Shown in pieces: positions 1 through 64,000 of a DNA stretch of 64,000 nucleotides. Where the stretch lies: IMG/VR virus record IMGVR_UViG_3300042691_049879, positions 4,801 to 68,800 of that record; one strand, 5' to 3'. The translations under genes were made by a program, and so were the position numbers. Source of the DNA: a virus. Each line of letters opens with the position of its first letter. Within the stretch, counting starts at the first letter, position 1. Under the pieces are notes generated by a model. That model was not told where the DNA came from. It worked only from the letters and a program-made list of their open reading frames with translations, and made no database searches.

Positions 1-1191
1 TTCATAATCCATTGAACCCAAAATACTTTCAATGTTTTTCAAAACAACTTCTTGTCCGTATTGATTTATAAAATTTTCAAAATTTATTTCTGATAATATT
101 TTTAAACTTTCTTGTTTTTCAGTTCTTAAATAAGTAGGTAAATTTTCTATGAATTTTTTAGGGTCTTTTTCATATAACTCTCTTGCCTTTATTTTTAATA
201 AAGCATATTCTTCTTCAGTTAAATGTTTTTGTAAAAATGGCTCATAAAACTCAACAAATTCTGGTTTATTTCTTAAAAGCTCATAAAATAATTCTTGATT
301 TTCTTTTTTAATTAATTCACCAAAAGCTCTTGGCTTAGGATTGTTAGGGTCACTTTTATATATTTTTTTACCTTCAGGATTATTAATCAGAAAATCAACA
401 AAAGCTTTTAAAAAATCTTTTTTTGTCCAATCGATATAATCATGAGTTTGTGCTCCTATTACAACATTCCCAAAAGAAGCGGCATCACCAATAAATTCTC
501 CAGTGTTAATATTTCCTGCAAAAGATATTATTCCCGTATAATGACCATTTTTTGCCTTTGCCAACAAAGTATATGTATTTACTGTACTGCTGCCTATACC
601 TTGTGCTCCACTACCACCTCTAGCACCCTTTTGACAGCCAATACCAAATTCTCCAGCTTTTGTATCGCTCATACTAGTCAAAGGTCCACATTGAGCAACG
701 CCAAAAAATTCTCCCTTTAATGGTGTAATCCAAAAGCTATTTTTAGGGCCTCTTCCAACTATCCTTAAAAGACCTTCATCTATCCATGATTTCAATTCTT
801 CTTCTCCGCTCAATTCTTCATCTTCTTCATCCTTTTTTTTAGATTCTGTTTCTATATATTCTAAAGCTTCTTTTGGAGGTAAACTTTTTATTTTATTTAT
901 TATTTCTTTGTCATCATTTTTCGACTTTACAAATTCAAGTATTTTTTGAAAAGAATTTTCATTTCTTGTTTTGTGAGGCTCGGCCCATGGCAAATCACCC
1001 ATTTTTTTTGCAGTTTTTGCAATCCATTCGGCCAAAGGATGATTTGAAATGTCTTTATCTGGATATGCTTGCTGCAACATTCTGCCAACAAGTATTAATA
1101 AATCTTCACTATATTTGTTAGAAAGATTTTCCATCCAATTTTCGTTCAGGATGTTATATTTATAAAGTGCTTCTTTTAGATTAAATTTCAT
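1..1191 (-). CDS. Hypothetical protein, truncated by window edge (MKFNLKEALYKYNILNENW...)
   Basis: ATG at 1191 opens a minus-strand frame that appears to run off the window start; TATTTAT motif upstream (1221-1227); not in ORF track because it has no stop in the window. Confidence 0.7.
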   Translation of the reverse strand, partial: MKFNLKEALYKYNILNENWMENLSNKYSEDLLILVGRMLQQAYPDKDISNHPLAEWIAKTAKKMGDLPWAEPHKTRNENSFQKILEFVKSKNDDKEIINKIKSLPPKEALEYIETESKKKDEEDEELSGEEELKSWIDEGLLRIVGRGPKNSFWITPLKGEFFGVAQCGPLTSMSDTKAGEFGIGCQKGARGGSGAQGIGSSTVNTYTLLAKAKNGHYTGIISFAGNINTGEFIGDAASFGNVVIGAQTHDYIDWTKKDFLKAFVDFLINNPEGKKIYKSDPNNPKPRAFGELIKKENQELFYELLRNKPEFVEFYEPFLQKHLTEEEYALLKIKARELYEKDPKKFIENLPTYLRTEKQESLKILSEINFENFINQYGQEVVLKNIESILGSMDYE

Positions 1192-1246
1192 AATAATGAC
1201 TAAATATTATTTTATATATAATAAATAGTATTTTTTTTTAAAAATA

Positions 1247-1278
1247 AAGCCCCTATCAATTAAGATAGAGGCTTTTTT
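1247..1278. terminator. Intrinsic terminator after pheS-like gene
   Basis: aagcccctatc-aattaa-gatagaggctt hairpin flanked by A/T tracts. Confidence 0.6.
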
Positions 1279-1300
1279 AAGTAGTAATAGTATATATAAA

Positions 1301-2329
1301 TTATCTTATTTCTAATGACATTATATTTTGTAAGTCTTCTCTAATTTTATTTTGAATTGAATCAACTTCTTCATTAGTCAAACTTCTATCATTAGACCTA
1401 TAAACAATTCTGTAACAATGTGAAGTTCTATTTGTTTTAGGATGAGTAAATTCATCTATTTTCAATATTTCTTCAATAATATCTCCACCTTGTTCTCTAA
1501 CTATCTCACAAAAATTGTTATAGTTATAGTCTTCATTTAGCCAAAAAGCGATATCTTTATGACAAGAAGGGTATTTTGAATATTCTTTAAATTCTATGAT
1601 TTCTCCAGAACTAAATTGTTTTATGAATCTTTCGTCATTGGTCCAGAAGTATCTAATGTCTGGGATTTTGAATAAAATCATAGCAAGTCTTTCTAGTCCA
1701 AGACCAAAAGCCCAAGCCTCTCTGTCTTGTATGCCGCAATTATTTAAAATCTCTTGTCTTACCATTCCGCCTCCAAGAATCTCAAGCCACTTTCCATTGA
1801 ATTTTACTTCAACCTCTAATGAAGGATTTGTAAATGGAAAATAATCTTCATTAATTCTGTATTCACAACCTGGAAATAGATGATTCACTAAACCGTCTAA
1901 AACTTTAAGAAATTCTTTTTGAGCATCTTCTCCATTTTCAAAAACGTGTACTCCTTCCATTTGATGGAACACTGGATAGTGGCAACTGTCTATCTCATCT
2001 TTTCTATAAACATCCCCTGTAACCAAGAAGCTTTTATATCCATTATTCAATAATTCGTTTTGATGTGCAGAAGTGTGAGTTCTTAAAACATTATTTTCAT
2101 CAAAATAATACGTATCAGAAGCGGCTCTGGCTGGGTGGTCGCTCGGAATTAATAATTTATCAAAGTTTTCCGAAACATTAACTTTTGGTTCTAAATTATC
2201 GAATTTAGAGAAAGATTCACCAAAATAATCATAAATTTTTCTTTTAATAATTTCAATTGGATGATTTTTTAGATTGTGCAAATTCCTTCCAATCTTTTCT
2301 TGAATTGATGGAGTTATATTACTTTTCAT
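1301..2329 (-). CDS. pheS: Monomeric (mitochondrial-type) phenylalanyl-tRNA synthetase: catalytic domain plus C-terminal FDX-ACB anticodon-binding domain
   Basis: Motifs HPAR..DTYY, LRTHTSAHQ, GDVYRKDEID..HYPVFHQMEG, YFPFTNPSLE, AFGLGLERLAM; C-terminal KDIAFW...SHCYRIVYRSNDRSLTNEEV. Confidence 0.93.
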   Translation of the reverse strand: MKSNITPSIQEKIGRNLHNLKNHPIEIIKRKIYDYFGESFSKFDNLEPKVNVSENFDKLLIPSDHPARAASDTYYFDENNVLRTHTSAHQNELLNNGYKSFLVTGDVYRKDEIDSCHYPVFHQMEGVHVFENGEDAQKEFLKVLDGLVNHLFPGCEYRINEDYFPFTNPSLEVEVKFNGKWLEILGGGMVRQEILNNCGIQDREAWAFGLGLERLAMILFKIPDIRYFWTNDERFIKQFSSGEIIEFKEYSKYPSCHKDIAFWLNEDYNYNNFCEIVREQGGDIIEEILKIDEFTHPKTNRTSHCYRIVYRSNDRSLTNEEVDSIQNKIREDLQNIMSLEIR

Positions 2330-2386
2330 ATTTTATAAAAATTAAAATGTCTTACAAATTTAAATAAAATATATAAAATAAAAAAA

Positions 2387-3058
2387 TTAAAATTTAAGAT
2401 TAATTAAGTAAGATATGTCTTCATCAACTTCTTTATCAAATCCACTCGCATAAATAGCAAATTCAGTTATTACTTTCATATATTCTTCTGACGGATTTGT
2501 ATTTGCCTTTCCTTTTACTTGTGTTACAGTATTTGTTTTTATGTCTATTTCTATAGTTACATGAGGCTCATTTTTCATGTCTCTCATAGAAACTATTAAT
2601 GATTTACCTCTAATTATCTTATCTGTATAGCTTCCAACACAGTTTTTCATTATGTCACCTTCCATTTGTAATTCTTTGTAGTTAAGTAACATAAAAAAAT
2701 ATTTTCCATTTTTACTTTTGTAGATTATACGCTCTTCATCTTTGTCATCCTCAAAAATTCTATATTTCCCAGTGCTTTTTAGATTGTCATGCCATTTTTT
2801 TGATAACTGTAAAGCGTCTTCAAAATTTAGTCTAAAAATATCTGGTTTATCTTTCTTGGCCCAATCAATTATGAATTGAAAGTCAGACGCTCTAAGTAAA
2901 AATTCCTTATTTTTTGAAATTTCCCTTCCTATCCAAACATCATATTTATTTGTACCTGCAAGTCTACCTATTTCTGTAACAGCTTTTGTGGACTCATAAT
3001 CAAGCCCCATAGTATCCATTATCTGCTTCTCTCTTTTAGAAATTTTATTTTTAGACAT
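2387..3058 (-). CDS. PcfJ-like domain protein
   Basis: L..EG..MKNCVGSY...IVSMRD....PHVTIE......QVKGKAN motif. Confidence 0.75.
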   Translation of the reverse strand: MSKNKISKREKQIMDTMGLDYESTKAVTEIGRLAGTNKYDVWIGREISKNKEFLLRASDFQFIIDWAKKDKPDIFRLNFEDALQLSKKWHDNLKSTGKYRIFEDDKDEERIIYKSKNGKYFFMLLNYKELQMEGDIMKNCVGSYTDKIIRGKSLIVSMRDMKNEPHVTIEIDIKTNTVTQVKGKANTNPSEEYMKVITEFAIYASGFDKEVDEDISYLINLKF

Positions 3059-3332
3059 TATCTCCTACAGTTATAGTTAAAATATACTCTTTATCTTCTA
3101 TTGGATTTTCTTTTTTTTCCAACAAATAATTTCCAATATAAATTTTTGAATCTTTAAAAAGAATCCCTCTTATTTTATGTGTCTTTTTAAAATTAAAAGA
3201 ATTGTTTAAGTCATCAATATTAAAATCTGTAATTGTATAACACTTCATAACAACTCTTAATTTATGTTGTATTGTTGAAGAAATTCTTTTTTCAGCTTCT
3301 CTATTTGATATTTCAAATCTTTGAGAAATCAT
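3051..3332 (-). CDS. Hypothetical protein
   Basis: ORF packed in operon with neighbours. Confidence 0.65.
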   Translation of the reverse strand: MISQRFEISNREAEKRISSTIQHKLRVVMKCYTITDFNIDDLNNSFNFKKTHKIRGILFKDSKIYIGNYLLEKKENPIEDKEYILTITVGDNV

Positions 3333-3337
3333 ATTTT

Positions 3338-3880
3338 TTATTTTTTACTTTTAGAAGTTGCTTTTTTGGTTTTCTTTTTAGGTCTTCCAGCCTTTCCCTT
3401 TTTTTTAGTAGATTTATTTTTCGAACCTTTTGGTCGTCCTCCTTTGTTTTGATTAGAGTCTTCCTTTAATGAATTATCTGGCACAATAACTTCTACGACA
3501 ATCTCTTCTTCTTCTGAATTAATTTTGTCTTCAATTTTTGAAAACTCTTCTCTTAATGCTTTTGGAAATCTTTCGTCATTAATTACTTCATTTCTAAGCT
3601 TTTCATGAGCATTAGCAATATTCTCAGAAACTTCCTTAAGAAGGTCAAAGTAATTATAAACTACATAAAAATTTAAGTTGCTTGGCTTTTCTTCTTCAAG
3701 TACCTCTATCATTTTTTTACGCTCATAGAATCTTAGCATACTATTATTGCCTATTTCTTCTACGTAAACAAATTCTCCTGGATTTAAAGTTACTTGTTGA
3801 TTACCACCATTTTTTTTCAATAGAGGCAAGCTTATTTCACTTTTAATTAAAAGCTTATTAGTTGCATTAACAATTTTCAT
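3338..3880 (-). CDS. Hypothetical protein with AT-hook-like basic C-terminus (GGRPKG, KAGRPKK), possibly DNA-binding
   Basis: Two GRP motifs in a Lys-rich tail. Confidence 0.6.
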   Translation of the reverse strand: MKIVNATNKLLIKSEISLPLLKKNGGNQQVTLNPGEFVYVEEIGNNSMLRFYERKKMIEVLEEEKPSNLNFYVVYNYFDLLKEVSENIANAHEKLRNEVINDERFPKALREEFSKIEDKINSEEEEIVVEVIVPDNSLKEDSNQNKGGRPKGSKNKSTKKKGKAGRPKKKTKKATSKSKK

Positions 3881-3933
3881 AATATTAATTATTTATTATG
3901 CAATATAAGAAAAAAAAACAGAAAATTAAAGAG

Positions 3934-5157
3934 TTATATTAAAGATAAAAATCTTTCATAATTTGCCTTATCTATTTCAAAGCCAAGCTCTTTTCCTTGA
4001 ATTGGAATTTGCCCAGATTCAATTTTATTTTGTACTTCTGGTAAATCTTTTATTTTTAATTTATCAAAATTATATAATGATTTCGCTATATTTTTATCGA
4101 TTTTATTTATTTCAGACCAAATAATAAAATCTTTTTCATCAACAGAGTCTTTAATTGACTCTTTTGCTGTTAAAAGTTTTGAAAAAGAATTTATGTCAAT
4201 TAAATATGATTCTGATTTTTTAAAATCTGTAAATAACTTTAAAAAATCTAATAAAAATTTAATAGCTCTTTTTTCTTCATTATTATATTTCATTTCAGTC
4301 AATGTTGATACTACCGATTCAACATTATTGTTTTTAAGAATAAAAGAAACTACAAGAATAGGATTTTTACTACTTATAAAATTAGTGTTTATATTTAATT
4401 TTGGAAACATTCTTTTCATTATCCCAAAATTGTATAAGTCATTTAAAAAAACTTTTGGTTCTTTTGATTTTTTTAATCCAGCATAAAACTCATCTCTAAT
4501 TCTTTCACTTGAAACGCCTGGCATTTCACTGTATTTTAAAATCGCTTTTTTTGTTTTATCATCCAAGTCTCCACCAGTAATATTTTTAAATCTAATAGCT
4601 CTCATTATTCTAAGCCTATCTTCATAAAATCTTTCTTCTGGTTCGCCTACAGTTTTTATTGTGCCAGTTAATAAATCATCAACCCCACCATGAAAATCTA
4701 TGATTTTATTTTCATCAACATCATAATATAAAGCATTTATAGTTAAATCTCTTCTATTGGCATCTTGTTCTATGGTTGAATGCTTAACTTCAGTCGGCCT
4801 TCTACCACTTCCATCATAACTTTCAGACCTAAAAGTTGCTATTTCAACTTCTTCACCATTTATAATAGCAGATACAACGCCAAATGCTTCTCCTTTAGGG
4901 AAATTGTCTATATTGTTTTTATTTAATATGTCAACAACTTCTTCTGGTGTTGCTTCAGTTGCTACATCATAATCTTTTGGCGTCTTTTTTTGTAAAGAAT
5001 CTCTTACTGCGCCTCCAACAACATAAATTTTATAGCCAGAGTCTTTAAAAGCATTATTCAAAACTTCAATTTCATATGGCAGGTCCATCTTAAAAGAAAT
5101 CTCTTTAGTTTCTTTTAAGATTCCAGATAAAAACATATTTCTTCTAACGTTATTCAT
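3934..5157 (-). CDS. cca: CCA-adding tRNA nucleotidyltransferase (PolyA_pol family)
   Basis: VVGGAVRD, KDYDVAT, EIATFRSE, DANRRDLTINALYYD, FYEDRLRIMRAIRF, VSSERIRDE. Confidence 0.9.
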   Translation of the reverse strand: MNNVRRNMFLSGILKETKEISFKMDLPYEIEVLNNAFKDSGYKIYVVGGAVRDSLQKKTPKDYDVATEATPEEVVDILNKNNIDNFPKGEAFGVVSAIINGEEVEIATFRSESYDGSGRRPTEVKHSTIEQDANRRDLTINALYYDVDENKIIDFHGGVDDLLTGTIKTVGEPEERFYEDRLRIMRAIRFKNITGGDLDDKTKKAILKYSEMPGVSSERIRDEFYAGLKKSKEPKVFLNDLYNFGIMKRMFPKLNINTNFISSKNPILVVSFILKNNNVESVVSTLTEMKYNNEEKRAIKFLLDFLKLFTDFKKSESYLIDINSFSKLLTAKESIKDSVDEKDFIIWSEINKIDKNIAKSLYNFDKLKIKDLPEVQNKIESGQIPIQGKELGFEIDKANYERFLSLI

Positions 5158-5219
5158 ATTGCAAATTTAAAAAAAAAGACTCAACTTTTGCTGAGTCTTT
5201 ATAAAAAAATTAATTTTTA

Positions 5220-7043
5220 TTATTTTGAAGCATTTGGATTTGGAACAAAAACCATAGAATTTAAATCTAAAATAAATTTCTTACTTTCATTTAAGAAATC
5301 TTTTTCATAAAACTTTTGTTTAATCCCAAAAATACTTCCAGGCTTTTCTACCTCAATAGTGTTTTCTTTCTTTGATTCGTTTAAAGTGTAATCTTTTGAC
5401 TCATTTACTAAACTTACTTTTTCTTCAAAGAAAGAATTGTAATCATCTATATTATCTAATACAGAACTCATTTCTTCAGCTTCTTTTATGGTCTCAAATT
5501 TACTGAAAGTAGATAGTTTTTTCCATCTTTCTTGTTCATATTCTTGACTAGTCTTTTCAGTAACTATATAACGCTTATTTATGCCTTTAACTTCATTTTC
5601 TGTAAGAGATGAAAATCTTCTTTTTCTAAGTCTTTCTATTCTGTCAGCTTCGCTTTCATTAAGACCCATTCTTTTCATTTTATCATGGTCTTTACCAACA
5701 GTTCTTTCAAGTTCTTCTTTGCTGTTAGGCTCAACGAAAGGCATCCCTTGTGGGTGATAGTTAGGGTCAACTTTTACAACTTGAGTATAAGGCTTGCTTG
5801 CTTGTACTTTTCTTTCCTCTGGAATTATATTCCAATTTTTATCTACTTTAGGTCTGGAAGTTTGTGCTTTAGAATAAGGAGTTTTTTCAAATGATTTCTT
5901 TCTTGATTCGCTTAAAGTTTCTCCTTCCTCATAAATAGGATGATTTACTGGAATATTGTATGGTGCGCCAACATCAGACTTTTTGCCTCCCTTAGATTTA
6001 TTTGCAAACTTTCTTGAAACATTTTTTGCAAACCATTTTGTTAAGTAAGAACCAGCACCAGCTCCGCCAGGGCCAGACATAGTAATTTCTTCAATAGTTT
6101 CTTTTTTTAATGAATTAAAGAAATCCTTTTTTTCTGCATCTGTTAAATCTGAAACATCTCCATCTTTAGCTCCATATTCATCTTCAAGTCTTTTTTTGAA
6201 TTCTTTAGCTTCTTCTACGCCAAATTCCTTAATCATTTCTTCAAAATTAATTTCTTCATCATCAAACAAAAGATTAACATCATCTTTTCCGTCTAATGGC
6301 AAAGTGTTTAATTTTTTAACTGCAGGAATATTTTCTTCCTCATCATCAGAAAGTCTTTCAAAACCTTCATTTTCGTTTATTTTCCCTTTTGAAAAGTCTA
6401 AATCATCTTCAAAAAGACTTTTAAGTGTTAATTTTTTCATATTTAAATTTTCAACAATTGATGTAGTACTTTCTTCGAATCTATCTTCGACTCCAAGTTT
6501 AGTGTTTGTTAAATAACCAACTTCTCTTTCTGCAGCGTCTGTAAGTTCATCTTTTAAAACCTTATCTGCATCTTTTAAAGGTACTGATATTTTTTTTCTT
6601 ACCATAAAAGTTTTTCCTTCATCATCAACTCCTCTAAAAAATCCTGCTTCAGGACTTCTATATTGAATATGGAGAATTTTTCCTTTTATTTCAAAGTCAA
6701 GTTGTGACTCAACTCTTTTTGTGCCAATTATTATTTGTTTTTCAAAAGTTCCATTACCATGGCCATGACTCATATTTAATGAGCTACTAAACTTTCTAGG
6801 TCTAGCCGTTATAATTACATTATACTGATTTTCTTCAACTCCAGTTCCATAAGTTGTTCCGTCTCCATAAACTCCAGCTACTTTATTATTTTTTTCATAT
6901 CCAAGATTTTCAATTACTTTTTCTGTAGTTGTTCTAAGCAATTCTTTTATCTTCTCAAAAGTATCATGAGTATTTGATTCTAGACCTGAAAAATCTTTGT
7001 TAGATTTTTCTTCACCATTTTTTATATCTTCCATATCGGCCAT
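5220..7043 (-). CDS. Large acidic hypothetical protein, probable virion/head protein
   Basis: 607 aa ORF; TATTTAT at 7073-7079; many [LI]xE motifs. Confidence 0.65.
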   Translation of the reverse strand: MADMEDIKNGEEKSNKDFSGLESNTHDTFEKIKELLRTTTEKVIENLGYEKNNKVAGVYGDGTTYGTGVEENQYNVIITARPRKFSSSLNMSHGHGNGTFEKQIIIGTKRVESQLDFEIKGKILHIQYRSPEAGFFRGVDDEGKTFMVRKKISVPLKDADKVLKDELTDAAEREVGYLTNTKLGVEDRFEESTTSIVENLNMKKLTLKSLFEDDLDFSKGKINENEGFERLSDDEEENIPAVKKLNTLPLDGKDDVNLLFDDEEINFEEMIKEFGVEEAKEFKKRLEDEYGAKDGDVSDLTDAEKKDFFNSLKKETIEEITMSGPGGAGAGSYLTKWFAKNVSRKFANKSKGGKKSDVGAPYNIPVNHPIYEEGETLSESRKKSFEKTPYSKAQTSRPKVDKNWNIIPEERKVQASKPYTQVVKVDPNYHPQGMPFVEPNSKEELERTVGKDHDKMKRMGLNESEADRIERLRKRRFSSLTENEVKGINKRYIVTEKTSQEYEQERWKKLSTFSKFETIKEAEEMSSVLDNIDDYNSFFEEKVSLVNESKDYTLNESKKENTIEVEKPGSIFGIKQKFYEKDFLNESKKFILDLNSMVFVPNPNASK

Positions 7044-7142
7044 AATATATTAACCTTTATAATATTTTTAATATAAATATACTTAAAAATTAAAAAACTA
7101 ATATTAATAAAAATAAAAAAACCCACCTAAAGCGGGTCTTTT

Positions 7143-7391
7143 TTAAAGATTTTTTTTGATTATTTTCCAGTCTTGTTCATTTTTTATTGGAATGCCAGGA
7201 TTATCTTGATATATTTTACCATCATATTCATATCCTTGAAACCTTCTTTTTATTACTTTTTCTATTTTTCCACTAATAGGATTTTTTATTGTATAACTAT
7301 AATCCACATATTTTCTTTTAGAAAAAAGCCAAAATTTATAGTTCCAAATTGCATTTTTTATATAAAATTTTATTTTTTTAAAGAAAGACAT
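7143..7391 (-). CDS. Hypothetical protein
   Basis: ORF in operon, terminator hairpin at about 7118-7143. Confidence 0.6.
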   Translation of the reverse strand: MSFFKKIKFYIKNAIWNYKFWLFSKRKYVDYSYTIKNPISGKIEKVIKRRFQGYEYDGKIYQDNPGIPIKNEQDWKIIKKNL

Positions 7392-7394
7392 ATT

Positions 7395-7634
7395 TTAAAA
7401 AGGTAATATTACATTTATTTTTGAAAAAATTAAAATTGAAGAAAATGATATTGTAGATAAAATAATTATACCAATTATAAAAATTATTCCATTTACTAAG
7501 ATTCTTTCAGCTAAAGAAGTGTTTTTAAACTCTATATCTTTATTAAATAATTTATATTCTTGAAATAAAAGTCTCCCAAAAAATAAAGAAGCAATTATTA
7601 ATACTCCAAGTATTATTTTTAATAAAATTTCCAT
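7395..7634 (-). CDS. Small membrane protein (2 TM)
   Basis: Two hydrophobic stretches. Confidence 0.65.
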   Translation of the reverse strand: MEILLKIILGVLIIASLFFGRLLFQEYKLFNKDIEFKNTSLAERILVNGIIFIIGIIILSTISFSSILIFSKINVILPF

Positions 7635-7638
7635 GCTA

Positions 7639-7890
7639 TTATTGATTATCGGTTATATCTTGTGAATTTGGTGTTAATATCATCCCTTCAATCATATTCA
7701 TCATTGAATTAGAATGTTCTAAATCCTCGAGTATTTTAATAACTTCTTCTGTAATTGAATTGTGTTCACCAACTCCAACTGGTCTATTCAAATAAATTTC
7801 TAAATCTGCAATTGCTTTATCTTTTTTTGCTTGATAATGGCTTTTTACGGCTCTAATTTGATTGTTCATTTGCACTTTTACATCTTCCAT
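7639..7890 (-). CDS. Phage hypothetical protein (YLNRPVGVGEH motif)
   Basis: Motif I recall from T4-like phage small proteins; not searched. Confidence 0.7.
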   Translation of the reverse strand: MEDVKVQMNNQIRAVKSHYQAKKDKAIADLEIYLNRPVGVGEHNSITEEVIKILEDLEHSNSMMNMIEGMILTPNSQDITDNQ

Positions 7891-7968
7891 AATTTCTTGT
7901 TTTTATTTTAAAAGTATGTTTTTTTTTAAAAAAGTAAATAAAAAAAGGTGGAAAAACCACCTTTTATT

Positions 7969-8526
7969 TTATTTGTTTTTCTTATTTAATTCCCTTTCCT
8001 CTTTTTTTCTCTCTTTTCTTTCATCCATGATTCTTTGGCAAGCCAAGTCAACCATCTCTGAACTGTCTAATACAGTTTCTGCACCATAATAACGCAAGTT
8101 ATCGTTAAACTCTCTTGTGTCTGGTGTTTTTTTGCCTAGAGAAGGATTGTCCATAGTTCCCATATCAATTCCGCATAAAGACTTATCTAATTGAATAATT
8201 TTATTTGAATCATCTAAATCTTTCCAGACATCATAAAATACAGTAATAATGTAATCATAATCATCATTTACCATTTTTTCAATGTCTGACCTTTTAATTA
8301 GTGAAGTTAAAACAAACCTTCCACCTTCTTTTCTTGGGTTTTTTGTACAATAAAGAAACTTAATTCTTTCTGGTTCTATATCAGCATTATGAGTTGTGGT
8401 GTCTTTAATGTGTTCAGCAATAACCATTAACTCATCGTCTGCATCCATGTAGCCTTCAAAGTCTGCTGGCAATACAGGTGTCGTTGGGAAATTGTGATTT
8501 GTTGTTTCAATTGTTGTCTCTGACAT
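7969..8526 (-). CDS. Putative phage metallopeptidase-like protein with degenerate HExxH
   Basis: RIKFLY...YDYIITV...W..L.....IIQLDKSLCGI...PD..EF.....YYG pattern. Confidence 0.5.
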   Translation of the reverse strand: MSETTIETTNHNFPTTPVLPADFEGYMDADDELMVIAEHIKDTTTHNADIEPERIKFLYCTKNPRKEGGRFVLTSLIKRSDIEKMVNDDYDYIITVFYDVWKDLDDSNKIIQLDKSLCGIDMGTMDNPSLGKKTPDTREFNDNLRYYGAETVLDSSEMVDLACQRIMDERKERKKEERELNKKNK

Positions 8527-8591
8527 ATACTTATATTTAAAAGTTACATATTAATATGTCAAAGTTAAAGAAAAAAAAATAAAAATAAAAA

Positions 8592-9107
8592 TTATTTGTG
8601 AATTCTTGTGTTATTTGTATCCATAAGAGTTTTGGTTCTAATTCCAGATGCTCCTCTTACTGTTTTGCTTGTATTGTTGCTACTATTTCTTTGTTTTAAC
8701 TTTTTTTCGCACCAAGCTCTAGCAGCATCACCTCCCCATAAACCCCAAATTTGCATGATTCCAGAGTTTTCTATTGTTTTGCCACTTATTTTTTCTTTTT
8801 TGTATTCTTCTTCTCTATTATCAAAGAAAGCTTTCATTCTTTTTAATTGAGAATGACTAAAAGGCTCTTTTTTTATTATTGAATTAGCCTTACTTTTACC
8901 AGAGCCTTCATTAGGATTAGAAACGTCTTTTGTTAAATCATTTTTGTTAACGGCATTTAAGGCTTCCTGTGCAGTATGTATCATTCCTTCTTCTGGTTCA
9001 AAGCTGCCATCATATCTATATCTGAAATCTTCTTCTAATTGAAATAAGTTTTCTTGTAAAAACATTTCATTTATTATATTTCTTATAATAATTCTTACAG
9101 ATTTCAT
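8592..9107 (-). CDS. Phage protein (LKRMKAFF...WGLWGGDA motif), probably head-associated
   Basis: Motif plus N-terminal IRNIINE tag. Confidence 0.6.
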   Translation of the reverse strand: MKSVRIIIRNIINEMFLQENLFQLEEDFRYRYDGSFEPEEGMIHTAQEALNAVNKNDLTKDVSNPNEGSGKSKANSIIKKEPFSHSQLKRMKAFFDNREEEYKKEKISGKTIENSGIMQIWGLWGGDAARAWCEKKLKQRNSSNNTSKTVRGASGIRTKTLMDTNNTRIHK

Positions 9108-9119
9108 GAATATAAATTA

Positions 9120-9647
9120 TTAGCCTAAAGAAGTATTTAAATCTCCTCCTATTATTTTTATCATTGCAGTTTTAATATCAACTGCACTTTTTGAGTCAAA
9201 CCCTAAATTGTTTAAAATCCAATTTACCTCTTCGTAAAAACTCATATTATTAATAGGAGTTCCAGATTCAATAGCTCTTTTTATTGCAATCTCTAAAGCT
9301 TCTTCTGGTTTTATATAAGAGAAAGATGTGTTTTTTGCTGCGTCAGCTATTGTAGGAAGGAAAGTGTTAACAGTTTGACCTTGACCAGCCTGACTAATTC
9401 CCATAAAAGGAATTCCATCATTTCCATGTTCTTTCAAAACATTTCTGTGAGAAGTTAATTTCTTAAGTCTATCAGTTTCTTCCTTTAATTTGTTTTCATT
9501 AATATTTTTTACTTCTTTATCTTTTATGAATTCGCCTCTTTTTTGAAATGTTTCATTCAATTGTTTCATTCTTTCAAGCTGAGAATCTTTTTTATTGTTA
9601 TTCTCTTCATTAGAATCGAAATCAAATATATCTTTTATTTTGTACAT
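9120..9647 (-). CDS. Hypothetical protein, probably late
   Basis: ORF; TATTTAT at 9664-9670. Confidence 0.65.
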   Translation of the reverse strand: MYKIKDIFDFDSNEENNNKKDSQLERMKQLNETFQKRGEFIKDKEVKNINENKLKEETDRLKKLTSHRNVLKEHGNDGIPFMGISQAGQGQTVNTFLPTIADAAKNTSFSYIKPEEALEIAIKRAIESGTPINNMSFYEEVNWILNNLGFDSKSAVDIKTAMIKIIGGDLNTSLG

Positions 9648-9688
9648 ATCTTTTTGTTTTTATATAAATAATTTAATATTTTTTTTAA

Positions 9689-10174
9689 TTACCAAGTTAT
9701 AACGCCAAGACCCAAATCTCCGTAATATCTTTTACTTTTTGCTATAGTTTGTCTAATTGCTTTATCTGAATCGAATTTAGATTTACCAATCATTGAATTA
9801 TTTGAATTATTTGGCATGTCATCATCTGACATTATATCTCCATATTCATCCACTATTTCTTCTAACGTATCAGTTTCTAATTCTTCTTCTGGTTTTGATT
9901 TAGAGATAAATTCTTTAACAAAATCAACCATCCCAGAGTTTTCTGAGTTATTATTCATCCAATTGCTTACACAATCATTCTTAACTGACAATTTCATATC
10001 TCTACCATCTGTTGTAGTAAAGTCGATTACAAACTTATTTTTGCCAATATTCATATTTGCATTTGCAACAGAACCTATAATGTCTGGCGCTAGATAAAAG
10101 AAATCTTCATTTCTTTCTTGAAAACTTTCAAATAATAAATTTCTTAAAAGCTGTTTACCTTTATACATATTCAA
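9689..10174 (-). CDS. Hypothetical protein, probably late
   Basis: ORF; TATTTAT at 10188-10194. Confidence 0.65.
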   Translation of the reverse strand: MNMYKGKQLLRNLLFESFQERNEDFFYLAPDIIGSVANANMNIGKNKFVIDFTTTDGRDMKLSVKNDCVSNWMNNNSENSGMVDFVKEFISKSKPEEELETDTLEEIVDEYGDIMSDDDMPNNSNNSMIGKSKFDSDKAIRQTIAKSKRYYGDLGLGVITW

Positions 10175-10204
10175 TATATTATATTAAATAAATATTATAG
10201 CTTT

Positions 10205-10642
10205 TTATAAATTGATTAAATTTTTCCAGTTATTAATTAAATTTGGATGAATAGAAAATTTTAAATGAGATAACTTATCATCTTCGAATGCTATTTGTGT
10301 TTTTATTGTTGGGTAATAAAAATTATGTTGTTTTGTGTTGTTTTGATAATAACTTGGATACTTTTTTTCTACTTTATCATATTGCCTTTCGCTTTTTATC
10401 ACTTCTGATTCTTTTTGGACAACACTTATCCAACTTTCTCCACATTCAAACCTATGCACTACTTTTATCGGTTCATTATATTTTATAACATGCCTATATT
10501 TCCCGTTTTCCTCTATCTTGGTTACAGAATAATCTTTTATTAAACAATAACACATTAAATAATCTTTATAGCAATCATAAGTGTCATATTTTTCAAAATA
10601 TCTTTCCAGATAACCTTCTTTATTATATTCAAAATAATACAT
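10205..10642 (-). CDS. Hypothetical protein
   Basis: 145 aa ORF. Confidence 0.6.
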   Translation of the reverse strand: MYYFEYNKEGYLERYFEKYDTYDCYKDYLMCYCLIKDYSVTKIEENGKYRHVIKYNEPIKVVHRFECGESWISVVQKESEVIKSERQYDKVEKKYPSYYQNNTKQHNFYYPTIKTQIAFEDDKLSHLKFSIHPNLINNWKNLINL

Positions 10643-10730
10643 AACACAAATTAACTGAAAAAAAAGATACTTGTAAATGATAAAAGTTTTTGATTTCTAT
10701 TTATTTAAAACAATAAAATAGAGATAAAAA

Positions 10731-13700
10731 ATGCCATTTTCTGCAGTTACATTAATAGACGTTGAAGGATATCATAGTCCTAATGAAGGAAGAGTTATAA
10801 TAAATGATAACTTTAAAAAATTATTTAGTGGAGTTAGCGATAGTCTTTCTTCTATAACTACAAGTGATATATATGCAACTAGCTTATCTGCTGGGACTAT
10901 ATATTCTGGCTCAACAAATTTATATGATATTTTCTTAACTACAGCAGACGGGAATGATGTAACAAGAGTACAAGCAGGAACAAATATAACAACTGGTGGT
11001 ACAGGCAACTTACCAATAGTAAATCTTGCAGATGATATTTCATTAAATTCAATAAGTGCTAATACAATTTCTGGCTCTAGCTTTTTTGTTGGTTCAACAA
11101 CGTTATCAAATTATTTAACTGGTAATTCTGTTTTTGTTTCTGGCTCATCTGGGAATTATTCAATTAAAGCAAATAATGATAGTCTTATTGATGCGACAGG
11201 AAATTATTCTTATGCTCAAGGATATTCAACTTCAGCGGTAGGGGATTACTCACATGCTGAAGGAGGTACAAGTACTTCATTAGGAAGTTTTTCTCATTCA
11301 GAAGGCTTATCAACAACAGCAAACGGAACTGCGTCTCATTCTGAAGGAACTTATACAACAGCTATAGGTTCATATTCTCATTCTGAAGGAGACTCTACTA
11401 CTGCTTCAGGATTGCGTTCACATGCAGAAGGCGGCTTTACAACTTCTACTGGTAATTCTTCACATTCCGAAGGTTGGTACACAACTGCATTTGGTAATTA
11501 TTCACATACAGAAGGTAGGTCTACTGTTTCAGTTGGTGAGTCGGCTCATGCAGAAGGAGAATCTACAATAGCTTCAGGTGACACTTCACATGCAGAAGGA
11601 CTATCAACAACCTCAATAGGTCAGCGTTCGCATGCAGAGGGATATGGCTCTGTAGCTATTGGTATTGTTTCACACGCTGAAGGAAGTAGTACGTCAGCTA
11701 TAGGGTCTGCTTCTCATGCAGAGGGTGAAGGCACGTTTGCTATTGGTGATTTTTCACATGCAGAAGGTGGTTATACAACGTCAGTTGACAGTTTTTCGCA
11801 TTCAGAAGGTCAGGGTACAATTGCATCTGGTAATAGTTCTCACGCTGAAGGCTATGCCACTACAGCTTTTGGAAACTATTCACATGCAGAAGGGGAATAT
11901 ACAGTTGCTAAAGGTTATTCAACACATGCAGAAGGAGGTTATACAACTGCATATAATGATTATGCTCATGCTGAAGGTCTTAGTTCTTTTGCAATAGGAA
12001 CATATTCTCACGCAGAAGGCCAGGCAACAATTAGCTCTGGAGAGTCTTCACATGCAGAAGGTCGTCAAACTACATCTTTAGGAAATTATTCTCATACAGA
12101 AGGCTCATTTAATACGTCAATTGGTCAAGCTTCACACACTGAAGGTTCTGAAAATACTGCTAGTGGTATTTATTCACATGCTGAAGGATGGTATACTATT
12201 TCTGCGGCTGAAGCCACTCATACAGAAGGTATATATACGACGGCTAGTGGTGACTATAGTCATGCCGAAGGCGAATCAACTATAGCTTCTGGTGATTCAT
12301 CACATGCGCAAGGCCGTCTATCTGTAGCTGGTGGTGGAGTTAGTCATGCAGAAGGTTATAATACTAGAGCTATTGGAGACTATTCTCACTCAGGAGGTTA
12401 CAATTCAATTGCCTCAGGAGAAACATCTTTTATTCACTCTTTAAATTCTTTAGTTACAGGAGCTAGAAGTGTTGTTCTTGGAGGTCAAAATATTACAGGT
12501 ACAACTGCTGATACAGTTTATGTCCCAGGATTAAATATAAAAAATATAGGTTCTGGTTCATCAACAATAAATTTAGGTTTAGATTCAAATGGTAATGTTG
12601 TAACAGGAACAACAGCTTTATTAAGTAATTATCTACCATTATCTGGTGGTACAGTAACTGGTAATATTAATTTAAATAATGCAATTTTATCTGGCGTAGG
12701 AACATCAAATATATTTGATTTTAATTGGCTTGGGTTAGGGTATGTGGCCCTTGATAATGATAATGGTAATGGCGGTAAAGAATATTTATCGCTTGGGAAT
12801 GATAGCCTACAAGCTTTTGCAAAAGGTGGTGCCATATCAATTAGTATGGGCGGTCTTAATGATAATCTAACACTTTATTCTAATGATAGAATGGCGTTAG
12901 AATCTAATGAGAGTATTAGATTAATATCACCATTTACTGGTAGTACAGCTATCGCTAATTTACAAATTGACTCACTTGGAAATATTGTAACAGGAACAAC
13001 TAGTGTAGGTAGTTCGTCAATTTTTACAACAGGCTCAACTGGTACTTTTTCAATTAAAGCAATTAACGATTCAGGGCTTGACGCAACTGGTAATTATTCA
13101 TATGCTGAAGGTAACTCAAACACATCTATTGGAGAAAGTTCTCACTCAGAAGGTAGAAATAATTTTGCAATTGGGAATTATTCACATGCTGAAAATTATT
13201 TTACAGTTGCTTCTGGTCAGTCATCTCACGCCGAAGGTGAGGCTACAACTTCTTTTGGAACAATTTCACATGCAGAAGGTAGCTATTCTATAGCAATTGG
13301 TAACGTATCACACGCTGAAGGTAGTGGAACTATTGCAAATGGTAGTAATTCTCATTCTGAAGGAAGTAATACTATAGCATCTGGAAATACATCACATGCT
13401 GAAGGTAGAGAAACTACTACTTTTGGAGAATATTCACATTCAGAAGGGTCTTATACAACTGCAGTTGGAGGCGCATCTCATTCAGAAGGAGACAATACTA
13501 TTTCTATAGGTTCTGCATCACACGCAGAAGGTTCAAATACTAATTCAATAGGAACAAATTCACATTCTGAAGGATATTTAACAACTTCTAATGGAGCTCA
13601 ATCTCATGCTGAAGGTAGACAGACTACTGCTTTTGGAGACTATTCTCATTCTGAAGGGTTTGGAACTATAGCTTCTGGTAAGTCTTCACATGCTGAAGGT

Positions 13701-14684
13701 TATCGTTCAACTGCAGTTGGATTTGGTTCACACGCTGAAGGAGGAGGAGAAATAGGCTTGACACCTTTTAGTGGAGGTACCGCTATTGGTGTAGGTTCAC
13801 ATGCTGAAGGAATTTTAACAACTTCTTTTGGTGTAACTTCTCATGCTGAAGGTGGAGTTACTACAGCATTTGGAGAATCTTCTCATTCTGAAGGTGTTAA
13901 TTCTATAGCTTTTGGAGACTATTCTCACTCAGAAGGTCAATATACAACTGCCATTGGTAACAATTCTCATGTCGAAGGTAGTTATACAATTGCAACTGGA
14001 GTTAGTTCTCATGCTGAAGGATATAGTACGACAGCTTTTGGTCAACAATCACATGCTGAAGGAAATTATTCTATTGCTTTTGGGGACCATTCACATGCTG
14101 AAGGTCAATATACATATTCAGTCGGTAGCACATCTCATGCTGAAGGACTTTTTTCTACTGCTTTCGGCCCAGTTTCACATGCTGAAGGTTCTAGCACAAC
14201 TTCATTTGGGTCAGAATCACATTCTAGCGGAATATATACAGTGGCTGGTGGTGATTATTCTTTTGCAGGCGGTAGAGGTTTTAATTCTACAAATAAAATA
14301 ATAGCTAGTGGTAATACGTCCTTTTCTTTTTTTAGTAAAGCCGCAACTGGAAATAATGGTTCTTTCGGTAATTATTCTGCTATATTAGGAGGTCAAGACC
14401 AAAGTATAAAAACAGGTGCTACTAGTTCTGGTATTTTTGTCGGTGAAAATAATGTTGTAAATTCAAATGTATTAAGGTCAGCAATTATTGGAGGCCAAAC
14501 AATAACTGCAACAACAAGTAATACAGTCTATGTTCCAGATTTTGTTATTAAAAAATCTGCTGCAATTCCAACAGGAACTACAGATACGGTTGGAGAAAGT
14601 GGTTCAATAACGTGGGACAATAATGGTTACATTTATTGGAAAACTCCTGTTGGATGGCTTAGAACAAGTGGAAGTACATTCTAA
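10731..14684 (+). CDS. Tail fibre / adhesin with YadA-head-like 14-aa SHAEG repeats
   Basis: Two long arrays of xSHAEGxxTxAxGx repeats; TATTTAT at 10698-10704. Confidence 0.8.
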   Translation: MPFSAVTLIDVEGYHSPNEGRVIINDNFKKLFSGVSDSLSSITTSDIYATSLSAGTIYSGSTNLYDIFLTTADGNDVTRVQAGTNITTGGTGNLPIVNLADDISLNSISANTISGSSFFVGSTTLSNYLTGNSVFVSGSSGNYSIKANNDSLIDATGNYSYAQGYSTSAVGDYSHAEGGTSTSLGSFSHSEGLSTTANGTASHSEGTYTTAIGSYSHSEGDSTTASGLRSHAEGGFTTSTGNSSHSEGWYTTAFGNYSHTEGRSTVSVGESAHAEGESTIASGDTSHAEGLSTTSIGQRSHAEGYGSVAIGIVSHAEGSSTSAIGSASHAEGEGTFAIGDFSHAEGGYTTSVDSFSHSEGQGTIASGNSSHAEGYATTAFGNYSHAEGEYTVAKGYSTHAEGGYTTAYNDYAHAEGLSSFAIGTYSHAEGQATISSGESSHAEGRQTTSLGNYSHTEGSFNTSIGQASHTEGSENTASGIYSHAEGWYTISAAEATHTEGIYTTASGDYSHAEGESTIASGDSSHAQGRLSVAGGGVSHAEGYNTRAIGDYSHSGGYNSIASGETSFIHSLNSLVTGARSVVLGGQNITGTTADTVYVPGLNIKNIGSGSSTINLGLDSNGNVVTGTTALLSNYLPLSGGTVTGNINLNNAILSGVGTSNIFDFNWLGLGYVALDNDNGNGGKEYLSLGNDSLQAFAKGGAISISMGGLNDNLTLYSNDRMALESNESIRLISPFTGSTAIANLQIDSLGNIVTGTTSVGSSSIFTTGSTGTFSIKAINDSGLDATGNYSYAEGNSNTSIGESSHSEGRNNFAIGNYSHAENYFTVASGQSSHAEGEATTSFGTISHAEGSYSIAIGNVSHAEGSGTIANGSNSHSEGSNTIASGNTSHAEGRETTTFGEYSHSEGSYTTAVGGASHSEGDNTISIGSASHAEGSNTNSIGTNSHSEGYLTTSNGAQSHAEGRQTTAFGDYSHSEGFGTIASGKSSHAEGYRSTAVGFGSHAEGGGEIGLTPFSGGTAIGVGSHAEGILTTSFGVTSHAEGGVTTAFGESSHSEGVNSIAFGDYSHSEGQYTTAIGNNSHVEGSYTIATGVSSHAEGYSTTAFGQQSHAEGNYSIAFGDHSHAEGQYTYSVGSTSHAEGLFSTAFGPVSHAEGSSTTSFGSESHSSGIYTVAGGDYSFAGGRGFNSTNKIIASGNTSFSFFSKAATGNNGSFGNYSAILGGQDQSIKTGATSSGIFVGENNVVNSNVLRSAIIGGQTITATTSNTVYVPDFVIKKSAAIPTGTTDTVGESGSITWDNNGYIYWKTPVGWLRTSGSTF

Positions 14685-14714
14685 ATATAAAATATAATTA
14701 AAAATTAAAAAAAA

Positions 14715-14975
14715 ATGACAAATCAAGAAATTGAATTAACAACGGTAGTCAGAGCTACATTTGAAAATAACATTTGGAATATTGTTGTTACTGATGAAAA
14801 TCAACATTTATATGGTCTTAGAATTGAAGGCAATGAAAATGACAACGATGATGATTTATTAGACAAAATCGAAAAGAAATTGTTAACAATTAATAAGTAT
14901 GTTCCGCCAGTTTTGTATGCACCAACAACAAAAGAAAGTTTAGTTGGAAAAAAACCAAAAAAGAAAGAAAATTAA
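14715..14975 (+). CDS. Hypothetical protein, possibly tail-fibre associated
   Basis: Directly follows the fibre gene. Confidence 0.6.
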   Translation: MTNQEIELTTVVRATFENNIWNIVVTDENQHLYGLRIEGNENDNDDDLLDKIEKKLLTINKYVPPVLYAPTTKESLVGKKPKKKEN

Positions 14976-14988
14976 GTACTTTCTAAAC

Positions 14989-15018
14989 AAAAAGGCGAGA
15001 TTAATTCTCGCCTTTTTT
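14989..15018. terminator. Bidirectional intrinsic terminator
   Basis: aaaaaggcgaga-ttaat-tctcgcctttttt between convergent genes. Confidence 0.8.
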
Positions 15019-17033
15019 TATAACATTCCAAACAAGTTATTTTCACTTCTTGACCTTCCATTCAATGTATCCATCTTTAAATCTCTTACTTCCCTATAAG
15101 AAATTTCTTTTTCTTTTAGATATTCTATAACTAATTCTTTTTGTCTATTTGAAGCTTGTTTATTACAAGGTCCTTTAAGTTGTTCAAATTCTAGTCCTAT
15201 ACTTGTAACATTCATTCCTATCATGAATTTTTCGTCTTCATCAGACTTTCTTTCTTTAGTTTTGTCATATACCATTATTAATAAATATTGACCATTACTA
15301 ATCCTTGTAACATATGAACCAGAGCAATTTTTCATTTCATTTGCGGCATCAAGAACTGACTTCGGATTTGCCAAAAGTTTAATTTTTAAACCTTCGTTAT
15401 AATCTTCTAGGTATCTAAACCTTTCAGCAAATTTCATAAATTTTTCATTTTTTTCTTTGTTGCTCAACATATTATAATGTTCAACAAGCTTATCATGATA
15501 TTCTTTTAGTTCTGAAACTTTCTTGATTTTATCAAATTCTTTTGTTCTATCCCACTTCAAATCATTTATCATTCTAACACTATCATCATATTCATAAAAG
15601 CTAAAATTGCCCAATAAAGAATAATTTAATTTTGGCTCTACATCAGAATTAATATTTTCAAAACTCATTTCTTTATTTTGACCTATCCCAGCCATTTCCA
15701 TTAGACGTTCTTTAATCGCACCACTTTCTGTATTTGTGTAAGAGTTTAATGCTCTCATTTTTAAATAGTCTAATGTTAATGGAATTATTTGTTTTAAGCT
15801 GTATTCGTTTATGTCACTTCTAAATTCAACCAAATCAAATAGATTTATAATATATTCAATGTCATATTTCATTACAAGATTTATAAGCTCTTCATAACTT
15901 ATGAATTTAGTAAATCTTATTAATTTTTTATATTCATTAAATTTTTCTATTTTATTGAAAATGTATTTAGATACAGTTTTATTTTTAAGGTCTTCTCGTA
16001 CATTTATTTTACCATAAGAAAAATCTAATTTCGTTCCATTGTTTATATTATTGAAACCCCACCTCTCTAATTCAGCATTAAAATTTATGAATTTTTTACC
16101 ATCTTTAGATTTATAAACAAAATCTGATTTAGTATTTTTTTCTAAATCTAGTTCTTCTTGTGTTTTTTTATTTTCTATTGTAACAAGGAAATTAAATATT
16201 TTTAAAGGAGATGTAACGCCATTATCTGAAAGAACTGAAGGATTAGGTAGATTACAATTGCTCATCATATCATACAAAAATACAGAACCTTTTGTTAAAG
16301 CTATTGTAGATAAGTTTGAATAACAAATTATACCAAAGAATATAGAGTTTATTTTCATCAATATATCAAGACCAGCCTTTCCAATCATTTGGCTCATAAG
16401 CCCATCTATTATATTAATATTTTTAGAATCAACAACAATTCTTGCAACTTCACTCAAAAACATATGTACAGAAACTATTTTGTCAATAATAGTTATTTCT
16501 GAACCGTCATCACTTAAATAGAAATCTTTTAAAACCTTAATTATTTCATCTAGATTAAATTCTTTTTCTTTTTTTGAATTAAAGCTTTTATAAAATAATT
16601 TTTTATTTTCTTCGTCTACTAATAAATAAGATTTTTCTTCTTTAAATTTAACGAATCTAGATTTTTCTGTACAAACAGTTTTTACTTTATTTTTATAAAG
16701 AAATATTTTTTTATCCTCTTTCACAAAATCAAAATAACCATAAAAAAATATATTCGCTTCTTTTATTTTTTGAGAGTTAGCTTTTTTAGAGTAATCTGTT
16801 TTACATTTTGGGCAGATTACATTTACAGTACCTTCAATTCTATCAAAAACATCCAAATCTCCATAATAAGAGTTTGTCTCAACTTCCAGAGTTAATTCAT
16901 CCTTTTTAGCTTTATTGTTTTTTTGTGTTATTTTTTTACCACACGTACAAAAATAAATTTCTTTATCTTTTTCTTCTCCATCATTATATACATGTTGAAA
17001 ACAAAAGTTGTCTTTTAAAATTTTATAATCCAT
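15018..17033 (-). CDS. PcfJ-like domain protein with N-terminal Zn-binding motifs
   Basis: CTCG and CPKC pairs; C-terminal YHDKL...EMKNCSGSY...QLKGPCN. Confidence 0.7.
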   Translation of the reverse strand: MDYKILKDNFCFQHVYNDGEEKDKEIYFCTCGKKITQKNNKAKKDELTLEVETNSYYGDLDVFDRIEGTVNVICPKCKTDYSKKANSQKIKEANIFFYGYFDFVKEDKKIFLYKNKVKTVCTEKSRFVKFKEEKSYLLVDEENKKLFYKSFNSKKEKEFNLDEIIKVLKDFYLSDDGSEITIIDKIVSVHMFLSEVARIVVDSKNINIIDGLMSQMIGKAGLDILMKINSIFFGIICYSNLSTIALTKGSVFLYDMMSNCNLPNPSVLSDNGVTSPLKIFNFLVTIENKKTQEELDLEKNTKSDFVYKSKDGKKFINFNAELERWGFNNINNGTKLDFSYGKINVREDLKNKTVSKYIFNKIEKFNEYKKLIRFTKFISYEELINLVMKYDIEYIINLFDLVEFRSDINEYSLKQIIPLTLDYLKMRALNSYTNTESGAIKERLMEMAGIGQNKEMSFENINSDVEPKLNYSLLGNFSFYEYDDSVRMINDLKWDRTKEFDKIKKVSELKEYHDKLVEHYNMLSNKEKNEKFMKFAERFRYLEDYNEGLKIKLLANPKSVLDAANEMKNCSGSYVTRISNGQYLLIMVYDKTKERKSDEDEKFMIGMNVTSIGLEFEQLKGPCNKQASNRQKELVIEYLKEKEISYREVRDLKMDTLNGRSRSENNLFGML

Positions 17034-17036
17034 AAT

Positions 17037-17606
17037 TTAATCGTTTTTATCTGGGAGGTTTTCTTTATCGGCAAAGCCTATTTTTATCTTATCATCAATA
17101 ACCATTAAATAGAAGTCTAAATTGGTTTTTTTTGATTTGTATGTATAAAATTTAGCCAACTCTTTTGCAACATTCAAATTTTCTACATAAAACTCACCTA
17201 TATTTTCATCTTTAACTTTAGACTCAAATTCTTTCCTTGTTATCTCTTTAAGCAAATCTTCTTCTCTTAAGTGTTCTAGAAAAATTTTATTATTATCAAA
17301 CTGACTATTATCCTTTTTTTCAACCACAAAAAATTCTGATAAATATTCTTGATTCTCTTGAAGTAAATCCATAATCATTGTCATCGATTGCTCTCTACAA
17401 CTATTCAACTCTTCTGTTTCACTACGATTTTTCCAGAAGTCATTAATTTGAATAAACCTTCTATAAATACTTTCATTTTCAATTATGCCTCTTAAAAAAT
17501 CTTCTTCAAAAGAGATTCCTTTTTCATAAAAAAACACAATAAATAAATCTTTGTTATTATCATTTTTTACAGTAAAATGACCTAATAATTTCCCTAAAAC
17601 TTTCAT
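17037..17606 (-). CDS. Hypothetical protein
   Basis: ORF; TATATTTG promoter box at 17612-17619. Confidence 0.65.
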   Translation of the reverse strand: MKVLGKLLGHFTVKNDNNKDLFIVFFYEKGISFEEDFLRGIIENESIYRRFIQINDFWKNRSETEELNSCREQSMTMIMDLLQENQEYLSEFFVVEKKDNSQFDNNKIFLEHLREEDLLKEITRKEFESKVKDENIGEFYVENLNVAKELAKFYTYKSKKTNLDFYLMVIDDKIKIGFADKENLPDKND

Positions 17607-17730
17607 AAAATCAAATATACAAATATTTTTTTTTGTTTCAAAGTATTAATACTTTTTGAAAATACGATTTTTTCTTTTTTTAATATATTTATATGTACTA
17701 CAATCACAAAAAAATTAAACCTTAATAAAA

Positions 17731-18501
17731 ATGAAACTAAGTAAAGAAGAGCTTATTGAAATGATTAAGCAAGAAGCAAAAGCTTTAAAAGCATCAATGT
17801 TAAAAGAATCTGCTGTAGAATCATCAATGGATGTTTTTGAAGTTGAAATGAATTCAAACGATGAATTGGGAGATTCAGATAAGGCTTTAACTTATAAAGC
17901 TCCTTCAAAGAAAGTTGAAAAATCAGGAGAAACTCCTTCTGCTGTTAAAATGAACCAAAAAGATAATGACCAAGGTTCTGATGAAAAAGCATCTGTAGCA
18001 GTTAAAGTAGATGCTAGCGGTAAAAAAGGTGGTTCTAATCACTTAACTGGTCAGGCTAATGCTAATTTTACTTCTAAAAACGATATTCAAGGAACTAAAG
18101 CTTCTGGACCTTTCGAAGATAGAGTTAGTAAAAATCATGAAGTTGAAATGAATACAGAAGATAAGGTTGTTGACGAAAAAGCAAAAACTTACGTTTCAGC
18201 TGGAGCTGAAAAAGGAGGTCATACTCATACTGCTGGACAAGCTAAAGCTGAAGTTCATGAAAGAATGCCAGAAAAAGATGCTGAAGAACCAACTGAAAGA
18301 ATTGCTAAAGGTATAGAAATTGACGGAAGCAATATTGACCTTAAAGAGTCTTATTCAAAGAAAGAACTTAAGAGCTTTGTATTATCTGAAGCTAAAAAAG
18401 CAGTTGATAATTATAAAAAAGCACAAAAAAGAGCTGAATTAGAAAAAGAACTTTTAACTCTTAAAGAAGGTCTTGAAAAATTGGGAGAAAATATAGATTA
18501 A
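17731..18501 (+). CDS. Probable internal head / scaffold-like protein
   Basis: MKLSKEELIEMIKQEA tag, internal repeat (GG..H..GQA.A twice), TATTTAT at 17686. Confidence 0.6.
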   Translation: MKLSKEELIEMIKQEAKALKASMLKESAVESSMDVFEVEMNSNDELGDSDKALTYKAPSKKVEKSGETPSAVKMNQKDNDQGSDEKASVAVKVDASGKKGGSNHLTGQANANFTSKNDIQGTKASGPFEDRVSKNHEVEMNTEDKVVDEKAKTYVSAGAEKGGHTHTAGQAKAEVHERMPEKDAEEPTERIAKGIEIDGSNIDLKESYSKKELKSFVLSEAKKAVDNYKKAQKRAELEKELLTLKEGLEKLGENID

Positions 18502-18517
18502 TAAAATTCATTTAATT

Positions 18518-18548
18518 AAAAAGCCGACAAATAAGTCGGCTTTTTTTT
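18518..18548. terminator. Bidirectional intrinsic terminator
   Basis: aaaagccgac-aaataa-gtcggcttttttt. Confidence 0.8.
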
Positions 18549-18783
18549 ATGCTTTTATTTTATTGTTAAACCATTCTTTTGGTTCGTTATTATTTATGTT
18601 TCTGAAAATTCTTACTGTTATACTTTTTTTGTTTGTGCTAATTTCTTTCCAGCAAGACAAACATATATCAAAATCTTTTCTTATGGATTTTCTAGCATTT
18701 TTTACTCTTTTGAAGTATTTATGAACAATTTTTCCGTTAATTCTATCCAAAAAAGTAATATGATATAAAGTTTGTTTTTTCAT
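18547..18783 (-). CDS. Hypothetical protein
   Basis: ORF. Confidence 0.5.
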   Translation of the reverse strand: MKKQTLYHITFLDRINGKIVHKYFKRVKNARKSIRKDFDICLSCWKEISTNKKSITVRIFRNINNNEPKEWFNNKIKA

Positions 18784-18951
18784 TTATTTATGAATTTAAA
18801 TTTTATTAAGAGTTATGGTGTATTTAGCGCCTTCTCCACGTTCAACTCTAATTTGTTCAATATACTCTATCAATTCTTGATGGCTATTCGCTTCTGCGTA
18901 TTTACTGCCATTTACATAAATTGCATAATCGTAAGTTTCTATAATTGTAAA

Positions 18952-19155
18952 TTAATATTCAAAAATAACAGCTTTTTCAGATTTCCCAGATTTTGGGCCA
19001 TTAGGTTGTGCATATTCGTTTACTGACATATTATGTTCAGTCAAATAAGTTTGTAAACTTCCCCAATATTCATGAGATTCAGAAACGCATACATTTAAAT
19101 CGCCTTCTTTATCTTTAATTTCTTCAAGCTTTACTATTAACTCAGATATTTTCAT
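18952..19155 (-). CDS. Hypothetical protein (MKISELI.KLE....EGDL.V type)
   Basis: N-terminus typical of small phage proteins. Confidence 0.65.
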   Translation of the reverse strand: MKISELIVKLEEIKDKEGDLNVCVSESHEYWGSLQTYLTEHNMSVNEYAQPNGPKSGKSEKAVIFEY

Positions 19156-19166
19156 AGTTAAAGTTT

Positions 19167-19601
19167 TTACGATTTTAGAATTTTATAATCATGCTCTTGA
19201 AGAGACTTCATGCCTAGAGCGTTAATCTTATCTAAAACCATATCTTTAGTTACATTGCCATTAATAAATTCATCAAACAACATGTCAAAAGTTTCTTCAT
19301 AATCTTCGTTCAAAGATTTTTTAAACTCTTGAATTCTATTTGAATTTACAATTTCTACTAAACTATTAGTAAAATCTTCTTTGCCCAAAACTGGTACATT
19401 ATTTTCTAACATTGCATTGATTACAGCATTACAAATTATTTCATCTCCAAAAATATAAGTATGTTCATATTTTTCACATTTACTGTCTTCAGTTAGCAAA
19501 TGTTCATGCAAAAACAACCCTGTATTTTCATTGAAATGTCTAAATACAGCAATTGCTTGTTCTTCTGTAATATCTGTTGGTACTGTTATTTTTGTTACCA
19601 T
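19167..19601 (-). CDS. Hypothetical protein (DMVLDKINALGMKSL C-terminal motif)
   Basis: C-terminal LDKI...G..SL motif. Confidence 0.65.
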   Translation of the reverse strand: MVTKITVPTDITEEQAIAVFRHFNENTGLFLHEHLLTEDSKCEKYEHTYIFGDEIICNAVINAMLENNVPVLGKEDFTNSLVEIVNSNRIQEFKKSLNEDYEETFDMLFDEFINGNVTKDMVLDKINALGMKSLQEHDYKILKS

Positions 19602-19715
19602 GTTTTATAGTTTTAAATATAATATGAAAACGTTTAAAGTAAAAAAAAATTACAAAGTTTAAAATTTATTTTTTTTTCATATTTATTAATAAATAATATA
19701 AAATAGAATTAAATC

Positions 19716-20387
19716 ATGAAAATAACTAAACAAGAATTAGCTCAAATCATCAAAGAAGAAGCTCAAAGATTTATGGCTATAAAGAAATTAGAATCAGAAA
19801 AGGCTGAAATAGAAAGACAACTTAATGAGTCTTACATGGAAGAAGAAATTGATGAAATGGAAGAAGGATTTCTTGGGGACGTTGGTAAGAAAATAGGTGG
19901 CGCACTTCAGGCTGGAGCATCGGCTGTACAAAAAGCAGCAGCATCAAAAATAATCAGCCCAGAACAAAAAGCGGCAGGCAAAAAAATGTTTGATGAAAAG
20001 ATGGCAAAACTTAAAAGTGAAATACAATCTAAAGGCTTTACTGATGATAGAATAATTACAGTTGATACTAACGGTAAACAAATTCAAGGACTTGATGAGA
20101 AGAGTTTAAATGATGCGGCTGAGCAATACGCTTATCAAGGATATTTAAATTATGGATTATCTAAAAGTAGCGGTAAAGTTGTTGTTAGTTTTGTTGAAGG
20201 CTCACTAACAGGTGCTGGTGGACAAGGAGGCGGCAAAGTTGTGAAAACACCAGAATTAAAGAAAGAAGAAACAATTTCAGAATCAGTTATCAGACAAATG
20301 ATTAAAGAAGAAGCTGAAAAAATTGAAAAAGCAAAAGCTTTAAAAGCAAGAGCTAATCAAATTAAAGAAGAATTGAAAAATCTATAA
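19716..20387 (+). CDS. Probable virion-packaged protein
   Basis: MKITKQELAQIIKEEA tag, repeated near C-terminus; TATTTAT at 19680. Confidence 0.65.
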   Translation: MKITKQELAQIIKEEAQRFMAIKKLESEKAEIERQLNESYMEEEIDEMEEGFLGDVGKKIGGALQAGASAVQKAAASKIISPEQKAAGKKMFDEKMAKLKSEIQSKGFTDDRIITVDTNGKQIQGLDEKSLNDAAEQYAYQGYLNYGLSKSSGKVVVSFVEGSLTGAGGQGGGKVVKTPELKKEETISESVIRQMIKEEAEKIEKAKALKARANQIKEELKNL

Positions 20388-20402
20388 TTAATTAAACATT
20401 AT

Positions 20403-20432
20403 AAAAAAGCGAGCTAAATGGCTCGCTTTTTT
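20403..20432. terminator. Bidirectional intrinsic terminator
   Basis: aaaaaagcgagc-taaatg-gctcgctttttt. Confidence 0.8.
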
Positions 20433-20668
20433 TATTTGTAAATATTTCCTATCGTTCTAGAACTTACTCCTATTGGTTGGCCAAAATTTTCAAAAAAACT
20501 TGAATAATCATTAATTTCTACAGGAATATTTTTTGGATTTTTAGAACTGTTTAAACTTAAATTAAAAGCAGGGCTAGCAACTAAATCATAAGAAAAAACA
20601 GTATAATCAGTTTCTGCAAAAAAAAGTTTTTCTTTTTTCTCTAACAATAATTTTCTATAATATATCAT
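20432..20668 (-). CDS. Mosaic small protein with prohead-protease-like (FSYDLVASPA) and tail-sheath-like (VEINDYSSFFENFGQP) fragments
   Basis: Motif resemblance by eye; YRKLLLEK linker. Confidence 0.45.
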   Translation of the reverse strand: MIYYRKLLLEKKEKLFFAETDYTVFSYDLVASPAFNLSLNSSKNPKNIPVEINDYSSFFENFGQPIGVSSRTIGNIYK

Positions 20669-21036
20669 AAATTAGAATATTTTATATTTGGACCTCTTCT
20701 TGAACGTCTTGTCCTATATTTCTTATACTTTTCTATCAACAATTCTCTTCTGTATTCATTTTCTTTTTCATATTCAAAATCAATATAGTGAAGTAATCCT
20801 GTAGGAGCACTTAATGGTTGCACACTAACTAAATCAGTACCTATAGTAGAAGCAAAAACTCTTCTAACTAAAGGCATTGTTAATGTGCCAAAATCAAAAG
20901 AAAATTTTTTCTTTTTTTCAAACAACAACTCTCTTTTAAAAATGTTATCTGTTTTATTTTTAGATTCTGTTTCAATAACTGTATTGTTAAGAATTTTTGT
21001 CCAAGAATCAAGGTAATGTTTTAAGGTTGAACTCAT
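20665..21036 (-). CDS. Small protein carrying a gp23-like major capsid N-terminal fragment
   Basis: MPLVRRVFASTIGTDLVSVQPLSAPTGLLHYIDFEY. Confidence 0.7.
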   Translation of the reverse strand: MSSTLKHYLDSWTKILNNTVIETESKNKTDNIFKRELLFEKKKKFSFDFGTLTMPLVRRVFASTIGTDLVSVQPLSAPTGLLHYIDFEYEKENEYRRELLIEKYKKYRTRRSRRGPNIKYSNL

Positions 21037-21047
21037 TTTTTTTGTTA

Positions 21048-21542
21048 TTAACTAAATCTTCTATTAACTATTGGAAATCTAACTGCACCATATGGATTTT
21101 GATATTTTTTTTCATATAAAAGATTTCTTTTATACTTTGACTTTTTATTGGCAATATGATTTATTTTTTGTTTTTTTATCTTATCTAAGCTAATAGAATT
21201 GTCTGAACTAAGATTGAAATTTAATAAAGAAATTATTTCTCTATCAATTTCTTTTGCTATTTGTTCAGACAAAAGTTTTGTCAATTCTTCTTCAGCGCTA
21301 AATGTTTTAGGCTTATATGTTTCAATTAAAAGAAATCTTTTATATACATTATTTGACTTATAACTTAATTTTTCAAGTTCTTTTTCTGAATCAACACTAT
21401 AATATGAATGAACATCTTGAGCTAATTCAGGAGTCCATGTGCACTTTAATTTTCTTGGTTCTGAATTTACAACTACCGACTTTAACTGAAAAGTATAGTG
21501 TTTTTTTTCTAACAATAAAACTCTTAAATATTTTTTAGACAT
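21048..21542 (-). CDS. Small protein carrying gp23-like major capsid fragments
   Basis: VVVNSEPRKLKCTWTPELAQD..Y.SVD.EKEL and AEEELTKLLSEQIAKEIDREII; ATG at 21542 preferred to the track start. Confidence 0.7.
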   Translation of the reverse strand: MSKKYLRVLLLEKKHYTFQLKSVVVNSEPRKLKCTWTPELAQDVHSYYSVDSEKELEKLSYKSNNVYKRFLLIETYKPKTFSAEEELTKLLSEQIAKEIDREIISLLNFNLSSDNSISLDKIKKQKINHIANKKSKYKRNLLYEKKYQNPYGAVRFPIVNRRFS

Positions 21543-21609
21543 ATTACAATTATACGACAAAAATTAAAAAAATAAATATTTGCATATTTATTAAAAAAAA
21601 CAAAAAGAG

Positions 21610-21753
21610 ATGGCAAAAAAAATTAATAACAGTTCAGTTGGATTCATTAAAGCCAACAAAAGAAAAAGACCAGGAGTACACTCTAAGTGTAAAAATTCAA
21701 ATTTAAAAAGGTCTAAAAATTATTCAAAAAAATATAAAGGTCAAGGAAAGTAA
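21610..21753 (+). CDS. Small basic protein (47 aa, ...KRPGVHSK...KKYKGQGK)
   Basis: Below ORF-track cutoff; TATTTAT at 21585; K.Y.GQG C-terminus typical of T4-like small basic proteins. Confidence 0.7.
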   Translation: MAKKINNSSVGFIKANKRKRPGVHSKCKNSNLKRSKNYSKKYKGQGK

Positions 21754-22221
21754 TTGGAAAATTTAAGAAAAATAATTAGACAAATTTTAAAAGAATATGT
21801 TGAACATTCAACAGTATTGTCTAATTATGAATTTTACGCTTCTCCTTACGTAGTTTCAAAAATGCTTAATGACATAAGAAATGTTGGAAAACATTTAGAT
21901 TCTAACTTTCTAAAAAATATAGAAGGCTTACAAGTCCTTTCCATAAATGAAAGAGATGGTAAATTGGTTTGTGAAATAGGATATCCAGATGGAACAGTTG
22001 TACTATTTTATAAATCTGGGAGGGGTACTAGTGGTAAACAAAAAGGGTCCTGGTTTCCAATACCTGGTTTTACAAGAAATGCTTTTGAAAATCGTGGACA
22101 AATATTTCCAGAAGGTTGGTTTGTAAAAGGTTCTCTATCAGAAGTTTCTAATAGATACGGCAGTAGAGTTTTTAATTATACTGCCGATTATCTATTAGCT
22201 AATGAAAATGAAATTTTTTGA
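21754..22221 (+). CDS. Hypothetical protein with LRKIIRQILKE tag
   Basis: TTG start right after previous stop. Confidence 0.6.
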   Translation: MENLRKIIRQILKEYVEHSTVLSNYEFYASPYVVSKMLNDIRNVGKHLDSNFLKNIEGLQVLSINERDGKLVCEIGYPDGTVVLFYKSGRGTSGKQKGSWFPIPGFTRNAFENRGQIFPEGWFVKGSLSEVSNRYGSRVFNYTADYLLANENEIF

Positions 22222-22477
22222 CAAAAAACGAGCGTAACCCACATTCTGTTTTAATTCATCATTTATCTTTGCCGCCAACCCGACATCATAGAACAGCTCA
22301 CCTTCTCTGTCTGTTTGCGTTGCATCCTCGGCAGTAAAAGCGACTTGGTAAAGATTCGAACTTTACTATCCCTGCAAATGGGTTATTGCCAATTAATTTT
22401 ATCTAAGTCTCCTGCCTTAAGCTGTGATGTGTGGAGTTTCCTCTCTTTCGAGCGATGAATCCTCTTTTTTCTGTCAA
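22216..22477 (-). ncRNA. rnpB: RNase P RNA, compact, with S-domain replaced by a tRNA-like element
   Basis: GAGGAAACUCCACA pairs with ACAGAAUGUGGGUUA (P4 with bulged U); P1 end pairing; P2 GAUUCAUCG/UGAUGAAUU; P3 CUCGAAAGAG; P5 CAUC/GAUG followed by CAA; P6 ACAGC/GCUGU; P7 GGCAG/CUGCC; P16 GACA/UGUC; L15 GGU. Confidence 0.88.
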
Positions 22478-22486
22478 ATATTTATA

Positions 22487-22894
22487 TTATGCTAAAACTT
22501 CTTCAGCCACTTTTCTTACCTCAGAATTATCTGCTTTTCCCTGAAACTTTTTATTGAACGCTCCCATAATCATTCCAATATTATTAGCGCCATCATTAAC
22601 AATAATTTCAACTTCTTTTCTCACTTCTTCTGTTGTCATTAATTTAGGCAAATAATCATTTAGTATATTAAGTTGAAATTCAGATTCAACGTCTCCAGAC
22701 TTAATTGATTCTTTAAGAGATTTTTCAACTTTCTTTAAAATGCTCATAACATTTTCGTCAGTTGATTCAACTCCTCTTCCTTCAGCATTTTGAATTTCAC
22801 CTTTAATAACTCCAAGAAAATTCTTTTTTTCCATTTCTTTGCTCTTAAAGGCTGTCATAAAATCTTGATTGATTTTTTCTTTTAAAGTTGTCAT
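22487..22894 (-). CDS. GatB/YqeY domain protein
   Basis: LKEKINQDFMTAFKSK...YLPKLMT.EE...MGAFNKKFQGKAD. Confidence 0.85.
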   Translation of the reverse strand: MTTLKEKINQDFMTAFKSKEMEKKNFLGVIKGEIQNAEGRGVESTDENVMSILKKVEKSLKESIKSGDVESEFQLNILNDYLPKLMTTEEVRKEVEIIVNDGANNIGMIMGAFNKKFQGKADNSEVRKVAEEVLA

Positions 22895-22966
22895 AATATT
22901 TTTTTACTAATTAATTTTTATAATACAAATTTAAACATAAAATTGCAGAACAAAAAATTTTAATTG

Positions 22967-23038
22967 AGACAGCGAAGAGAATCGAACTCTTCTAAATGGG
23001 TTTGCAATCCATCACCTCTGCCGCTCGGTCACGCTGTC
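22967..23038 (-). tRNA. tRNA-Cys(GCA)
   Basis: Cloverleaf; loop UUGCAAA; U73. Confidence 0.9.
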
Positions 23039-23043
23039 ATTAT

Positions 23044-23121
23044 TGGAGCCTTATGAGGGACTCAAACCCCCGACCTGCTGAGTACAAATCAGCTGCTCTA
23101 AGTCAACTGAGCTAATAAGGC
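23044..23121 (-). tRNA. tRNA-Thr(UGU), CCA encoded
   Basis: GCUGA-UUUGUAC-UCAGC. Confidence 0.9.
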
Positions 23122-23131
23122 ATTATATATG

Positions 23132-23205
23132 TACTCCCAGAAAGATTCAAACTTTCAACCTCCGAATCCGTAGTTCGGCACTCTATTCAATTGAGCTATA
23201 GGAGC
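23132..23205 (-). tRNA. tRNA-Arg(ACG)
   Basis: CCGAA-CUACGGA-UUCGG. Confidence 0.9.
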
Positions 23206-23213
23206 ATTTATTG

Positions 23214-23287
23214 TACGCCTAAGTGGAATTGAACCACTGACCTCTTGATTATCAGTCAAGTGCTCTAACCAACTGAGCTATAGGCGT
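23214..23287 (-). tRNA. tRNA-Ile(GAU)
   Basis: CUUGA-CUGAUAA-UCAAG. Confidence 0.92.
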
Positions 23288-23293
23288 ATGTTG

Positions 23294-23366
23294 CGCACCA
23301 GGCAAGATTCGAACTCGCAACTACTAGTTTTGGAGGCTAGTACCCATACCATAGGGTCTCTGATGC
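23294..23366 (-). tRNA. tRNA-Trp(CCA)
   Basis: Loop CUCCAAA, G73, T-arm GUUCGAAUC. Confidence 0.85.
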
Positions 23367-23450
23367 ATTTTGTAGCTCAAACAAACATTTAATTAAGCTC
23401 AACTTAAAATATTAATGAGCTTTAAATATTACTTTTTGAGCTGTATTTTG

Positions 23451-23523
23451 AGCAAGAGATGGGGTTCAAACCCACGGCCTTCTGAGTGGAAGTCAGATGC
23501 TCTATCAACTGAGCTACTCTTGC
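23451..23523 (-). tRNA. tRNA-Gly(UCC)
   Basis: UCUGA-CUUCCAC-UCAGA, U73. Confidence 0.9.
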
Positions 23524-23531
23524 ATATGTTG

Positions 23532-23609
23532 TGGGGATAGAAGGACTCGAACCTCCGTGTGGTATGCTTGATTTACAGTCAAGTGCAGTCGCCGCTGTGC
23601 CATATCCCC
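23532..23609 (-). tRNA. tRNA-Tyr(GUA)
   Basis: CUUGA-CUGUAAA-UCAAG. Confidence 0.9.
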
Positions 23610-23666
23610 ATTTTCCGATTTTCTTTAATTTTCAGTTTGCGGTATCGGACTACCATTTCTGCTACG

Positions 23667-23792
23667 TGGACGGAGCTAGATTCGAACTAACATTAACCAT
23701 TTAGGTGTTTAGTGTACTGCTAAACTTGCTTGCCGACAATCGAGGTTTGGAATAGGCGATAATCCAAACTGACATGCCATTGCCATCCGTCC
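23667..23792 (-). ncRNA. Oversized tRNA-like RNA (126 nt) with extra arms
   Basis: Acceptor GGACGGA/UCCGUCC-A, T-arm GUUAG-UUCGAAU-CUAGC, D-like arm, three internal hairpins, no canonical anticodon loop. Confidence 0.65.
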
Positions 23793-23795
23793 TTA

Positions 23796-23872
23796 TGGTG
23801 GAGCTGGGCGGGCTCAAACCGCCGACCCCTGCAGTGCAAGTGCAGTGCTCTAGTCAACTGAGCTACAACCCC
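23796..23872 (-). tRNA. tRNA-Ala(UGC), CCA encoded
   Basis: G3-U70 pair; loop CUUGCAC. Confidence 0.92.
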
Positions 23873-23885
23873 ATAATAATTAAAA

Positions 23886-24804
23886 GCTTGAGACTACAGC
23901 TTTTGCAACAATACTTTCATCCTTACATTCCTTTAAGTGCTACCTTATTGGTTTGAGATTTATCCACAGTGTCCCTTTCAGGTATCTGTATATTGTCATC
24001 GCTGCCTTTTTTGAAGAGTGGCATTTCTCTTATCAATACTAACTACTCGACATTTCGAATCATCACCTGTCTTGCGGACATTAATTACGCTTTTAACGCT
24101 TATTAGAAAATCTTCTACTTTATCAAACGACTTTCCCTTGCGAGGTCCATCGCTCCTGTTATCTTAAAGACCAGGAATTAAGCGACTTTTCGTTTAGTAT
24201 TTGTTCCAGACTTTTGCTTTTAATTTGCTTGATGAAGGAGTTGAACCTTCGACCTATTGTTTAAGAGACAATCACTCTACCAACTGAGTTAATCTAGCTT
24301 TTTTACCTACTAAGTTGTGCTGGAACCATTGCTTCATTCTCTTTTGAAGAACAAAATACAACACAACTCTATGCGTTTCGGCTTGCGGCCTACTGTACAG
24401 AAATTAACTTTAATTTTCATCAAAGCTTATTCAAGATTACTACGACAACTTTAACATCATCGCCTCACCTCTCATTCTGGAGTCTAGCCCTTGATTTGCG
24501 GTCTCGAACAGTACTCCTACACCTTATCCATACTCTAGACTACGTGACTTGGATATGATAGATAACGCATCCCTGCATCTATTTGTGTCCAGCATCGCCT
24601 AACACTTATCCTTTCCAAAGGACTATCTAATCACTTACGCCTTTCACTCCGCTTGGTTACGAAGTCTGCTGTTGGCAGCAGGGGACGGTGCTTGCTTGAA
24701 TTGACCATAAAATGGCGGGTAGTTGTAGGCAACTTTCCCCTTCACATCATTGCTGATGTTTATCTTTCTTCGTGACGCCATAAGACATCACAACCTTCTC
24801 AAGC
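23886..24804 (-). ncRNA. Large ornate ncRNA, GOLLD-like (~920 nt)
   Basis: ORF-free and GC-elevated; 5' GCUUGAGA pairs with 3' UCUCAAGC; several GCAA tetraloop hairpins on the minus strand; lies in a tRNA operon and contains a tRNA. Confidence 0.65.
24226..24298 (-). tRNA. tRNA-Lys(CUU) embedded in the large ncRNA
   Basis: AUUGU-CUCUUAA-ACAAU; one acceptor mismatch. Confidence 0.85.
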
Positions 24805-24844
24805 AAAGGTAATTTTTTTAATATTTCAAAGAACTTATTTTCAG

Positions 24845-24920
24845 TAGGGTAGACAGGGCTCGAACCTGCAGTAATGTCCTCATCCCAAATGAGGCGACTT
24901 GCCAATTAGTCTACTACCCT
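24845..24920 (-). tRNA. tRNA-Pro(UGG)
   Basis: CCUCA-UUUGGGA-UGAGG. Confidence 0.88.
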
Positions 24921-24966
24921 ATTTTTCAAATTATGAAAGCTCGTTTGCTTCCTAAAGTTTTGACAC

Positions 24967-25064
24967 AAAAAAACCCGAATCTTTTTTATGGATTCGGGTG
25001 TGTTCTAGTTTGATATATATTTGTTTAACTTAACTAATCAATACTATTGTGAATTAACACACCC
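24967..25064 (-). promoter_or_regulatory. Attenuator 1 (terminator plus antiterminator) before tRNA operon 1
   Basis: Terminator CCCGAAUC/GAUUCGGG-U7 (24967-24998); GGGUGUGUU (25056-25064) can pair with AACACACCC (24996-25004). Confidence 0.8.
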
Positions 25065-25141
25065 ATACCATCCCAACGATACGCGGGACAAATCCCCGTC
25101 GCTGTCGGTCTAATATTCTTATATGTGTTAATTGTTTTCAT
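25034..25141 (-). CDS. Leader peptide 1 (MKTINTYKNIRPTATGICPAYRWDGMGVLIHNSID)
   Basis: 35-aa ORF between the TACATTTG promoter (25197-25204) and the terminator; codons match downstream tRNAs. Confidence 0.8.
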   Translation of the reverse strand: MKTINTYKNIRPTATGICPAYRWDGMGVLIHNSID

Positions 25142-25344
25142 TTTGTTTTTAGTTTAAATATAATTAAAAAATCTTTTTTCTAATTTTGTAACGTTGCAAA
25201 TGTAAGAAAATTACACAAAAAACAAAACATTTTTTTAATTTTTTTTTCACTTTTTTTATAAAGTGCTGATAATCAATAAGATATTTTTTAAAATTTTTTT
25301 TTTATTTTTCATAAAAAATATTAAAATAAAATATATTTATTTTT

Positions 25345-25773
25345 ATGAATAAGCAAGAGTTAAGAAAATTAATAAGAGAATCTTTTGGAAATGATTCTCA
25401 AATATATGTTACTGAAGGAATAGAAGTTGATGCATATTTAAGTTCTACAATTAATCCAGATGACTACTATACTAACAAAAGTAAAGCTACAATATATTGG
25501 ATTATTGATATGGAAAATAAAAGTTTTGGTATAAAAGAATTCTTTCCAGTAATAAAAAAAATAGATTTAAATTTAGAAATTTGGAGAGAAGAAAATCAAG
25601 AATACGAAACAATAAAAAAAGTATTTGATAATATAAGTGCAGCAGACGGAGGTACAATAGAAGATTTTAAGTTGACAATCACAAAAACATGTGATAGAGG
25701 TCATATTTATCCTACTGATTTATTGATGGATGAAGGAAATAAAACAATAGAAATAAGTTTTGATATGCCATAA
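25345..25773 (+). CDS. Hypothetical protein with ELRKLIRES tag
   Basis: TATTTAT at 25334. Confidence 0.65.
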   Translation: MNKQELRKLIRESFGNDSQIYVTEGIEVDAYLSSTINPDDYYTNKSKATIYWIIDMENKSFGIKEFFPVIKKIDLNLEIWREENQEYETIKKVFDNISAADGGTIEDFKLTITKTCDRGHIYPTDLLMDEGNKTIEISFDMP

Positions 25774-25879
25774 TTATTTGCCATGAAAAAGAAAGACGAA
25801 GAATTCGATGATTACGATTGGTTCAATGAACAAAGTATTTGAAGATACGGTTTAGGACCGTTATAGTTTCGGCTATACA

Positions 25880-25920
25880 GGCCATCTAAAGCTCGCTACT
25901 ATTAGATGGCCTTTTTTTTT
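25880..25920 (+). terminator. Intrinsic terminator
   Basis: ggccatctaa...ttagatggcc followed by a T-tract. Confidence 0.75.
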
Positions 25921-25946
25921 GATATTTATTAATATAATATACAAAC

Positions 25947-26630
25947 ATGTTAAAGGAAAATTACATAAAAAGATTAAAGGAATTAGCTGGTATTATTTCT
26001 GAAAATAATATAGAAGAAAAAAATGAATTAAATGATTTAATCTATAGTAATGAGGTATTTTTAAGTGAAAATGAAAAATTTAGAAAATACTTTAAAGGCA
26101 TACAAATAAACGACTATAAAAACAAAACATTTCCAGAAAATAATTCTGAAAAAACAAGAGAAGAATTATTGAAAATAAAAGCCCTAAAAGCAGATGAGGA
26201 ATTTATAAGAGAACATGATAATATATATTATGTATTTAAAAAATATTTTGAAGAAAACAATTTAGATTTTCCAAAACTTTTAGTTAAAGATTTAATAGAG
26301 GCTTCAAGATATTTCTTGATGAAACTTAAATATCATTATAAAAGACCAAGACCATATCAAATAGCAAAAAAGATGGATATAAACTTAAATTCAATTAGAC
26401 TTAGTTCGGCTAAATCTCCATCTTTTCCTTCTGGACACGCTTCTCAATCAAATTTAATAGCCTATGTGCTTTCTGATATGTTCCCAAAGCATGAAGACAA
26501 ATTGATGAAAATAGCAGACAATATCTCAAAAAGCAGAATGATGGCAAAAGTCCATTTTCCAAGCGATATAGAATATGGTGAAAAAATAGCAAAAGACCTA
26601 TTTAAACAATATAAGAAGAACAATAAATAA
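25947..26630 (+). CDS. PAP2-superfamily phosphatase / vanadium haloperoxidase-like protein
   Basis: KYHYKRPRP, SPSFPSGHA, SRMMAKVHFPSD. Confidence 0.85.
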   Translation: MLKENYIKRLKELAGIISENNIEEKNELNDLIYSNEVFLSENEKFRKYFKGIQINDYKNKTFPENNSEKTREELLKIKALKADEEFIREHDNIYYVFKKYFEENNLDFPKLLVKDLIEASRYFLMKLKYHYKRPRPYQIAKKMDINLNSIRLSSAKSPSFPSGHASQSNLIAYVLSDMFPKHEDKLMKIADNISKSRMMAKVHFPSDIEYGEKIAKDLFKQYKKNNK

Positions 26631-26666
26631 GAAAAAAAATAATATTTATCAATATAATATTTAAAC

Positions 26667-27110
26667 ATGAGAAAAGAAAAACTACGTATGAAAATGCTTT
26701 CAGGTATTATCACAGAAAGTGAATACAAAGCAAAATTAGAAGAAAATTATGATGCAAATTCTATTGGTTCAGAAATAGATGAGTGGATTGAAGCTAATAG
26801 TGATTATATATCAAAGTATAGTTTAGAAGATAAAGTAAAAGAATTATTAGGAATTGATTCTGAAATAACATCAACAGAAGAGATAGAAGAGGATAAAGGA
26901 GGGAGAATGTATGGTGAAAATTGGGACAAGAAATTGATTACAATTAAACTAAATGGTCAAGATTTAGTGAAAGTTTGGACAGATTCAAATGGAAGATTTG
27001 CTTTTGGAAAGAGTAGTATACATTTTGATGATTTGCCAAAAGATAAAATAGTTTCAGCACCTTATGGTGGTGGTGCTCGTTTTTATTTTGACAGAAGCTT
27101 ATTAAATTAA
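26667..27110 (+). CDS. Hypothetical protein with RMKMLSGIITE tag
   Basis: TATTTAT at 26643. Confidence 0.65.
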   Translation: MRKEKLRMKMLSGIITESEYKAKLEENYDANSIGSEIDEWIEANSDYISKYSLEDKVKELLGIDSEITSTEEIEEDKGGRMYGENWDKKLITIKLNGQDLVKVWTDSNGRFAFGKSSIHFDDLPKDKIVSAPYGGGARFYFDRSLLN

Positions 27111-27167
27111 CCTAAAAACGTGCCTTCTTCTGAAGCACCAAGACAAAAAAACCTAGAATTTCTAATT

Positions 27168-28184
27168 ATGAACAATAAAATTTTATTAGAACACGATAAT
27201 GTTATAGATGAAATTATTTCATTATTTGCATTAAATGAGGCTGGTATACCAGATAACCCTTCTGATACTTATGTGTGGGATATTGCAAAAGAAAAAGTAG
27301 AAAAGGCCACTAATAAAATTGATAATAAAGAAAGGGCTATTTTGTTTGTGGAAAAATTTTTACAAAAGGCAAAAATGTTGCCTAAAAAAATAAAGGTTAG
27401 ATTAACAAAGTATGTATTAACTGGTCTTTTAGGATTATTGTCAATGACAACAATCAATAACCTTTTAAATAACGAAGTTCCAGAAGTAAAAAACGACATA
27501 ATCAATCAACTTTCCGTTATAACAACAAATTTTGAAAAAGAAAAAAAAGATTATAAACAAGATAAAGAAGTTGAACAATCATATTATTTTAAAACTCCAA
27601 AAAAAGTTTCAGATAATTTGATAGAATTTTTAAAAAAAACAGAAGGTTATAGGTCAATAGGATATATTGTAAAATCGAATAATGGTAGAGACGATGGAAT
27701 GATAACGATTGGTCATGGACATGCGGAACCAAAAAGAAAATCAAAATACAAAGTTGGACAAAGAATCTCAAAAGAGGAAGCTGAAAAACTTTTGAGGCAA
27801 GACCTTAAAGATGCAGAAAAAGCAGTTAATGATATTTTTGAAAAATGGGACAAAGAAGGAATACCATATCAATTAGACCAGAATATGTATGATGCGATGG
27901 TTTCTATAGCGTTTAATAGAGGAAGAGGAAATTTATGGAACTCAGAATTTGTAGCATTAATTAAACAAGGTAAATATATAGAAGCTAAAGAAGAAATAAA
28001 AAATATGAGTAAACATAAATATGCAGAATTTCCTGGATTAAAAACTAGAAGATATGAAGAAGCGGAAATGTTTGGAAAAAATCTTGATAAAGTACTTGCT
28101 TTACTAAAAGACGTTTCTAAAAATAATAATACTATTTCTGAATCATATAAATTAAGACTCAAAACTTTAGCTGGCATTTTATAA
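27168..28184 (+). CDS. GH24 phage lysozyme domain protein, possibly virion-associated
   Basis: LKKTEG...TIGHGH...ISKEEAEKLL..DL...QNMYDAMVSIAFNRG...GLKTRRYEE; ATG at 27168 preferred. Confidence 0.85.
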   Translation: MNNKILLEHDNVIDEIISLFALNEAGIPDNPSDTYVWDIAKEKVEKATNKIDNKERAILFVEKFLQKAKMLPKKIKVRLTKYVLTGLLGLLSMTTINNLLNNEVPEVKNDIINQLSVITTNFEKEKKDYKQDKEVEQSYYFKTPKKVSDNLIEFLKKTEGYRSIGYIVKSNNGRDDGMITIGHGHAEPKRKSKYKVGQRISKEEAEKLLRQDLKDAEKAVNDIFEKWDKEGIPYQLDQNMYDAMVSIAFNRGRGNLWNSEFVALIKQGKYIEAKEEIKNMSKHKYAEFPGLKTRRYEEAEMFGKNLDKVLALLKDVSKNNNTISESYKLRLKTLAGIL

Positions 28185-28232
28185 ATAAAAACTATTTATA
28201 TAAAACAAAAACAAACACAAAAACAAACAATT

Positions 28233-28481
28233 ATGAAAAATTTTTTATTAAACATGTTAAGCTCTGAAGGAAAGACATCTTCTAAAAGATTTATTACTTT
28301 TCTAGCCTTTGGACTAATATCAATCGGCTTTTTAGTTGATTTATTTACCAATTTAACAATATCAGAACAAGTGTATTCAGGTGTTGAATATATAGTTATA
28401 GCTGGTCTTGGGTTTACTGCATCTGAAAATTTTGTTGGATGGAAAAGAGCATCAAAAGGAAAAAGTGATGTGGAGGGTTAA
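28233..28481 (+). CDS. Holin-like membrane protein (2 TM)
   Basis: SSKRF followed by two hydrophobic helices; adjacent to lysozyme. Confidence 0.55.
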   Translation: MKNFLLNMLSSEGKTSSKRFITFLAFGLISIGFLVDLFTNLTISEQVYSGVEYIVIAGLGFTASENFVGWKRASKGKSDVEG

Positions 28482-29337
28482 AGATTTATTTATAAATTTA
28501 TTTTTAAAAATTAGACTTTGGTATTTTGTTAAATTTAAGCCAAATAAATTTAACAATGTAATAAACAGCATAGAAAAAAATGGCTGGGAACTTACATTCA
28601 ATGATGAATTTGATAAAGGCGAATTGGACAGAACAAAATGGAGAACTGATAATTATTTTGGTCTTAGATATCACCCAGGTAACATAACAGAAAAAGGTAT
28701 AGCTCCAGATGTATATTTTGACGATGACTGTTTTGAATTTACAGATACAACAATGAAACAAATTGCAAAGAATGAACCTATTGATGTTAATTACATTGAT
28801 TGGAATGGTCGTGATTGGGGTAAATACACAATACCATATAGAGTTGCAATGATTGATAGTTCAAACAGTTTTTCTCAGAAATATGGTTATTTTGAAATTA
28901 GAAGTAAAGTAACGCCAGAACCTGGTAGTTGGCCAGCATTTTGGATGGTTTCTACAGATTTTTATCCTCCAGAAATTGACATATACGAAATATATACAGG
29001 AAGGAAGGGTGCGGCAAATTCTTTTACTTCAACTTTTCACTGGAAGGAGAGGCCTATAGAAGAATTGAAAAAGAAAATGAAAGCTTCAAGACATTGGACT
29101 ATGGATAATGCTAAAGATTTTCATTTATACGCTTTTGAATGGGACAATAAAAGTTTTAAAATTTACTATGATAATATTCTTGTTAGAATTTATTCTAATC
29201 CAGAAGCTGTTAAATTTTTTAATTTCCCAATGCACATTATAATTAATAATTCAATACACATTGAACAAGGGCCAGAAAATGCTAAATATCCAAATTATCA
29301 TGAAGTTGATTATGTTAGAGCCTATAAAAAGAAATAA
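28468..29337 (+). CDS. Glycoside hydrolase family 16
   Basis: WELTFNDEF, YGYFEIR, WPAFW, PEIDIYE catalytic motif, FHLYAFEW, VDYVRAY. Confidence 0.88.
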   Translation: MWRVKDLFINLFLKIRLWYFVKFKPNKFNNVINSIEKNGWELTFNDEFDKGELDRTKWRTDNYFGLRYHPGNITEKGIAPDVYFDDDCFEFTDTTMKQIAKNEPIDVNYIDWNGRDWGKYTIPYRVAMIDSSNSFSQKYGYFEIRSKVTPEPGSWPAFWMVSTDFYPPEIDIYEIYTGRKGAANSFTSTFHWKERPIEELKKKMKASRHWTMDNAKDFHLYAFEWDNKSFKIYYDNILVRIYSNPEAVKFFNFPMHIIINNSIHIEQGPENAKYPNYHEVDYVRAYKKK

Positions 29338-29387
29338 TTTAAAAAAAATAAATAATATTTATATAAAAATACAAAATATAACTAATC

Positions 29388-31223
29388 ATGAAAATAACTA
29401 AATCTCAATTAAAACAAATAATAAAAGAAGAAGCTTCAAGATTTGTTCACATACAAACACTAAAAGAAAGAAGAGAGGAAATAATTAAAGAACTTAATTT
29501 ATTAAATGAGTCTGATGAACTATTAGAAGAAGGATTAAAAGGATGGATTACTGCTGGACTTTTGTCTTTGGCAGCAATAGGAGGAGGGGCAAAAGTTTAT
29601 CAATTAGAAAAAGAACATGCTAAAAATGAAAAAATAGAACAAAAATATTACAATGATTTTTTATCGGAAGCACTTCAGAAAATGTCTAAAAGTGAATTAG
29701 AAGATTTAGGTATTGACATAAATGGTAAAACAAATTATTTATACGTTTCTGGCAATGACAGTCAAGAAGAATTACAATCAATATTTTCAAATTATGCCAG
29801 AAATTATATTATGTCAAACCCAAAAGAATTTGGATTAGATTCATCTACTGGCAAAATTAAATGGTTAAATCAAGACAATTATACAATAAAAGAAAATGAA
29901 CAAATGCCTTCAGGATTTGTTCACATACAAACACTAAAAGAAAGAAGAGAGCAAATAATAAGAAAAATTAATTTACTAAATGAAGAAGAAGTGGGAAATA
30001 AATCTTTATTGGAGCAAATAAAAGACTTACTTAAAGCTAATAAATTTTTGGCAGATAAAGCTGACTTTATAACTGAAGAAATGGTAAAAGATGAAGGTAA
30101 TTCTATATATTTACAATTTCCAAATGAACTAGACTCTCCTCATATAAAAAAACATTTTGATAAATCAGGTCCTGCATCAGCTTGGTCAATAAGTAAAGAA
30201 TCTGTAAGTGATTTGATTTTAAAAACAATAAAAACAAAACCAACAAAGTCCGTTCAAGAAGGGCCAACATTTAAATATAAATGGCTTAATGTAAATTCTG
30301 GTAAAAATATAGGATTTGATTCTTTGAAAAAAGTTAGCGAAAAAGTAGAGCAAGTTGTTGACTTAGAACCGTTTGGAATGGTTGATAGAGTTAAAGATTG
30401 GAATCAAATAAGTAAAGTTGTAAGTGATAACAATTATGAGCTAGTAACAAAAAACGAACAACCATATACTGAAGAAGATTTAAATAATAATGAACCTGCT
30501 TTTATAAAACAAAATATAGGAGTTATTTATGGTGATAAAACAGAAAATCCAACAAGTATTTTTAATTTAATTTTAGCTAAAATTGGTGAGGTTAACAATA
30601 AACCAGTACTAACTTTAATGACCGTATTTCCTGGAATTAATCCTGTTGATAACTCTGGTAATGATATTACCAATAAAAAAGATTTAATAAAACATGGATA
30701 TGCTTTAATCAAATCAAAGTCAATAAATGAATCAATAAGAAAAATTGTTAGAGAAGGATTTTTAAATCTTTTAAAAGAAAATATTTATGATAATATTGAA
30801 AACATTTCTGATAAACATTGTGGTGGCGAATTTAATTGGTGGAACCTTATGGAAGATATTAAATTAGCATTAAAAGGACATTTTGAAAACTATTCTATAA
30901 CTGAACTACCTGATACTGATGATTCATGCGGCTTTAAAATAACTAAAGATGACCGTTCAGTTCCTTTATATATTAAATATGATGATGATAGAGGTGAAAA
31001 TATAATTAAAATTATATGTAAAGATTCTAATGGAACTTATGAATATGAAATGCTTTCTTGGGAAAATACTGGCGGAGAATCTAGAGGATTTGACTCATTC
31101 GGACATGAAAGTTCATCATATCAAGAAGAAGGTGTTGAATGTGATGTTAAAAAAAGTAATATTCAAGAAGCTATAACTGAAATTGAAGAATATTTAAATA
31201 AAAAATACGATAGTATAAAATAA
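29388..31223 (+). CDS. Modular probable virion-packaged protein
   Basis: MKITKSQLKQIIKEE tag; FVHIQTLKERRE.II...NLLNE occurs twice; TATTTAT at 29356. Confidence 0.65.
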   Translation: MKITKSQLKQIIKEEASRFVHIQTLKERREEIIKELNLLNESDELLEEGLKGWITAGLLSLAAIGGGAKVYQLEKEHAKNEKIEQKYYNDFLSEALQKMSKSELEDLGIDINGKTNYLYVSGNDSQEELQSIFSNYARNYIMSNPKEFGLDSSTGKIKWLNQDNYTIKENEQMPSGFVHIQTLKERREQIIRKINLLNEEEVGNKSLLEQIKDLLKANKFLADKADFITEEMVKDEGNSIYLQFPNELDSPHIKKHFDKSGPASAWSISKESVSDLILKTIKTKPTKSVQEGPTFKYKWLNVNSGKNIGFDSLKKVSEKVEQVVDLEPFGMVDRVKDWNQISKVVSDNNYELVTKNEQPYTEEDLNNNEPAFIKQNIGVIYGDKTENPTSIFNLILAKIGEVNNKPVLTLMTVFPGINPVDNSGNDITNKKDLIKHGYALIKSKSINESIRKIVREGFLNLLKENIYDNIENISDKHCGGEFNWWNLMEDIKLALKGHFENYSITELPDTDDSCGFKITKDDRSVPLYIKYDDDRGENIIKIICKDSNGTYEYEMLSWENTGGESRGFDSFGHESSSYQEEGVECDVKKSNIQEAITEIEEYLNKKYDSIK

Positions 31224-31242
31224 AATTAATAATAATCAATTT

Positions 31243-31284
31243 AAAAAGCCCACTAAAAAAGCCCACTAAAAAAGTGGGCTTTTT
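31243..31284. terminator. Bidirectional terminator with duplicated arm
   Basis: gcccactaaaaaa twice, then gtgggcttttt. Confidence 0.75.
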
Positions 31285-31286
31285 AT

Positions 31287-31793
31287 TTAATTAACAATTC
31301 CAACATAAACTTTCCAGGAATCATGAAAAGAGTTTAATCTTTCTATGTATGACAAATAATTAGGCCTAAAAGGTTTATGATGCATTGTCAAATTGTATTC
31401 CTTTAAAAAATCATCTACTAATAAATCTCCTTTTTTAACATTACATTTTCCGCAACAAGTAACAAGATTATTCCAAGTATTTTGTCCTCCTTTTGACCTT
31501 GGATGAACATGGTCTATAGTTAATTTTTCGCTAGAACGACAATATATGCATTTAAAATCATCTCTTCTAAAAACATTTTCTCTTGTTAAGTTAACCTTTC
31601 TAAATGGAACTGAAACATATCTTAATAAACGTATAACTGTAGGTCTTTGGTATTTTGTTGTTGAAGTAACTATTGGTCTATCAGGTATATGTTCTACTAC
31701 TTCAGCCTTACCTTTAAAGACCAATTTAAAACCTCTTGACAATGTTGTTACATTTATAGGTTCATAAGCACTATTTAAAACTAATACCTTCAT
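31287..31793 (-). CDS. HNH endonuclease (McrA-like)
   Basis: VLVLN.AYEPI, RD...CIYC, TIDHVHPRSKGG..TW.NLVTCCGKCN..K. Confidence 0.9.
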   Translation of the reverse strand: MKVLVLNSAYEPINVTTLSRGFKLVFKGKAEVVEHIPDRPIVTSTTKYQRPTVIRLLRYVSVPFRKVNLTRENVFRRDDFKCIYCRSSEKLTIDHVHPRSKGGQNTWNNLVTCCGKCNVKKGDLLVDDFLKEYNLTMHHKPFRPNYLSYIERLNSFHDSWKVYVGIVN

Positions 31794-31872
31794 ATAATTT
31801 ATTTTATAATTATAAATAATTATTTTTTTTTATTTAAAAACTATTCAATTTATTATTTTTTTTATTTTAAAG

Positions 31873-31956
31873 TAGCGGAGGTCGGACTCGAACCGACGGG
31901 GTCTTTCGACACAAGGTTATGAGCCTTGCCAGCTACCAACTACTTACTACTCCGCA
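31873..31956 (-). tRNA. tRNA-Met(CAU), initiator-like, with long variable arm
   Basis: 1:72 mismatch, CAAGG-CUCAUAA-CCUUG, extra GUC-GAAA-GAC arm. Confidence 0.75.
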
Positions 31957-31964
31957 ATATATTG

Positions 31965-32038
31965 TAGCGAGAGACAGAATCGAACTGTCGACCTTGGGGT
32001 TATGACTCCCACGCTCTAGCCAACTGAGCTATCTCGCC
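31965..32038 (-). tRNA. tRNA-Met(CAU), elongator
   Basis: GGCGAGA acceptor; loop GUCAUAA. Confidence 0.82.
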
Positions 32039-32215
32039 ATAAATTAAAGCCTACATTAAGTAAGCTTTAATTTTTTTAAGAAGGATTTAATTTTTTTTAT
32101 TCTTCTTATTTTTCTGATTTTATTTGCTCGTTCAAAAATTAAACGAACTTTTTTATCAATCTTTCCTTCTCTCTCTGACACACTTAACACTTCTCTCATA
32201 TCTATTTGTTTTTAT

Positions 32216-32548
32216 TTATTCTTTTTTATCTGGAAGCTTTGAATCCAATTCATTTATTAACCAATATGGACTTCCACCTTCTACTTAATGTATTTCGTTG
32301 AAACCATTTTCTTTAGTAATTAAAGACTCTTCTTCAGTTATTGAGCCAGAATGTTTTCCTGCACCTTTTTTATTTTCAATATTACCAGTACTAGGATTAT
32401 AACTGCCCCAATCAGCCATTCTATCATTTCCTATTGTTTCAATAAAATATTTTTTACCAGTTCTATAAGAAACAACAATCTCTCTTCCAGTTTCATCTCT
32501 ATTAATCAAAAAGTTTTTTAATACTTCTTCTTTTATATTTCTTTTCAT
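32216..32548 (-). pseudogene. Phage hypothetical protein interrupted by an in-frame TAA
   Basis: Frame continues after ...NEIH* as VEGGSPYWLINELDSKLPDKKE*. Confidence 0.45.
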
Positions 32549-32559
32549 TTTAAGTCATT

Positions 32560-32751
32560 TTAAAGTTCAAACGAGTGTGATTTGCCACACTCGTTACACT
32601 TTACGTCAATGTAAGTGTAAGACCAGTCTTCGTAATAATTACCTTGACTGATATATGGATTTTGAATTTCTTGTCTTATTTTTTTATTTTCTGTTGGACA
32701 AGTAAACTCAATTTCAATCACATGTCTAATTGTCGTACATCCTTTTAACAT
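32560..32751 (-). CDS. Small Zn-ribbon protein
   Basis: CPTE...CNECG; ATG at 32751 (the track start overlaps tRNA-Gly). Confidence 0.6.
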   Translation of the reverse strand: MLKGCTTIRHVIEIEFTCPTENKKIRQEIQNPYISQGNYYEDWSYTYIDVKCNECGKSHSFEL

Positions 32752-32772
32752 GACTTTTAATTTTAGTTTTTG

Positions 32773-32846
32773 AGCAAGAGATGGGATTCCAACCCACGAC
32801 CCCAACCTTGGCAAGGTTGTGCTCTAAGCAGCTGAGCTACTCTTGC
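32773..32846 (-). tRNA. tRNA-Gly(GCC)
   Basis: CAACC-UUGCCAA-GGUUG. Confidence 0.9.
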
Positions 32847-32855
32847 TTATTGTTG

Positions 32856-32929
32856 CTCTCCCGCCTGGGCTCGAACCAGGGACCCTCTGATTAACAGTCA
32901 GATGCTCTAACCAACTGAGCTACAGGAGA
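32856..32929 (-). tRNA. tRNA-Asn(GUU)
   Basis: UCUGA-CUGUUAA-UCAGA, G73. Confidence 0.93.
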
Positions 32930-32947
32930 TTGTATTTACATTATTTG

Positions 32948-33023
32948 CGGTCCCACACGGATTCGAACCGAGCTGAAATCCTCCGTGACAGGGAGGTGGC
33001 CACACCAAGCAGCCCCTGAGACC
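32948..33023 (-). tRNA. tRNA-Asp(GUC)
   Basis: CCUCC-CUGUCAC-GGAGG, G73. Confidence 0.88.
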
Positions 33024-33042
33024 TTTTTTTTTACAAAAAGTG

Positions 33043-33116
33043 GGTGAATAGTCGGAATCGAACCGACGACACAAGGAACCACAATCCTATGCTCTGCCTA
33101 CTGAGCTATATCCACC
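33043..33116 (-). tRNA. tRNA-His(GUG) with G-1
   Basis: Loop UUGUGGU; G-1:C73. Confidence 0.9.
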
Positions 33117-33164
33117 ATATTAAAACTTACTTTTTTCACATTAATCGGAATTTAGATTGTGCTT

Positions 33165-33239
33165 TTTACCTTGTTGGAGTCGAACCAACATTCTCTCGGC
33201 TAACCGCCGAGCGCCCTACCAATTTACTACCAAAGGTAA
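33165..33239 (-). tRNA. Atypical tRNA-like RNA, GUU anticodon with G33
   Basis: UUACCUU/AAGGUAA acceptor, CUCGG-CGGUUAG-CCGAG, perfect T-arm, unpaired D-arm. Confidence 0.55.
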
Positions 33240-33281
33240 GTAAGTTTTTTATTTTAAATTCAAAGAACGTTTTCTTTTTTG

Positions 33282-33355
33282 TTCCCCCGACAAGATTCGA
33301 ACTTGTGGCCCTTCCATTAAAAGTGGAATGCTCTAACCTGCTGAGCTACGAGGGA
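33282..33355 (-). tRNA. tRNA-Lys(UUU)
   Basis: UUCCA-CUUUUAA-UGGAA. Confidence 0.88.
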
Positions 33356-33363
33356 ATAATTTG

Positions 33364-33436
33364 TGCGCCCAGCAAGATTCGAACTTGCGACCCCCGCATT
33401 AAAAGTGCGGTGCTCTACCAACTAAGCTATGAGCGC
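33364..33436 (-). tRNA. tRNA-Lys(UUU), second divergent copy
   Basis: CCGCA-CUUUUAA-UGCGG. Confidence 0.9.
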
Positions 33437-33493
33437 ATTTTGATTTGGGATTCGCTCACACTTATTAGTAGAGTGAATCCCTAAAGTTTATAT

Positions 33494-33748
33494 TTAAATT
33501 TCTTTTTCATTTTCTTCAATTTCTTTTAATACTTCTTTTAAAGCTTCTCTTTTAATTTTATTTCTTTCTTTTCTGTATTTGTAATATGAACACATTTCAC
33601 AACTACATGGTGTCGATGTAGATTTCATCCAATAATAAAATTCTCCATCATTAAAAAATTGTTTAACTCTCTTTTTAACTTTTTTAGCTAAATCTTTCCT
33701 TCTTTTTGCTCTTTTGTAATTTTTCATTTTTACCTCAGTTTTTGCCAA
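33494..33748 (-). CDS. Small basic protein (PCSCEMC motif)
   Basis: TSTPCSCEMCS; true start uncertain. Confidence 0.6.
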   Translation of the reverse strand: MAKTEVKMKNYKRAKRRKDLAKKVKKRVKQFFNDGEFYYWMKSTSTPCSCEMCSYYKYRKERNKIKREALKEVLKEIEENEKEI

Positions 33749-33810
33749 TTACTCTTGAGCCAAGTAACTAGCTTGTTATATGAGGTATCTAATTCTACAA
33801 TTTTTCATTT

Positions 33811-34023
33811 TTATATTTTTAAAGTCACTAACACATAAGCATTTACATACTTACCGTCATTTATAAATTTTAGTTCATTATAAACATATCCTTTTTTAAC
33901 AGCCATTTTTTCAAGTTCATCATAATAATCATCGAAGAACTCTTCAAAATCTTGTTTTTTTATTTTCTTTAGAAATATCAAACGTTCTTCGTCTGGTATT
34001 TCATTTATTTTTACTTTAGGCAT
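33811..34023 (-). CDS. Hypothetical protein
   Basis: ORF within tRNA operon 2. Confidence 0.55.
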   Translation of the reverse strand: MPKVKINEIPDEERLIFLKKIKKQDFEEFFDDYYDELEKMAVKKGYVYNELKFINDGKYVNAYVLVTLKI

Positions 34024-34048
34024 AATATTACCTTTTAGTTTTTAAGTG

Positions 34049-34137
34049 CGGAGAAGAGAGGATTCGAACCTCCGATACCAGTTTCCCAGTATGCCTTCTT
34101 AGCAGGAAGGTGCTTTTAGCCACTCAGCCACTTCTCC
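34049..34137 (-). tRNA. tRNA-Ser(GCU)
   Basis: Loop CUGCUAA, long variable arm. Confidence 0.92.
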
Positions 34138-34213
34138 AAAACGCTACCCCGTAAGTAGCGAGGGCAATGTACGGCCTTGCCAAGCCAGAGTATTTACCCT
34201 TTGGGTAAACCAG

Positions 34214-34302
34214 AGGAGAGAGAGGGATTCGAACCCCCGTTACCTTTTACGGTAAGTCTGTTTTCAAGACAGGTGCAATAAGCCAGACTCTGCCATCTCT
34301 CC
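34214..34302 (-). tRNA. tRNA-Ser(UGA)
   Basis: Loop CUUGAAA, long variable arm. Confidence 0.9.
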
Positions 34303-34317
34303 ATTATTCAAAGAACT

Positions 34318-34824
34318 TTAAATTTCAACTTTCCACATAGGGACAAATCCTGCATATCTATCATTTACAACATCTTCCCAGTGGTCTAGCCAACCATCCA
34401 TTCCAAATTGTTGTTGACCTGGAGCTAAGAACATATCTTTTTCTTTAACCCATTTAGCTTGTCCACTAAATCTTGCAACTCTCTTTGCCTCTTCATTGCA
34501 ATCATACCAAGCTCCATCTTCAAGTTGTTCTTTTGGAATAGCTATTTTTAATAAATCTAAATCTCTTTTTCTATTATGTTCAACTATTTGAACAGCTTTT
34601 TCCCAAAGTTCAGCTCCAGTAATATTTTTCCTAATTGTTTCAATTTTTTTTAAAACCTCGTTTGGTTTTTCTCCTTTATCTATTAATTCTTTTATTTTGT
34701 TGTTCCAAGTTTCTTCATTATCCATTTCTACAAACTTTTCAACTTTCTTGTTGGCATAATATTCACCATAATTTGCGTTTATAAGTCTATCGTACCATTC
34801 TTTATATTTTCCTTTAAATTCCAT
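34318..34824 (-). CDS. Hypothetical protein, first gene after attenuator 2
   Basis: 168 aa ORF starting 16 nt after the terminator U-tract. Confidence 0.65.
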   Translation of the reverse strand: MEFKGKYKEWYDRLINANYGEYYANKKVEKFVEMDNEETWNNKIKELIDKGEKPNEVLKKIETIRKNITGAELWEKAVQIVEHNRKRDLDLLKIAIPKEQLEDGAWYDCNEEAKRVARFSGQAKWVKEKDMFLAPGQQQFGMDGWLDHWEDVVNDRYAGFVPMWKVEI

Positions 34825-34839
34825 AACTCAATTTTTTTC

Positions 34840-34925
34840 AAAAAAAAACCCGAACTTTTTCGGTTCGGGTGTCTTATTTCTTTTCAGTTATATTATTAAC
34901 TTTTAAAAGTTGCTAAAGCACACCC
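34840..34925 (-). promoter_or_regulatory. Attenuator 2 before tRNA operon 2
   Basis: Terminator CCCGAAC/GUUCGGG-U9 (34840-34869); GGGUGU(G)CUU can pair with AAGACACCC. Confidence 0.75.
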
Positions 34926-35025
34926 TTATAAACCCTGATTTGTTATCATCATGATTCTTCTTTACATTCCCACTCATTTTCGAAGTGGAAACCAAAGTTG
35001 CGATATGTGTACTTGTAAGTTGCAA
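34903..35025 (-). CDS. Leader peptide 2 (MQLTSTHIATLVSTSKMSGNVKKNHDDNKSGFIRVCFSNF; TTG start, or ATG at 34977)
   Basis: ORF between the TACATTTG promoter (35080-35087) and the terminator; S/K/M/G/N/H/D-rich core. Confidence 0.72.
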   Translation of the reverse strand: MQLTSTHIATLVSTSKMSGNVKKNHDDNKSGFIRVCFSNF

Positions 35026-35257
35026 AATTTTATTTTTTATAATTGTTAATAAATATATCTGTTTTTTTAAAACCCGATACAAATGTAAAACTTTTTTTTT
35101 AATTTACAATAATTATAACGACTTTTTTTTAAAAAAATTACAAAAAAAATTAAAAAAAAACTATAAGTTATTGATTTACAGTATTTTATAATAATTATTT
35201 TTTTTGTATAAATTCATAATTTAAAAGCATTTAAAAAAAAAGTTAATATTTATTATT

Positions 35258-35758
35258 ATGGAAAAAGAAAATTTAAGACATTTAATAAGACAAATTATAA
35301 AGGAGTCTTTCAATAATGTAGAAGAAGGTTCTGGAAGTCATTCTGACGCTAAAGAGATGAGAAAAACTCTTAAATGGATTAGTAAAAATCTTGAAGGAAT
35401 AAAAATAGAAGAAGTTGGAGACGGCCATAGAATTTGTCCACCAATAGACAAATCAGATGAATGTTATACTGTGCACAGAGGGGGAAAAGGAATATATGAT
35501 TTATATAGATTTTTAGCAAAAGCATATAATGTAAATAAGCATGATATAGAATACGCAGTTAGCTCAAATAGACCATTAAATTTAACGTCTGTTAATCCTG
35601 AAGAATTAGCAATTATGAAAAAAGTTAATTTGTCTGGGAAGGATTGGTATATAGATGAAAAGGAACAAAGATTAATAATGGTGAAAAATTTAAATAAAAT
35701 TAAAAATTTTGATGATTTAGATTTTGATGAATACGAAAAAGTAATTGAAGCATTATAA
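35258..35758 (+). CDS. Hypothetical protein with LRHLIRQIIKES tag
   Basis: TATTTAT at 35247. Confidence 0.65.
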   Translation: MEKENLRHLIRQIIKESFNNVEEGSGSHSDAKEMRKTLKWISKNLEGIKIEEVGDGHRICPPIDKSDECYTVHRGGKGIYDLYRFLAKAYNVNKHDIEYAVSSNRPLNLTSVNPEELAIMKKVNLSGKDWYIDEKEQRLIMVKNLNKIKNFDDLDFDEYEKVIEAL

Positions 35759-35792
35759 AAAATGCCCGAATTACTTCGGGCATTTTCTTTTT
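35757..35792. terminator. Bidirectional terminator
   Basis: aaaatgcccgaa-ttac-ttcgggcatttt. Confidence 0.8.
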
Positions 35793-35793
35793 A

Positions 35794-35882
35794 GAGATTA
35801 TTCGAACTTCTCAAAAACCTTACCTAAAATAACATTTAATACTGTGAGGATTATTCGAACTTCCTCAAAACCTTACCTAGAA
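35794..35882 (-). repeat. Two ~36-nt direct repeats, each with a T-loop-like hairpin
   Basis: gagattattcgaacttctcaaaaaccttacctaaaa / gaggattattcgaacttcctcaaaaccttacctagaa. Confidence 0.75.
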
Positions 35883-35891
35883 ACTGATGTG

Positions 35892-35965
35892 TGGTCCCAG
35901 CAGGGCTTGAACCTGCGACCCCCTGATTATGAGTCAGGTGCTCTGACCAGCTGAGCTATAGGACC
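35892..35965 (-). tRNA. tRNA(CAU), probably Ile2 (lysidine-modified, reads AUA)
   Basis: GGUCCUA acceptor, CCUGA-CUCAUAA-UCAGG, Ile2-like body. Confidence 0.8.
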
Positions 35966-35970
35966 AAAAA

Positions 35971-36155
35971 TGGCTATCTGTTGATGCAAACAATTTACCT
36001 TGACTAGTATTTGGTAAACCCGTTAAGTCTATCATCTTTTATCTATATTCTACCCTATGTATAGGGGTGACATTAACAGAAACTCCTCACACTAGATATC
36101 CTCACACGGATTTGTGCCCTGGTAGAGCTAGTGATATGTTTGGAGCTTATCGCCA
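35971..36155 (-). ncRNA. Unidentified structured RNA (~185 nt)
   Basis: End pairing UGGCGAU/AUAGCCA; stems CAAACA/UGUUUG, CACUAG/CUAGUG, CCCUAU/AUAGGG, UUUACC/GGUAAA. Confidence 0.55.
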
Positions 36156-36180
36156 ATTTTTCAAAAAACTTTTTTTAAAA

Positions 36181-36309
36181 TGATATATAGACGTGCAAGG
36201 TAATGGTTTGCAGCCCGTATTAACACGTAACTTTTCTCTGATGAGTGTGTATCTGCAAAGCTACACAACTGCCTCCATACGAATCAGAAATAAGCGACTC
36301 TATATATCA
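36181..36309 (-). ncRNA. Unidentified structured RNA (~130 nt) with potential pseudoknot
   Basis: 11-bp closing stem UGAUAUAUAGA/UCUAUAUAUCA; loop UUUGCAG complementary to CUGCAAA. Confidence 0.55.
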
Positions 36310-36315
36310 TTCTTG

Positions 36316-36399
36316 TGGTATAGGGTGGAATCGAACCACCGACAAGTCAGACGTACATTACTGCCCTTGCCCCAGGTTTGCTAGCTATTTTACTATACC
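36316..36399 (-). ncRNA. tRNA-like RNA with expanded anticodon region
   Basis: GGUAUAG/CUAUACC-A acceptor, GGUGG-UUCGAUU-CCACC T-arm, 19-nt loop in the anticodon arm. Confidence 0.6.
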
Positions 36400-36410
36400 A
36401 TATATTAAAA

Positions 36411-36499
36411 TTCAATGGTGGGATTCGAACCCTAAAGAGTCAACATTAAACTCACCCTCCTGTACGTCCTTGCCAAACAAGATAACTTTCCTCATTGAA
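36411..36499 (-). ncRNA. tRNA-like RNA, non-canonical
   Basis: UUCAAUG/CAUUGAA ends, GGG-UUCGAAU-CCC T-loop hairpin. Confidence 0.55.
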
Positions 36500-36562
36500 T
36501 TTTTTAAATTTTAGGGGGAACAATGTTAATTTCCCTAGTACAGGTGCTCCTAAAATTTATTG

Positions 36563-36636
36563 TACACCCACCAGGATTCAAACCTGGGACCTATTCATTA
36601 GAAGTGAATTGCTCTATTCAGCTGAGCTATGGGTGC
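36563..36636 (-). tRNA. tRNA-Arg(UCU)
   Basis: AUUCA-CUUCUAA-UGAAU. Confidence 0.92.
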
Positions 36637-36731
36637 ATTTTAATCTTTCAAAGAACTTTCATTGTTTATTGTAACGACAAATGTAAAACTTTATTACAAT
36701 AAAACAAAAAAAAATTAATTTTTTATTTTTG

Positions 36732-36803
36732 TACTCTAGAAGGGAATTGAACCCTCACCTTCATATTATAAGTATGATGCTCTGACCACTGAGCTACTAG
36801 AGT
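36732..36803 (-). tRNA. tRNA-Ile(UAU)
   Basis: UCAUA-CUUAUAA-UAUGA. Confidence 0.88.
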
Positions 36804-36839
36804 ATTGTTTCTTTCACAAAAATAGTCAATAATTGTGAC

Positions 36840-36913
36840 AAAAAAAAAGGTCTAGACAATTCTGCCCAGACCCTTTAGTGTTTTAATTATTAAAATTTAC
36901 ACAATATCTAGGC
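36840..36913 (-). promoter_or_regulatory. Attenuator 3 before tRNA operon 3
   Basis: Terminator GGUCUGGGC/GUCUAGACC-U9 (36840-36872); GCCUAGAU (36906-36913) can pair with GUCUGGGC. Confidence 0.8.
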
Positions 36914-36971
36914 TTGAACAAGAATTTCTTCTTATCCTTTTAGCTATTGATATTGAGTTAATTTTTTTCAT
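36897..36971 (-). CDS. Leader peptide 3 (MKKINSISIAKRIRRNSCSSLDIV)
   Basis: Codons ATA TCA ATA GCT AAA AGG ATA AGA AGA directly upstream of tRNA-Ile(UAU), Arg(UCU) and Ile2. Confidence 0.8.
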   Translation of the reverse strand: MKKINSISIAKRIRRNSCSSLDIV

Positions 36972-36977
36972 ATTTTA

Positions 36978-37139
36978 TTAATCTTTTACGATAACTGACC
37001 AAACAGTACCAACCAAAGCAACTACACCACCAACTACTTCAGTAACTAGTGTTTCATCCACTAAACCTTTCATCACTAAAAAACCACCAACGAAAGTAAG
37101 TGTGTGACGAATAATTCCTAAAACTTTTTCTTTATTCAT
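36978..37139 (-). CDS. Small 2-TM holin-like protein (MNKEKVLGIIRHTLTFVGG...GTVWSVIVKD)
   Basis: 53 aa, below ORF cutoff; TATTTAT at 37164-37170. Confidence 0.7.
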   Translation of the reverse strand: MNKEKVLGIIRHTLTFVGGFLVMKGLVDETLVTEVVGGVVALVGTVWSVIVKD

Positions 37140-37196
37140 AATATTTCTTTTAAATTACTTATTATAAATATAGAGAAAAAAACAAAAAAGTAAAGT

Positions 37197-39092
37197 TTAA
37201 TCATATAAAGTCTTTAATAAATCGCTAAAAATACTTTCATCTTTAACTTCAACTTTTTGCTCAAATTCAGTTCCATCAAGCACTTTAGATAAAATTGAAG
37301 ATTTGTGATTTAACATTCTATCTATATCTTCATCTATTGTATCTTGACAAATAAGTCTTATAATTTGCACCTTATCCGCCTTTGATGAAGCTCTATGTAT
37401 TCTATCTTCTGCTTGTTCTCTATCTGCACTTGTCCATGGTTGGTCAATAAATATAGATATACTTGCAGAAGTTAAAGTAATTCCTACACCAGCCGCTCCT
37501 ATAGTTCCAGAGAATACTTTAGTTTTTTCATCATTCATAAACTTTTCAACAGCTTCGTCTTTTTTGTTTGAATTAATATCTCCATTAAAAACTACAGCAG
37601 CATCACCAAATCTTTCTGCAACTTTATAAGATATATCTTTATATTGTGTGAATACAACAACTTTTTCATCTCCATCTATAATATCTTGTATAAAATCAAA
37701 AGCTCTTTTCATTTTTATTTCAGACGTAAAATGTTTTAACTTTTGAATTCTGGTTAAATGATTCATTCTATTATCTTCACCTGGTTTATCGGATTGATGT
37801 TCTTCTTTTATTCCTTTCTTTATTTTATTATATTCCCTTAATTCTATTTCATTTAATTCTATTGGAATTGCTGTATATGTTTTTTCTGGGAGATGTTTTA
37901 AAATATCCTTTTTAAGTCTTCTTAAGAAATAAGGAGAAATTTTTTCAAACAACTCTTCCAGATTAGAAGCACCATTATAATCCCATCCAAAATTATTTTT
38001 TTCAGCCGCACAATACTTTACACCAAAAGCGTGTGAATTTGACCATTCCTCTGGATATAAGAAGTTTAATAAAGAGAAAAACTCGTATGGTCTACTTTTT
38101 ATCGCTGTACCAGTAAGTAAAATTCTATGTGGTATATCTTTAAAATTTTTCTTTACCAACTTAGTCCTATCTGCAGAATCATTTTTTATATAATGAGCTT
38201 CATCCATTATTAAAATTTCATAATCTTTTGGATTTATTGTTATTCCTTCAGAGTCATTTGTAAAGGTTATATTTTTTGTTGCCCTTGAAGTTACCATATT
38301 TCTAACTCCACATTTAGGACAAGTCTTATCTTTGTATCTTTTTTTATCATTCCTTTCTTTCCAGCCACAAAAGACATTCTTACATGTGTGTGACATTTCA
38401 ATCGTTATATATGAGCCTAAAGAATCATATCCTATTATATCAAACAAACTTTCTTCTTTAATATAATTTATTTTACCAGACTTTTTTGTTGGTTTCCATT
38501 TATAGACAAAAGCTTTTTCATGTGTAAATTTTAAAATTTCACTTCTCCAATTAAGCCTTAAGTTTGCTGGACAGATTATTAACGTTTTCTTTTTTTTCCA
38601 AGCCGCATATGTCATTGCAGAATTTGTTTTTCCTACTCCTGGCTGGTCTCCAAGTAAGGCTCTACCATTACAAGTGTCAAAAAAAACTGCAGCCTGTTTT
38701 TGATATTCATATGGTTCTATTTTCATGAAGGAAAAATCAATACCAGAAACATCTATATTTTCAGACTTCATAGATAAAGATTTCATTAAAGATTCTTGTC
38801 TTTTTATGAACTTCATCCTTAATTCCTCAACTTCTTCATTTGTTAAGTTTGTGAACTTAAAAGGTATACCATTATCCTTAATAAAGCCTATTACTTTACC
38901 TATATAGCCTTCGGAAACTACTCTATACCAACTTTCATAACCACTTCCATCAGGTCTTTGCATAAAGTCCATCTTTATTTGTCTTTGGTCTTCTGGGAAG
39001 GATTTTATAAAATCGCTTAGACTTTTCCTGTAATTATACTCTAATTTGTAATTTGACTTTAACTTCGTTATTATAACCTTATTATCATCCAT
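37197..39092 (-). CDS. SNF2-family (HARP/SMARCAL1-like) helicase with Zn-ribbon insertion
   Basis: DQPGVGKT, DEAH, LTGT, GVGITLT, QAEDRIHR; CKNVFC...CPKC insertion. Confidence 0.9.
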   Translation of the reverse strand: MDDNKVIITKLKSNYKLEYNYRKSLSDFIKSFPEDQRQIKMDFMQRPDGSGYESWYRVVSEGYIGKVIGFIKDNGIPFKFTNLTNEEVEELRMKFIKRQESLMKSLSMKSENIDVSGIDFSFMKIEPYEYQKQAAVFFDTCNGRALLGDQPGVGKTNSAMTYAAWKKKKTLIICPANLRLNWRSEILKFTHEKAFVYKWKPTKKSGKINYIKEESLFDIIGYDSLGSYITIEMSHTCKNVFCGWKERNDKKRYKDKTCPKCGVRNMVTSRATKNITFTNDSEGITINPKDYEILIMDEAHYIKNDSADRTKLVKKNFKDIPHRILLTGTAIKSRPYEFFSLLNFLYPEEWSNSHAFGVKYCAAEKNNFGWDYNGASNLEELFEKISPYFLRRLKKDILKHLPEKTYTAIPIELNEIELREYNKIKKGIKEEHQSDKPGEDNRMNHLTRIQKLKHFTSEIKMKRAFDFIQDIIDGDEKVVVFTQYKDISYKVAERFGDAAVVFNGDINSNKKDEAVEKFMNDEKTKVFSGTIGAAGVGITLTSASISIFIDQPWTSADREQAEDRIHRASSKADKVQIIRLICQDTIDEDIDRMLNHKSSILSKVLDGTEFEQKVEVKDESIFSDLLKTLYD

Positions 39093-39166
39093 AATCTTGC
39101 AATATAAATCAAAAAATAAAAAAAACCTAATATTTATTATTATAAATAATGTTTAAAATAAAACTA

Positions 39167-39403
39167 ATGAAAATAACTAAATCACAACTCAAAGAACTTA
39201 TAAAGGAGGAAATTAAAAAAATTCAACTAAATGAATATTTTTATTATCCTTTATATATGGCTCAAGAACCAATAGAAGAATTGATTAAAAAAATAAAAGA
39301 AGAAACTCCTAAGAATCAAGGTGAAGACGGTTATTTATCTGATGAGTTTATAAAGGAAGAAATTATGAAAATGGTTGAAATAGAATTGGAGAAATATAAA
39401 TAA
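39167..39403 (+). CDS. Small protein with MKITKSQLKELIKEE tag
   Basis: TATTTAT at 39131; second ATG matches the tag. Confidence 0.65.
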   Translation: MKITKSQLKELIKEEIKKIQLNEYFYYPLYMAQEPIEELIKKIKEETPKNQGEDGYLSDEFIKEEIMKMVEIELEKYK

Positions 39404-39410
39404 TAACAAA

Positions 39411-39842
39411 ATGAAATTAACTAAGCAACAATTGAAAGATATAATAAAAGAATCTGTAGAAAGACATTCTAAATCTTTTATTTTAAAACAAAGACTTGAT
39501 AAAATAAATCAAGAATTAAAACAACTTAATGAAAATGAAGATTTTGAAGTTTCTCCAAAAGAAGAAGTTGAAGAAAAAGAAAGTATTTTTGATAGCAAAC
39601 CAGGAGAAACTGTAATTTTAAATTTTGATGGAGTTACCATAAAAATTGAAAGACAGTTAGATGACTTATTTAAAGTTGTAGATGCTGCTGAAAGCCAAAA
39701 GATAGAAGAGGGTGATTATGTAAAAATTCAAGGTGATGACAGTTTAGATAAAGGTAAAACTTTTAAATTCTCAATTTATAGAAAAACAAATTTACCTTAT
39801 GAAACAAACGAATTACAAAGTTGGAAGATTATAAAAAATTAA
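39411..39842 (+). CDS. Protein with MKLTKQQLKDIIKES tag
   Basis: Tag; followed by a bidirectional terminator at about 39857-39886. Confidence 0.65.
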   Translation: MKLTKQQLKDIIKESVERHSKSFILKQRLDKINQELKQLNENEDFEVSPKEEVEEKESIFDSKPGETVILNFDGVTIKIERQLDDLFKVVDAAESQKIEEGDYVKIQGDDSLDKGKTFKFSIYRKTNLPYETNELQSWKIIKN

Positions 39843-39889
39843 TTATATACACAAATAAAAAAAGCCTCTTTACAGAGGCTTTTTTGTTT

Positions 39890-40384
39890 TTATAGACCAG
39901 CTAATTTTTTCATTCTATCTCCACTTGAATCAATCAATCTTTTTCTTCCAGAAAAACTTCTTGATTCAGCTATTGTTTCTTGTCCAGCAGTAACATCTAA
40001 TTCAGCGTCAGTTGATGTAATTTCTTCTGAATTATTATTTTCTTCTGAACTTCTAACATATTTAGATAAATTATCTGACCAAATATTGTACAAATCGAAA
40101 ATTGTAGATATTATATCTTTATTTGAATCATTTATTTTAAACGTTGCCTTAGTAACTTTTGGCCCATTTTTTAATGAAAATTCCCACTTAATATAGTAAT
40201 CTTGTTCTAAAATTACAGAACCAGACCAAAGTGCATCTTCTCCACTTTGACCTTTATAAATTTTAAAATTATCTCGACCTTCTTCATCTTTATCAAAAAC
40301 AACAGAATAGTTATTTCCTATTTTGTCGTCGAATTGTTTTTTTAATTCATTTATTTCCGCTTGAGTAATTTGTGCTGTCATCAA
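39890..40384 (-). CDS. Hypothetical protein with C-terminal RMKKLAGL tag
   Basis: ORF. Confidence 0.6.
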   Translation of the reverse strand: MMTAQITQAEINELKKQFDDKIGNNYSVVFDKDEEGRDNFKIYKGQSGEDALWSGSVILEQDYYIKWEFSLKNGPKVTKATFKINDSNKDIISTIFDLYNIWSDNLSKYVRSSEENNNSEEITSTDAELDVTAGQETIAESRSFSGRKRLIDSSGDRMKKLAGL

Positions 40385-40397
40385 TTATTTTTTTAAA

Positions 40398-40604
40398 TTA
40401 TTCTTCATCTAAAGGTCTTTTTCCTCCATAAAATAAAATGTCATCCAATTCCTCTTCTGTTAAATTAGCAATTTTATTTATATTAGTTTGACTATCTTGA
40501 GACAATTCGTTATTTTTATCTGATTGGGGCTCTTTTGAAACCATGTCAGAAAAAATTTTAGAAACTTCACTGTCTATCAATTGTTCCAATTCTTTTCTAG
40601 TCAT
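40398..40604 (-). CDS. Hypothetical protein
   Basis: TATTTAT at 40625-40631. Confidence 0.55.
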   Translation of the reverse strand: MTRKELEQLIDSEVSKIFSDMVSKEPQSDKNNELSQDSQTNINKIANLTEEELDDILFYGGKRPLDEE

Positions 40605-40655
40605 CTTAAAGCTTTTAATATATTATAAATATGTAACAAAAAAGAATTGTTAAAT

Positions 40656-41252
40656 TTATTTTATATCAGTAGATTCTAGTAATGTGTAACTAAAAGAATT
40701 GCCATGTATTTTAGCTGCTTTTTTACAAATTGACATAAAAACATCAAAATCTTTAACTCTCTTAAATACTTGACAACCTTCGCTCCAATTTTCTACCCAT
40801 GTAGAATCTTGTCCTGCTTTATGTATGTTTATTCCAAACATTCCAGTATCAACAAGCATATTTTCAAATATTAAGTCTTTATCTGAGTCTCTCCAAACGT
40901 TTACATTTCCCTTTCTTTGACAAAGGGCATCATATTTACCTTGATGCTTATCTACACTCCATACACCTCTATACTGATTTGGTACTAATCTAGCGACTCC
41001 TTTTTTGTTGTGAAATTCCATTACACCCTTTTTTCCAGGGTCTGTTGTTGCATTCCAACAAAAGAATTTCCATTCACCATTTTCTTTATATGATATAGTA
41101 ATCCAATCATCAAAAACATTAGTTACTTTATCACCAGTTGCCTTATTTCTTACACCAACTATATTTACATCATAACCCTTGTTTTTGTTATCTTCAAACC
41201 AAACATATCCTTTTGATTTTGCTGCAGCTTCTATTTGTTCTCTTGTGTACAT
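40656..41252 (-). CDS. Putative peptidoglycan peptidase (L,D-transpeptidase-like His/Cys motif), endolysin candidate
   Basis: ATTDPG, GINIHKAG......WSEGCQV. Confidence 0.6.
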   Translation of the reverse strand: MYTREQIEAAAKSKGYVWFEDNKNKGYDVNIVGVRNKATGDKVTNVFDDWITISYKENGEWKFFCWNATTDPGKKGVMEFHNKKGVARLVPNQYRGVWSVDKHQGKYDALCQRKGNVNVWRDSDKDLIFENMLVDTGMFGINIHKAGQDSTWVENWSEGCQVFKRVKDFDVFMSICKKAAKIHGNSFSYTLLESTDIK

Positions 41253-41253
41253 A

Positions 41254-42099
41254 TTAATTTATTTTAATTATATCTTGAATTTTACTTTCGGCACTAATTT
41301 TAATTCCATTCTGATTGAAATATGATATTATCATTGATAAATAACCATTACCAGAACGAGCTCCAGTAGAATAAATTTTTACAAATTGGTCAAGTTGTCC
41401 AGTAAATACAAATTCATATCCAGGAACATAAGGGCTCATTCCATAGCTTTTTGCATTCTTTGCTATTTCTGGACTATAGTAAGGTTTTATTATTTTCTTT
41501 TTACCTAATGGGTAGGAACTATTTTTTCCTTCCGCTATTTTAGAAATGTAATTTTTTTGCAAAAGAATCCCATCAATCAATGTTGTATTTTTCTTATTTG
41601 CTCCAGAATCTGTATTTCCTATATTTCCTGGATTATTTGTTCTATAAGACCTCGAACCGTTAAAAAACCCTTCTTTGTGAGCCATTATAGTAACTAAAAG
41701 CTTAAATCCTTTAGGTTCGTTCCCCATAGCCTTTTCTAATGCTGGCAAATATTCATTTAACATTTCTTTTGAAAGGTTAACTTTTAAATTTTCTTTTATA
41801 GGTTTGTCTGGGAAGTTTGAGCCTTTTATTGTTACATTCTTATATTTTGTTTCTTCACTTGTGTCAGCATCTGGCAAATCTACACTTTCATTTATTGTTA
41901 TGCCAAGTGCTGCTAGAGTTTTAGCTCCAACTTCACCATCTATGGTAAGCCCTTTTGCTTCTTGAAATTTTTCTACAGCCTCTTCTGTAACTGGACCGTA
42001 AATCTCAGTAAATTTACCGTATGTCCAAAATCCAGCTGCATCAAGCGCTTTTTGAATCTTTGTTACATGTGGTCCTTTAGCTCCTTTTTGTATTAACAT
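41254..42099 (-). CDS. Peptidoglycan-binding domain plus putative lysozyme-like hydrolase
   Basis: YGPVTEEAVEKFQ...GLTIDGEVG.KT PG-binding domain; EGF....RSYRTNNPGNIG. Confidence 0.7.
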   Translation of the reverse strand: MLIQKGAKGPHVTKIQKALDAAGFWTYGKFTEIYGPVTEEAVEKFQEAKGLTIDGEVGAKTLAALGITINESVDLPDADTSEETKYKNVTIKGSNFPDKPIKENLKVNLSKEMLNEYLPALEKAMGNEPKGFKLLVTIMAHKEGFFNGSRSYRTNNPGNIGNTDSGANKKNTTLIDGILLQKNYISKIAEGKNSSYPLGKKKIIKPYYSPEIAKNAKSYGMSPYVPGYEFVFTGQLDQFVKIYSTGARSGNGYLSMIISYFNQNGIKISAESKIQDIIKIN

Positions 42100-42512
42100 T
42101 ATCTTAAGTTTTCATTTATTTTCTTTATTCCAGCCATTCCCATCATTTTACTTTTGTAGCCTTCATAAATTTTGCCTTTAGAAATCATTGATGAATTAGT
42201 TTTTTCTAAAAATAAATTTATTTCTTCACAAAAGTTATTTAAATGTTTTTTGTTAAAATCTTCAACAAAATCATAATCTTTAGAACATTCAAGTAATTTT
42301 TTGGAAAAATCTTTAGCATCTTTATTAAAGACTATTTTGTTTATGATTTTTTTATTTTTTTCTACATTAAAATGAATTTTATTTTCTTCAATAACTCCAT
42401 TTAAAAAATACTTATCATTAGTAAAGTCGTCTTTATAGTTTATTTCTGCATTTACAAAAGCATTATCTTTTTTTGTAAATCCAGTATCTATTTTATAATT
42501 GCTTTCTATCAT
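42099..42512 (-). CDS. Hypothetical protein
   Basis: ORF coupled to neighbours; C-terminal YKSKMMGMAGI. Confidence 0.6.
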   Translation of the reverse strand: MIESNYKIDTGFTKKDNAFVNAEINYKDDFTNDKYFLNGVIEENKIHFNVEKNKKIINKIVFNKDAKDFSKKLLECSKDYDFVEDFNKKHLNNFCEEINLFLEKTNSSMISKGKIYEGYKSKMMGMAGIKKINENLR

Positions 42513-43213
42513 TCTGCTATTGGCTTTAGTGTATATATTCTTCCTCCTATTTTTACTTTATTTTTTCCAACAATCTCAGCCTTTTTAACGTTATTAGATT
42601 CAACTATTATGCCTCCTTCTTTTTTAGAAAATTCTAATAAAACTTTCTTTATCATTTCTTTAGAGATATCTCTTGCTATTTCACTAATTCTTTCATTAAG
42701 TTCTGCTTCGGTAAGAGTTAGGCCTATACCTTCTTTGCTGTAATTAAAATTTTCATTCTGTAATTCATTTTGTCTTTCGTGTAATCTTTGTTGAAGCCTT
42801 GCTCTAGTGTCAACGTTTGAAGGGCCAAAATCAGACACTTCAGAATGACTTTGTGTATAATTACTTGTTGAACTTTGATTATCGCCAAACAACATATCTT
42901 CATACATTTTTGCTTGTGAATTTTTTGGTGCAAAAGATTCTAACTTAGGCGCTGACTTTGTCGCATTACTTGAATTGTTAGAAGGTTTTGGCACTGGCAT
43001 ATTTGATGGTGTATGAGAAACGTTTTCTGATTTTTCAATGAAAGATTGAAAATTGCCTTTTAATGCACCATTTCTTATCTGGTCCATTTTGCTGGCCATT
43101 TCTGGATTTTTTATTGGCGCTTGTGGTGATTGAATTGGCTTTAGCGGAACAGGTATTCCCATCTTCTCAAACCTTTCAAGCATTTCTTTTTTTGAACTTC
43201 CTTTATCACTCAT
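42509..43213 (-). CDS. Hypothetical protein
   Basis: ORF in operon. Confidence 0.65.
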   Translation of the reverse strand: MSDKGSSKKEMLERFEKMGIPVPLKPIQSPQAPIKNPEMASKMDQIRNGALKGNFQSFIEKSENVSHTPSNMPVPKPSNNSSNATKSAPKLESFAPKNSQAKMYEDMLFGDNQSSTSNYTQSHSEVSDFGPSNVDTRARLQQRLHERQNELQNENFNYSKEGIGLTLTEAELNERISEIARDISKEMIKKVLLEFSKKEGGIIVESNNVKKAEIVGKNKVKIGGRIYTLKPIAE

Positions 43214-43541
43214 AATCTTCTTTTATTATTGTAATGTCTTTAACTATCCAATCATAAATAGTTCTAATCTTATTATTTTGTATCAATTCTTCAAACTTTT
43301 CTATTTCATTTTCGTACATTTCAGCCTTTATAGTAAGTATATCGCCTATTCTGCCATATTTTCTGAATTTTATTTTATCATTAATGCTTTCGAACATTAT
43401 TTCCTTAAATTCAATGTAACTCTGCTGTTCTAAATCTTGATACTTGACTGAGAAACCGTAAAATTCCTCGAATTCATTTATTGAGCCGTGATACGACAAA
43501 TCTATTAATACCTCTTTAGTGTTCTTTCTGTTTGCTTTCAT
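43206..43541 (-). CDS. Hypothetical protein
   Basis: ORF in operon. Confidence 0.6.
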   Translation of the reverse strand: MKANRKNTKEVLIDLSYHGSINEFEEFYGFSVKYQDLEQQSYIEFKEIMFESINDKIKFRKYGRIGDILTIKAEMYENEIEKFEELIQNNKIRTIYDWIVKDITIIKEDYE

Positions 43542-43818
43542 ATAAATATATTTCTACTTTTTCTGTTATTTCATCCCACCAAGCATAGTATTTGGGATAA
43601 ATATTATTTTCGTTTATAAAGAATTTTTTAATATCTTTTTCTGGATTTGTTTTTTTAAATTTACTGCTTAGTTTATTTATTTCTTTTTGGATTTCCTCAT
43701 CATAAGTTTCTATTTCCAATAAATCATTTTTAGAGTTATTAAAATCATTTAATAACCATTTTTTTATCTCATAACCAAATTCTTTTTGGTTTTTTAATAT
43801 TTCTTTTCTTGTGTGCAT
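43516..43818 (-). CDS. Hypothetical protein
   Basis: ORF in operon. Confidence 0.55.
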   Translation of the reverse strand: MHTRKEILKNQKEFGYEIKKWLLNDFNNSKNDLLEIETYDEEIQKEINKLSSKFKKTNPEKDIKKFFINENNIYPKYYAWWDEITEKVEIYLYESKQKEH

Positions 43819-43876
43819 TGATATAACAATTTAAACAAAACAAACTAAAAGTAAAGTTTATTAATATTTATATTAA

Positions 43877-44257
43877 ATGACTTATTTAAATAGTATGAAT
43901 TTATCAGAATCGTACAAAAAAAGACTCAAATTTCTATCAGGATTAATTGAAGAATCTTCAAATAAAAATGAATATGAATATCAACTAAGAGATATTGGTG
44001 GAGATGTTTTTTATAAAAGAAAAAAAGGTGAAAAAAAATGGTTATTTACTGACGAAGTTGATTTTTATAAAAATTCAAAAAAAGGAAATATAGTAAAATG
44101 GGAAAAATCTGAAAAACCCAAAAAAAATGAGACTTCACAAAACTTAAATTATAAAAAAGATATTTTAAAAATATATAAATCTTATTACGAAAACCTATCT
44201 CCTTCTGATTTTAAAATAAAAATTGATGGCGATTCTATAATTATAAAAATAAAGTAA
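43877..44257 (+). CDS. Protein with LSESYKKRLKFLSGL tag
   Basis: TATTTAT at 43865. Confidence 0.65.
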   Translation: MTYLNSMNLSESYKKRLKFLSGLIEESSNKNEYEYQLRDIGGDVFYKRKKGEKKWLFTDEVDFYKNSKKGNIVKWEKSEKPKKNETSQNLNYKKDILKIYKSYYENLSPSDFKIKIDGDSIIIKIK

Positions 44258-44748
44258 TGTTTTTAAGTGAAGAATATAAAAATAGAATAGCAAAACTTTC
44301 TGGACTAATAGTGTGCGACAACTGTTATCACAGTTGGCAAAAGGAGAAAGGAGATGCTGACCCACATCTTTGTCATGTTTGTGGCTATGATTCTGAAAAA
44401 GAAAAGTTCAGAATTGAAGATTTAAAAAATTGGATGATAAAAAAATATGGTAAATTAGTAAATGAAAATATTGGTCCAGGCCCTAGTGATGTAGTCCCCA
44501 TGTCTAACGTTTACATTGATATGTTTAATCAAAAGTTTAATTCAAAAGACTTTAGTTATGAATATGACCCAGAAAATGGAAAGTTCTATGGAGAGGAAGA
44601 ATATGATTTAAAAAACCCAGTTTCATATTCAGATAATAATGATGAAATGTCTGACGAAAACGACTTAAACAAAGAGGAAATAAAGGATATAGATAAAAAA
44701 TATAAAAAAATAAAGAAATCTATGAACTGGAAGGGCTTCCTTCGTTAA
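44257..44748 (+). CDS. Tagged protein with Zn ribbon (CDNC...CHVCG)
   Basis: LSEEYKNRIAKLSGL tag plus four Cys. Confidence 0.65.
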   Translation: MFLSEEYKNRIAKLSGLIVCDNCYHSWQKEKGDADPHLCHVCGYDSEKEKFRIEDLKNWMIKKYGKLVNENIGPGPSDVVPMSNVYIDMFNQKFNSKDFSYEYDPENGKFYGEEEYDLKNPVSYSDNNDEMSDENDLNKEEIKDIDKKYKKIKKSMNWKGFLR

Positions 44749-45601
44749 TCCTTTTAATGAAATTGTCAAAATCTTCTTTTTTGTTGTTACATAAATTTAT
44801 ATTATCCTTAAATGGACAATAAATACAAGATTTTTTATTATTGCTAAGTTTTGCTTTATTGAAAACTTTTCTGATAAATATATCTCTTGTAACTTTTGCC
44901 AAATCTTCTAAGCATTCTTCAAGTTCTTTTTCGTCAGTTTCTATTTCAACATTTTGTAATTTTCCAAAGCCTGCATTATGATTGTTTTTTTCTTTAAACC
45001 TACTCAATATAACATATTTACATTCTATTTCTTCCAATGGTATTCCTTTTTGTTTGCTATAGAAATATTTATAAAATTTCATTTGAGTTAAAAGGACCTT
45101 GTCTTCTTTTTTATTTTCTATATCCCATTCATATGTTGAAGTTTTCCAGTCTATTATAATATATTTTTTTGTTTTCTTGTTCTTAAGAATTAAATCTATA
45201 AATCCAACAAAACAATAATTTTTATATAATTTCTCATTTATTGTATATTCTGCCCCTATATATATGTATTTTTTAGACAATTTTTCAGTAGGTATTAATT
45301 TTAATATCTCTTTTCCTTGTTCTAAAAATTCTTCTACATTATTGTAATCTGGGAGGCCTTTTAGTTTATTAAAACATTTTTGTCTAAAAATAAATTCAAA
45401 CTCTTTTATTCTTTCTTCTTCATTAAATTCATGCTCAAAACTTTTTTGTAATACAGAATGAATTGCATCTCCAAAACATGAATTTATTGTTGGTATGCTT
45501 TCCTGAACATTTAATATACTTTCCAGTAAATATCTATGCCCACATTCTTTATATAAAGAATAATGAGAATAACTTATTTTAATTTTTTCTTTTTTATACA
45601 T
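44720..45601 (-). CDS. PD-(D/E)XK nuclease (RecB/Cas4-like exonuclease)
   Basis: SYS.....KEC, G.AIH, E...GFIDL...IIDWKT, Q...Y, C..CPF....C. Confidence 0.85.
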   Translation of the reverse strand: MYKKEKIKISYSHYSLYKECGHRYLLESILNVQESIPTINSCFGDAIHSVLQKSFEHEFNEEERIKEFEFIFRQKCFNKLKGLPDYNNVEEFLEQGKEILKLIPTEKLSKKYIYIGAEYTINEKLYKNYCFVGFIDLILKNKKTKKYIIIDWKTSTYEWDIENKKEDKVLLTQMKFYKYFYSKQKGIPLEEIECKYVILSRFKEKNNHNAGFGKLQNVEIETDEKELEECLEDLAKVTRDIFIRKVFNKAKLSNNKKSCIYCPFKDNINLCNNKKEDFDNFIKRINEGSPSSS

Positions 45602-45675
45602 AATATAATATGCAAAAGTAGTGTTTTAAAAACAAAAAACAAAACTATTTATAAAAGATTAATAAACACTAAAAT

Positions 45676-46299
45676 ATGCTTAGAGAATTAATTAGAGAAA
45701 CTCTTGAATGTGAATTAAACGAAATTATGATTCTTAAAGAATCAAGAGACATTATTAGTGAAGAATTGTGCTATCACCTAGATAACAATTTAAGCCTTTC
45801 AAATACAGCATTTAGATACGGTTCTGAAAAACATTTAGATTTAATAAATGAAATAAGAGAATTACACAATGACAATTTAATTGTTCTTTGTGAAGATGAT
45901 GAAGAAATAGTAAAAACTGACGCTGGAGAGAGAGCTTTGTACGAAGGCAGAATGGTATCTTTAGATTTACCATTTGAAGAATATGAAGAAGATATTAATG
46001 AAGCAGAATATAAAGGAAAAAAAGTTCAATTAGGAAAACCTAAAAGAGGTGGTTCTAAGAAATTTTATGTTTATGTAAGAAATCCAAAAACAAAAAAAAT
46101 AATGAAAGTGTCTTTTGGGGCAAAATCTGGCGGCGGCAATTTAGCTGTTAAACTTAGAGACCCAAAAGCTAGAAAGAGATTTGCTGATAGACATAATTGT
46201 GAACAAAAAAATGACAAAACAAAACCAGGATATTGGGCTTGTAGACTTCCTAGATATGCAAAGTCTTTAGGTTTGTCTGGTGGTGGAACATGGTGGTAA
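45676..46299 (+). CDS. Phage protein (KKFYVYV...VSFG...RHNC...GYWAC domain)
   Basis: Motif I recall from large phages; TATTTAT at 45646. Confidence 0.65.
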   Translation: MLRELIRETLECELNEIMILKESRDIISEELCYHLDNNLSLSNTAFRYGSEKHLDLINEIRELHNDNLIVLCEDDEEIVKTDAGERALYEGRMVSLDLPFEEYEEDINEAEYKGKKVQLGKPKRGGSKKFYVYVRNPKTKKIMKVSFGAKSGGGNLAVKLRDPKARKRFADRHNCEQKNDKTKPGYWACRLPRYAKSLGLSGGGTWW

Positions 46300-46303
46300 A
46301 ATT

Positions 46304-47341
46304 ATGGAAGAAAAAGAATATATAAGGTCAATTATAAGCGAACTTTTTAAGTCAACATACAATAGGGCTGCGGCAAAAGCTGTAGAAAATGGAGATGAAG
46401 AGTTGGCTATTAAATTTTTAACTCATTCAAATGAGATGGGAATAGAAGATGATGCATCAATAAATTCTATTTATTTTAATGTTGTTATTGATAAGCCTTA
46501 TAAAGAAGATGTTGACGGAAATTTAGTTTATAGAACATTTTCAAACAATATTAATGAAAATGAACTTGTATGGCATAGAGACAAAGAAGATAGAATAATA
46601 TTTCCTTTGCATGAAACTGATTGGAAATTTCAGTTTGATGATGAGTTGCCAATTGAAATTACGCCAGATAATCCAATTTTTATAGAATCTGAAAGATTTC
46701 ATAGATTAATAAAAGGTTCTGATGAATTAGAGTTAGAAATTTATAAGACCAATTTAGAAGATGAAGAAAACATTCAAACTATAATTTCTGAAACTTTACA
46801 ATTATTTTTAGAAAAAAGAGGAAAAAGCTCAAGAACAAAAAAGGGAAGGAAAGTTCCAGGAAAATATTTGACTGCTAAATCTGCAGAAAAAAGGTCTCAA
46901 ATGAAAAAAGAAATTGATAAATTTGCTGACAAACATCATTCTGACCCTGAAGCATATACCAAACAATGGCAGGCTGATAAAGGCCAAAAAACAAAAGAAA
47001 GTGAAGCTACTAAGGCTTACAAAAAAATGTTTGGTGAAGATTTAGATTTTTCAAATCAATATAACGACTTGATGGAAGAATCAAGCTCTAAAAACAATAA
47101 AGGATTAAAAAACAAATCAAAAGCATCTGGTATACCTTATTATATTTTAAAACAAGTTTATAATAGAGGAATGGCAGCTTGGAGAACTGGACATAGGCCT
47201 GGTGTGGCTCAAAATCAATGGGCTATGGGTAGAGTTAATAGTTTTATTACTGGTTCTGGCGGTTCAAGAAAAGCTGATTCTGATTTATGGAAAAAAGCAA
47301 AGGCCTCAAAAGACAAAAAAAGAAAATCAAATAAAAAATAA
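46304..47341 (+). CDS. Multidomain protein: cupin-like (WHRD..DR...HRLIKG) plus basic C-terminal domain (VYNRGMAAW...QWAMGRVNSF)
   Basis: Motifs; ATG at 46304 preferred. Confidence 0.6.
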   Translation: MEEKEYIRSIISELFKSTYNRAAAKAVENGDEELAIKFLTHSNEMGIEDDASINSIYFNVVIDKPYKEDVDGNLVYRTFSNNINENELVWHRDKEDRIIFPLHETDWKFQFDDELPIEITPDNPIFIESERFHRLIKGSDELELEIYKTNLEDEENIQTIISETLQLFLEKRGKSSRTKKGRKVPGKYLTAKSAEKRSQMKKEIDKFADKHHSDPEAYTKQWQADKGQKTKESEATKAYKKMFGEDLDFSNQYNDLMEESSSKNNKGLKNKSKASGIPYYILKQVYNRGMAAWRTGHRPGVAQNQWAMGRVNSFITGSGGSRKADSDLWKKAKASKDKKRKSNKK

Positions 47342-47988
47342 TGTTGTTATCAGAGTCTTATAAAAAAAGATTAAAAGAATTAGCAGGTTTAATTAATGAA
47401 GCTGATAATGACCCTTTTTCTGGCAGTTCAGAAAGAGAAGTTTTTAACATGGATTTAATGACTCAAGCAATCTTGCAAGGAAGAGAAGTTGGGATTTTAT
47501 ATAAAGGAGACAAAATGAAAGCTCCTTCTGGGAAATATAGGATAATTTATCCTGTTGCTATGGGTCTTTCTCATGCTGGGAATAGGGTTATTAGAGCGAT
47601 TCATAAACTTGGTCAATCTGAATCAAAAGCTTTAGAAACTGGTATTCGTAGTGCTGAAGCAAAAAACGAATGGAGACTTTTTAAGGCTGACAATATAAAA
47701 GGAATGTGGTTTACTGGTAATTTTTTTGATTTTGTTCCTAGTGATTATAATGCCAACGACAAAGGAATGAGTTCTGTTGAGGTAAATTTCAATTCTACAA
47801 AAGCTAAGAAATATCAGCAAGAATTTATTAATAATCAAAAAGAAGAAGAGAGAAAAGCTAAAGTTACTAGGTTTGTTGAAAAAAATGAAAGAGACTTAGA
47901 GCAGCCTTATAAAAATCCAGAAACTAGAATTGGAGACAATGAAGAAAATGTGCCCCCAATCCCAGATAATGATTCTGAATTAGATTAA
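47341..47988 (+). CDS. Tagged protein with WYL-like domain
   Basis: I.Y......R.I.P.AMG......IRA...WRLFK.D.I pattern. Confidence 0.55.
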   Translation: MLLSESYKKRLKELAGLINEADNDPFSGSSEREVFNMDLMTQAILQGREVGILYKGDKMKAPSGKYRIIYPVAMGLSHAGNRVIRAIHKLGQSESKALETGIRSAEAKNEWRLFKADNIKGMWFTGNFFDFVPSDYNANDKGMSSVEVNFNSTKAKKYQQEFINNQKEEERKAKVTRFVEKNERDLEQPYKNPETRIGDNEENVPPIPDNDSELD

Positions 47989-50900
47989 TTTTGAACATCA
48001 AATACGGAAACTCCAGCATTTGGATTTTCCAATAACTGTTCTTCAGTTAATCCTTTTTTACTTTTTGATACTTGTATTATATTATCTACAAAGTCTTTAA
48101 TTTCATTTTTATGAGTAATAATCCAAGTGTTTCTATATTTACCTCTTAAATAAGAAAAAACAGAATGCATTGCCATCGATAGGTCATCATCCAAAGAGCC
48201 AAAGCCTTCATCTATTATGCAAAGAGATGGTTTTGTTAATGAGCTCACAAAGTGCAAAGAATCTCTAATTGCAACACTTCCTATAAACTTTTGCGCCCCA
48301 GAACCCATAGACATTGGTAGAGCATCTTTTTCCATAGAATTAAAATAGAAAAACTCTTTAATATCTCCATTTGGTTTTATTGTTAATTCAATTTTAAAAT
48401 CAACCAAATCCCTTAAGATTGAATTTATCTTTTGATTTATTAAAGGCAACTTTTTTCTAATTATTCTAGCTGGTATCCCATCTCTATGTACTGCTTGCAA
48501 ATAGATTGCATACTTACCATAAGCCTCTTCTGCACTCTTTATGGAGTTAAGTTTTTCATTAAAGTTATCTATGTTGTTTTCGGAAACTTTTATAGAACTT
48601 TTTGAATCAGTTAATTTTTCATTTAATTGATTAAGTCTTAATTTACATCCTTTCTTTTCAAATTCATATCCTTTAATTTCTTCGTTTATTTTGTTGTTTT
48701 CAATTATAGAAGATTGATTTGAATCTATTATTTTTATTTCTTTATTTATTTTTTCTATTTCTGATTCATTTGAAATAACTTTTTTCCTGTTTCCTTCTAG
48801 TTTTATACTATTTGTTTCTACATTTAAATTATGTTTTTTTATCTCTTCTATACTATTAGAAATCTCAAGCTGTCTTTTAAGTTCTTCTATCAAAATCTTT
48901 TTTTCTTGTAAGACATTTTTTAGTGAGCCTAACTTTACTTCATTTTTGTCATAATTAGAATTATGAGTTTGCACATTTTTTGCTATAACCAAATTATCTT
49001 TCTCTAACTTTAATGCTTCTTCACCTCTTTTTATGTCATCTGTACATTTTTTTTCTAAATCTGGATTCGCTGCTTGCTCAACATTACCACAAGTAGGACA
49101 TTTTTTTCCTTTTGAAATTAATAATTTATCTTTTAATGAAGTTATTGCATTTTCTATGTCGTTAATCTTTTTACTTATAGCTTCAACATCTTTCTCTTCT
49201 TTTTTAGGATTATCTTTAATCCACTTTTCTAAAGTTACATATTCGTTTTTATTTGAATCAAAAAGTAATCTTTCTGAAGATAGTTTTTTCTCTATTTCAG
49301 AGTAATTTAAACCGCCATTATCTGGGAGTTCTTTTTTAAAGTTTTTAGATAGCCATTCTTCAAGTTCACCTATTTCTTTGTTTAAGGTTGAATTGTTTTC
49401 TTCTAATACTTTTATTGCTTTTTGTGCACTTTCTTTATCTTTATAAGTGGTTCCTTCTACTTTTATTATTTTTTTTGTTAATTCTAAAATCCTACTTTCA
49501 TTAATGTCTAGCTCTTTTTCTACTTCTATTTTTTCTTTTTGATAGGACTCTATTAAATCTTGATTTTCCTTTATTGATTTATTTTGCGATTCTATTTCTT
49601 CTTCTATATCTTTTGGATTTCCTAAAACTTTTTGTCTAGACTTAATATCGTTAAATATTTTTTTAGCATATTCATATCTGTCCCTAAAAATTTCAAGACC
49701 TAAATATTTATTTATTAAATCATTTTTAGGTTGTTGACTCATATCTAAAAAGTTTCCTTCTCCACCCTGCGCTTGAAGTACTGTCTTTGTAAAATCTTCA
49801 AAAGTACCTATAGATTCTACTATTATATTGCTTTTTTCCTTCTTTTCTGTAGCGGCTTTTTCTGAATCAACATTTTCCCACTTAATAATACCATCTTCTT
49901 TTTTTATTTCTTTTTTATATTCAACACCATAAGAAACATCACTTGTTCCATCTTTTTTCGTTTTAACTTTTATCGTTCTTTCGATATAATATCTTTGAGA
50001 GTCAATAGTCAAATATATTCTACCACCAGCAGTATCGCTTCCTGTATACATATTTACCAACTTATTAGATTCTCCATCTCCAAGTATTTTTCTATATGCT
50101 ATCCAAATAAATGCTCTTATTAAATTAGTTTTCCCATTGAAGTTTTTACCAAAAATACCAGTTATACCATTTAGATTATTAAAGTCAAATTCAATTTGTT
50201 TATTTGGAAAGCTAAACAAGTTCCAAACGACTAACTTATCGAGAAACCATTTTTTCCCTTTTATTGAAGAATAGTTTAATTCTTTGTCTATATTTTTAGC
50301 CAACTCAATAACTTCTTCAACATTTTCATAGTCGCTACTTTCAACGAATTCTTTTAATAATTTTTCAAACTCTTCAGAATTAGAATAATCCGTTGAATCA
50401 TCTATATCTAATCCATTAATTTCATCATTTTTGCCTATAAATTTACTATCAACACTTATTGTTTGACAGCCATATTTATTTTTTATTAACTTTTCTATTT
50501 GTCTTTCTTTTTCTAAAGAATAATCTTCTTCAAAACATTCCCAAACAACTTCAACTTTTGTCTTTTTTGGGTCATTTGACACTTTTAATTCTTCAATTCT
50601 TTCTTCTACTATTTCTCCTCTAGATATGTAAATTTTTGAAAACCCATAATCATTTTCAATAAATCTTCTCTCAAAAGAATTGTTTTTTAGATTCCAAGTT
50701 ATATAACCTTTCTCTAAAGATTCTCCAAACCCTTGTTGAATCAAACTTCCAGGATAAGCAACATTGTCTACAGTTGAATTTTTTGTTTTAAAAAATTGAT
50801 GTTCATGAATGTCTCCCAACATTACTATATCAAAATTATTAAAAGAAGACAAATTCATTAATCCTTCTCCTTTTAATTCATAACCGTTATCACCCCTACA

Positions 50901-51428
50901 ACCATAAACTGGCCCATGATATAATGCTATATATTTTTTCTTTTGTTCTTTCTTTGATAAAGTTAATATTTCATCGTCCAAACAAGAATAAACACCATAA
51001 ACTATATTCTCCTCTACTTCATAAAATCCACTATGTAAATAAAAATAAACTCCATGACCAACACCTTCATGTTTTGGCATTTCTTTAGCGTTTTTTTCAA
51101 CAATATAACCATCGCTTATTAAATCAATTATTGGCTCTATAGAATTGCCTTGGTCAAGAGACTGTAAATTTAAATCATGATTACCTAATATAATGTCCAC
51201 TGGTGCTATCTTAGATAATTCCTTTAAAAACCATCCAGCTAATTGAATTGCTTTTGGTGATAATGTAATTTTTATATGAAAAACATCACCAGTTATAGAA
51301 ATTCTTCTTGGCTTAATTTCTTTTAAGTCATTTATAGTTCTTTGAAATACAGTTTTGTATTCATCGTGTCTACTTCCATATCTTATGTGTATATCAGAAA
51401 GTTGTGCTATAATATCATTATTTTTCAT
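47985..51428 (-). CDS. SbcD-SbcC (Mre11-Rad50, gp47-gp46-like) fusion nuclease-ATPase
   Basis: SDIH, GD, GNHD, GDIH phosphoesterase motifs; GKNFNGKT Walker A; coiled coil with CPTC hook; SGAQKF signature; IIDEGFGSLD; ITH. Confidence 0.9.
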   Translation of the reverse strand: MKNNDIIAQLSDIHIRYGSRHDEYKTVFQRTINDLKEIKPRRISITGDVFHIKITLSPKAIQLAGWFLKELSKIAPVDIILGNHDLNLQSLDQGNSIEPIIDLISDGYIVEKNAKEMPKHEGVGHGVYFYLHSGFYEVEENIVYGVYSCLDDEILTLSKKEQKKKYIALYHGPVYGCRGDNGYELKGEGLMNLSSFNNFDIVMLGDIHEHQFFKTKNSTVDNVAYPGSLIQQGFGESLEKGYITWNLKNNSFERRFIENDYGFSKIYISRGEIVEERIEELKVSNDPKKTKVEVVWECFEEDYSLEKERQIEKLIKNKYGCQTISVDSKFIGKNDEINGLDIDDSTDYSNSEEFEKLLKEFVESSDYENVEEVIELAKNIDKELNYSSIKGKKWFLDKLVVWNLFSFPNKQIEFDFNNLNGITGIFGKNFNGKTNLIRAFIWIAYRKILGDGESNKLVNMYTGSDTAGGRIYLTIDSQRYYIERTIKVKTKKDGTSDVSYGVEYKKEIKKEDGIIKWENVDSEKAATEKKEKSNIIVESIGTFEDFTKTVLQAQGGEGNFLDMSQQPKNDLINKYLGLEIFRDRYEYAKKIFNDIKSRQKVLGNPKDIEEEIESQNKSIKENQDLIESYQKEKIEVEKELDINESRILELTKKIIKVEGTTYKDKESAQKAIKVLEENNSTLNKEIGELEEWLSKNFKKELPDNGGLNYSEIEKKLSSERLLFDSNKNEYVTLEKWIKDNPKKEEKDVEAISKKINDIENAITSLKDKLLISKGKKCPTCGNVEQAANPDLEKKCTDDIKRGEEALKLEKDNLVIAKNVQTHNSNYDKNEVKLGSLKNVLQEKKILIEELKRQLEISNSIEEIKKHNLNVETNSIKLEGNRKKVISNESEIEKINKEIKIIDSNQSSIIENNKINEEIKGYEFEKKGCKLRLNQLNEKLTDSKSSIKVSENNIDNFNEKLNSIKSAEEAYGKYAIYLQAVHRDGIPARIIRKKLPLINQKINSILRDLVDFKIELTIKPNGDIKEFFYFNSMEKDALPMSMGSGAQKFIGSVAIRDSLHFVSSLTKPSLCIIDEGFGSLDDDLSMAMHSVFSYLRGKYRNTWIITHKNEIKDFVDNIIQVSKSKKGLTEEQLLENPNAGVSVFDVQN

Positions 51429-52474
51429 AAACTATTTTGCTTTTTTAGGTTTTCCCAATTTTCTTTTATCTTTTTTTCATCAACAACATCTTCATTTATC
51501 TTGTCAATATTTTGTTGAGCAAATTCTTTAAACAATTCTTGAAAATTTAAATTTCTGCAAATTTTTAACAATTCAATAGTAGAATTTTTGCCGTATTTTT
51601 TATTATATTCATCTATATCTCCCATAACTTCGACGAAATATACCTCTAAACCAAGAGAAGTTAGCTTATTATAAATAACTATACTATCATATAGAGCGTC
51701 TTCATCCAAACATAAAATTACTCTAGAATTATGTTCTATAAGCTTTTCTATTATAACACTTGCTGGCTCTTTGCCTAACATTGGAATTGCATTATACAAA
51801 GGAAACATATCAAATGCTCCTTCAACTAATACGACTGGTATATCGAAATTTATATTTTTTACATTAAAAATAATTTCTGTTCTTGCAACTTCTTCTTTTG
51901 GTGGACCTAAATAATTTGGTTTAAATGTATTATAGTAAGAGCGTCCTACGTAATAATTAATTTGCCCATAAGAATTATAAGAAGGTATAATTAATCTATA
52001 CCTCATTTTTCCCTTATCTTCAGTATAGCCTATTCTGTATTTTTTTATAAGCTCTAAGCTTAACCCTCTTTCTAAAGTTGCATATTTTATTGCATCATTA
52101 TAAAATTTTGTGTTTTCCCTCTTCCAAAGAGGCTTGTATTCAGCAGGAAGCGAACATGTAATCATGTCATTATAAAACTCGTCTTTCTTTTCTGTTTTAT
52201 ATGACTTTGTTGCTGGGAGGATTGTGTTAATTTTAAGAATATCATCTTGACTCCCATATTCGGAAATCAATTTATTGACATTTCCTTTGTATCTACACTT
52301 CCAACAATGAAATATATTATTTTTAGAGTTAAAAGCTAAATTATACTTGTCTACATCATTTCTGCAAACTTTACTTTTACAATTAAATTCATATTCGTTT
52401 AAGTCACCACTTTTTTTGGGACTTCCCAATATTTTATTTAATAAAAATAATATATTTTCTTTTTTATTATCCAA
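51425..52474 (-). CDS. DNA primase (Zn finger plus TOPRIM)
   Basis: C....C...FHCWKC, RLIIP, VEGAFD, CLDED. Confidence 0.85.
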   Translation of the reverse strand: MDNKKENILFLLNKILGSPKKSGDLNEYEFNCKSKVCRNDVDKYNLAFNSKNNIFHCWKCRYKGNVNKLISEYGSQDDILKINTILPATKSYKTEKKDEFYNDMITCSLPAEYKPLWKRENTKFYNDAIKYATLERGLSLELIKKYRIGYTEDKGKMRYRLIIPSYNSYGQINYYVGRSYYNTFKPNYLGPPKEEVARTEIIFNVKNINFDIPVVLVEGAFDMFPLYNAIPMLGKEPASVIIEKLIEHNSRVILCLDEDALYDSIVIYNKLTSLGLEVYFVEVMGDIDEYNKKYGKNSTIELLKICRNLNFQELFKEFAQQNIDKINEDVVDEKKIKENWENLKKQNSL

Positions 52475-52524
52475 GGCTATATTTTATAGCTAGCAAATAT
52501 AGCAAAAAAAAACTATTAATAAAA

Positions 52525-53094
52525 TTATTTATTTAAATTTTGATTAGTTTTTTCTCTCATGTTTATATCACAAATTCCAACAACATAAGCATCGCTCATA
52601 TCAAAATTTTCTTGAATTAATTTATGTGTAGACTTTGAATATTTCCAATTTATTTGTGGTTCTTTTTCAACAACTTTTTCCCAAACCAAATATTTTTTAT
52701 TAGGTGCGCTTTGTGGAATTACTAAATCTGGAAACGCTGACTTTCTTGCTGTATTAACATTATAATATCTAGGTTCTGTTTTAAACTTTCTATAAAGATA
52801 GCCGCTAACCATAGCATTCATCATTGTTAATTTTTGTATTGTATCTGAATCAGAAAATTTTCCTTTAAATTTTTTCAAAGGTTCTTCTATTGATATATGT
52901 TTAATTTTATTTTCCCCCTCTTCTAAGCCAATAGCTTCAGATAATGTTTCTATATGCTTAACAAAATCATCTAACCTTTCAAATAAAGTTGTTTTTGGTT
53001 TAAATTTTATATATTCTAAATTACACAATTTATTTTCATTATTAAATAATGCTATTCCTATTACAGTTGTTGATATATCTAGTCCTAATGTCAT
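52525..53094 (-). CDS. RuvC-like Holliday junction resolvase
   Basis: LGLDISTT.IG, IEE, DMSDA. Confidence 0.8.
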   Translation of the reverse strand: MTLGLDISTTVIGIALFNNENKLCNLEYIKFKPKTTLFERLDDFVKHIETLSEAIGLEEGENKIKHISIEEPLKKFKGKFSDSDTIQKLTMMNAMVSGYLYRKFKTEPRYYNVNTARKSAFPDLVIPQSAPNKKYLVWEKVVEKEPQINWKYSKSTHKLIQENFDMSDAYVVGICDINMREKTNQNLNK

Positions 53095-53190
53095 ATATTA
53101 TTTTTTGTTAAAATATAAAATAATAAAAATAAAAGTAAATAAAAAATCCCACCAAAATTTGATGGGATTATTAAATGAAAACAAGATAAT

Positions 53191-54345
53191 TTACATTTCA
53201 AGATTTATCTCAAAAGTAATTGCATTAACATAAGTTTTTAGAACTGGTTCGCTTAATTTAGCAAATGCTATAAGTTCTCCAAACGCATTATATAAACCTA
53301 TTTCAGTTATATATATATCATCATAATTTGCTAATCCTTCTTCGCTATTTAATTGAGATATAGCTTTTTCTTTATCCCATGTTGGGTTGTTTGAAATAAA
53401 AAATTCTTGAGGTAAAGCTATACAGACAGATGTCATTTTGAAAGAAGTATCTAATTCTTTAAAGGATAATATTGAACCTTCAGAAGAAATGTCTGCTAAA
53501 CTTTGTCCAGTAAAATAAATATTAGTTTTACTTCCAACATTAAAATCGTCAACATAAGCAGAACCAGATTGAGTAAATCCAGAATCCCAAGGTATGTTGT
53601 TTACTATTTGTGGATGCGTTATTACAATATAACCTTTATCTAATATTGCAAAACCGCAAGGAATATCATAATTATATCCGTCTCTATTGTCTGGATACCC
53701 AGCCGCCACAGAAACTGCATAATTTGGATTATTTCTTTGGTCTGTGTTATAAAAATCTTGAACTTCTATATAAGAAATTGCTCCAGGTCTATCATAATAT
53801 TCACCAGTTGGGTTCCAAGAAGCATTATTTGAATTATCAACTGCGTCGCCCAATTCATTTCTTGTCTGTCCACTATATGGCTTATTTATGTCGTCAGAGA
53901 AAAGAAATACTATATTATCTCCAAGTAACATATTTGATTCTGATTTAAGAGGCTTAGTTGCAGTATATGTACTTGAAACTAATGTAACACCAGACAACTG
54001 TCCAAGTGTAGTGCTTCCAGAAACTGGAACTGTCATTGTTATAGTTCTACCATCTATAAATTCGCCATATTCTGACCCTGGTATTGGCACTATTACAATT
54101 TGGTCAACATTTAGTTGTTGTAATTCTGGGAATGTTTTTGACAAATCGCTAGTTGTTGGAAGTTTTGAAGACTTATAAGGTAAATTAAATGACATAAAAT
54201 AATTACCTTTATTATTAGTCAAGTCACTTCTATCACATAGAGTATATTTTATTTCACTTTCTGAAATGCTCTTAATTCTTGCCGTTTCTCTCTGTAAAGC
54301 AACATACGAATCAACTTTTTTTGTAAATCTTGTATCTACAATCAT
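53191..54345 (-). CDS. Baseplate/tail structural protein
   Basis: C-terminal YITEIGLYN..GELIAFAKLSEP..K. Confidence 0.65.
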   Translation of the reverse strand: MIVDTRFTKKVDSYVALQRETARIKSISESEIKYTLCDRSDLTNNKGNYFMSFNLPYKSSKLPTTSDLSKTFPELQQLNVDQIVIVPIPGSEYGEFIDGRTITMTVPVSGSTTLGQLSGVTLVSSTYTATKPLKSESNMLLGDNIVFLFSDDINKPYSGQTRNELGDAVDNSNNASWNPTGEYYDRPGAISYIEVQDFYNTDQRNNPNYAVSVAAGYPDNRDGYNYDIPCGFAILDKGYIVITHPQIVNNIPWDSGFTQSGSAYVDDFNVGSKTNIYFTGQSLADISSEGSILSFKELDTSFKMTSVCIALPQEFFISNNPTWDKEKAISQLNSEEGLANYDDIYITEIGLYNAFGELIAFAKLSEPVLKTYVNAITFEINLEM

Positions 54346-54356
54346 CTTATTTTATT

Positions 54357-54770
54357 TTATCTTGTTAATAAATTATTGTCACCAGAAGAAGTAGAAATAG
54401 GCTGTACAATTCTTCTAGTATATTGAAATTTAAGTTCAAATTTTCCTACCTCACCAGCTCCTATTATGTCTTTTGAAGGATTTCCGTAAAATTGGAAATT
54501 TATTGTTTTACTTCTTGTAGAGCCAGTTGGATTTGTAACAACAACACCTTCTTTTGTTGTATTAATCCAATTTATTAAAGCTTGTCTTAAACCTTCATCA
54601 AAAACATCCATTACTTGCCAATCATTATATTCTACATCCTGATTTTGAGCATTTATAGCAGCCTCTAAAGGCGGCAAATCAACTGGTTTTGGACCAAGCC
54701 TTCCAGTTAAAGGTGTTTTACTAAAATCTGGCGATATTTGCCTTGATGGATATACGTTTTTCTTTGCCAT
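54357..54770 (-). CDS. Hypothetical protein in structural module
   Basis: ORF in operon. Confidence 0.55.
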   Translation of the reverse strand: MAKKNVYPSRQISPDFSKTPLTGRLGPKPVDLPPLEAAINAQNQDVEYNDWQVMDVFDEGLRQALINWINTTKEGVVVTNPTGSTRSKTINFQFYGNPSKDIIGAGEVGKFELKFQYTRRIVQPISTSSGDNNLLTR

Positions 54771-54788
54771 TTTTTTTTAATTTTTTTA

Positions 54789-55475
54789 TTATTTACTTCC
54801 TAATTCAGCATTGCTTATTTGAGATGCTATTTGTTTGTATGTTTTTAAAGATGTTGTTTTAACTGTAGCTCTTTCAAACTGTATAGTAACTTTATTGTGG
54901 TCATCTTCAATTGTTGGATAAAAAATTCTCATTCTATAACCAGGTCTAGTCGTTGTAGCTTCTCTTAGATTTATTACTAACTGATTATCTTTAACTACAT
55001 TTTCACCAAAATTTTTAGGCATCAATTCATAAGTTGATTCTAAAGTTGGTTCATCATTTAGTAAAGTTATTAGCTCTTGAGTTATTACCGTTGGTATTTT
55101 ACTTAAATCTTTATTTAAATCTATAACTATATTTTCTTGGCTTGTTATATATTCAAGAGTGTCATCACCAGTTCCTAATACTGATTCTGATGGAGAAACT
55201 AAACAATTTAAAGTTCTTCCTTTAGCGCCAGTTATATTATTTTCATTTTCACCAGATAAATCTGGAATTTCTCCTGATTGTAATCTATCAGGAAGTTTAT
55301 AATTAATATCAGGGTCTCCAAGAGAAAATCTTTCAATTTTTAACCTATCTATCTTTGTTCCGTCTGACAATTCTACAAATCTAGGATTATTTTCATCTTG
55401 AAAAAGATATTTTCTGCCCATTTCTGTCAAATAAGCTCTAGCTGTAACTGTATCACCTGAAGTTATTGCTCCCAT
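54789..55475 (-). CDS. Probable structural protein
   Basis: AYLTEMGRKYL...FSLGDPDINY, paralogous to the N-terminus of the next gene. Confidence 0.6.
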   Translation of the reverse strand: MGAITSGDTVTARAYLTEMGRKYLFQDENNPRFVELSDGTKIDRLKIERFSLGDPDINYKLPDRLQSGEIPDLSGENENNITGAKGRTLNCLVSPSESVLGTGDDTLEYITSQENIVIDLNKDLSKIPTVITQELITLLNDEPTLESTYELMPKNFGENVVKDNQLVINLREATTTRPGYRMRIFYPTIEDDHNKVTIQFERATVKTTSLKTYKQIASQISNAELGSK

Positions 55476-55507
55476 ATTTTATTTTATTTATTTATATATA
55501 ATTATTT

Positions 55508-57556
55508 TTAAAAATCAATTTGTAATTGGAAAGTTAAAAATCTTCCTTCATTTTTCTTGATTGGATATGTTGGTTTTCCTATTGCTACTAAATTTCCATC
55601 GCCATCTAAAACTCCAACTTCTGATATATAAGTGTTGTTATCTAAGTTTGAATCGAAAGATTCATTTAAAGATGAATTAAGAGAATCGTTTTGCGCAAAA
55701 GTTGTTATAACAGTTTTGTAAGTTACGGCCAAAATATCTGCTTTTACATTTCCAAAAAAGAAAGATTCGTTTCCAAAAGTTAATCCAGTAATACTAGAAT
55801 CGTTATTGTCTGTAAATATATTGTCAAGAACATATGTTGTTCCACTATCATAATCTTCTTGTGAAACTATAAATTGATATGAATTTAATTTGCTAGGGTC
55901 TATAGTCAAATCAGTTGTATCACCAGTATAAATTCCATTACCAACAACATTAGAAATTAGCTTCCATTCATAAGAAGGAACATCAGATAGGCTAAATAAT
56001 TCTCCAGCCGTTAAATCTGTTTGTTCAGAAACTAACAATTGAACTTTATTAGCATTCCAACCAGTTCCAGAATAGGCCGAAGTTGAATCCATATTTACAC
56101 TGTTTCTTAAGTATGGAAAACCATTTGTTGGAAATGCTGCAGCCAAATATTGTGGATTTCCCTGGTCATCAGTTTCTCCATTTAATTTTTGAACATAACC
56201 ACAATGTAATCCTTTTGGATATCCAAAAGTTGACCCAGAAGTATAAGTACTATCACTTTCTGTTATATATGTAACAAAATAAGTTTTCCCAGATTTTAAA
56301 AGACCTGTTGCTTCTGATGTGCTCAAAGGATATTTTGGTACACTAGAACTATTTATTTGTAATGCAGGTAATGTATAATTTCTATTTGATTTATAAGACA
56401 TAACAGTTAACAACTCTGGGTCTGTTATAACTATTAGTTTTAGTTTATGATATACTCTACCTACAACTTTACTTGTACTTGTCGTACCATCTCTTAACTC
56501 TCTAAAAGTTGTTGAAGCCGCTGAATCTATTTGTGTAGTTCCATATATATCATAAAGAGTTACGCCATAAGACAGACCTTGACCATTATCTGCAGAAATA
56601 TTATGCCACATTATATTTGGAATATCTATTCTGATAGTCTTTTCCAACAATTGTTCTGCATAAGTATTTCCTGTGAACTCATTTGTGTAATGTAGAATTC
56701 CTATTTTTGTATAATCATCAACAAAACCTAAATATTTTTTTGTTCCATTATATTGTATTGAACCATAAGATGTATAGCCACTAACTGATAATGGCGTACC
56801 TTCTACTGAACTAGTTCTTACTATATTCATGTTCCATAGCATAGGATTTACAGTAGATGCTGTACCATAATATGATTCTGGCCCATTGTAAGGATAAAAA
56901 TATGTATTTATAACTTGAGATGTAGATTCGCCGCCAAAATCTGGTATTGGTCTATCTAATGATATTTCTCCAGTCATACCGCTTGTTGCCGTTGTTACTC
57001 TATACCATAATCCAACTGTAGGATTTCCAGACAATAAAATATCTCCTGAATATGTTTTACCACTATTTTGTATTGGCTCCCAAGGAATATAAACCAAATC
57101 TCCAGCATTTGGATAATAAGAACCTATTCCATTATCTAAAGTTATAACATTTCCTCCGTTTATTGATGAAGAACTATATGTTACTGAATTTACTCCTAAA
57201 ATTTTTGTTACATCATAAGCAGTAGATGCTGTACTTATTGTTGTTCCAGTAAAAAACCCATAGCTTTCTGTTGCTCCAGTTGAAATTTGTTTTGCAGAAA
57301 CAACTTGGTTACCAGCTAAAGGAAGCGGATTAGTTCCGTCAAAATTTGCAATTATAGAAGGTTGAGCTTCTGTTGGCGACAAAATTCTATTGTTAGATAT
57401 ACTATAGTTTTCATTTCTATCAATAGAATAATCTATTTCTCTATCTGAAAAGACAGCATTAACAAATCTTAGGTTACCAAGAGACAATTGTCTTCTACCA
57501 ACATCAGTAAGTTTAATGTTTATAAAAGTTTTTGGTTCATTTAAAATATATCCCAT
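55508..57556 (-). CDS. Baseplate/tail structural protein
   Basis: KLTDVGRRQL...FSDREIDY; C-terminal YISEVGVLD..GNLVAIGK..PIKK. Confidence 0.65.
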   Translation of the reverse strand: MGYILNEPKTFINIKLTDVGRRQLSLGNLRFVNAVFSDREIDYSIDRNENYSISNNRILSPTEAQPSIIANFDGTNPLPLAGNQVVSAKQISTGATESYGFFTGTTISTASTAYDVTKILGVNSVTYSSSSINGGNVITLDNGIGSYYPNAGDLVYIPWEPIQNSGKTYSGDILLSGNPTVGLWYRVTTATSGMTGEISLDRPIPDFGGESTSQVINTYFYPYNGPESYYGTASTVNPMLWNMNIVRTSSVEGTPLSVSGYTSYGSIQYNGTKKYLGFVDDYTKIGILHYTNEFTGNTYAEQLLEKTIRIDIPNIMWHNISADNGQGLSYGVTLYDIYGTTQIDSAASTTFRELRDGTTSTSKVVGRVYHKLKLIVITDPELLTVMSYKSNRNYTLPALQINSSSVPKYPLSTSEATGLLKSGKTYFVTYITESDSTYTSGSTFGYPKGLHCGYVQKLNGETDDQGNPQYLAAAFPTNGFPYLRNSVNMDSTSAYSGTGWNANKVQLLVSEQTDLTAGELFSLSDVPSYEWKLISNVVGNGIYTGDTTDLTIDPSKLNSYQFIVSQEDYDSGTTYVLDNIFTDNNDSSITGLTFGNESFFFGNVKADILAVTYKTVITTFAQNDSLNSSLNESFDSNLDNNTYISEVGVLDGDGNLVAIGKPTYPIKKNEGRFLTFQLQIDF

Positions 57557-57724
57557 TTTCTATTTACTCTTTTTAGGATTTTTTTATAATATAATAAAAA
57601 AAGTTTTAAAGTAAACTTTTGAATTATTTTTTATCCCTTAGAAATAAATATAAAATAAAAAAAAATAGAAATAATTTTATGTAAGTTTTTTTGCCTAAAT
57701 ATTTATCATTAAATAAAAGTATAA

Positions 57725-60229
57725 ATGGAGCCAATAAATAGTGGAACAACTTTAGATATAAGACCTACTCCTGGTCAAGATATAAGATTTGCTGCAACTC
57801 AAGCGGATTCTGTTTTTACGTTTGGTAATTTTAGAATTGACAGAAGTGTTGATTCTGATTTTATTAATTCAGAAAATGCCTATTTATCTTACGGCCCTTA
57901 TTCTACAATACAAAATTCTAATTCAAATAATTTTGATATTATTAAAATAATTAATACAAAAGAAAATGAATTAAATTTAAAATCTGAAGATGCAACAAGT
58001 TATGCTTATTTTGGTTCGTTTTATACTCAAGTTGCAAATGCAATTAATAAAATAGTAGATAACTTTCCTTATGCCTTTTTATCTAAATCAATAAATAGTG
58101 GAATTACAATATATGATTATTCTCACGATTTAGTACAAAACTTTTCAACATTTAAGGTAGCGTTTTCTTCAATAACAAATCAAGGTGAAATAATTTATGT
58201 ATCTGGGAGGAGTGAACAATCTGAAGCTCAATTTGATTTATATAATGAAACAGATTCTTTCGAGATACAATTAAGTGGCAATTCACAAGATTTAACAACT
58301 GGTGACACCTTTTTTAATACAATACATAAAATAAGGAGTTACAATTATTCTTTAAATAATTATCTAGAATTTGAAGTTGAAGGCATTTTATTACCTGCAG
58401 AATCAACTACTGCTACAACTTTTAATTATCCTTTATATATAAGGCCATCAAGAGAAAGATATGGACAATACAAAAAAACTATATCAAGCTTAGAAAATCA
58501 CCTTTTAAATGATGGTACTTTTTTGGTTCCAGACCCAGATACTGATACATTCGAAAGGATAAAATTTACTTGGCCTAGAAATATTGATGGATTTGCTCCA
58601 GATAGTTACGGTTCTGATTTTGAAGAATATGCTGAAGATTTATTAAACGCAGCAAGAAGCATTGATGAAGAGAAAACTAACATAATGGTTAGAACAATGC
58701 TCCCAGAAAATTTTATAGATTTAGATTCTGACGATAAAATATACAGAAAATTAACAACAGTATATGCTACAGAATTTGATAAAATAAAAAATTACATAGA
58801 CGGTTTAGCTTATGCTCATTCTATTAGTTACGATGGCTCTGAAAGCGTTCCAAATAAATTTATTTCAAGATTAGCAAACTTACTTGGAGCAAAGTTACCA
58901 AACGCATTCACTTCTGAAAATGTATTAGATTATCTTTCTGGAGAATTCGATTCAGTAGGTAAGCCTTATGAAGAGTATAATTTAGAATTGTGGAGAAGAA
59001 TAATGGTAAATTTAGTTTGGCTTTATAAAAAGAAAGGAACTAGAGATGCTATAAGTTTTATTTTTAAATTATTAGGAGCGCCAGAATGTTTATTTAATTT
59101 AGAAGAATTTGTTTATGATGTAAAAAGAAATATGGCATCAGAAGCTTTGGCGACTTTACCAAATGCTGAAATAGAAAATTTACCATCAGAAGATACTGGA
59201 CCTACAATTACTTTTCAAGATATTCTTGGAGATGAAGACAGTGAAACTGGAGACGGTTACCCTGATGTAGAATTTGAGATTTTTCAAATAGGAGGCCCAG
59301 GAAGAGGTAATGGACAAGCTTTTATAGATGCTTTAGGAGCAGATTATGACCCAACTAAAAGAGTTGATAATATTAAATCTCATACTGGAGACACTAGAGC
59401 AATAGTAAACTCAAAAGAAGCTAATGTTGACCTTAGACCATCAAGAGCTATTGAATGCGATGTTATGGATTGGTATGAGTTGGGTTATGGATGGTGGAAT
59501 TGGGGTACAACAAGTATTGCATTTAGTGCATTAACAGTTCCTTTTGAATGGCAAGTTGAAGACATAGATACTGTTGTGCCTGCTAATATGAGTGCCATGA
59601 CAATACATCAATGGCTAGATTTTATATATACTTCTAATGTAAATCCTAGAAACAGAAAAACTGATGGTTGGCAGCAAGGTACAACAAATACTTATAGAGA
59701 TTTGAAAAAAATCTATATAACTTATATGCTTTGGACCAACAATCAAGAGTCAAATAGATTAACATTTAGAAAATTAGAGAAATTTTTAGGTTTACTAGAG
59801 AGGAATTTTCAAGAATTTGTACCATTTTTAATACCAGCTACTACTATATTCAATAATTATGGAACAACTTATGGAAATCATGAATTTAATAGACATAGGT
59901 TTGTTTATAGACCTGGTATAAATGATGGGTCTGAGTTTCAAGTAGAACTTCCTCCAGTGTTTGAACCTACAATAAATTTAGTAAATTTTACAACTAGTTT
60001 ATCCAATAATTATGACCCTGTAATAAATGCTACTAATTTTAGTGTGAATATTCCAGAAAATCCTCAATCAAATATTGACGTTTCAAATTTTGAGGTTATA
60101 TTAAGTACAAATATATCACCTAATTCTAATTTGATTAATTCAAATACTAGTGTTTATGAAGAAACTACAAATGAAACTCCTTACATTCAACCTGTAAGTA
60201 ACTTAACGCCAATAGTTTATCCAGAATAA
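57725..60229 (+). CDS. Baseplate wedge / tail protein I-like
   Basis: LANLLG...LWRRIMVNLVWLYKKKGTRDAI..IFKLLG; TATTTAT at 57700. Confidence 0.6.
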   Translation: MEPINSGTTLDIRPTPGQDIRFAATQADSVFTFGNFRIDRSVDSDFINSENAYLSYGPYSTIQNSNSNNFDIIKIINTKENELNLKSEDATSYAYFGSFYTQVANAINKIVDNFPYAFLSKSINSGITIYDYSHDLVQNFSTFKVAFSSITNQGEIIYVSGRSEQSEAQFDLYNETDSFEIQLSGNSQDLTTGDTFFNTIHKIRSYNYSLNNYLEFEVEGILLPAESTTATTFNYPLYIRPSRERYGQYKKTISSLENHLLNDGTFLVPDPDTDTFERIKFTWPRNIDGFAPDSYGSDFEEYAEDLLNAARSIDEEKTNIMVRTMLPENFIDLDSDDKIYRKLTTVYATEFDKIKNYIDGLAYAHSISYDGSESVPNKFISRLANLLGAKLPNAFTSENVLDYLSGEFDSVGKPYEEYNLELWRRIMVNLVWLYKKKGTRDAISFIFKLLGAPECLFNLEEFVYDVKRNMASEALATLPNAEIENLPSEDTGPTITFQDILGDEDSETGDGYPDVEFEIFQIGGPGRGNGQAFIDALGADYDPTKRVDNIKSHTGDTRAIVNSKEANVDLRPSRAIECDVMDWYELGYGWWNWGTTSIAFSALTVPFEWQVEDIDTVVPANMSAMTIHQWLDFIYTSNVNPRNRKTDGWQQGTTNTYRDLKKIYITYMLWTNNQESNRLTFRKLEKFLGLLERNFQEFVPFLIPATTIFNNYGTTYGNHEFNRHRFVYRPGINDGSEFQVELPPVFEPTINLVNFTTSLSNNYDPVINATNFSVNIPENPQSNIDVSNFEVILSTNISPNSNLINSNTSVYEETTNETPYIQPVSNLTPIVYPE

Positions 60230-60232
60230 TTT

Positions 60233-61747
60233 ATGAGTATAAATAAAGAAATAATAGCTAGAACTGTTGGAGAAAATGATGGTATATCTCAAGTTTTTAT
60301 TCAAAATAATATACCATTTATAGGAGAGCAGCAAGTAGAGCCTACAATATTTAATGTTCCATTATATACTTTGGTTGGTGCTACAAAAAATTATTATGAA
60401 CAAACTATAGATGGAGTTTCTGTAAATATCAATAATTTAAAAAATTTATATTACACATATACAGCAAACACTTCTTCATTTAGTGCAATAACAAGAGTTA
60501 TATATGATGTTTATAGGGTTGATTTTGAAGACTATTCATATGTATTAAATAATTTAGATGAAGATGGTGATGAAATAATAACTGGCTCTGCGACTACTGC
60601 AAATAAAGAAACTATAAATAATTATTTAAATTCTCCTTTAGTTACTCTTTATGATACTGGTTCAACATTAACATTACCAACATACACATATACACTTCCA
60701 GAAATTGTAAAACCAATAGATGATTTTGCTCAACCTTTATTAGTAGATAAAAATCAATATTTTGTTGATACAAGATTTGAATTTATTCAACCTAGAGATA
60801 AAACTTTAGGTGCATATCAAACTATAAGTGCTGGTACTGTTGTTGACTTAACTTTGACTGGATTAACAACTAGCGCAAATACATTATCTGGTTTTAGTGT
60901 TGGAGACTTTTTATTAGAAACAAGTAAAGATAGTGATGTTATAAATAAAGGTAAATTTTCTGGACTTACTATTAATGGTAGATTGTTTACTTATTTTGTA
61001 GCTCCACAAAAGCCTAATATAGATGTAATAAATGATGCGCCAACTGTAATTGGTAGTTTAGATACATTTTCTCCAATATTCAGTTTTAATAATGTTTCTG
61101 ATGGAGATTATTATAAACTTCAAGTTAGTTATGATTTGTCAGATGTAACTTTTACAGGTGGAACAATATTTAATATACCAAAACAAGAAGGAGACCCAGA
61201 ATTTATAAGAACTTTCTCAACACCTTTATCACCAGATGCTTTCTTTATTTATAGAATAGGTAATACTAAAGAAATTATAAATGTTTTTGGCGTAAAACAA
61301 AATGTAACAACTTGGGGTAGAGCAGAACAGGCATTTACTGCAACTGATGGTATTTATGATGTGTCTGGTACTATATTCCAAGACCAATTATACGGAAGTC
61401 CAGTTTCTGGTGCTACAATTAAATTTATAGTTCTTAGTACGACTGCAGATGTTGAACTTGGAGTTGATGCTCCTTATGAAAACATAATACAAGGTGGTGT
61501 ATTTGAGCCATTAGGTGGAGGTGCAGGAACTTCATTCTCAGCATTAACTGATTCTAATGGTAATTATACAGTTAACGATATTAAAGGAGGCCTTCTTGTT
61601 GTCGAAGTTTCGCATCCACTTTATGAAACTACTTATCATACAATTAATGTAGACCAAGACTTAACAGATGCAGACTTTACAATTATATTGAGATGGGGTA
61701 GCACAACTACAACATTTGGAGATGTAGGAGGTCAATTGTTTATATAA
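60233..61747 (+). CDS. Structural protein with carboxypeptidase-regulatory-like beta domain
   Basis: VSGTI....PVSGATI...TDSNGNYTV...VSHPLY. Confidence 0.6.
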   Translation: MSINKEIIARTVGENDGISQVFIQNNIPFIGEQQVEPTIFNVPLYTLVGATKNYYEQTIDGVSVNINNLKNLYYTYTANTSSFSAITRVIYDVYRVDFEDYSYVLNNLDEDGDEIITGSATTANKETINNYLNSPLVTLYDTGSTLTLPTYTYTLPEIVKPIDDFAQPLLVDKNQYFVDTRFEFIQPRDKTLGAYQTISAGTVVDLTLTGLTTSANTLSGFSVGDFLLETSKDSDVINKGKFSGLTINGRLFTYFVAPQKPNIDVINDAPTVIGSLDTFSPIFSFNNVSDGDYYKLQVSYDLSDVTFTGGTIFNIPKQEGDPEFIRTFSTPLSPDAFFIYRIGNTKEIINVFGVKQNVTTWGRAEQAFTATDGIYDVSGTIFQDQLYGSPVSGATIKFIVLSTTADVELGVDAPYENIIQGGVFEPLGGGAGTSFSALTDSNGNYTVNDIKGGLLVVEVSHPLYETTYHTINVDQDLTDADFTIILRWGSTTTTFGDVGGQLFI

Positions 61748-61835
61748 TGTTTACATTTTTGACTTAAAATATAAATTATATTAAAATAATTAACAAAATA
61801 AAATAGAGATTAATATTTATTAAAAATAGAAAATT

Positions 61836-63698
61836 ATGCCAGTTTATGAATTAATACTTAGTAGTGACACTATCGAACAAGGTAGAATAAAAATAAATGA
61901 TGCTTTTTCAGCAACAACAGGATTGTGGTCTGGTGGTACAGGTTCTCAATCTTTAATTTCAAATAATGGTTCTGACATTTTTGCAAATGGAGATTATTCT
62001 CTTGCAGCAGGCTTTTCGGTGTCTGCATTAACTAATTATTCTCAGGCATTTGGTTTAACTACATTATCTGATGGTTTAGCTTCTTTTACGGAAGGATATT
62101 TAACTTATGCTTCAGGAGATTATTCACATGCTGAAGGGCAACAAACTGGTGCTATAGGTACAGCTTCACATGCTGAAGGACAATTGACAGTTGCTTCTGG
62201 AGATGCTTCACATGCTGAAGGTAGATTAAATACGGCATATGGTTCTTATTCACATGCTGAAGGGTTTGACAATGAGGCTATAGGGACAAGGTCTCATGCT
62301 GAAGGTAGACAAAATACTGCATATGGTGCTCAATCACATGCTGAAGGTCTTAACAATATAGCTTCTGGAACATCTTCACATGTTGAAGGTAGATTTAATA
62401 CTGCAATAGGATTAGATTCTCACGCTCAAGGTTATAATAATATAGTTTATGGCAATCAATCTTTTGTAGGAGGAAGTAATAATATATCTTATGAACAAAA
62501 TTCTTTTATATTAAGCAGTGAAAGTACTGGTGAAACAGAGTATAGCGCAATAATAGGTGGGCGTGAAAATAGAATTGATAATAAAAGCTTTCTTGGTCCG
62601 ACTGATGGTGAAAGTATTTTAGGAGGAACTCTTAATGTTGCTGCAAATGGGTTTTCAAGCGTTATTGGTGGTGTTTCAAATGAAGCACTTTCTTATTCTA
62701 CAGGAGTTTTTGTTGGCGCAAATAATAGATTAAATGGAGGCACATTTTTCGCTAATATTGATACTAGTTTTTCGGTAATATTAGGAGGAAGATATAATTT
62801 AATAAACGCAACTCCTCTTCTTGGTTCTTCAATCTATTCTGCTATATTGGGAGGTTATTTAAATGAAATAAAAGATAGTGATTATTCTGTAATTTTAGGA
62901 GGAAGAGACAACTATACAGATGGTTATGGTAATACTTTGTTGGCTGGTGCTGGTGCTCAATCAACTTCTGCTTATACTTTTACTATGGGCGCTACTCCAG
63001 GAGGACCTAACCCATCTAATAATACAATTATTTTTGAATTTACTGATGGCTCTGGGTATTGGGATGGAAATAGCAATTTAGGTCCTGCCGATTATGCTGA
63101 ATATTTTGAGTGGAATGATGGAAATTTATTGAATGAGGATAGAGTTGGTTATTTTGTTTCTTTAATTAATGATAAAATTGAAATAGGAAATTCTTCTGTT
63201 GTTGGTGTTGTTTCTGCAAATCCTGCTATAGTTGGTGATTCTGCTTCATTAAAGTGGACTAACACTTTTGTTAAAGATGAGTGGGGAAGATTTATAAAAG
63301 ATAAATATGATGTTTATAAGGTTGGAGAAAATAAATTAGAAATTTATGAAGATATAAATAGAAATGTTTATACAGAAATTCCAAGTCCAACAAATATTTT
63401 AGGAAATCTTTATAATGGAGATTTATCTGGTAAAACTTATTTAAGGACTGAATATATAAAAAGAGTAAATCCACTTTATGACCATACACAAAATTATACT
63501 CCAAGAAAAGACAGAAAAGAATGGTCTCCTATAGGTTTATTGGGCAAATTATATGTTAGAACATCTGAACAGATAATTGGTGATAAGGTTAGTGTTGACT
63601 CAAACGGTATGGCTATAAATGGAACAGATTATTATGTATTAGAAAATGCTAAAGCATATGACGGTAATTACGGAATAGTTAGAATTTTATTTAAATAA
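61836..63698 (+). CDS. Tail fibre with SHAEG repeats and C-terminal peptidase G2-like autocleaving chaperone domain
   Basis: SHAEG array; ADYAEYFEW...VGVVSANP...YTPRKDRKEWSPIGLLGKLYVR. Confidence 0.8.
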   Translation: MPVYELILSSDTIEQGRIKINDAFSATTGLWSGGTGSQSLISNNGSDIFANGDYSLAAGFSVSALTNYSQAFGLTTLSDGLASFTEGYLTYASGDYSHAEGQQTGAIGTASHAEGQLTVASGDASHAEGRLNTAYGSYSHAEGFDNEAIGTRSHAEGRQNTAYGAQSHAEGLNNIASGTSSHVEGRFNTAIGLDSHAQGYNNIVYGNQSFVGGSNNISYEQNSFILSSESTGETEYSAIIGGRENRIDNKSFLGPTDGESILGGTLNVAANGFSSVIGGVSNEALSYSTGVFVGANNRLNGGTFFANIDTSFSVILGGRYNLINATPLLGSSIYSAILGGYLNEIKDSDYSVILGGRDNYTDGYGNTLLAGAGAQSTSAYTFTMGATPGGPNPSNNTIIFEFTDGSGYWDGNSNLGPADYAEYFEWNDGNLLNEDRVGYFVSLINDKIEIGNSSVVGVVSANPAIVGDSASLKWTNTFVKDEWGRFIKDKYDVYKVGENKLEIYEDINRNVYTEIPSPTNILGNLYNGDLSGKTYLRTEYIKRVNPLYDHTQNYTPRKDRKEWSPIGLLGKLYVRTSEQIIGDKVSVDSNGMAINGTDYYVLENAKAYDGNYGIVRILFK

Positions 63699-63711
63699 TT
63701 AGATTTAGAAA

Positions 63712-64000
63712 ATGTCACAAATAGACTTCAGAAATGGTAGAGGAGTTAATTTGGCTGACCCGAAATACGATAAAGATGCTGTAAATCTTAGAACGTTAAG
63801 AAATGAAATTTTACAAATATCTGGTGGTACTTCTGGAATAGCTGGGACGAGTGGCACTAGTGGTACTAGTGGTATTTCTGGTTCTTCTGGAACGAGTGGT
63901 ATTTCTGGTTCTTCTGGAACGAGTGGCATTTCTGGTTCTTCTGGAACAAGTGGTATAAGTGGTTCTTCTGGAACAAGTGGTATAAGTGGTTCTTCTGGAA
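63712..64000 (+). CDS. Collagen-like (Gly-X-Ser) repeat fibre protein, truncated by window end
   Basis: MSQIDFRNG...DAVN...GTSGISGSSGTSG; 27-nt tandem repeats. Confidence 0.75.
   Translation, partial: MSQIDFRNGRGVNLADPKYDKDAVNLRTLRNEILQISGGTSGIAGTSGTSGTSGISGSSGTSGISGSSGTSGISGSSGTSGISGSSGTSGISGSSG

What the first reader, a model, noticed from the sequence alone, without database searches (positions are those of the whole stretch)
24967..25204. Attenuator 1: one leader samples all ten tRNAs of its operon
Seen: promoter TACATTTG (25197-25204), then ATG AAA ACA ATT AAC ACA TAT AAG AAT ATT AGA CCG ACA GCG ACG GGG ATT TGT CCC GCG TAT CGT TGG GAT GGT ATG GGT GTG TTA... The GC-rich codons are out of character for this AT-rich genome. 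There is a readable codon for every downstream tRNA: AAG (Lys-CUU), ATT (Ile-GAU), CCG (Pro-UGG), ACA/ACG (Thr-UGU), GCG (Ala-UGC), GGG (Gly-UCC), TGT (Cys), TAT (Tyr), CGT (Arg-ACG), TGG (Trp). GGGUGUGUU just downstream can form 9 bp with AACACACCC, which overlaps the base of the terminator stem. Inference: a multivalent OR-gate sensor that also gates the GOLLD-like RNA.
Basis: partly seen in the sequence, partly recalled or inferred. Interest (0 to 1): 0.9.

Follow-up and report, generated by a model that had tools for sequence, protein, structure and literature searches.

The report
Codon-matched attenuator gating phage tRNAs
A giant phage of Bacteroidota places a tiny "test" gene, written in the codons read by the ten tRNA genes behind it, in front of a switchable transcription stop, so it probably makes those tRNAs only when ribosomes read these codons slowly.

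Summary
On the minus strand lie a Bacteroidota-type promoter (25226-25197), a 35-codon ORF (25141-25034), a 9-bp complement pair (25064-25056 with 25004-24996) and an intrinsic terminator (24999-24967), 46 nt before tRNA-Pro and nine more tRNAs. All 10 of 10 anticodon classes have a cognate codon in the ORF (P=4e-5 under phage codon usage, 0.004 under the ORF's own base composition).

Related phages carry five leader families. In 15 of 15 leaders in five genomes, enrichment is highest for the leader's own array. A permutation test over 14 non-redundant pairs was reached by 0 of 200,000 shuffles. The ORF frame beats both other frames in 17 of 17 leaders.

Best reading: a trp-type, multivalent leader-peptide attenuator controlling tRNA genes. 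This is inferred, with no experiment.

Weak points:
- The 1:2 pairing is no stronger than in shuffles.
- The Trp and Cys codons sit badly in a simple stall model.
- A candidate promoter at 24811-24804 may let GOLLD escape the gate.

I found no published account. This scan has already reported the same kind of system on other genomes.

The parts
25197..25226 (-). Promoter of Bacteroidota type: TTTG, 18-nt spacer, then the -7 box TACATTTG (25204-25197).
   Evidence: Sequence; pattern match. The full pattern is not enriched in the window (9 found, 5.8 expected). The same TTACATTTG box heads the two other tRNA units. The consensus itself is recalled, not tested.
25034..25141 (-). Leader ORF of 35 codons plus TAG. 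The sensor codons lie between region 1 and region 2.
   Evidence: ORF. Searches give 19 of 34 cognate codons, and 17 of 24 before region 2 (p=2.6e-7). Homologues are in L016 and L100.
25121..25131 (-). Region 1 (UUAACACAUAU, codons 4-7). It pairs with region 2 in the minimum-energy fold and would act as the anti-antiterminator.
   Evidence: Its position is conserved (nt ~12-27 of the ORF) in 11 of 12 elements of families A-C. Its duplex energy is no better than shuffles.
25073..25108 (-). G+C-rich inner hairpin inside the ORF, possibly a pause or timing hairpin.
   Evidence: Fold. One compensatory G-C to A-U change against the L016 homologue, both at third codon positions and synonymous.
25056..25064 (-). 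Region 2 (GGGUGUGUU). It can pair with region 1 or with region 3.
   Evidence: The heptamer is present in all elements of families A, B and C, including those found by synteny or BLAST rather than by pattern.
25034..25036 (-). Stop codon, placed between regions 2 and 3, with the ORF ending 31 nt after the start of region 2.
   Evidence: the ORF ends 23-34 nt after the start of region 2 in 12 of 12 elements of families A-C.
24996..25004 (-). Region 3 (AACACACCC). Its last 4 nt are the base of the terminator's 5' arm.
   Evidence: 2:3 hairpin at -16.0 kcal/mol.
24967..24999 (-). Intrinsic terminator: 9-bp stem, 9-nt loop and U7.
   Evidence: -12.7 kcal/mol. Not listed by the scan, whose loop limit is 8 nt.
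24844..24920 (-). tRNA-Pro(UGG), the first gene behind the terminator (46-nt gap).
24804..24811 (-). Candidate internal -7 box (TACCTTTG), just before the GOLLD RNA.
   Evidence: RNA contig ends at 24795 and 24794 in two of four runs. Inference only.
23894..24818 (-). GOLLD-like RNA of about 0.9 kb with tRNA-Lys(CUU) inside it (24298-24226).
   Evidence: Rfam RF02032 gives 144.8 bits (gathering score 150), E=7.7e-40, over 24369-23885. Four metatranscriptome runs hold identical contigs of 863-905 nt.
22966..23872 (-). Eight further tRNA genes: Ala, Tyr, Gly(UCC), Trp, Ile(GAU), Arg(ACG), Thr(UGU) and Cys.

Best explanation
This is a ribosome-mediated (leader-peptide) transcription attenuator that controls a phage tRNA array. 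Transcription starts at the promoter at 25226-25197. A ribosome translates the 35-codon leader while RNA polymerase moves on. If decoding is smooth, the ribosome reaches the stop codon between regions 2 and 3. Region 2 is then covered, or re-pairs with region 1 behind the ribosome; region 3 stays free; the terminator forms; and transcription stops 46 nt before tRNA-Pro. If the ribosome stalls at one of the sensor codons between regions 1 and 2, because a tRNA that the array encodes is scarce or uncharged, region 1 is blocked. Region 2 then pairs with region 3, the base of the terminator is taken away, and polymerase reads into the tRNA genes. The outcome would be negative feedback on the supply of exactly those tRNAs. 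Shown in silico: the parts, their conservation, the codon matching and the competing folds. Inferred: translation of the ORF, coupling to transcription, stalling, and the physiological signal.
For: (1) Anatomy: promoter, ORF, three mutually exclusive helices and a terminator. Without a ribosome, the equilibrium terminator probability is 0.99. With a ribosome at codons 2-22, the antiterminator probability is 0.05-0.95, and at least 0.4 at 18 of those 21 positions. From codon 23 onward the terminator is at 0.98-1.00.
(2) Codon matching of this leader: 10 of 10 anticodon classes and 19 of 34 codons, against a background of 0.21 (p=1e-5).
(3) Relatives: helicase synteny gave 25 loci. A pattern for the switch gave 11 stretches in viral contigs, 8 in genome contigs and 23 in metagenome contigs. 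Every element with enough downstream DNA has tRNA genes behind it: 10 of 10, 7 of 8 (the eighth had about 220 nt downstream) and 15 of the 16 examined (the sixteenth had 141 nt).
(4) Five leader families with unrelated peptides each match their own array: 15 of 15 leaders in five genomes have their highest observed/expected ratio on their own array. The permutation test over 14 non-redundant pairs gave 0.467 matched against 0.327, reached by 0 of 200,000 shuffles.
(5) Frame: cognate codons are most frequent in the ORF frame in 17 of 17 leaders. The distance from ATG to region 2 in family A is 77, 77, 101, 104, 107 and 113 nt, so all differences are multiples of three.
(6) Peptide sequence is not conserved (non-synonymous changes outnumber synonymous ones in every pair), but composition is. 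This fits a leader, not a working peptide.
(7) In several elements the first tRNA starts only 15-31 nt after the terminator. That leaves no room for a promoter, so these tRNAs can only be made by read-through.
Against: There is no experimental evidence. RNA contigs cover GOLLD but not the leader. The 1:2 duplex is no stronger than with shuffled upstream sequence (fraction of shuffles at least as good: 0.09-0.98), so only its position is conserved. Regions 2 and 3 never vary, so there is no covariation for 2:3, and in the pattern-found elements their presence is by construction. In the footprint model the Cys and Trp codons of this leader do not give antitermination. Leaders keep Trp, Cys or Tyr codons in relatives whose arrays lack those tRNAs, for example G020, G026 and G027. 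AAG occurs in L100, which has no Lys(ctt) gene. Families B, D and E are only weakly significant one at a time (p=0.01-0.1). A candidate internal promoter may uncouple nine of the ten tRNAs. The 17 leaders fall into five families and are not independent.
Confidence: 0.72

Rival explanations
1. The switch is real, but it reports general translation capacity rather than the individual tRNAs. Any slowing of ribosomes would count, such as host shut-off, ribosome-targeting stress or amino-acid starvation. The codon roster would then be a historical or weakly selected feature.
For: Stalls anywhere in codons 2-22 favour the antiterminator in the model. The Anabaena tRNA array is induced by general translational stress (abstract and passages of PMC8421152). 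Leaders keep codons for tRNAs that the array has lost.
Against: Leaders of different arrays in one phage have nearly disjoint compositions that track their own arrays (15 of 15). The permutation test was reached by 0 of 200,000 shuffles. Family E carries a run of five Lys codons before Lys tRNAs. A general sensor would not need this.
Confidence: 0.15
2. The ORF encodes a small working peptide whose transcript ends at an ordinary terminator. The tRNAs would then be made from other promoters or by constitutive leakage.
For: Family A peptides share blocks across distant phages. A -7-type box exists downstream at 24811-24804.
Against: Non-synonymous changes outnumber synonymous ones in every pair; for example A3-A4 has 15 against 3. 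There are no Pfam hits. The composition follows the downstream tRNAs. Gaps of 15-31 nt to the first tRNA leave no room for a promoter. The stop codon keeps a fixed distance from region 2 in families with unrelated peptides.
Confidence: 0.08
3. It is a non-translated RNA switch, riboswitch-like or T-box-like, that senses tRNA or a metabolite directly. The ORF would be incidental.
For: The fold z-score is -3.96. One compensatory change occurs in the inner hairpin. Conserved sequence blocks overlap the ORF.
Against: Rfam gives no T-box, leader or riboswitch match even at E up to 10. The codon match is frame-specific in 17 of 17 leaders. Length changes are all multiples of three. The middle part differs completely between families A, B and C while the switch is kept.
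Confidence: 0.05
4. The match between ORF and tRNAs is a chance by-product of a G+C-rich hairpin read as codons.
For: The G+C-rich stem supplies Pro, Ala, Gly, Arg and Thr codons. Under the ORF's own base composition the cover P rises to 0.004.
Against: The match remains significant under that null. The other two frames of the same stretch score lower. A+T-rich leaders of families C and E match their arrays too. The permutation tests also count against it.
Confidence: 0.02

Closest known systems
Multivalent leader-peptide attenuators of enterobacterial amino-acid operons (thr leader: Thr+Ile; ilvGMEDA leader: Ile, Leu, Val) and the trp attenuator. This comparison is recalled textbook knowledge, not checked in a call.
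   Same: A short translated leader between promoter and terminator, regulatory codons, alternative 1:2 / 2:3 / 3:4 helices, a stop codon placed so that a finishing ribosome favours the terminator, and more than one amino acid sampled.
   Different: The regulated genes are tRNAs (plus a GOLLD RNA), not biosynthetic enzymes. Up to 10-13 codon classes are sampled instead of 1-3, mostly once or twice each rather than in runs; family E, with five Lys codons, is the exception. The ORF runs through region 2. The element is carried by phages and mobile loci of Bacteroidota. It has no Rfam family.
T-box riboswitches (recalled)
   Same: The output depends on the state of a specific tRNA, acts by terminator/antiterminator choice, and serves translation-supply genes.
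   Different: A T-box binds uncharged tRNA directly and needs no translation. Here there is no T-box match, and the signal is frame-specific codon content.
Long tRNA array (trn operon) of Anabaena sp. PCC 7120, silent but induced under translational stress and repressed by TrcR. PMC8421152 and PMC10272220: abstracts in the listing, passages found.
   Same: An accessory tRNA array is kept off and switched on when translation is impaired. I found RtcB and Ro60 genes behind the same switch in Bacteroidota MAGs.
   Different: Control there is by a DNA-binding repressor. The words attenuat-, leader and terminator occur 0 times in PMC8421152, and attenuat-, 'leader peptide' and terminator 0 times in PMC10272220.
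Bacteroid-trp motif (RF01692), a candidate cis-regulatory leader in Bacteroidetes. PMC2864571: table row seen.
   Same: It suggests that cis-regulatory leader elements exist in the host phylum.
   Different: It is a different sequence family; there is no match in the window. It regulates trp genes. Its peptide-leader nature is recalled, not seen in the passage.

Membership tests
Ribosome-mediated (leader-peptide) transcription attenuator | Short ORF with a start codon between the promoter and the regulated genes | tested here: met
   ORF at 25141-25034, 56 nt downstream of the end of the -7 box. ORFs lie in the same place in all 12 elements of families A-C.
Ribosome-mediated (leader-peptide) transcription attenuator | Leader enriched in codons tied to the regulated function | tested here: met
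   19 of 34 cognate codons against 0.21 expected; 10 of 10 classes; 15 of 15 highest on the leader's own array; permutation test reached by 0 of 200,000 shuffles.
Ribosome-mediated (leader-peptide) transcription attenuator | Intrinsic terminator directly before the regulated genes | tested here: met
   9-bp stem plus U7 at 24999-24967, -12.7 kcal/mol. Missed by the scan because of its 9-nt loop.
Ribosome-mediated (leader-peptide) transcription attenuator | Antiterminator (2:3) mutually exclusive with the terminator | tested here: met
   Perfect 9-bp pairing that overlaps 4 nt of the terminator arm; -16.0 kcal/mol here and -14.8 to -23.0 in the 12 elements. There is no covariation because both strands are invariant.
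Ribosome-mediated (leader-peptide) transcription attenuator | Anti-antiterminator (1:2) inside or near the leader ORF | tested here: inconclusive
   It forms in the minimum-energy fold, and its position is conserved in 11 of 12 elements. Its duplex energy is not better than shuffles.
Ribosome-mediated (leader-peptide) transcription attenuator | Stop codon placed so that a finishing ribosome blocks the antiterminator | tested here: met
   The ORF ends 23-34 nt after the start of region 2 and before region 3 in 12 of 12 elements. For elements the ORF was chosen to span region 2, so those do not count as a test.
Ribosome-mediated (leader-peptide) transcription attenuator | Termination depends on translation of the leader | not testable with these tools
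   This needs in vitro or in vivo assays. The RNA contigs gave no cover of the leader.
T-box riboswitch | Specifier loop and T-box sequence (Rfam model) | tested here: not met
   No T-box match at the gathering score or at E up to 10 in 22800-25400.
Rfam leader families (Bacteroid-trp, His/Leu/Thr/Trp leaders) | Match to the covariance model | tested here: not met
   No such match. The only hit on the element is a chance microRNA match at E=2.1.
GOLLD RNA (RF02032), the downstream neighbour | Match to the covariance model at the gathering score | tested here: inconclusive
   144.8 bits against a gathering score of 150, E=7.7e-40, full model length. A discrete RNA of about 0.9 kb is present in four metatranscriptomes.

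The most novel reading that the evidence does not exclude
Giant phages and mobile loci of Bacteroidota carry a portable 'tRNA-pool gauge'. It combines a re-tunable leader ORF, whose codon roster is rewritten to match whichever tRNA genes follow, with a fixed GGGUGUG/ACACCC terminator switch. With it the phage would replace, on demand, exactly those tRNAs that are being lost during infection, whether to host anticodon nucleases or to the phage's own host shut-off. In bacterial contigs the same switch also gates RNA-repair genes (RtcB, Ro60), which would make it a general sensor of tRNA damage.
Probability: 0.35. Interest if true: 0.9.

Novelty: new variant of a known kind. Interest (0 to 1): 0.8.

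Why it matters
Leader-peptide attenuation is a textbook mechanism, but it is known for amino-acid supply. Here the same logic appears to control tRNA genes themselves, with one leader sampling up to ten or more codon classes.

If this is true, three things follow:
- It explains how large phages regulate their tRNA arrays, which is an open point in work on phage tRNAs.
- It gives a direct read-out of which tRNAs the phage expects to become limiting.
- It offers a compact natural sensor of decoding speed for many codons at once.

It is readily testable with reporters. The link to RtcB and Ro60 loci suggests a wider role in the response to tRNA damage.

My searches and the passages read found no published account. 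Supplements were closed, and the motif lists in the supplements of PMC2864571 and PMC5737381 could hold such an element. This scan has already reported the same kind of system on other genomes. This window is therefore a further, well-supported instance, not the first sighting.

Tried and rejected
- An exact 18-mer from the inner hairpin, scanned in viral contigs, gave 5 stretches. All were coding DNA of unrelated G+C-rich phages, i.e. chance hits.
- Neighbouring proteins (the 142-aa ORF and the PAP2 phosphatase) found no relatives in viral contigs.
- blastn of 24200-25400 against GenBank phages found only tRNA-sized matches.
- DNA search of 24 related records gave one homologue in three identical copies, plus short A+T-rich noise.
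- The sigma-70 promoter/terminator scan was uninformative: wrong promoter type, and the terminator loop is over its limit.
- Read laying put nothing on 24844-25167 in the four RNA runs. This is no evidence either way. It cannot show 3' ends, because the runs are kept as contigs.
- The idea that AAG in the leader tracks the Lys(CUU) gene is rejected. L016 lacks both, but L100 has AAG without that gene.
- The idea that 1:2 pairing is statistically special is rejected on energy grounds.
- Seven of the 23 metagenome stretches (L106, L111-L114, L118, L119) were dropped.
- For the permutation test I used 14 leaders, one per family or clade, out of about 35 elements seen. L090, L092, L093, L108 and near-identical copies were left out as redundant or lacking downstream DNA.
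- For family B the conserved TTG start was chosen because it is the ORF start in L016 and L066. With the internal ATG the matching is similar, but region 1 would lie upstream of the ORF.
- Not used: structure prediction, complex prediction, protein homology searches and the protein atlas. No protein question was open.

Full report
**What is there.** The window is part of an uncultured virus record of 68.8 kb, estimated 26% complete. It has about 25-38% G+C, a gp23-like capsid fragment and a phage lysozyme, and 23 tRNA genes, all on the minus strand.

On the minus strand, the region of the finding reads in this order:
- a -7 box TACATTTG (25204-25197), with TTTG upstream at the spacing typical of Bacteroidota promoters (the consensus is recalled);
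- an A-rich untranslated stretch;
- an ATG at 25141 opening a 35-codon ORF that ends at 25034;
- an A+T-rich spacer;
- a terminator hairpin followed by seven U, ending at 24967.

tRNA-Pro starts 46 nt later. It is followed by a GOLLD-like RNA of about 0.9 kb with tRNA-Lys(CUU) inside it (Rfam RF02032: 144.8 bits, gathering score 150, E=7.7e-40), and then by eight more tRNAs. The simple terminator scan missed the hairpin only because its loop has 9 nt; folding finds it.

**The switch.** The minimum-energy fold of the whole leader (z=-3.96 against shuffles) pairs codons 4-7 (25131-25121) with GGGUGUGUU (25064-25056), around a G+C-rich inner hairpin. The terminator is left free to form. GGGUGUGUU is also a perfect 9-nt complement of AACACACCC (25004-24996), whose last four bases form the base of the terminator stem. 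Folded on their own, the 1:2 domain gives -29.8 kcal/mol, the 2:3 hairpin -16.0 and the terminator -12.7. The antiterminator can therefore compete, and it removes the three G-C pairs next to the U-tract.

I also ran a crude equilibrium model in which a ribosome masks everything up to 12 nt past the first base of its A-site codon:
- The naked RNA terminates (P=0.99).
- Stalls at codons 2-22 mostly favour the antiterminator: P is at least 0.4 at 18 of 21 positions, but 0.05-0.18 at codons 10, 17 and 18.
- Stalls from codon 23 onward restore the terminator, because region 2 is then covered.

By this model the Cys codon (18) and the Trp codon (23) of this particular leader would not act. The footprint size is an assumption.

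**Codon matching in this leader.** Under standard wobble, all 10 anticodon classes of the array have a cognate codon in the ORF, and 19 of 34 codons are cognate. The background is 0.21 from the phage's long ORFs (binomial p=1e-5). Before region 2, 17 of 24 codons are cognate (p=2.6e-7).

Simulation gives P=4e-5 for full cover under phage codon usage. Under the ORF's own base composition, which allows for the G+C-rich hairpin, it gives P=0.004. The two other frames of the same stretch cover 7 and 5 classes, with 11 and 9 cognate codons.

**Relatives.** Direct searches with the hairpin, with neighbouring proteins and against GenBank phages failed. The SNF2-type helicase at 37197-39092 found 25 related loci.

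- Three identical records hold a homologue of this leader, 70% identical in DNA. It lies before Ala, Tyr, Gly, Trp, Pro, Ile, Arg, Thr and Cys tRNAs, without GOLLD or Lys(CUU).
- The window itself holds a second element with the same switch before the Ser/Lys/His/Asp/Asn/Gly/Met array. It holds a third, with a different terminator, before tRNA-Ile(UAU) and tRNA-Arg(UCU).
- A pattern built from the switch found 11 stretches in viral contigs, 8 in genome contigs (all MAGs labelled Bacteroidia or Bacteroidota) and 23 in metagenome contigs.
- Wherever enough downstream DNA was held, tRNA genes follow: 10 of 10, 7 of 8, and 15 of the 16 examined. The two misses had only about 220 and 141 nt downstream.
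- In several elements the first tRNA begins 15-31 nt after the terminator. That is too close for a promoter, so those tRNAs can only be made by read-through.

**Five leader families.** I fetched one related phage whole (G020, 213 kb), one fragment whole (G027) and 60 kb of a complete 519-kb phage (G025). This gave five families:
- Family A: this leader and its relatives.
- Family B: the window's second element.
- Family C: before Phe/Ser/Asn/His/Thr arrays.
- Family D: the window's third element.
- Family E: a run of five Lys codons before three to five Lys tRNAs.

Peptides differ completely between families, yet A, B and C share regions 1, 2 and 3 and the terminator.

The matching was tested in four ways:
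- Within each of five genomes, every one of 15 leaders has its highest observed/expected ratio of cognate residues with its own array.
- In family C, 15 of the 19 residues before region 2 belong to the five amino acids of the array (background 0.26, p=1.8e-6).
- Over 14 non-redundant leader/array pairs, including six families from G+C-richer contigs, the matched fraction is 0.467 against 0.327 for permuted pairings, reached by 0 of 200,000 permutations. Within the two composition groups, p=3e-4 and p=0.004.
- In 17 of 17 leaders the ORF frame holds more cognate codons than either other frame.

**Is the ORF translated, and is the peptide the point?** In family A the distance from ATG to region 2 is 77, 77, 101, 104, 107 or 113 nt, always a multiple of three apart. 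In 12 of 12 elements of families A-C the ORF ends 23-34 nt after the start of region 2 and before region 3. Substitutions are not concentrated at third positions, and non-synonymous changes outnumber synonymous ones in every pair. What is kept is the set of amino acids, not their order. That is what a sensor leader predicts. It argues against both a working micropeptide and a purely non-coding RNA. One compensatory, synonymous double change keeps the inner hairpin.

**Weak points.**
- The 1:2 duplex is no stronger than with shuffled upstream sequence. Only its place in the ORF is conserved, in 11 of 12 elements of families A-C.
- Regions 2 and 3 never vary, so there is no covariation. For pattern-found elements their presence is by construction.
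- Leaders keep Trp, Cys or Tyr codons in relatives whose arrays lack those tRNAs.
- AAG does not track the Lys(CUU) gene.
- Families B, D and E are only marginal one at a time.
- A -7-type box at 24811-24804 sits just before GOLLD. In four freshwater metatranscriptome runs, a contig of 863-905 nt identical to 23894/23916-24778/24818 is present, and two of these contigs end at 24795 and 24794. GOLLD is thus probably made as a discrete RNA. It may have its own promoter, so the claim that attenuator 1 gates GOLLD and all ten tRNAs is open.
- The leader itself was not covered by these contigs, which says nothing either way.

**Comparison and novelty.** In working principle this is a trp-type leader-peptide attenuator, closest to the multivalent thr and ilv leaders (recalled). 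It differs in what it controls (tRNA genes and a large non-coding RNA), in how many codon classes it samples, and in its carriers. It is not a T-box and matches no Rfam family.

The nearest published biology I could find is the Anabaena tRNA array, induced by translational stress and controlled by the repressor TrcR. Neither paper mentions attenuation or a terminator; PMC8421152 has no 'leader' at all and PMC10272220 no 'leader peptide'. Full-text searches for leader peptides or attenuators with tRNA arrays or phage tRNAs found nothing relevant. Supplements were closed.

Earlier agents of this scan reported the same kind of system on other genomes. No look-alike of this window's sequence was on file.

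In Bacteroidota MAG contigs the same switch also precedes Ro60/TROVE and RtcB genes, which hints at a link with tRNA damage and repair.

**Verdict.** I put 0.72 on a functional ribosome-mediated attenuator with a codon roster matched to the array. It is a new variant of a known kind of control and of high interest. It rests entirely on sequence analysis.

Noticed in passing
window 23894-24818 (minus strand): Four freshwater metatranscriptome runs each hold one contig of 863-905 nt identical to the whole GOLLD-like RNA with its inner tRNA-Lys(CUU). The RNA seems to exist as a discrete species in nature.
   Followed up: partly
window 24804-24811 (minus strand): A -7-type box (TACCTTTG) lies between tRNA-Pro and GOLLD. 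Two of the four RNA contigs end about 10 nt downstream of it (24795, 24794). It is a possible internal promoter that bypasses attenuator 1.
   Followed up: partly
window 24825-24834, 33259-33268, 34307-34316, 36647-36656 (minus strand): A ten-base motif (GTTCTTTGAA) recurs shortly before tRNA genes or GOLLD, and also in related phages. Its function is unknown; it could be a processing or promoter element.
   Followed up: no
window 34840-35087 and 36838-36971 (minus strand): Two further leader/terminator cassettes lie before the other tRNA units: family B with the same switch, and family D with another terminator. Both are conserved in L016 and match their own arrays.
   Followed up: partly
L089-L096 (Bacteroidota MAG contigs): The same switch module with other leaders lies before tRNA genes and before Ro60/TROVE (L091, L096) and RtcB (L094) genes. 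Whether these contigs are bacterial, prophage or mis-binned phage was not checked.
   Followed up: partly
G020, G025 and G027 (L082, L086, L084): A leader with five consecutive Lys codons (AAA and AAG mixed) and its own terminator lies before three to five Lys tRNA genes. This is the most classical-looking member of the set.
   Followed up: partly
L067 and L105 tRNA arrays: ARAGORN calls a tRNA with a four-base anticodon (aggg) next to tRNA-Pro(agg), a possible quadruplet-reading or defective tRNA.
   Followed up: no
   Followed up: no

Follow-up and report, generated by a model that had tools for sequence, protein, structure and literature searches.

A putative leader-peptide attenuator ahead of a phage tRNA operon, with leader codons that correspond to the downstream tRNAs

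Leader-peptide attenuators are known from amino-acid operons (trpL, hisL, leuL, and pheL, and the multivalent thrL and ilvL) and from pheST of E. coli, where the pheM leader senses one amino acid. To our knowledge, all described leader-peptide attenuators regulate genes for amino-acid biosynthesis or for aminoacyl-tRNA synthetases. T-box riboswitches bind one uncharged tRNA directly through a single specifier codon, independently of the ribosome.

In this study, we analysed a locus, attenuator 2, on the minus strand of a phage genome; the window below means the whole stretch of DNA analysed, 64 kb out of a 68.8-kb single-contig genome. Attenuator 2 shares with the amino-acid attenuators, here as predicted from the sequence, a short leader that is translated and carries regulatory codons, 1:2, 2:3, and 3:4 pairings that exclude one another, an intrinsic terminator, and a decision made by the position of the ribosome. 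However, the amino-acid attenuators regulate biosynthetic enzymes, whereas attenuator 2 precedes tRNA genes and phage ORFs, and the sensor would sample 6-11 amino acids, which are those of the downstream tRNAs. The geometry also differs: here regions 1 and 2 flank the sensor, and the ORF encloses region 2. The pheST operon likewise attenuates a component of the translation apparatus via decoding of cognate codons; but it is a cellular system that controls an aminoacyl-tRNA synthetase with one amino acid, whereas attenuator 2 has a multi-codon sensor and precedes phage tRNA genes. With T-boxes, the locus would share the sensing of tRNA state and a terminator/antiterminator switch ahead of translation-related genes, although its sensor is a multi-codon ORF.

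Every sequence-level feature of leader-peptide attenuators was found at attenuator 2, namely a leader ORF, regulatory codons, a terminator, a mutually exclusive antiterminator, and an anti-antiterminator. The downstream genes (10 tRNA genes, ORFs, and an HNH endonuclease gene) fall outside the class as described. Because it would regulate tRNA genes through a sensor that appears tuned to the products of the same operon, the locus is set apart from ordinary leader-peptide attenuators. A T-box model gave no match at E ≤ 1 in 34800-37000, and Rfam returned only tRNAs at the gathering score; the best leader below threshold in the E ≤ 1 search was Thr_leader (25.7 bits against a gathering score of 55), which covered the terminator only. 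No description of such control of tRNA genes was found in full-text literature searches, whose scope ended short of subscription-journal papers and supplements, and a term look-up in PMC2965389 gave no occurrence.

Layout of the unit and folding of the leader RNA

All 23 tRNA genes of the whole genome lie in three minus-strand arrays, and a leader with a terminator precedes each of them. Phage genes recognised in the window by domain or profile annotation include those for a lysozyme, an SNF2 helicase, and an HNH endonuclease. Array 2 (31872-34302, minus strand) was found to hold the ten tRNA genes named in the original prediction, Ser-tga, Ser-gct, two Lys-ttt, His, Asp, Asn, Gly-gcc, and two Met, interspersed with small ORFs (70, 84, 87, and 47 aa). 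The first gene behind attenuator 2 is an ORF of 168 aa (34318-34824, minus strand), and the HNH endonuclease gene (31287-31793, minus strand) is the last one before the next strong terminator. There, the terminator scan gave a two-way terminator-like hairpin (31256-31284, both strands), which is likely to be the end of the unit. Anticodon nucleases attack Lys tRNA (PrrC-type) and Tyr, His, Asn, and Asp tRNAs (colicin-E5-type); the Lys-UUU, Asn, Asp, and His tRNAs of array 2 overlap with these substrates.

Array 1 (Pro-tgg, Lys-ctt, Ala, Tyr, Gly-tcc, Trp, Ile-gat, Arg-acg, Thr, and Cys) is preceded by the leader MKTINTYKNIRPTATGICPAYRWDGMGVLIHNSID and by a switch, GGGTGTGTT followed at a distance by a AACACACCCGAA-terminator, which is the same as that of attenuator 2. 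Indeed, exact ACACCCGAA occurs at two sites in the window, 34872-34864 and 25001-24993, each ahead of a tRNA array, in agreement with the common switch that had been predicted for attenuators 1 and 2. With one mismatch allowed, seven sites were found in the window, a number that chance can account for, as 10 of 100 shuffles had at least as many. Array 3 (Ile-tat, Arg-tct, and Met) follows the leader MKKINSISIAKRIRRNSCSSLDIV, which carries three ATA and three AGA/AGG codons, and a 14-pair terminator lies between this leader and the array. The switch of leader 3 has another sequence and the same design: in folds made without the 3' arm of the terminator, the final codons of the leader (GCCUAGAU) are paired to the 5' arm.

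On the minus strand from 35087 to 34839, attenuator 2 consists of a promoter-like box, an A/U-rich stretch, a short ORF, the GGGUGU/ACACCC antiterminator, and a strong terminator. The promoter, the ORF with its two possible starts, and the switch had all been predicted, and each was found in its place, with the string of sensor codons exact; the anatomy of a leader-peptide attenuator was likewise borne out by the ORF, by region 2 inside it, by region 3 overlapping the terminator, and by the U9 tract. The promoter-like -7 box TACATTTG (35080-35087, minus strand), recognised by its sequence, resembles TAnnTTTG, which we take to be the Bacteroidota sigma-A consensus. Exact TTTTACATTTG was found at only two sites in the window, at attenuator 2 and at 36688-36678 on the minus strand, the latter ahead of tRNA-Arg-tct. 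In four relatives (see below), the box is present as TATATTTG or TATATTCG in the same alignment columns. The pattern TTTTAYATTTG with one mismatch allowed had 31 sites against 23 expected, and 5 of 100 shuffles reached 31, which is not a convincing genome-wide signal.

Two in-frame start codons are candidates for the leader, which ends at a TAA stop codon (34903-34905, minus strand). From the TTG at 35023-35025, the ORF would encode 40 aa (LQLTSTHIATLVSTSKMSGNVKKNHDDNKSGFIRVCFSNF), and from the ATG at 34975-34977 it would encode 24 aa (MSGNVKKNHDDNKSGFIRVCFSNF). The TTG is invariant in five of five homologues. A start there puts region 1 at codons 5-7, as in other leader families, and gives an N-terminus (LQLTSTHI) that resembles those of the other families. 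Moreover, the distance from the promoter box to the TTG is 55 nt, compared with 57 nt in attenuator 1, and box and 40-aa frame together are consistent with the architecture of the leader family. In favour of the ATG, the block of tRNA-matching codons begins near it, and the codons between TTG and ATG match array 2 less well (16/32 overall). The first ATG of the relatives lies six codons further downstream in the same frame. Taken together, the odds between the two starts appear roughly even.

The minimum free energy (MFE) structure of the full leader RNA consisted of a helix between regions 1 and 2 plus the terminator (-42.9 kcal/mol, z -3.2), and none of 200 shuffles was as stable. Region 1 (AAGUACAC; 35007-35014, minus strand), the anti-antiterminator strand in this structure, lies 30 nt upstream of the ATG. 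It pairs with GUGUGCUU of region 2 (34916-34925, minus strand), which is situated inside the leader ORF and whose GGGUGU (34925-34920) can alternatively pair with ACACCC of region 3 (34867-34872, minus strand) as the antiterminator. Region 3 shares 4 nt with the 5' arm of the intrinsic terminator (34839-34870, minus strand), for which the terminator scan gave the stem ACCCGAAC/GUUCGGGU, a 7-nt loop, and U9. The terminator hairpin itself (ACCCGAAC/GTTCGGGT, 34870-34848) has 8 pairs, 5 of them G-C, followed by T9, and an energy of -11.8 kcal/mol. When the leader was cut before the 3' arm of the terminator, GGGUGU paired with ACACCC in the MFE structure; this antiterminator has only 6 pairs in attenuator 2, plus a bulged extension of 5 pairs.

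Folding also gave a hairpin, P0 (34960-34997, minus strand), with the ATG at the edge of its loop, and a hairpin inside the sensor (GAAUC.AUGA...UCAU.GGGUU; 34930-34957, minus strand), which could be a pause hairpin. The 1:2 helix was 92% paired in five homologues, among which L205 has a single double change from G-C to A-U; the core stem of P0 around the ATG is kept in the relatives with one double change; and the hairpin inside the sensor was paired in 100% of cells in the five homologues, with changes on one side only. As evidence from pairing conservation this is modest, since it comes from only five sequences and 20 of 500 shuffles reach the score. No natural variants were seen when the contigs from four DNA runs were compared over 34300-35150, and a look-up of RNA runs gave none that contains this DNA.

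A ribosome protects 13 nt ahead of its A-site codon in footprinting work, and this leading edge was assumed in modelling a stall. With the A site at any of codons 2-14, region 2 was free and the antiterminator was the MFE structure of the 3' RNA before the 3' arm was made. From codon 15 on, region 2 was masked, and this boundary coincides with the end of the matching block (between ..N K S and G F I). When pairs spanning the ribosome were allowed in equilibrium folding, the 1:2 helix mostly won, and only a stall at Asp11, out of seven positions tried, gave the antiterminator. Furthermore, the terminator state of the complete RNA was about 2.7 kcal/mol more stable than a pre-formed antiterminator. 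Because the terminator state is favoured at equilibrium, read-through would have to be kinetic, or to use steric exclusion or queued ribosomes over region 1. Equilibrium folding with a masked ribosome was rejected as the sole predictor, as it predicted no read-through for most stall positions.

Leader codons and the tRNA genes behind them

The sensor of attenuator 2 comprises the codons AAA ATG AGT GGG AAT GTA AAG AAG AAT CAT GAT GAT AAC AAA TCA (34936-34980, minus strand). For counting, it was taken from the codon after the ATG up to GGGTGT, so that GGG TTT ATA are also included. Codons were matched to tRNAs by standard wobble rules, and codon usage was derived from 54 long ORFs of the same genome. 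The tRNAs of array 2 read 11 of the 16 counted codons, whereas 5 of 16 and 2 of 15 were read in the other two frames.

Each leader was then compared with each array. Against their own arrays, 19 of 34 codons were read in leader 1 (P = 1.2e-5), 13 of 23 in leader 2 (P = 0.028), and 6 of 23 in leader 3 (P = 0.016); by contrast, all six pairs of a leader with another array gave P ≥ 0.26, and the codons of leader 2 were read at 5/23 by array 1 and at 2/23 by array 3. Because this cross-array control uses one genome and one composition, codon bias is removed as an explanation. The whole-ORF statistic of attenuator 2 by itself is modest, and the codons of its set are frequent (0.35) in a genome as AT-rich as this one.

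When the genome was scanned in six frames for windows matching each tRNA set, the leader belonging to that set ranked first or close to first. For codon set 1, the seven best of 41,522 stop-free windows all fell within leader 1. In leader 2, a 14-codon window at 34977-34983 had 12 of 14 codons read, and among 58,425 stop-free windows it was equalled or beaten by one other locus, at about 9826-9838 on the minus strand. Leader 3 shared the first place with three others among 76,011 stop-free windows. On this basis, we regard the codon signal of attenuator 2 alone as moderate, and the signal combined with the position directly ahead of the terminator of the array as strong. That leader codons track the downstream tRNAs, as had been proposed, was thus upheld by the cross-array and six-frame comparisons, and also by the permutation and frame tests described below, which extend to unrelated members of the switch family.

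The counted sensor codons that array 2 does not read are two GGG, GTA, TTT, and ATA. Two of these mismatches had been pointed out beforehand, and both are real: the genome has no Val tRNA, and standard wobble does not let Gly-gcc read GGG. TCA and AAA are retained in relatives that have no Ser-tga or Lys-ttt gene. Since relatives carry genes for Val-tac and Phe-gaa, GTA and TTT could be left over from an earlier array. For the unmatched GGG, an extra antiterminator helix was considered as the reason and rejected; the pairing is GGUUU/GAACC in the window and GAUUU/GAAUC in the relative L013, and it is absent in L019, L205, and L212.

The switch in relatives, in other phages, and ahead of biosynthetic genes

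A search with the 168-aa protein gave four viral contigs with the same layout, in which this ORF is kept in the same place at about 51% identity. From the ATG, the leader of the relatives reads MSHDDNKS(R/G)FKRVCYDVS, and it precedes genes for Ser-gct, (Lys-ttt), His, Asp, Asn, Val-tac, Phe-gaa, and Met. A stretch of 28 nt around region 1 shows no difference between the window and three of the four relatives. An alignment-based scan for the locus gave only the same four contigs among the viral contigs and none among the genome contigs, and when 6 kb were compared by blastn with 50,697 phage records, tRNA genes were all that matched.

Pattern searches revealed a wider family. With a terminator-only pattern, the viral contigs gave 25 matches in 23 loci; 15 had tRNA genes downstream on the same strand, and 14 of these 15 also had region 2 and a leader ORF. 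A stricter pattern that included GGGTGTG gave 17 matches in 15 loci of the viral contigs, with 15 of the 17 preceding tRNA genes, and 82 loci in metagenomes. A loose pattern in the cellular genome contigs found mostly chance terminators, with a tRNA gene ≤ 1.2 kb downstream in 7 of 121 matches. The pooled instances of the switch numbered 116, of which 80 were unique. A leader ORF and at least one downstream tRNA were present in 35 unique instances; the other 45 (short contigs, elements without an ORF, and cellular leaders) were excluded from the statistics on leaders and tRNAs.

These 35 instances make up 11 leader families, in which the peptides change along with the arrays. For example, ..TIWPIMPTAGNVCIIAGDYSRDN.. 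lies ahead of Gly, Met, Val, Trp, Tyr, Pro, Ile, Asp, Ala, Thr, and Arg; ..NNTHKHFNKSSFSNKS.. ahead of Phe, Asn, His, and three Lys; and ..TTTTATRPVGTTGRPA.. ahead of Pro, Thr, Arg, Ala, Val, and Gly. All downstream tRNA identities were represented in the sensor in 29 of the 35, many of them with small arrays because the contigs are truncated. In a permutation test with 7 representatives, one per well-sampled family and picked, like the families, after the data had been seen, the true pairing of leaders with arrays was the single best of 5040. Three measures agreed on this (codons read, amino acids, and coverage of tRNA identities), and families H-K, each with just 1-4 tRNAs detected, were left out. 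In the same 7 representatives, 113 of 172 triplets were read in the ORF frame against 55 of 171 and 48 of 170 in the other frames. The match is confined to one frame, which points to translation and not to direct RNA-tRNA pairing.

The fold of attenuator 2 also recurred. Region 2 paired with region 3 in the truncated RNA of 34 of the 35 instances, although the scan pattern fixed GGGTGTG and ACACCC, so that their complementarity in the matches is not independent evidence. In the full RNA, region 2 paired with an upstream region 1 in 19 of 35 instances, and in 14 of these 19 (families A, C, D, E, and K) region 1 lay at about leader codons 5-9, with most of the 19 at codons 5.5-8; it was found at codons 7-17 in family F and at codons 29-30 in the instance L146. 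The leader frame stops 6-11 codons after region 2 in 31 of 35 instances and 3-4 codons after it in the remaining four (families H and J). The family, which can be recognised by its promoter, codon-matched leader, and GGGUGUG/CACACCC switch, occurs in phage contigs whose lengths range between about 17 and 519 kb.

The GGGUGUG/CACACCCG-terminator module was also observed on metagenome contigs directly ahead of sulfite reductase genes, where it follows MGFCTQAAICEVCCCCCPTTAGKGV (CCCCC) and a CCC variant. In the same way, it stands behind an Arg/Lys-rich ..CRKRTKRIRRPGV.. leader ahead of semialdehyde dehydrogenase genes and behind a T/I/R-rich leader ahead of a GHMP kinase gene. None of the Cys-, Arg/Lys-, and T/I/R-type leaders with this module is in Rfam. 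Judged by their sequences, these instances look like classical amino-acid attenuators, and the GGGUGUG/CACACCCG-terminator switch can be taken as a bona fide attenuator module. The cellular attenuators share with attenuator 2 the switch sequence, the geometry, and a leader ORF that runs over region 2, but one or two amino acids predominate in their leaders, unlike in that of attenuator 2.

Proposed mechanism, alternative explanations, and meaning

We propose, with a probability of about three in four, that attenuator 2 is a ribosome-mediated (leader-peptide) transcription attenuator of a phage tRNA operon, which would sense the speed of decoding and feed back on tRNA supply. Transcription would begin at the TACATTTG promoter, and a ribosome would translate the leader, the central part of which (K M S G N V K K N H D D N K S) consists of codons of the downstream tRNAs. 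With plentiful aminoacyl-tRNAs, the ribosome would move on to cover region 2, the terminator would form, and transcription would stop at 34839. If any matching aminoacyl-tRNA were scarce, the ribosome would stall in the sensor, leaving region 2 free to pair with ACACCC; the 5' arm of the terminator would then be sequestered, and the polymerase would go on to transcribe the 168-aa ORF along with the small ORFs and all ten tRNA genes. If the leader were not translated, regions 1 and 2 would pair and the terminator would form. The tRNAs of array 2 would thus probably be made only when ribosomes decode the matching codons slowly, and since these products relieve the stall, the circuit would be a negative feedback on tRNA supply. 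In this scheme, we infer the translation of the leader, the start codon used, the kinetic decision, and the direction of control.

Several other explanations have to be weighed against this one. A plain terminator or insulator between transcription units, with an ORF and a codon content that arose by chance in an AT-rich genome, would fit the high frequency of Lys, Asn, Asp, and Ser codons (0.35 for the set), the equally high score of the locus near 9826-9838 on the minus strand, and the yield of a simple terminator scan of the window (12 sites, the attenuator 2 hairpin among them, against 6.9 expected). We nevertheless hold it to be extremely improbable, because the arrangement is present at all three arrays, the codon match is specific to array and frame, the design recurs in 11 families, and relatives retain the leader next to a protein of only about 51% identity. 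Alternatively, the leader RNA might act without translation, bound by tRNAs in a T-box-like manner, by a protein, or by a small molecule, so that the reading frame would be incidental. Conserved leader hairpins are in line with this, and the 28 identical nucleotides around region 1 in three of the four relatives suggest a constraint at the RNA or DNA level. Yet the matching triplets lie in one frame only, which runs from a start codon to a stop shortly after region 2, and Rfam gave no family for the leader at the gathering score; in addition, we know of no T-box with ten or more consecutive specifier triplets. Hence, an RNA-only switch seems very unlikely.

A ribosome-mediated switch might also report general amino-acid starvation of the host through uncharged tRNA, with the tRNA array as just one of the gene sets that starvation induces. 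As in trp and his attenuation, a stalled ribosome does not distinguish a missing from an uncharged tRNA, and the same switch does follow amino-acid-specific leaders ahead of biosynthetic genes. However, extra tRNA does not relieve amino-acid starvation; moreover, each leader fits the array behind it but neither of the two others in the genome, and leaders vary with arrays between families, a specificity and co-variation that product feedback predicts. General starvation is therefore an unlikely signal in our judgement. A more tentative extension, which we find doubtful and yet worth stating, is that the unit is an inducible counter-defence operon, in which the attenuators sense tRNA damage by a tRNA-targeting defence of the host and induce replacement tRNAs and helper proteins. 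Cleavage of host tRNAs would then cause a stall on K-K-N-H-D-D-N-K and turn on the replacement tRNAs; the helpers might be the 168-aa protein with its conserved Cys, His, and Asp here, and Ro60/TROVE-like and RtcB RNA-repair proteins in other members of the family.

Regarding the co-transcribed proteins, the original prediction had put forward the 168-aa ORF as a candidate for tRNA repair or anti-defence, and for this no direct support was obtained. The protein has 20 homologues, all unnamed, with the invariant residues C109, H148, and D151, and matched no family in Pfam or PHROGs. Structure prediction, which had been suggested as a check, gave a confident model (pLDDT 89.6) with a helical N-domain and a small alpha/beta C-domain, and Foldseek found no match to it in PDB or BFVD at E ≤ 0.001. 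The best PDB match had E = 3, a non-catalytic NlpC/P60 domain had E = 4.5, and the best viral match (E = 0.044) was an unnamed 75-aa protein. The protein atlas gave weak NlpC/P60-like leads (TM ≤ 0.42), and we assign the protein to no family. In other instances of the switch, a Ro60/TROVE-like gene lies between the attenuator and the tRNA genes (L081), and an RtcB gene follows the first tRNA genes (L146). These two genes are all that speaks for a possible role of the co-transcribed proteins in tRNA repair, and the support they lend is circumstantial.

The tRNA genes of phages are mostly treated as a constant addition to the tRNA pool of the host. If the proposed feedback attenuation is true, a leader that measures the decoding of the codons of the downstream tRNAs would make tRNA supply demand-driven and self-limiting, and the logic of attenuation would extend from metabolic genes to the adaptors of the translation machinery itself. 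It would also offer a testable handle on when phage tRNAs are needed, be it because codon usage does not match that of the host, because the host is shut off, or because defences cleave tRNAs, and the easily recognised family would permit comparative and synthetic-reporter tests.

Codon specificity of the leaders before arrays 1 and 2

Attenuator 1 (window 25207-24975, minus strand) consisted of a TACATTTG box, the leader MKTINTYKNIRPTATGICPAYRWDGMGVLIHNSID*, a switch identical to that of attenuator 2, and a terminator, with an array of ten tRNA genes downstream. All of the amino acids of this array (10/10) were contained in the leader. When codons read by the array 1 tRNAs were counted in stop-free windows of all six frames, the top-scoring windows genome-wide were those of the attenuator 1 leader. 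The same scan with the Ser/Lys/Asn/His/Asp/Gly/Met codon set indicated only one other locus in the genome scoring as high as the leader of attenuator 2, namely that at about 9826-9838 of the window (minus strand; 13/14). This locus falls within an ORF of 161 aa and probably represents a run of low complexity.

Attenuator 3 and its array

Attenuator 3 (window 36971-36836, minus strand) was composed of the leader MKKINSISIAKRIRRNSCSSLDIV*, which has many ATA and AGA/AGG codons, an antiterminator, and a terminator of 14 pairs, and was followed by the genes for tRNA-Ile-tat and tRNA-Arg-tct. Its antiterminator was unlike the others, with GCCUAGAU pairing with the 5' arm of the terminator. The element was also kept in a relative (contig L004, 4023-4150). 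A second exact TTTTACATTTG was found between the two tRNA genes (window 36688-36678, minus strand); therefore, some of array 3 may be transcribed from a separate promoter located behind attenuator 3.

T-arm-like motifs were also observed between tRNA-Arg-tct and tRNA-Met (window 36000-36560, minus strand), and a tRNA match at 36316-36399 was below the threshold (27.7 versus 29 bits). They may represent tRNA-like genes that are degraded or unusual.

Related switches and linked genes in other contigs

Among the other contigs, a Ro60/TROVE-like gene was located directly behind an attenuator and ahead of the tRNAs in L081 (1550-3124, plus strand), and an RtcB ligase gene was located behind attenuator-gated tRNAs in L146 (6266-7672, plus strand). 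In the jumbo-type arrays of L016 and L197, about 4.1 and 3.0 kb past the terminator, respectively, ARAGORN predicted a tRNA whose anticodon has four bases (aggg), flanked by Arg-acg and Arg-cct.

A conserved element in L149 (4307-4390), L151, and nine more loci (L156, L157, L162, L170, L174, L177, L203, L214, and L223) fitted the switch pattern, yet had neither a leader ORF nor a downstream tRNA, and showed no match in Rfam.

Finally, the same GGGUGUG/CACACCCG-terminator switch was found behind Cys-rich, Arg/Lys-rich, and Thr/Ile-rich leaders in L230 (about 1596-1683), L216, L188, L171, L190, and L198, where the genes directly after the switch encoded sulfite reductase, semialdehyde dehydrogenase, and GHMP-kinase. 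Rfam had no entry for these leader-switch elements, which look like unannotated amino-acid attenuators of cellular contigs.

Follow-up and report, generated by a model that had tools for sequence, protein, structure and literature searches.

An uncultured, AT-rich giant phage (genome 68.8 kb) carries, directly ahead of a tRNA-Ile(UAU) gene, a short ORF dense in ATA, AGA, and AGG codons that is followed by an intrinsic terminator and that can fold, with it, into alternative hairpins. We read this element, attenuator 3 of the window (the whole 64,000-nucleotide stretch of DNA that was analyzed), as a putative ribosome-mediated leader-peptide transcription attenuator that would sense the decoding of AUA and AGR codons and strictly gate tRNA-Ile(UAU), and we place the probability of this reading at about 0.6. 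Such an attenuator had been proposed in an initial annotation of the window, and its structural claims hold. To these can be added a full 1:2/2:3/3:4 set of hairpins, conservation in a diverged relative, and co-occurrence of the parts as a module.

Leader ORF and Regulatory Codons

The leader, terminator, and tRNA features all lie on the minus strand (Table 1). The leader transcript contains a short ORF with its own ATG and TAA, whose codons 7-15 read ATA tca ATA gct aaa AGG ATA AGA AGA. Six of these nine codons are thus ATA, AGA, or AGG (three ATA, one AGG, and two AGA), exactly the 24-residue leader that the initial annotation described; the ORF also contains two ATT codons. In a six-frame scan of the 68.8 kb, four loci genome-wide hold at least six such codons in nine, where 100 shuffles average 1.6, so the cluster by itself is just mildly unusual. 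Likewise, 3 of 411 small ORFs (ATG-initiated, 15-60 aa), the leader ORF among them, reach six cognate codons in a 14-codon window. What makes the cluster non-trivial is its position, because the ORF stops 21 nt 5' of a terminator that stands ahead of the cognate tRNA. The cognate match comes with the caveat that most Ile codons of the phage are ATA and most of its Arg codons AGA.

Table 1. Positions of the features in and around attenuator 3
Feature	Positions	Strand	Basis
TATATTTATA promoter-like motif, 23 nt 5' of holin start	37163..37172	-	motif count
Holin gene, 53 aa (Phage_holin_10)	36978..37139	-	PF23987, E 4.4e-17
Leader ORF MKKINSISIAKRIRRNSCSSLDIV, 24 aa + TAA	36897..36971	-	ORF listing and comparison with homologous leaders
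Hairpin 1:2, anti-antiterminator, -19.9 kcal/mol	36892..36965	-	folding
Regulatory core (codons 7-15), making up the 5' strand of hairpin 1:2	36927..36953	-	codon counts, folding
Region 2, GCCUAGAU, codons 20-22, predicted antiterminator 5' strand	36906..36913	-	pairing with 36871-36864
Intrinsic terminator (3:4): 14-bp stem, 4-nt GAAU loop, nine-U run	36840..36876	-	terminator scan, folding
tRNA-Ile(UAU), first gene predicted to be gated	36731..36803	-	ARAGORN; RF00005, 75.3 bits
TTACATTTG promoter-like box ahead of tRNA-Arg(UCU)	36678..36686	-	motif scan
tRNA-Arg(UCU), AGA/AGG reader	36562..36636	-	ARAGORN, Rfam
tRNA(CAU), last tRNA of the block, possibly tRNA-Ile2 (AUA reader after lysidine modification)	35891..35965	-	ARAGORN
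Palindromic terminator-like hairpin closing the tRNA block	35759..35786		terminator scan

Terminator and Alternative Hairpins

An intrinsic terminator (hairpin 3:4, -18.6 kcal/mol), which the terminator scan places at 36876..36845, lies between the leader and tRNA-Ile(UAU). Region 2 pairs with GUCUGGGC in the 5' arm of this terminator over 8 bp, as had been noted from the letters alone, and two of the pairs are G.U; it begins 13 nt past the last AGA (about 15 nt had been estimated) and ends 6 nt ahead of the stop codon. By folding, the resulting hairpin 2:3 (-14.6 kcal/mol) is exclusive with the terminator, and a ribosome that has come to the stop codon could reach its 5' strand. A further hairpin, 1:2, is predicted to contain the regulatory codons and to sequester region 2. 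Hairpins 1:2 and 3:4 each have a z-score of -5.3, with none of 200 shuffles as stable as either; for 2:3, 2 of 200 shuffles were as stable. The entire 141 nt folds at -39 kcal/mol (z -5.6). Together, 1:2, 2:3, and 3:4 make up a complete, mutually exclusive set in silico, in the style of a trp leader. No Rfam family matches at the attenuator with E < 0.05. A weak L20_leader match scored 28 bits (E 0.055) where the cut-off is 58.7, and we discounted it as a terminator-like artefact.

Proposed Mechanism

From the sequence parts, the in-silico pairings, the conservation, and the co-occurrence of the module, we infer that leader translation, stalling, and read-through would be linked as follows. 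Transcription would enter from the holin promoter region or, in the lineage of the relative L001, from a TATATTTAAA box directly 5' of the leader. A ribosome would then translate the 24 leader codons, on the assumption that transcription and translation are coupled in the host. Where AUA and AGA/AGG are read fast, the ribosome would arrive at the stop codon (36899-36897) and cover region 2; the 3:4 hairpin could then form, and RNA polymerase would halt at the nine-U run before tRNA-Ile(UAU). Where a tRNA that reads AUA or AGR is short, the ribosome would stall within codons 7-15, melting 1:2 and leaving region 2 free to pair with the 5' arm of the terminator, and polymerase would read through into tRNA-Ile(UAU). 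Read-through could continue into tRNA-Arg(UCU), two tRNA-like RNAs, an RNA of ~325 nt, and tRNA(CAU). If the leader were not translated at all, 1:2 would sequester region 2 and transcription would terminate. The tRNA product would relieve the stall, closing a negative feedback loop.

tRNA Block and Promoter-Like Boxes

The leader ATG lies 6 nt past the stop codon of a 53-aa ORF that proved to be a holin gene, preceded by TATATTTATA, which agrees with the earlier description of a holin-like gene driven by a TATTTAT motif. In the window the consensus TATATTTAWA has 10 copies where 4.0 would be expected, a count attained in 2 of 100 shuffles; read against the ORF list, 5 of the 10 copies lie 10-40 nt 5' of an ORF start. 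TATATTTATA is a candidate promoter, at the probable start of the leader-bearing transcript. A box of the TATATTTA type is found 5' of the holin gene in the window or 5' of the leader in L001.

TTACATTTG has three matches in the window, every one on the minus strand and ahead of a tRNA block. The box of this type 5' of tRNA-Arg(UCU) is kept in relatives without the attenuator, and it may drive tRNA-Arg(UCU) onward independently. Its conservation supports the earlier proposal that an internal box leaves just tRNA-Ile(UAU) strictly gated. It also means that AGR sensing would give only partial control of the AGR reader, since tRNA-Arg(UCU) has its own predicted promoter. A candidate bypass promoter, TATTTTTG (36824-36817, in the gap between terminator and tRNA), was set aside because its motif TANNTTTG is at chance frequency (102 occurrences against 117 expected) and the box is unconserved, its L001 counterpart being TGTTTTTG.

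Between tRNA-Arg(UCU) and tRNA(CAU) lie the two tRNA-like RNAs and the ~325-nt RNA; by Rfam scan, the surroundings are rich in unusual structured RNAs. A permuted tmRNA called by ARAGORN in permissive mode was without Rfam support and was dropped. In the ARAGORN drawing, the acceptor stem of tRNA(CAU) carries C4:G69 and C5:G68, which we take to be TilS determinants. An RNA contig from run X17 covers 36486-36636, over tRNA-Arg(UCU). None of the contigs from the RNA runs X17 and X20 lies over the leader, the terminator, or tRNA-Ile(UAU), and the contigs are uninformative on expression or its absence.

Conservation in Relatives

In the L001 group (L001, L002, and L009), the helicase is 83% identical to that of the window. 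The leader differs from theirs at 14 of 75 positions, with the 24-codon ORF, its frame, and its length kept. In L001, the leader contains four ATA, two AGA, and one AGG, and seven of the nine core codons are regulatory; one substitution turns an AGA into ATA and another turns an AAA into AGA. Among 200,000 neutral simulations, the probability of keeping the ORF with at least six such codons was 0.021, and with at least seven, 0.0066. The peptide itself is conserved less well (17 of 24 residues identical, below the 83% of the neighboring helicase), and the leader shows 7 replacements against 2 synonymous changes.

The L001 sequence refolds into 1:2 (z -3.0), a 10-bp 2:3 that is longer than the window's (-16.8 kcal/mol), and 3:4. 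Thirteen of the 14 pairs of 3:4 are unchanged, as are 7 of the 8 core pairs of 2:3, the eighth going from C-G to U.G. For 1:2, 21 of the window's 27 pairs are kept or wobble-changed and 6 are broken, and L001 folds differently there. The window, L001, L002, and L009 have the same 24-nt terminator core, GGTCTGGGCAGAATTGTCTAGACC. L001 has no holin gene; instead, TATATTTAAA lies 9 nt 5' of the leader ATG. Support from covariation is thin (one compensatory pair), because the module is carried by two lineages only plus the near-identical variant X15.

Among 13 close loci, one of them rearranged, all three with tRNA-Ile(tat) have the leader and terminator. In all nine loci without tRNA-Ile(UAU), where Arg(tct) or Glu(ttc) comes first among the tRNAs, the helicase is followed by neither the leader nor a terminator-like hairpin. 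The leader, the terminator, and tRNA-Ile(UAU) form a single module with strict co-occurrence. Searching viral contigs with the 5' half of tRNA-Ile returned five stretches, three from the L001 group and two that are unrelated tRNA-Met, and the terminator core was found there at the L001, L002, and L009 loci and at no others. A pattern of the anticodon arm plus T arm gave one stretch in metagenome contigs, on a contig as long as that of L009 (79,404 nt). By blastn against GenBank phages, leader plus tRNA gave tRNA-level matches in cyanophages only, and no cultured relative exceeded 31% identity when the helicase was searched by tblastn.

Unrelated phages served as a control. The pattern CTTATAA-N12-14-GGTTCGAATCC matched at least 120 loci; among the matches listed were 80 viral loci, of which 68 hold tRNA-Ile(tat). 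From these 68 listed loci we dropped 10 whose tRNA-Ile(tat) comes later in its array and 3 in which it is first or solitary with less than 260 nt upstream. Of the remaining 55 tRNA-Ile(UAU) genes among the matches listed, 3 show a terminator-like hairpin in the 120 nt upstream, and in none does a small ORF end at an upstream terminator. Run on the window, L001, and attenuator 1, the same script detects all three. The 0/55 among the matches listed indicates that the arrangement is no generic by-product, and likewise that the AUA leader is not general to phage tRNA-Ile(UAU) genes.

Codon Specificity and Alternative Explanations

The element could be a real leader-peptide attenuator that is not codon- or isoacceptor-specific, responding to Ile and Arg charging or to general ribosome slowing as a translation-stress sensor, with ATA and AGA reflecting normal bias. 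AUA, AGA, and AGG are rare and naturally limiting in E. coli. The phage uses 44 ATA and 27 AGA per 1000 codons, a demand that speaks for the attenuator reading. Over 61 long ORFs, 55% of Ile codons are ATA and 81% of Arg codons are AGA, with CGT/CGC below 6% of Arg codons. Three ATA among the three core Ile codons has p ~0.17 from the genome bias. Because ATA and AGA are the majority codons, the codon choice within the leader alone is not above that bias, and the leader has its two ATT besides. The sister leaders speak for specificity: those before tRNA-Ile(GAU) use ATT only (ATT:ATA 10:0, from three leaders) against 4:7 in the attenuator 3 type, with a Fisher p of 0.004 when homologous leaders are pooled and 0.17 for the contrast with leader 1 in the window alone. 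CGT/CGC codons are present in both leaders before tRNA-Arg(ACG) and never in the attenuator 3 type, although they also occur once each in two leaders of the relative G008 where no tRNA-Arg was found. Furthermore, the L001 substitutions stay within the codon set. The claim that this is the cleanest isoacceptor-level match of the three attenuators is one of the weaker ones: it reaches significance against the pooled ATT-only leaders, and not against genome bias or within the window alone. We give a non-specific sensor a small probability.

A plain terminator of the helicase/holin unit, with a chance ORF in an A-rich spacer and tRNA-Ile(UAU) made through terminator leakage or under its own weak promoter, is unlikely too, but it weighs most with us among the alternatives. 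The terminator does lie 100 nt after the holin gene, four genome loci have an equal density of the three codons, and TATTTTTG sits between terminator and tRNA. Leader and terminator nevertheless persist in L001 where the holin is missing, and the same helicase gene is followed by no terminator in the nine related loci without tRNA-Ile(UAU). The ORF and its regulatory codons outlast 14 substitutions (p 0.007-0.02), the 1:2 hairpin and 2:3 complementarity would be unexpected, and the promoter variant meets the chance frequency and lack of conservation of its box. Strong, conserved folding and the unusual structured RNAs nearby could instead point to an RNA switch read by a protein or by uncharged tRNA, T-box-like, or to a tRNA-precursor processing signal. 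We regard this as improbable, given the Rfam results above and the lack of a T-box match, and given the conserved frame, start, and stop with changes within the codon set, which a non-translated element would not need. Last, the 24-aa peptide is basic and adjoins the holin gene in the window, so that it might be a functional product, for instance one that is expressed along with the holin and acts on membranes or as a small regulator. Its weak conservation in a close relative, the excess of replacements, and the missing holin linkage in L001 make this very improbable.

Proposed Sister Attenuators and a Possible Wider Model

Attenuators 1 and 2 and their homologues have the same layout as attenuator 3, with leader, antiterminator, terminator, and tRNAs in order and codons that match the tRNAs. 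When the 411 small ORFs are ranked, leader 1 alone comes first in matching its 10 downstream tRNAs, and leader 2 alone comes first for its 8. Homologues of these leaders in G001, G003, and G008, where the helicase is 47-83% identical, follow differing tRNA sets: AAG appears in sister leaders only where tRNA-Lys(CUU) comes next, and the G008 leaders have Val, Met, and Asp codons where tRNAs for them come next. Codons 4-19 of a G008 leader match Phe/Ser/Asn/His/Lys tRNAs at 15 of 16 positions. Attenuator 3 stands apart in several respects. The leader starts are alike (MKTIN.. in leader 1, MKKIN.. in attenuator 3), but only the first five codons resemble each other. Attenuators 1 and 2 share GGGUGUG / CACACCCG(A/G)A, whereas attenuator 3 has GCCUAGAU / GUCUGGGC and another terminator, which places it outside that family. 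They lie behind a TTACATTTG box and attenuator 3 behind a TATATTTA-type box or the holin gene. Unlike them, attenuator 3 would strictly gate a single tRNA, and it is found in two lineages only.

In one study, unmodified UAU tRNA did not distinguish AUA from AUG on E. coli ribosomes, and E. coli IleRS charged a UAU-anticodon tRNA poorly (PMC3575796). The first of these findings fits the suggestion of the initial annotation that the gating may guard against misreading of AUG. We also hold a wider model, tentatively and at somewhat below even odds. The phage may run a multi-channel, codon-resolved tRNA homeostat with separately sensed blocks, in which the AUA/AGR leader would free the unmodified-U34 tRNA-Ile(UAU), a potential AUG misreader on an unadapted ribosome, only while AUA decoding limits, so that heavy AUA demand could be served with low mistranslation; with the sister leaders, attenuation would here control tRNA genes according to how fast the codons they serve are read. 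An attenuator of this kind ahead of tRNA genes would mean that phages gauge how quickly each codon is decoded and produce tRNAs as the need arises, and trp/his attenuation, among the oldest of regulatory paradigms, would extend to the decoders themselves. Attenuator 3 would be a compact test case, with one leader, two codon families, a three-hairpin switch, and one strictly gated tRNA. It is also relevant to the tolerance of an unmodified tRNA-Ile with a UAU anticodon, and synthetic circuits might use it as a natural sensor for the supply of a chosen tRNA.

Comparison with Known Systems

Phage tRNA genes are usually regarded as constitutive codon-usage patches. Outside subscription journals, our literature search turned up no account of tRNA genes controlled by leader-peptide attenuation, and the text of PMC2965389 contains none of the terms "tRNA genes", "tRNA operon", "upstream of tRNA", and "Bacteroidetes". 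The trn tRNA operon of Anabaena sp. PCC 7120 is, according to two papers, silent by default and induced on impaired translation (PMC8421152; PMC10272220), and to that extent it is like attenuator 3, in which supplementary tRNAs would be made when translation is impaired. The words "attenuat", "leader peptide", and "terminator" have no occurrences in the two texts.

T-box riboswitches also use transcription attenuation to report the state of a specific tRNA, as proposed for attenuator 3. They bind uncharged tRNA directly and need no translation, whereas attenuator 3 has a conserved ORF; the T-box family (RF00230) gave no match at E up to 1 in 22000-38000. In the pheM leader of E. coli pheST, stalling at cognate codons controls an aminoacyl-tRNA synthetase. 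In both cases a component of the translation machinery would be placed under stalling at its own codons, the target being a synthetase protein in a cell for pheM and a tRNA gene in a virus here.

Close architectural precedents are trpL, hisL, pheL, leuL, and the multivalent thrL/ilvL, in which a short codon-enriched ORF is combined with 1:2/2:3/3:4 hairpins, an intrinsic terminator, and a stop codon placed to mask region 2. Attenuator 3 has the codon-enriched ORF, the three predicted hairpins, the terminator, and the stop position in common with these amino-acid-operon attenuators. They regulate biosynthesis enzymes, whereas attenuator 3, in a phage, has tRNA-Ile(UAU) as its first downstream gene and other RNA genes after it. 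Also unlike theirs, its regulatory codons address two amino acids at the level of minor-codon readers (AUA, AGR). Because the product is a tRNA, the signal would be the supply of tRNA for particular codons, not the supply of an amino acid, and the loop would close on the decoder.

Locus Layout and Leader Codons

The virus record is a single 68.8-kb contig with 29% G+C, of which the window covers 64 kb. It is probably a fragment of a 250-300 kb jumbo phage, because completeness is rated at 18-27% for relatives of 41-88 kb and at 81-91% for those of 212-291 kb. The window has 23 tRNA genes, all on the minus strand and grouped into three blocks; the proposed attenuator 3, the leader and terminator before tRNA-Ile(UAU), belongs to the third. 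A direct repeat in two copies with a unit of ~27 nt (ATTCGAACTTC.TCAAAA.CCTTACCTA, plus strand) occupies 35800-35885, between tRNA(CAU) and the closing hairpin.

Features of the third tRNA block, in the direction of transcription
Feature	Coordinates	Strand	Remarks
SNF2-type helicase gene	39092-37197	minus	5'-most in third block
TATATTTATA box	37172-37163	minus	motif between helicase and holin genes
Holin gene, 53 aa	37139-36978	minus	PF23987, E 4e-17
Leader ORF, 24 codons, MKKINSISIAKRIRRNSCSSLDIV	36971-36897	minus	starts six bases after holin gene
Terminator, 14-bp hairpin and nine-U run	36876-36840	minus	21 nt past leader ORF
tRNA-Ile(UAU)	36803-36731	minus	first tRNA after terminator
TTACATTTG box	36686-36678	minus	between tRNA-Ile(UAU) and tRNA-Arg(UCU)
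tRNA-Arg(UCU)	36636-36562	minus	second tRNA of block
tRNA(CAU)	35965-35891	minus	last tRNA of block
Palindromic terminator-like hairpin	35786-35759		end of block

Codons 7-15 of leader 3 read ATA tca ATA gct aaa AGG ATA AGA AGA, exactly the three ATA, one AGG, and two AGA within nine codons described in the initial annotation. Together these three codons account for 7.6% of codons in 61 long ORFs; most Ile codons there are ATA (44 per 1000 codons) and most Arg codons are AGA (27 per 1000). The cluster by itself is only mildly unusual, since a six-frame scan finds at least six such codons in nine at 4 loci of the genome vs a mean of 1.6 in shuffles. Of the genome's small ATG ORFs (411 of 15-60 aa), three reach the score of leader 3, with leader 3 itself among them. 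The unusual feature of leader 3 is its position: the ORF ends just ahead of a strong terminator, which is followed by the cognate tRNA.

Alternative Hairpins

The 141-nt RNA from the ATG to the U-run folds at -39 kcal/mol (z -5.6), and piecewise folding yields three mutually exclusive helices, 1:2, 2:3, and 3:4, corresponding to the anti-antiterminator, antiterminator, and terminator of the trp leader. Helix 1:2 (36965-36892, -19.9 kcal/mol) carries the regulatory codons in its 5' strand; neither it nor the terminator helix 3:4 (-18.6 kcal/mol) is equaled by any of 200 shuffles. Helix 2:3 (36913-36906 with 36871-36864) lies in a fold of -14.6 kcal/mol that 2 of 200 shuffles match, and the proposed 8-bp pairing of GCCUAGAU with the 5' arm of the terminator is indeed present, two of its pairs being G.U. 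By coordinate arithmetic, region 2 starts 13 nt past the last AGA and ends 6 nt ahead of the stop codon. Given the footprint of a ribosome, a stall anywhere in codons 7-15 would on account of the first distance leave region 2 free, and termination at the leader stop would on account of the second cover it. The modeled geometry is that of classical trp-leader logic, including superattenuation in the absence of leader translation.

Conservation in Relatives

With the helicase as query, we recovered 25 loci in viral contigs. The module is found in three near-identical ones (L001, L002, and L009, the L001 group; helicase 83% identical), directly behind the helicase and without the holin. The leader of this group, MKKYNSISIIRRIRIESCPCLDIV, carries 14 substitutions over 75 nucleotides and keeps the start, stop, and length; it contains four ATA, two AGA, and one AGG (7 of 9 core codons), codon 15 having changed from AGA to ATA and codon 11 from AAA to AGA relative to the window. 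When 14 substitutions were placed at random in 200,000 simulated leaders, the ORF stayed intact in 12%, with at least six regulatory codons in 2.1% and with at least seven in 0.66%. The peptide is poorly conserved (17 of 24 residues; 7 replacements vs 2 synonymous changes). The L001 leader RNA folds into the same three helices, with 10 bp in 2:3. In the alignment, 7 of 8 core 2:3 pairs and 13 of 14 terminator pairs are unchanged, the remaining one in each showing a wobble change; of the 27 pairs of 1:2, 17 are the same, 3 have changed on one side, 1 has a compensatory change, and 6 no longer form. A DNA variant from sequencing run X15 has one leader change, codon 20 AGC to TGC, which adds a 2:3 pair.

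The terminator is present in 3 of 13 close loci, those with tRNA-Ile(tat). Nine others have neither leader nor terminator-like hairpin after the helicase, and their first tRNA is Arg(tct) or Glu(ttc), which rules out a generic end of the helicase operon; the last locus is rearranged. Leader, terminator, and tRNA-Ile(UAU) thus appear to be gained and lost jointly, the 12 informative loci representing few independent lineages. Searches of viral and metagenome contigs place the module in two lineages only. Because a comparable leader occurs at none of the 55 analysable unrelated phage tRNA-Ile(UAU) loci among the matches listed, where positive controls worked, attenuator 3 appears to be a clade-specific invention and no rule for tRNA-Ile(UAU); the survey indicates that this arrangement does not arise by default. 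Among the matches listed (L041-L120), tRNA-Ile(UAU) is solitary or array-first in 58 of 68 viral contigs having it. The L001-group tRNA-Arg(UCU) gene is interrupted by a group I intron (L001 6298-6493; RF00028, 60.9 bits), which the window copy does not have.

Sister Leaders and Codon Specificity

Each of the two other tRNA blocks of the window is preceded by TTACATTTG, a small ORF, and a terminator with antiterminator; the three window matches to TTACATTTG all lie at tRNA blocks. Leader 1, MKTINTYKNIRPTATGICPAYRWDGMGVLIHNSID, precedes tRNAs Pro, Lys(CUU), Ala, Tyr, Gly, Trp, Ile(GAU), Arg(ACG), Thr, and Cys, and leader 2, MSGNVKKNHDDNKSGFIRVCFSNF, precedes Ser, Ser, Lys, Lys, His, Asp, Asn, and Gly. 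Both are the top match to their own tRNA set among the 411 small ORFs. Leaders score low against the tRNA sets of the other leaders: against blocks A/B/C, the sets behind leaders 1, 2, and 3, the best 14-codon windows give 12/7/1 for leader 1, 4/11/2 for leader 2, and 2/6/6 for leader 3. Homologues in G001 and G003 (helicase ~80% identity) and G008 (47%) precede different tRNA sets: G001 has no tRNA-Lys(CUU) in its block and no AAG in its leader, the G008 block Gly, Met, Val, Pro, Ile, Asp, Ala, Thr, Cys has a leader with extra Val, Met, and Asp codons, and the G008 block Phe, Ser, Asn, His, Lys x3 has one holding NNTHKHFNKSSFSNKS, with 15 of 16 codons cognate. This is strong comparative support for such leaders being functional in this phage clade, which raises the prior for attenuator 3. 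Attenuator 3 differs from its sisters in switch sequence, and the peptide starts are alike (MKKIN.. in leader 3, MKTIN.. in leader 1). Attenuators 1 and 2 (25141-25034 and 34977-34903, minus) share the switch GGGUGUG / CACACCCG(A/G)A, and in their homologues (L032, L009, L033, L034; down to 47% helicase identity) leader codons track the local tRNA set.

The initial annotation also saw a match at the level of isoacceptors. Three homologous leaders before tRNA-Ile(GAU) contain ten ATT and no ATA, and two leaders of the attenuator 3 type seven ATA and four ATT (Fisher p 0.004 pooled, with homologous leaders that are not independent; 0.17 for the window alone). CGT/CGC, which account for <6% of Arg codons in the phage, are seen in both leaders preceding tRNA-Arg(ACG) and never in attenuator 3-type leaders; two G008 leaders also contain one such codon each, and ARAGORN called no tRNA-Arg in the retrieved stretch of sequence. 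Within leader 3 itself, codon choice is no stronger than genome bias, as expected of the same hardware acting as a less specific sensor, an explanation that we consider unlikely. We regard isoacceptor-level tuning as likely, the difference becoming significant only in the pooled contrast with the ATT-only leaders.

Gating and Promoters

Comparing the window with L001, we found no conserved promoter between the terminator and tRNA-Ile(UAU). A TATTTTTG at this place in the window was rejected as a promoter: TANNTTTG has 102 matches vs 117 expected, and L001 has TGTTTTTG instead. Relatives without the attenuator retain the TTACATTTG-type box ahead of tRNA-Arg(UCU) together with the TCGTTA that follows it, and one RNA-library contig (36486-36636) covers this tRNA and its 3' hairpin. 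Since a conserved box lies before tRNA-Arg(UCU) and none before tRNA-Ile(UAU), tRNA-Ile(UAU) alone would depend wholly on read-through, in agreement with the earlier proposal; for the AGA/AGG (AGR) reader and the putative second AUA reader, read-through would be an additional, not exclusive, input. tRNA(CAU) has C4:G69 and C5:G68, which we take to be the TilS determinants of E. coli tRNA-Ile2, its candidate identity.

We infer the promoter feeding leader 3 from a motif. TATATTTAWA has 10 window sites vs 4 expected (e.g., 7072-7081, 17684-17693, 19612-19621, 25153-25162, 37163-37172), half of them 10-40 nt 5' of ORF starts, holin and leader 1 included. Genes in distant relatives (L016-L018, L023, L024) have similar boxes ahead of them, and the motif may represent a second class of promoter alongside TTACATTTG. 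TAnnTTTG-type boxes suggest a Bacteroidota host.

Other RNAs around the tRNA Blocks

An RNA of ~325 nt (35973-36298, minus), between a tRNA-like element (36316-36399) and tRNA(CAU), exactly matches whole contigs of 324/326 nt with the same ends in X17 and X20, metatranscriptome runs from different studies. It has no Rfam family at E up to 1 and may be a stable processed RNA inside the gated block. Two tRNA-like elements (36300-36560, minus) have acceptor-like ends and TTCGA T-loops and are called neither by ARAGORN at default settings nor by Rfam; we distrust the "permuted tmRNA" with an atypical tag that ARAGORN gives over 36502-36070 at a very permissive threshold, as the Rfam tmRNA models are silent. 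In the operon behind attenuator 1, a GOLLD RNA match (23885-24369, minus; RF02032, 144.8 bits vs gathering score 150, E 5e-39) embeds tRNA-Lys(CUU). A tRNA-like RNA of ~126 nt (23667-23792, minus), between tRNA-Ala and tRNA-Tyr, has a 7-bp acceptor stem, a T-arm, and large insertions and is not called by ARAGORN. At the end of the first tRNA block, an RNase P-like RNA (22223-22471, minus; best match archaeal RNase P RF00373, 54 bits, cut-off 84, E 6e-13) adjoins a YqeY-like protein gene (22894-22487, PF09424).

Interpretation and Known Systems

Three alternative helices, a conserved ORF with its codons, and joint occurrence with tRNA-Ile(UAU) support the attenuator interpretation of the initial annotation. 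We put at roughly 60% the probability that attenuator 3 is a ribosome-mediated attenuator that senses AUA/AGR decoding and gates tRNA-Ile(UAU), a reading that is directly testable. One study reports that, on E. coli ribosomes, a tRNA-Ile with an unmodified UAU anticodon failed to discriminate between AUA and AUG, and that E. coli IleRS charged this tRNA poorly (PMC3575796). The first observation makes the suggested tight gating plausible by analogy, and the second raises the question of whether the phage's host charges tRNA-Ile(UAU).

We found no T-box or other Rfam family fitting attenuator 3, and literature searches returned no published account of leader-peptide attenuation of tRNA genes. 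The nearest published inducible supplementary tRNAs that we found are those of the Anabaena trn operon, described as controlled at the promoter by repeats and the repressor TrcR; neither of the two papers on it refers to attenuation, leader peptides, or terminators (PMC8421152; PMC10272220). The short ORF, cognate codon cluster, intrinsic terminator, antiterminator pairing, and 1:2 hairpin that characterize leader-peptide attenuators were all found at the sequence level in attenuator 3, which would work in the same way as the trp/his/phe/leu and multivalent thr/ilv leaders and differ from them in the regulated product, here a tRNA.
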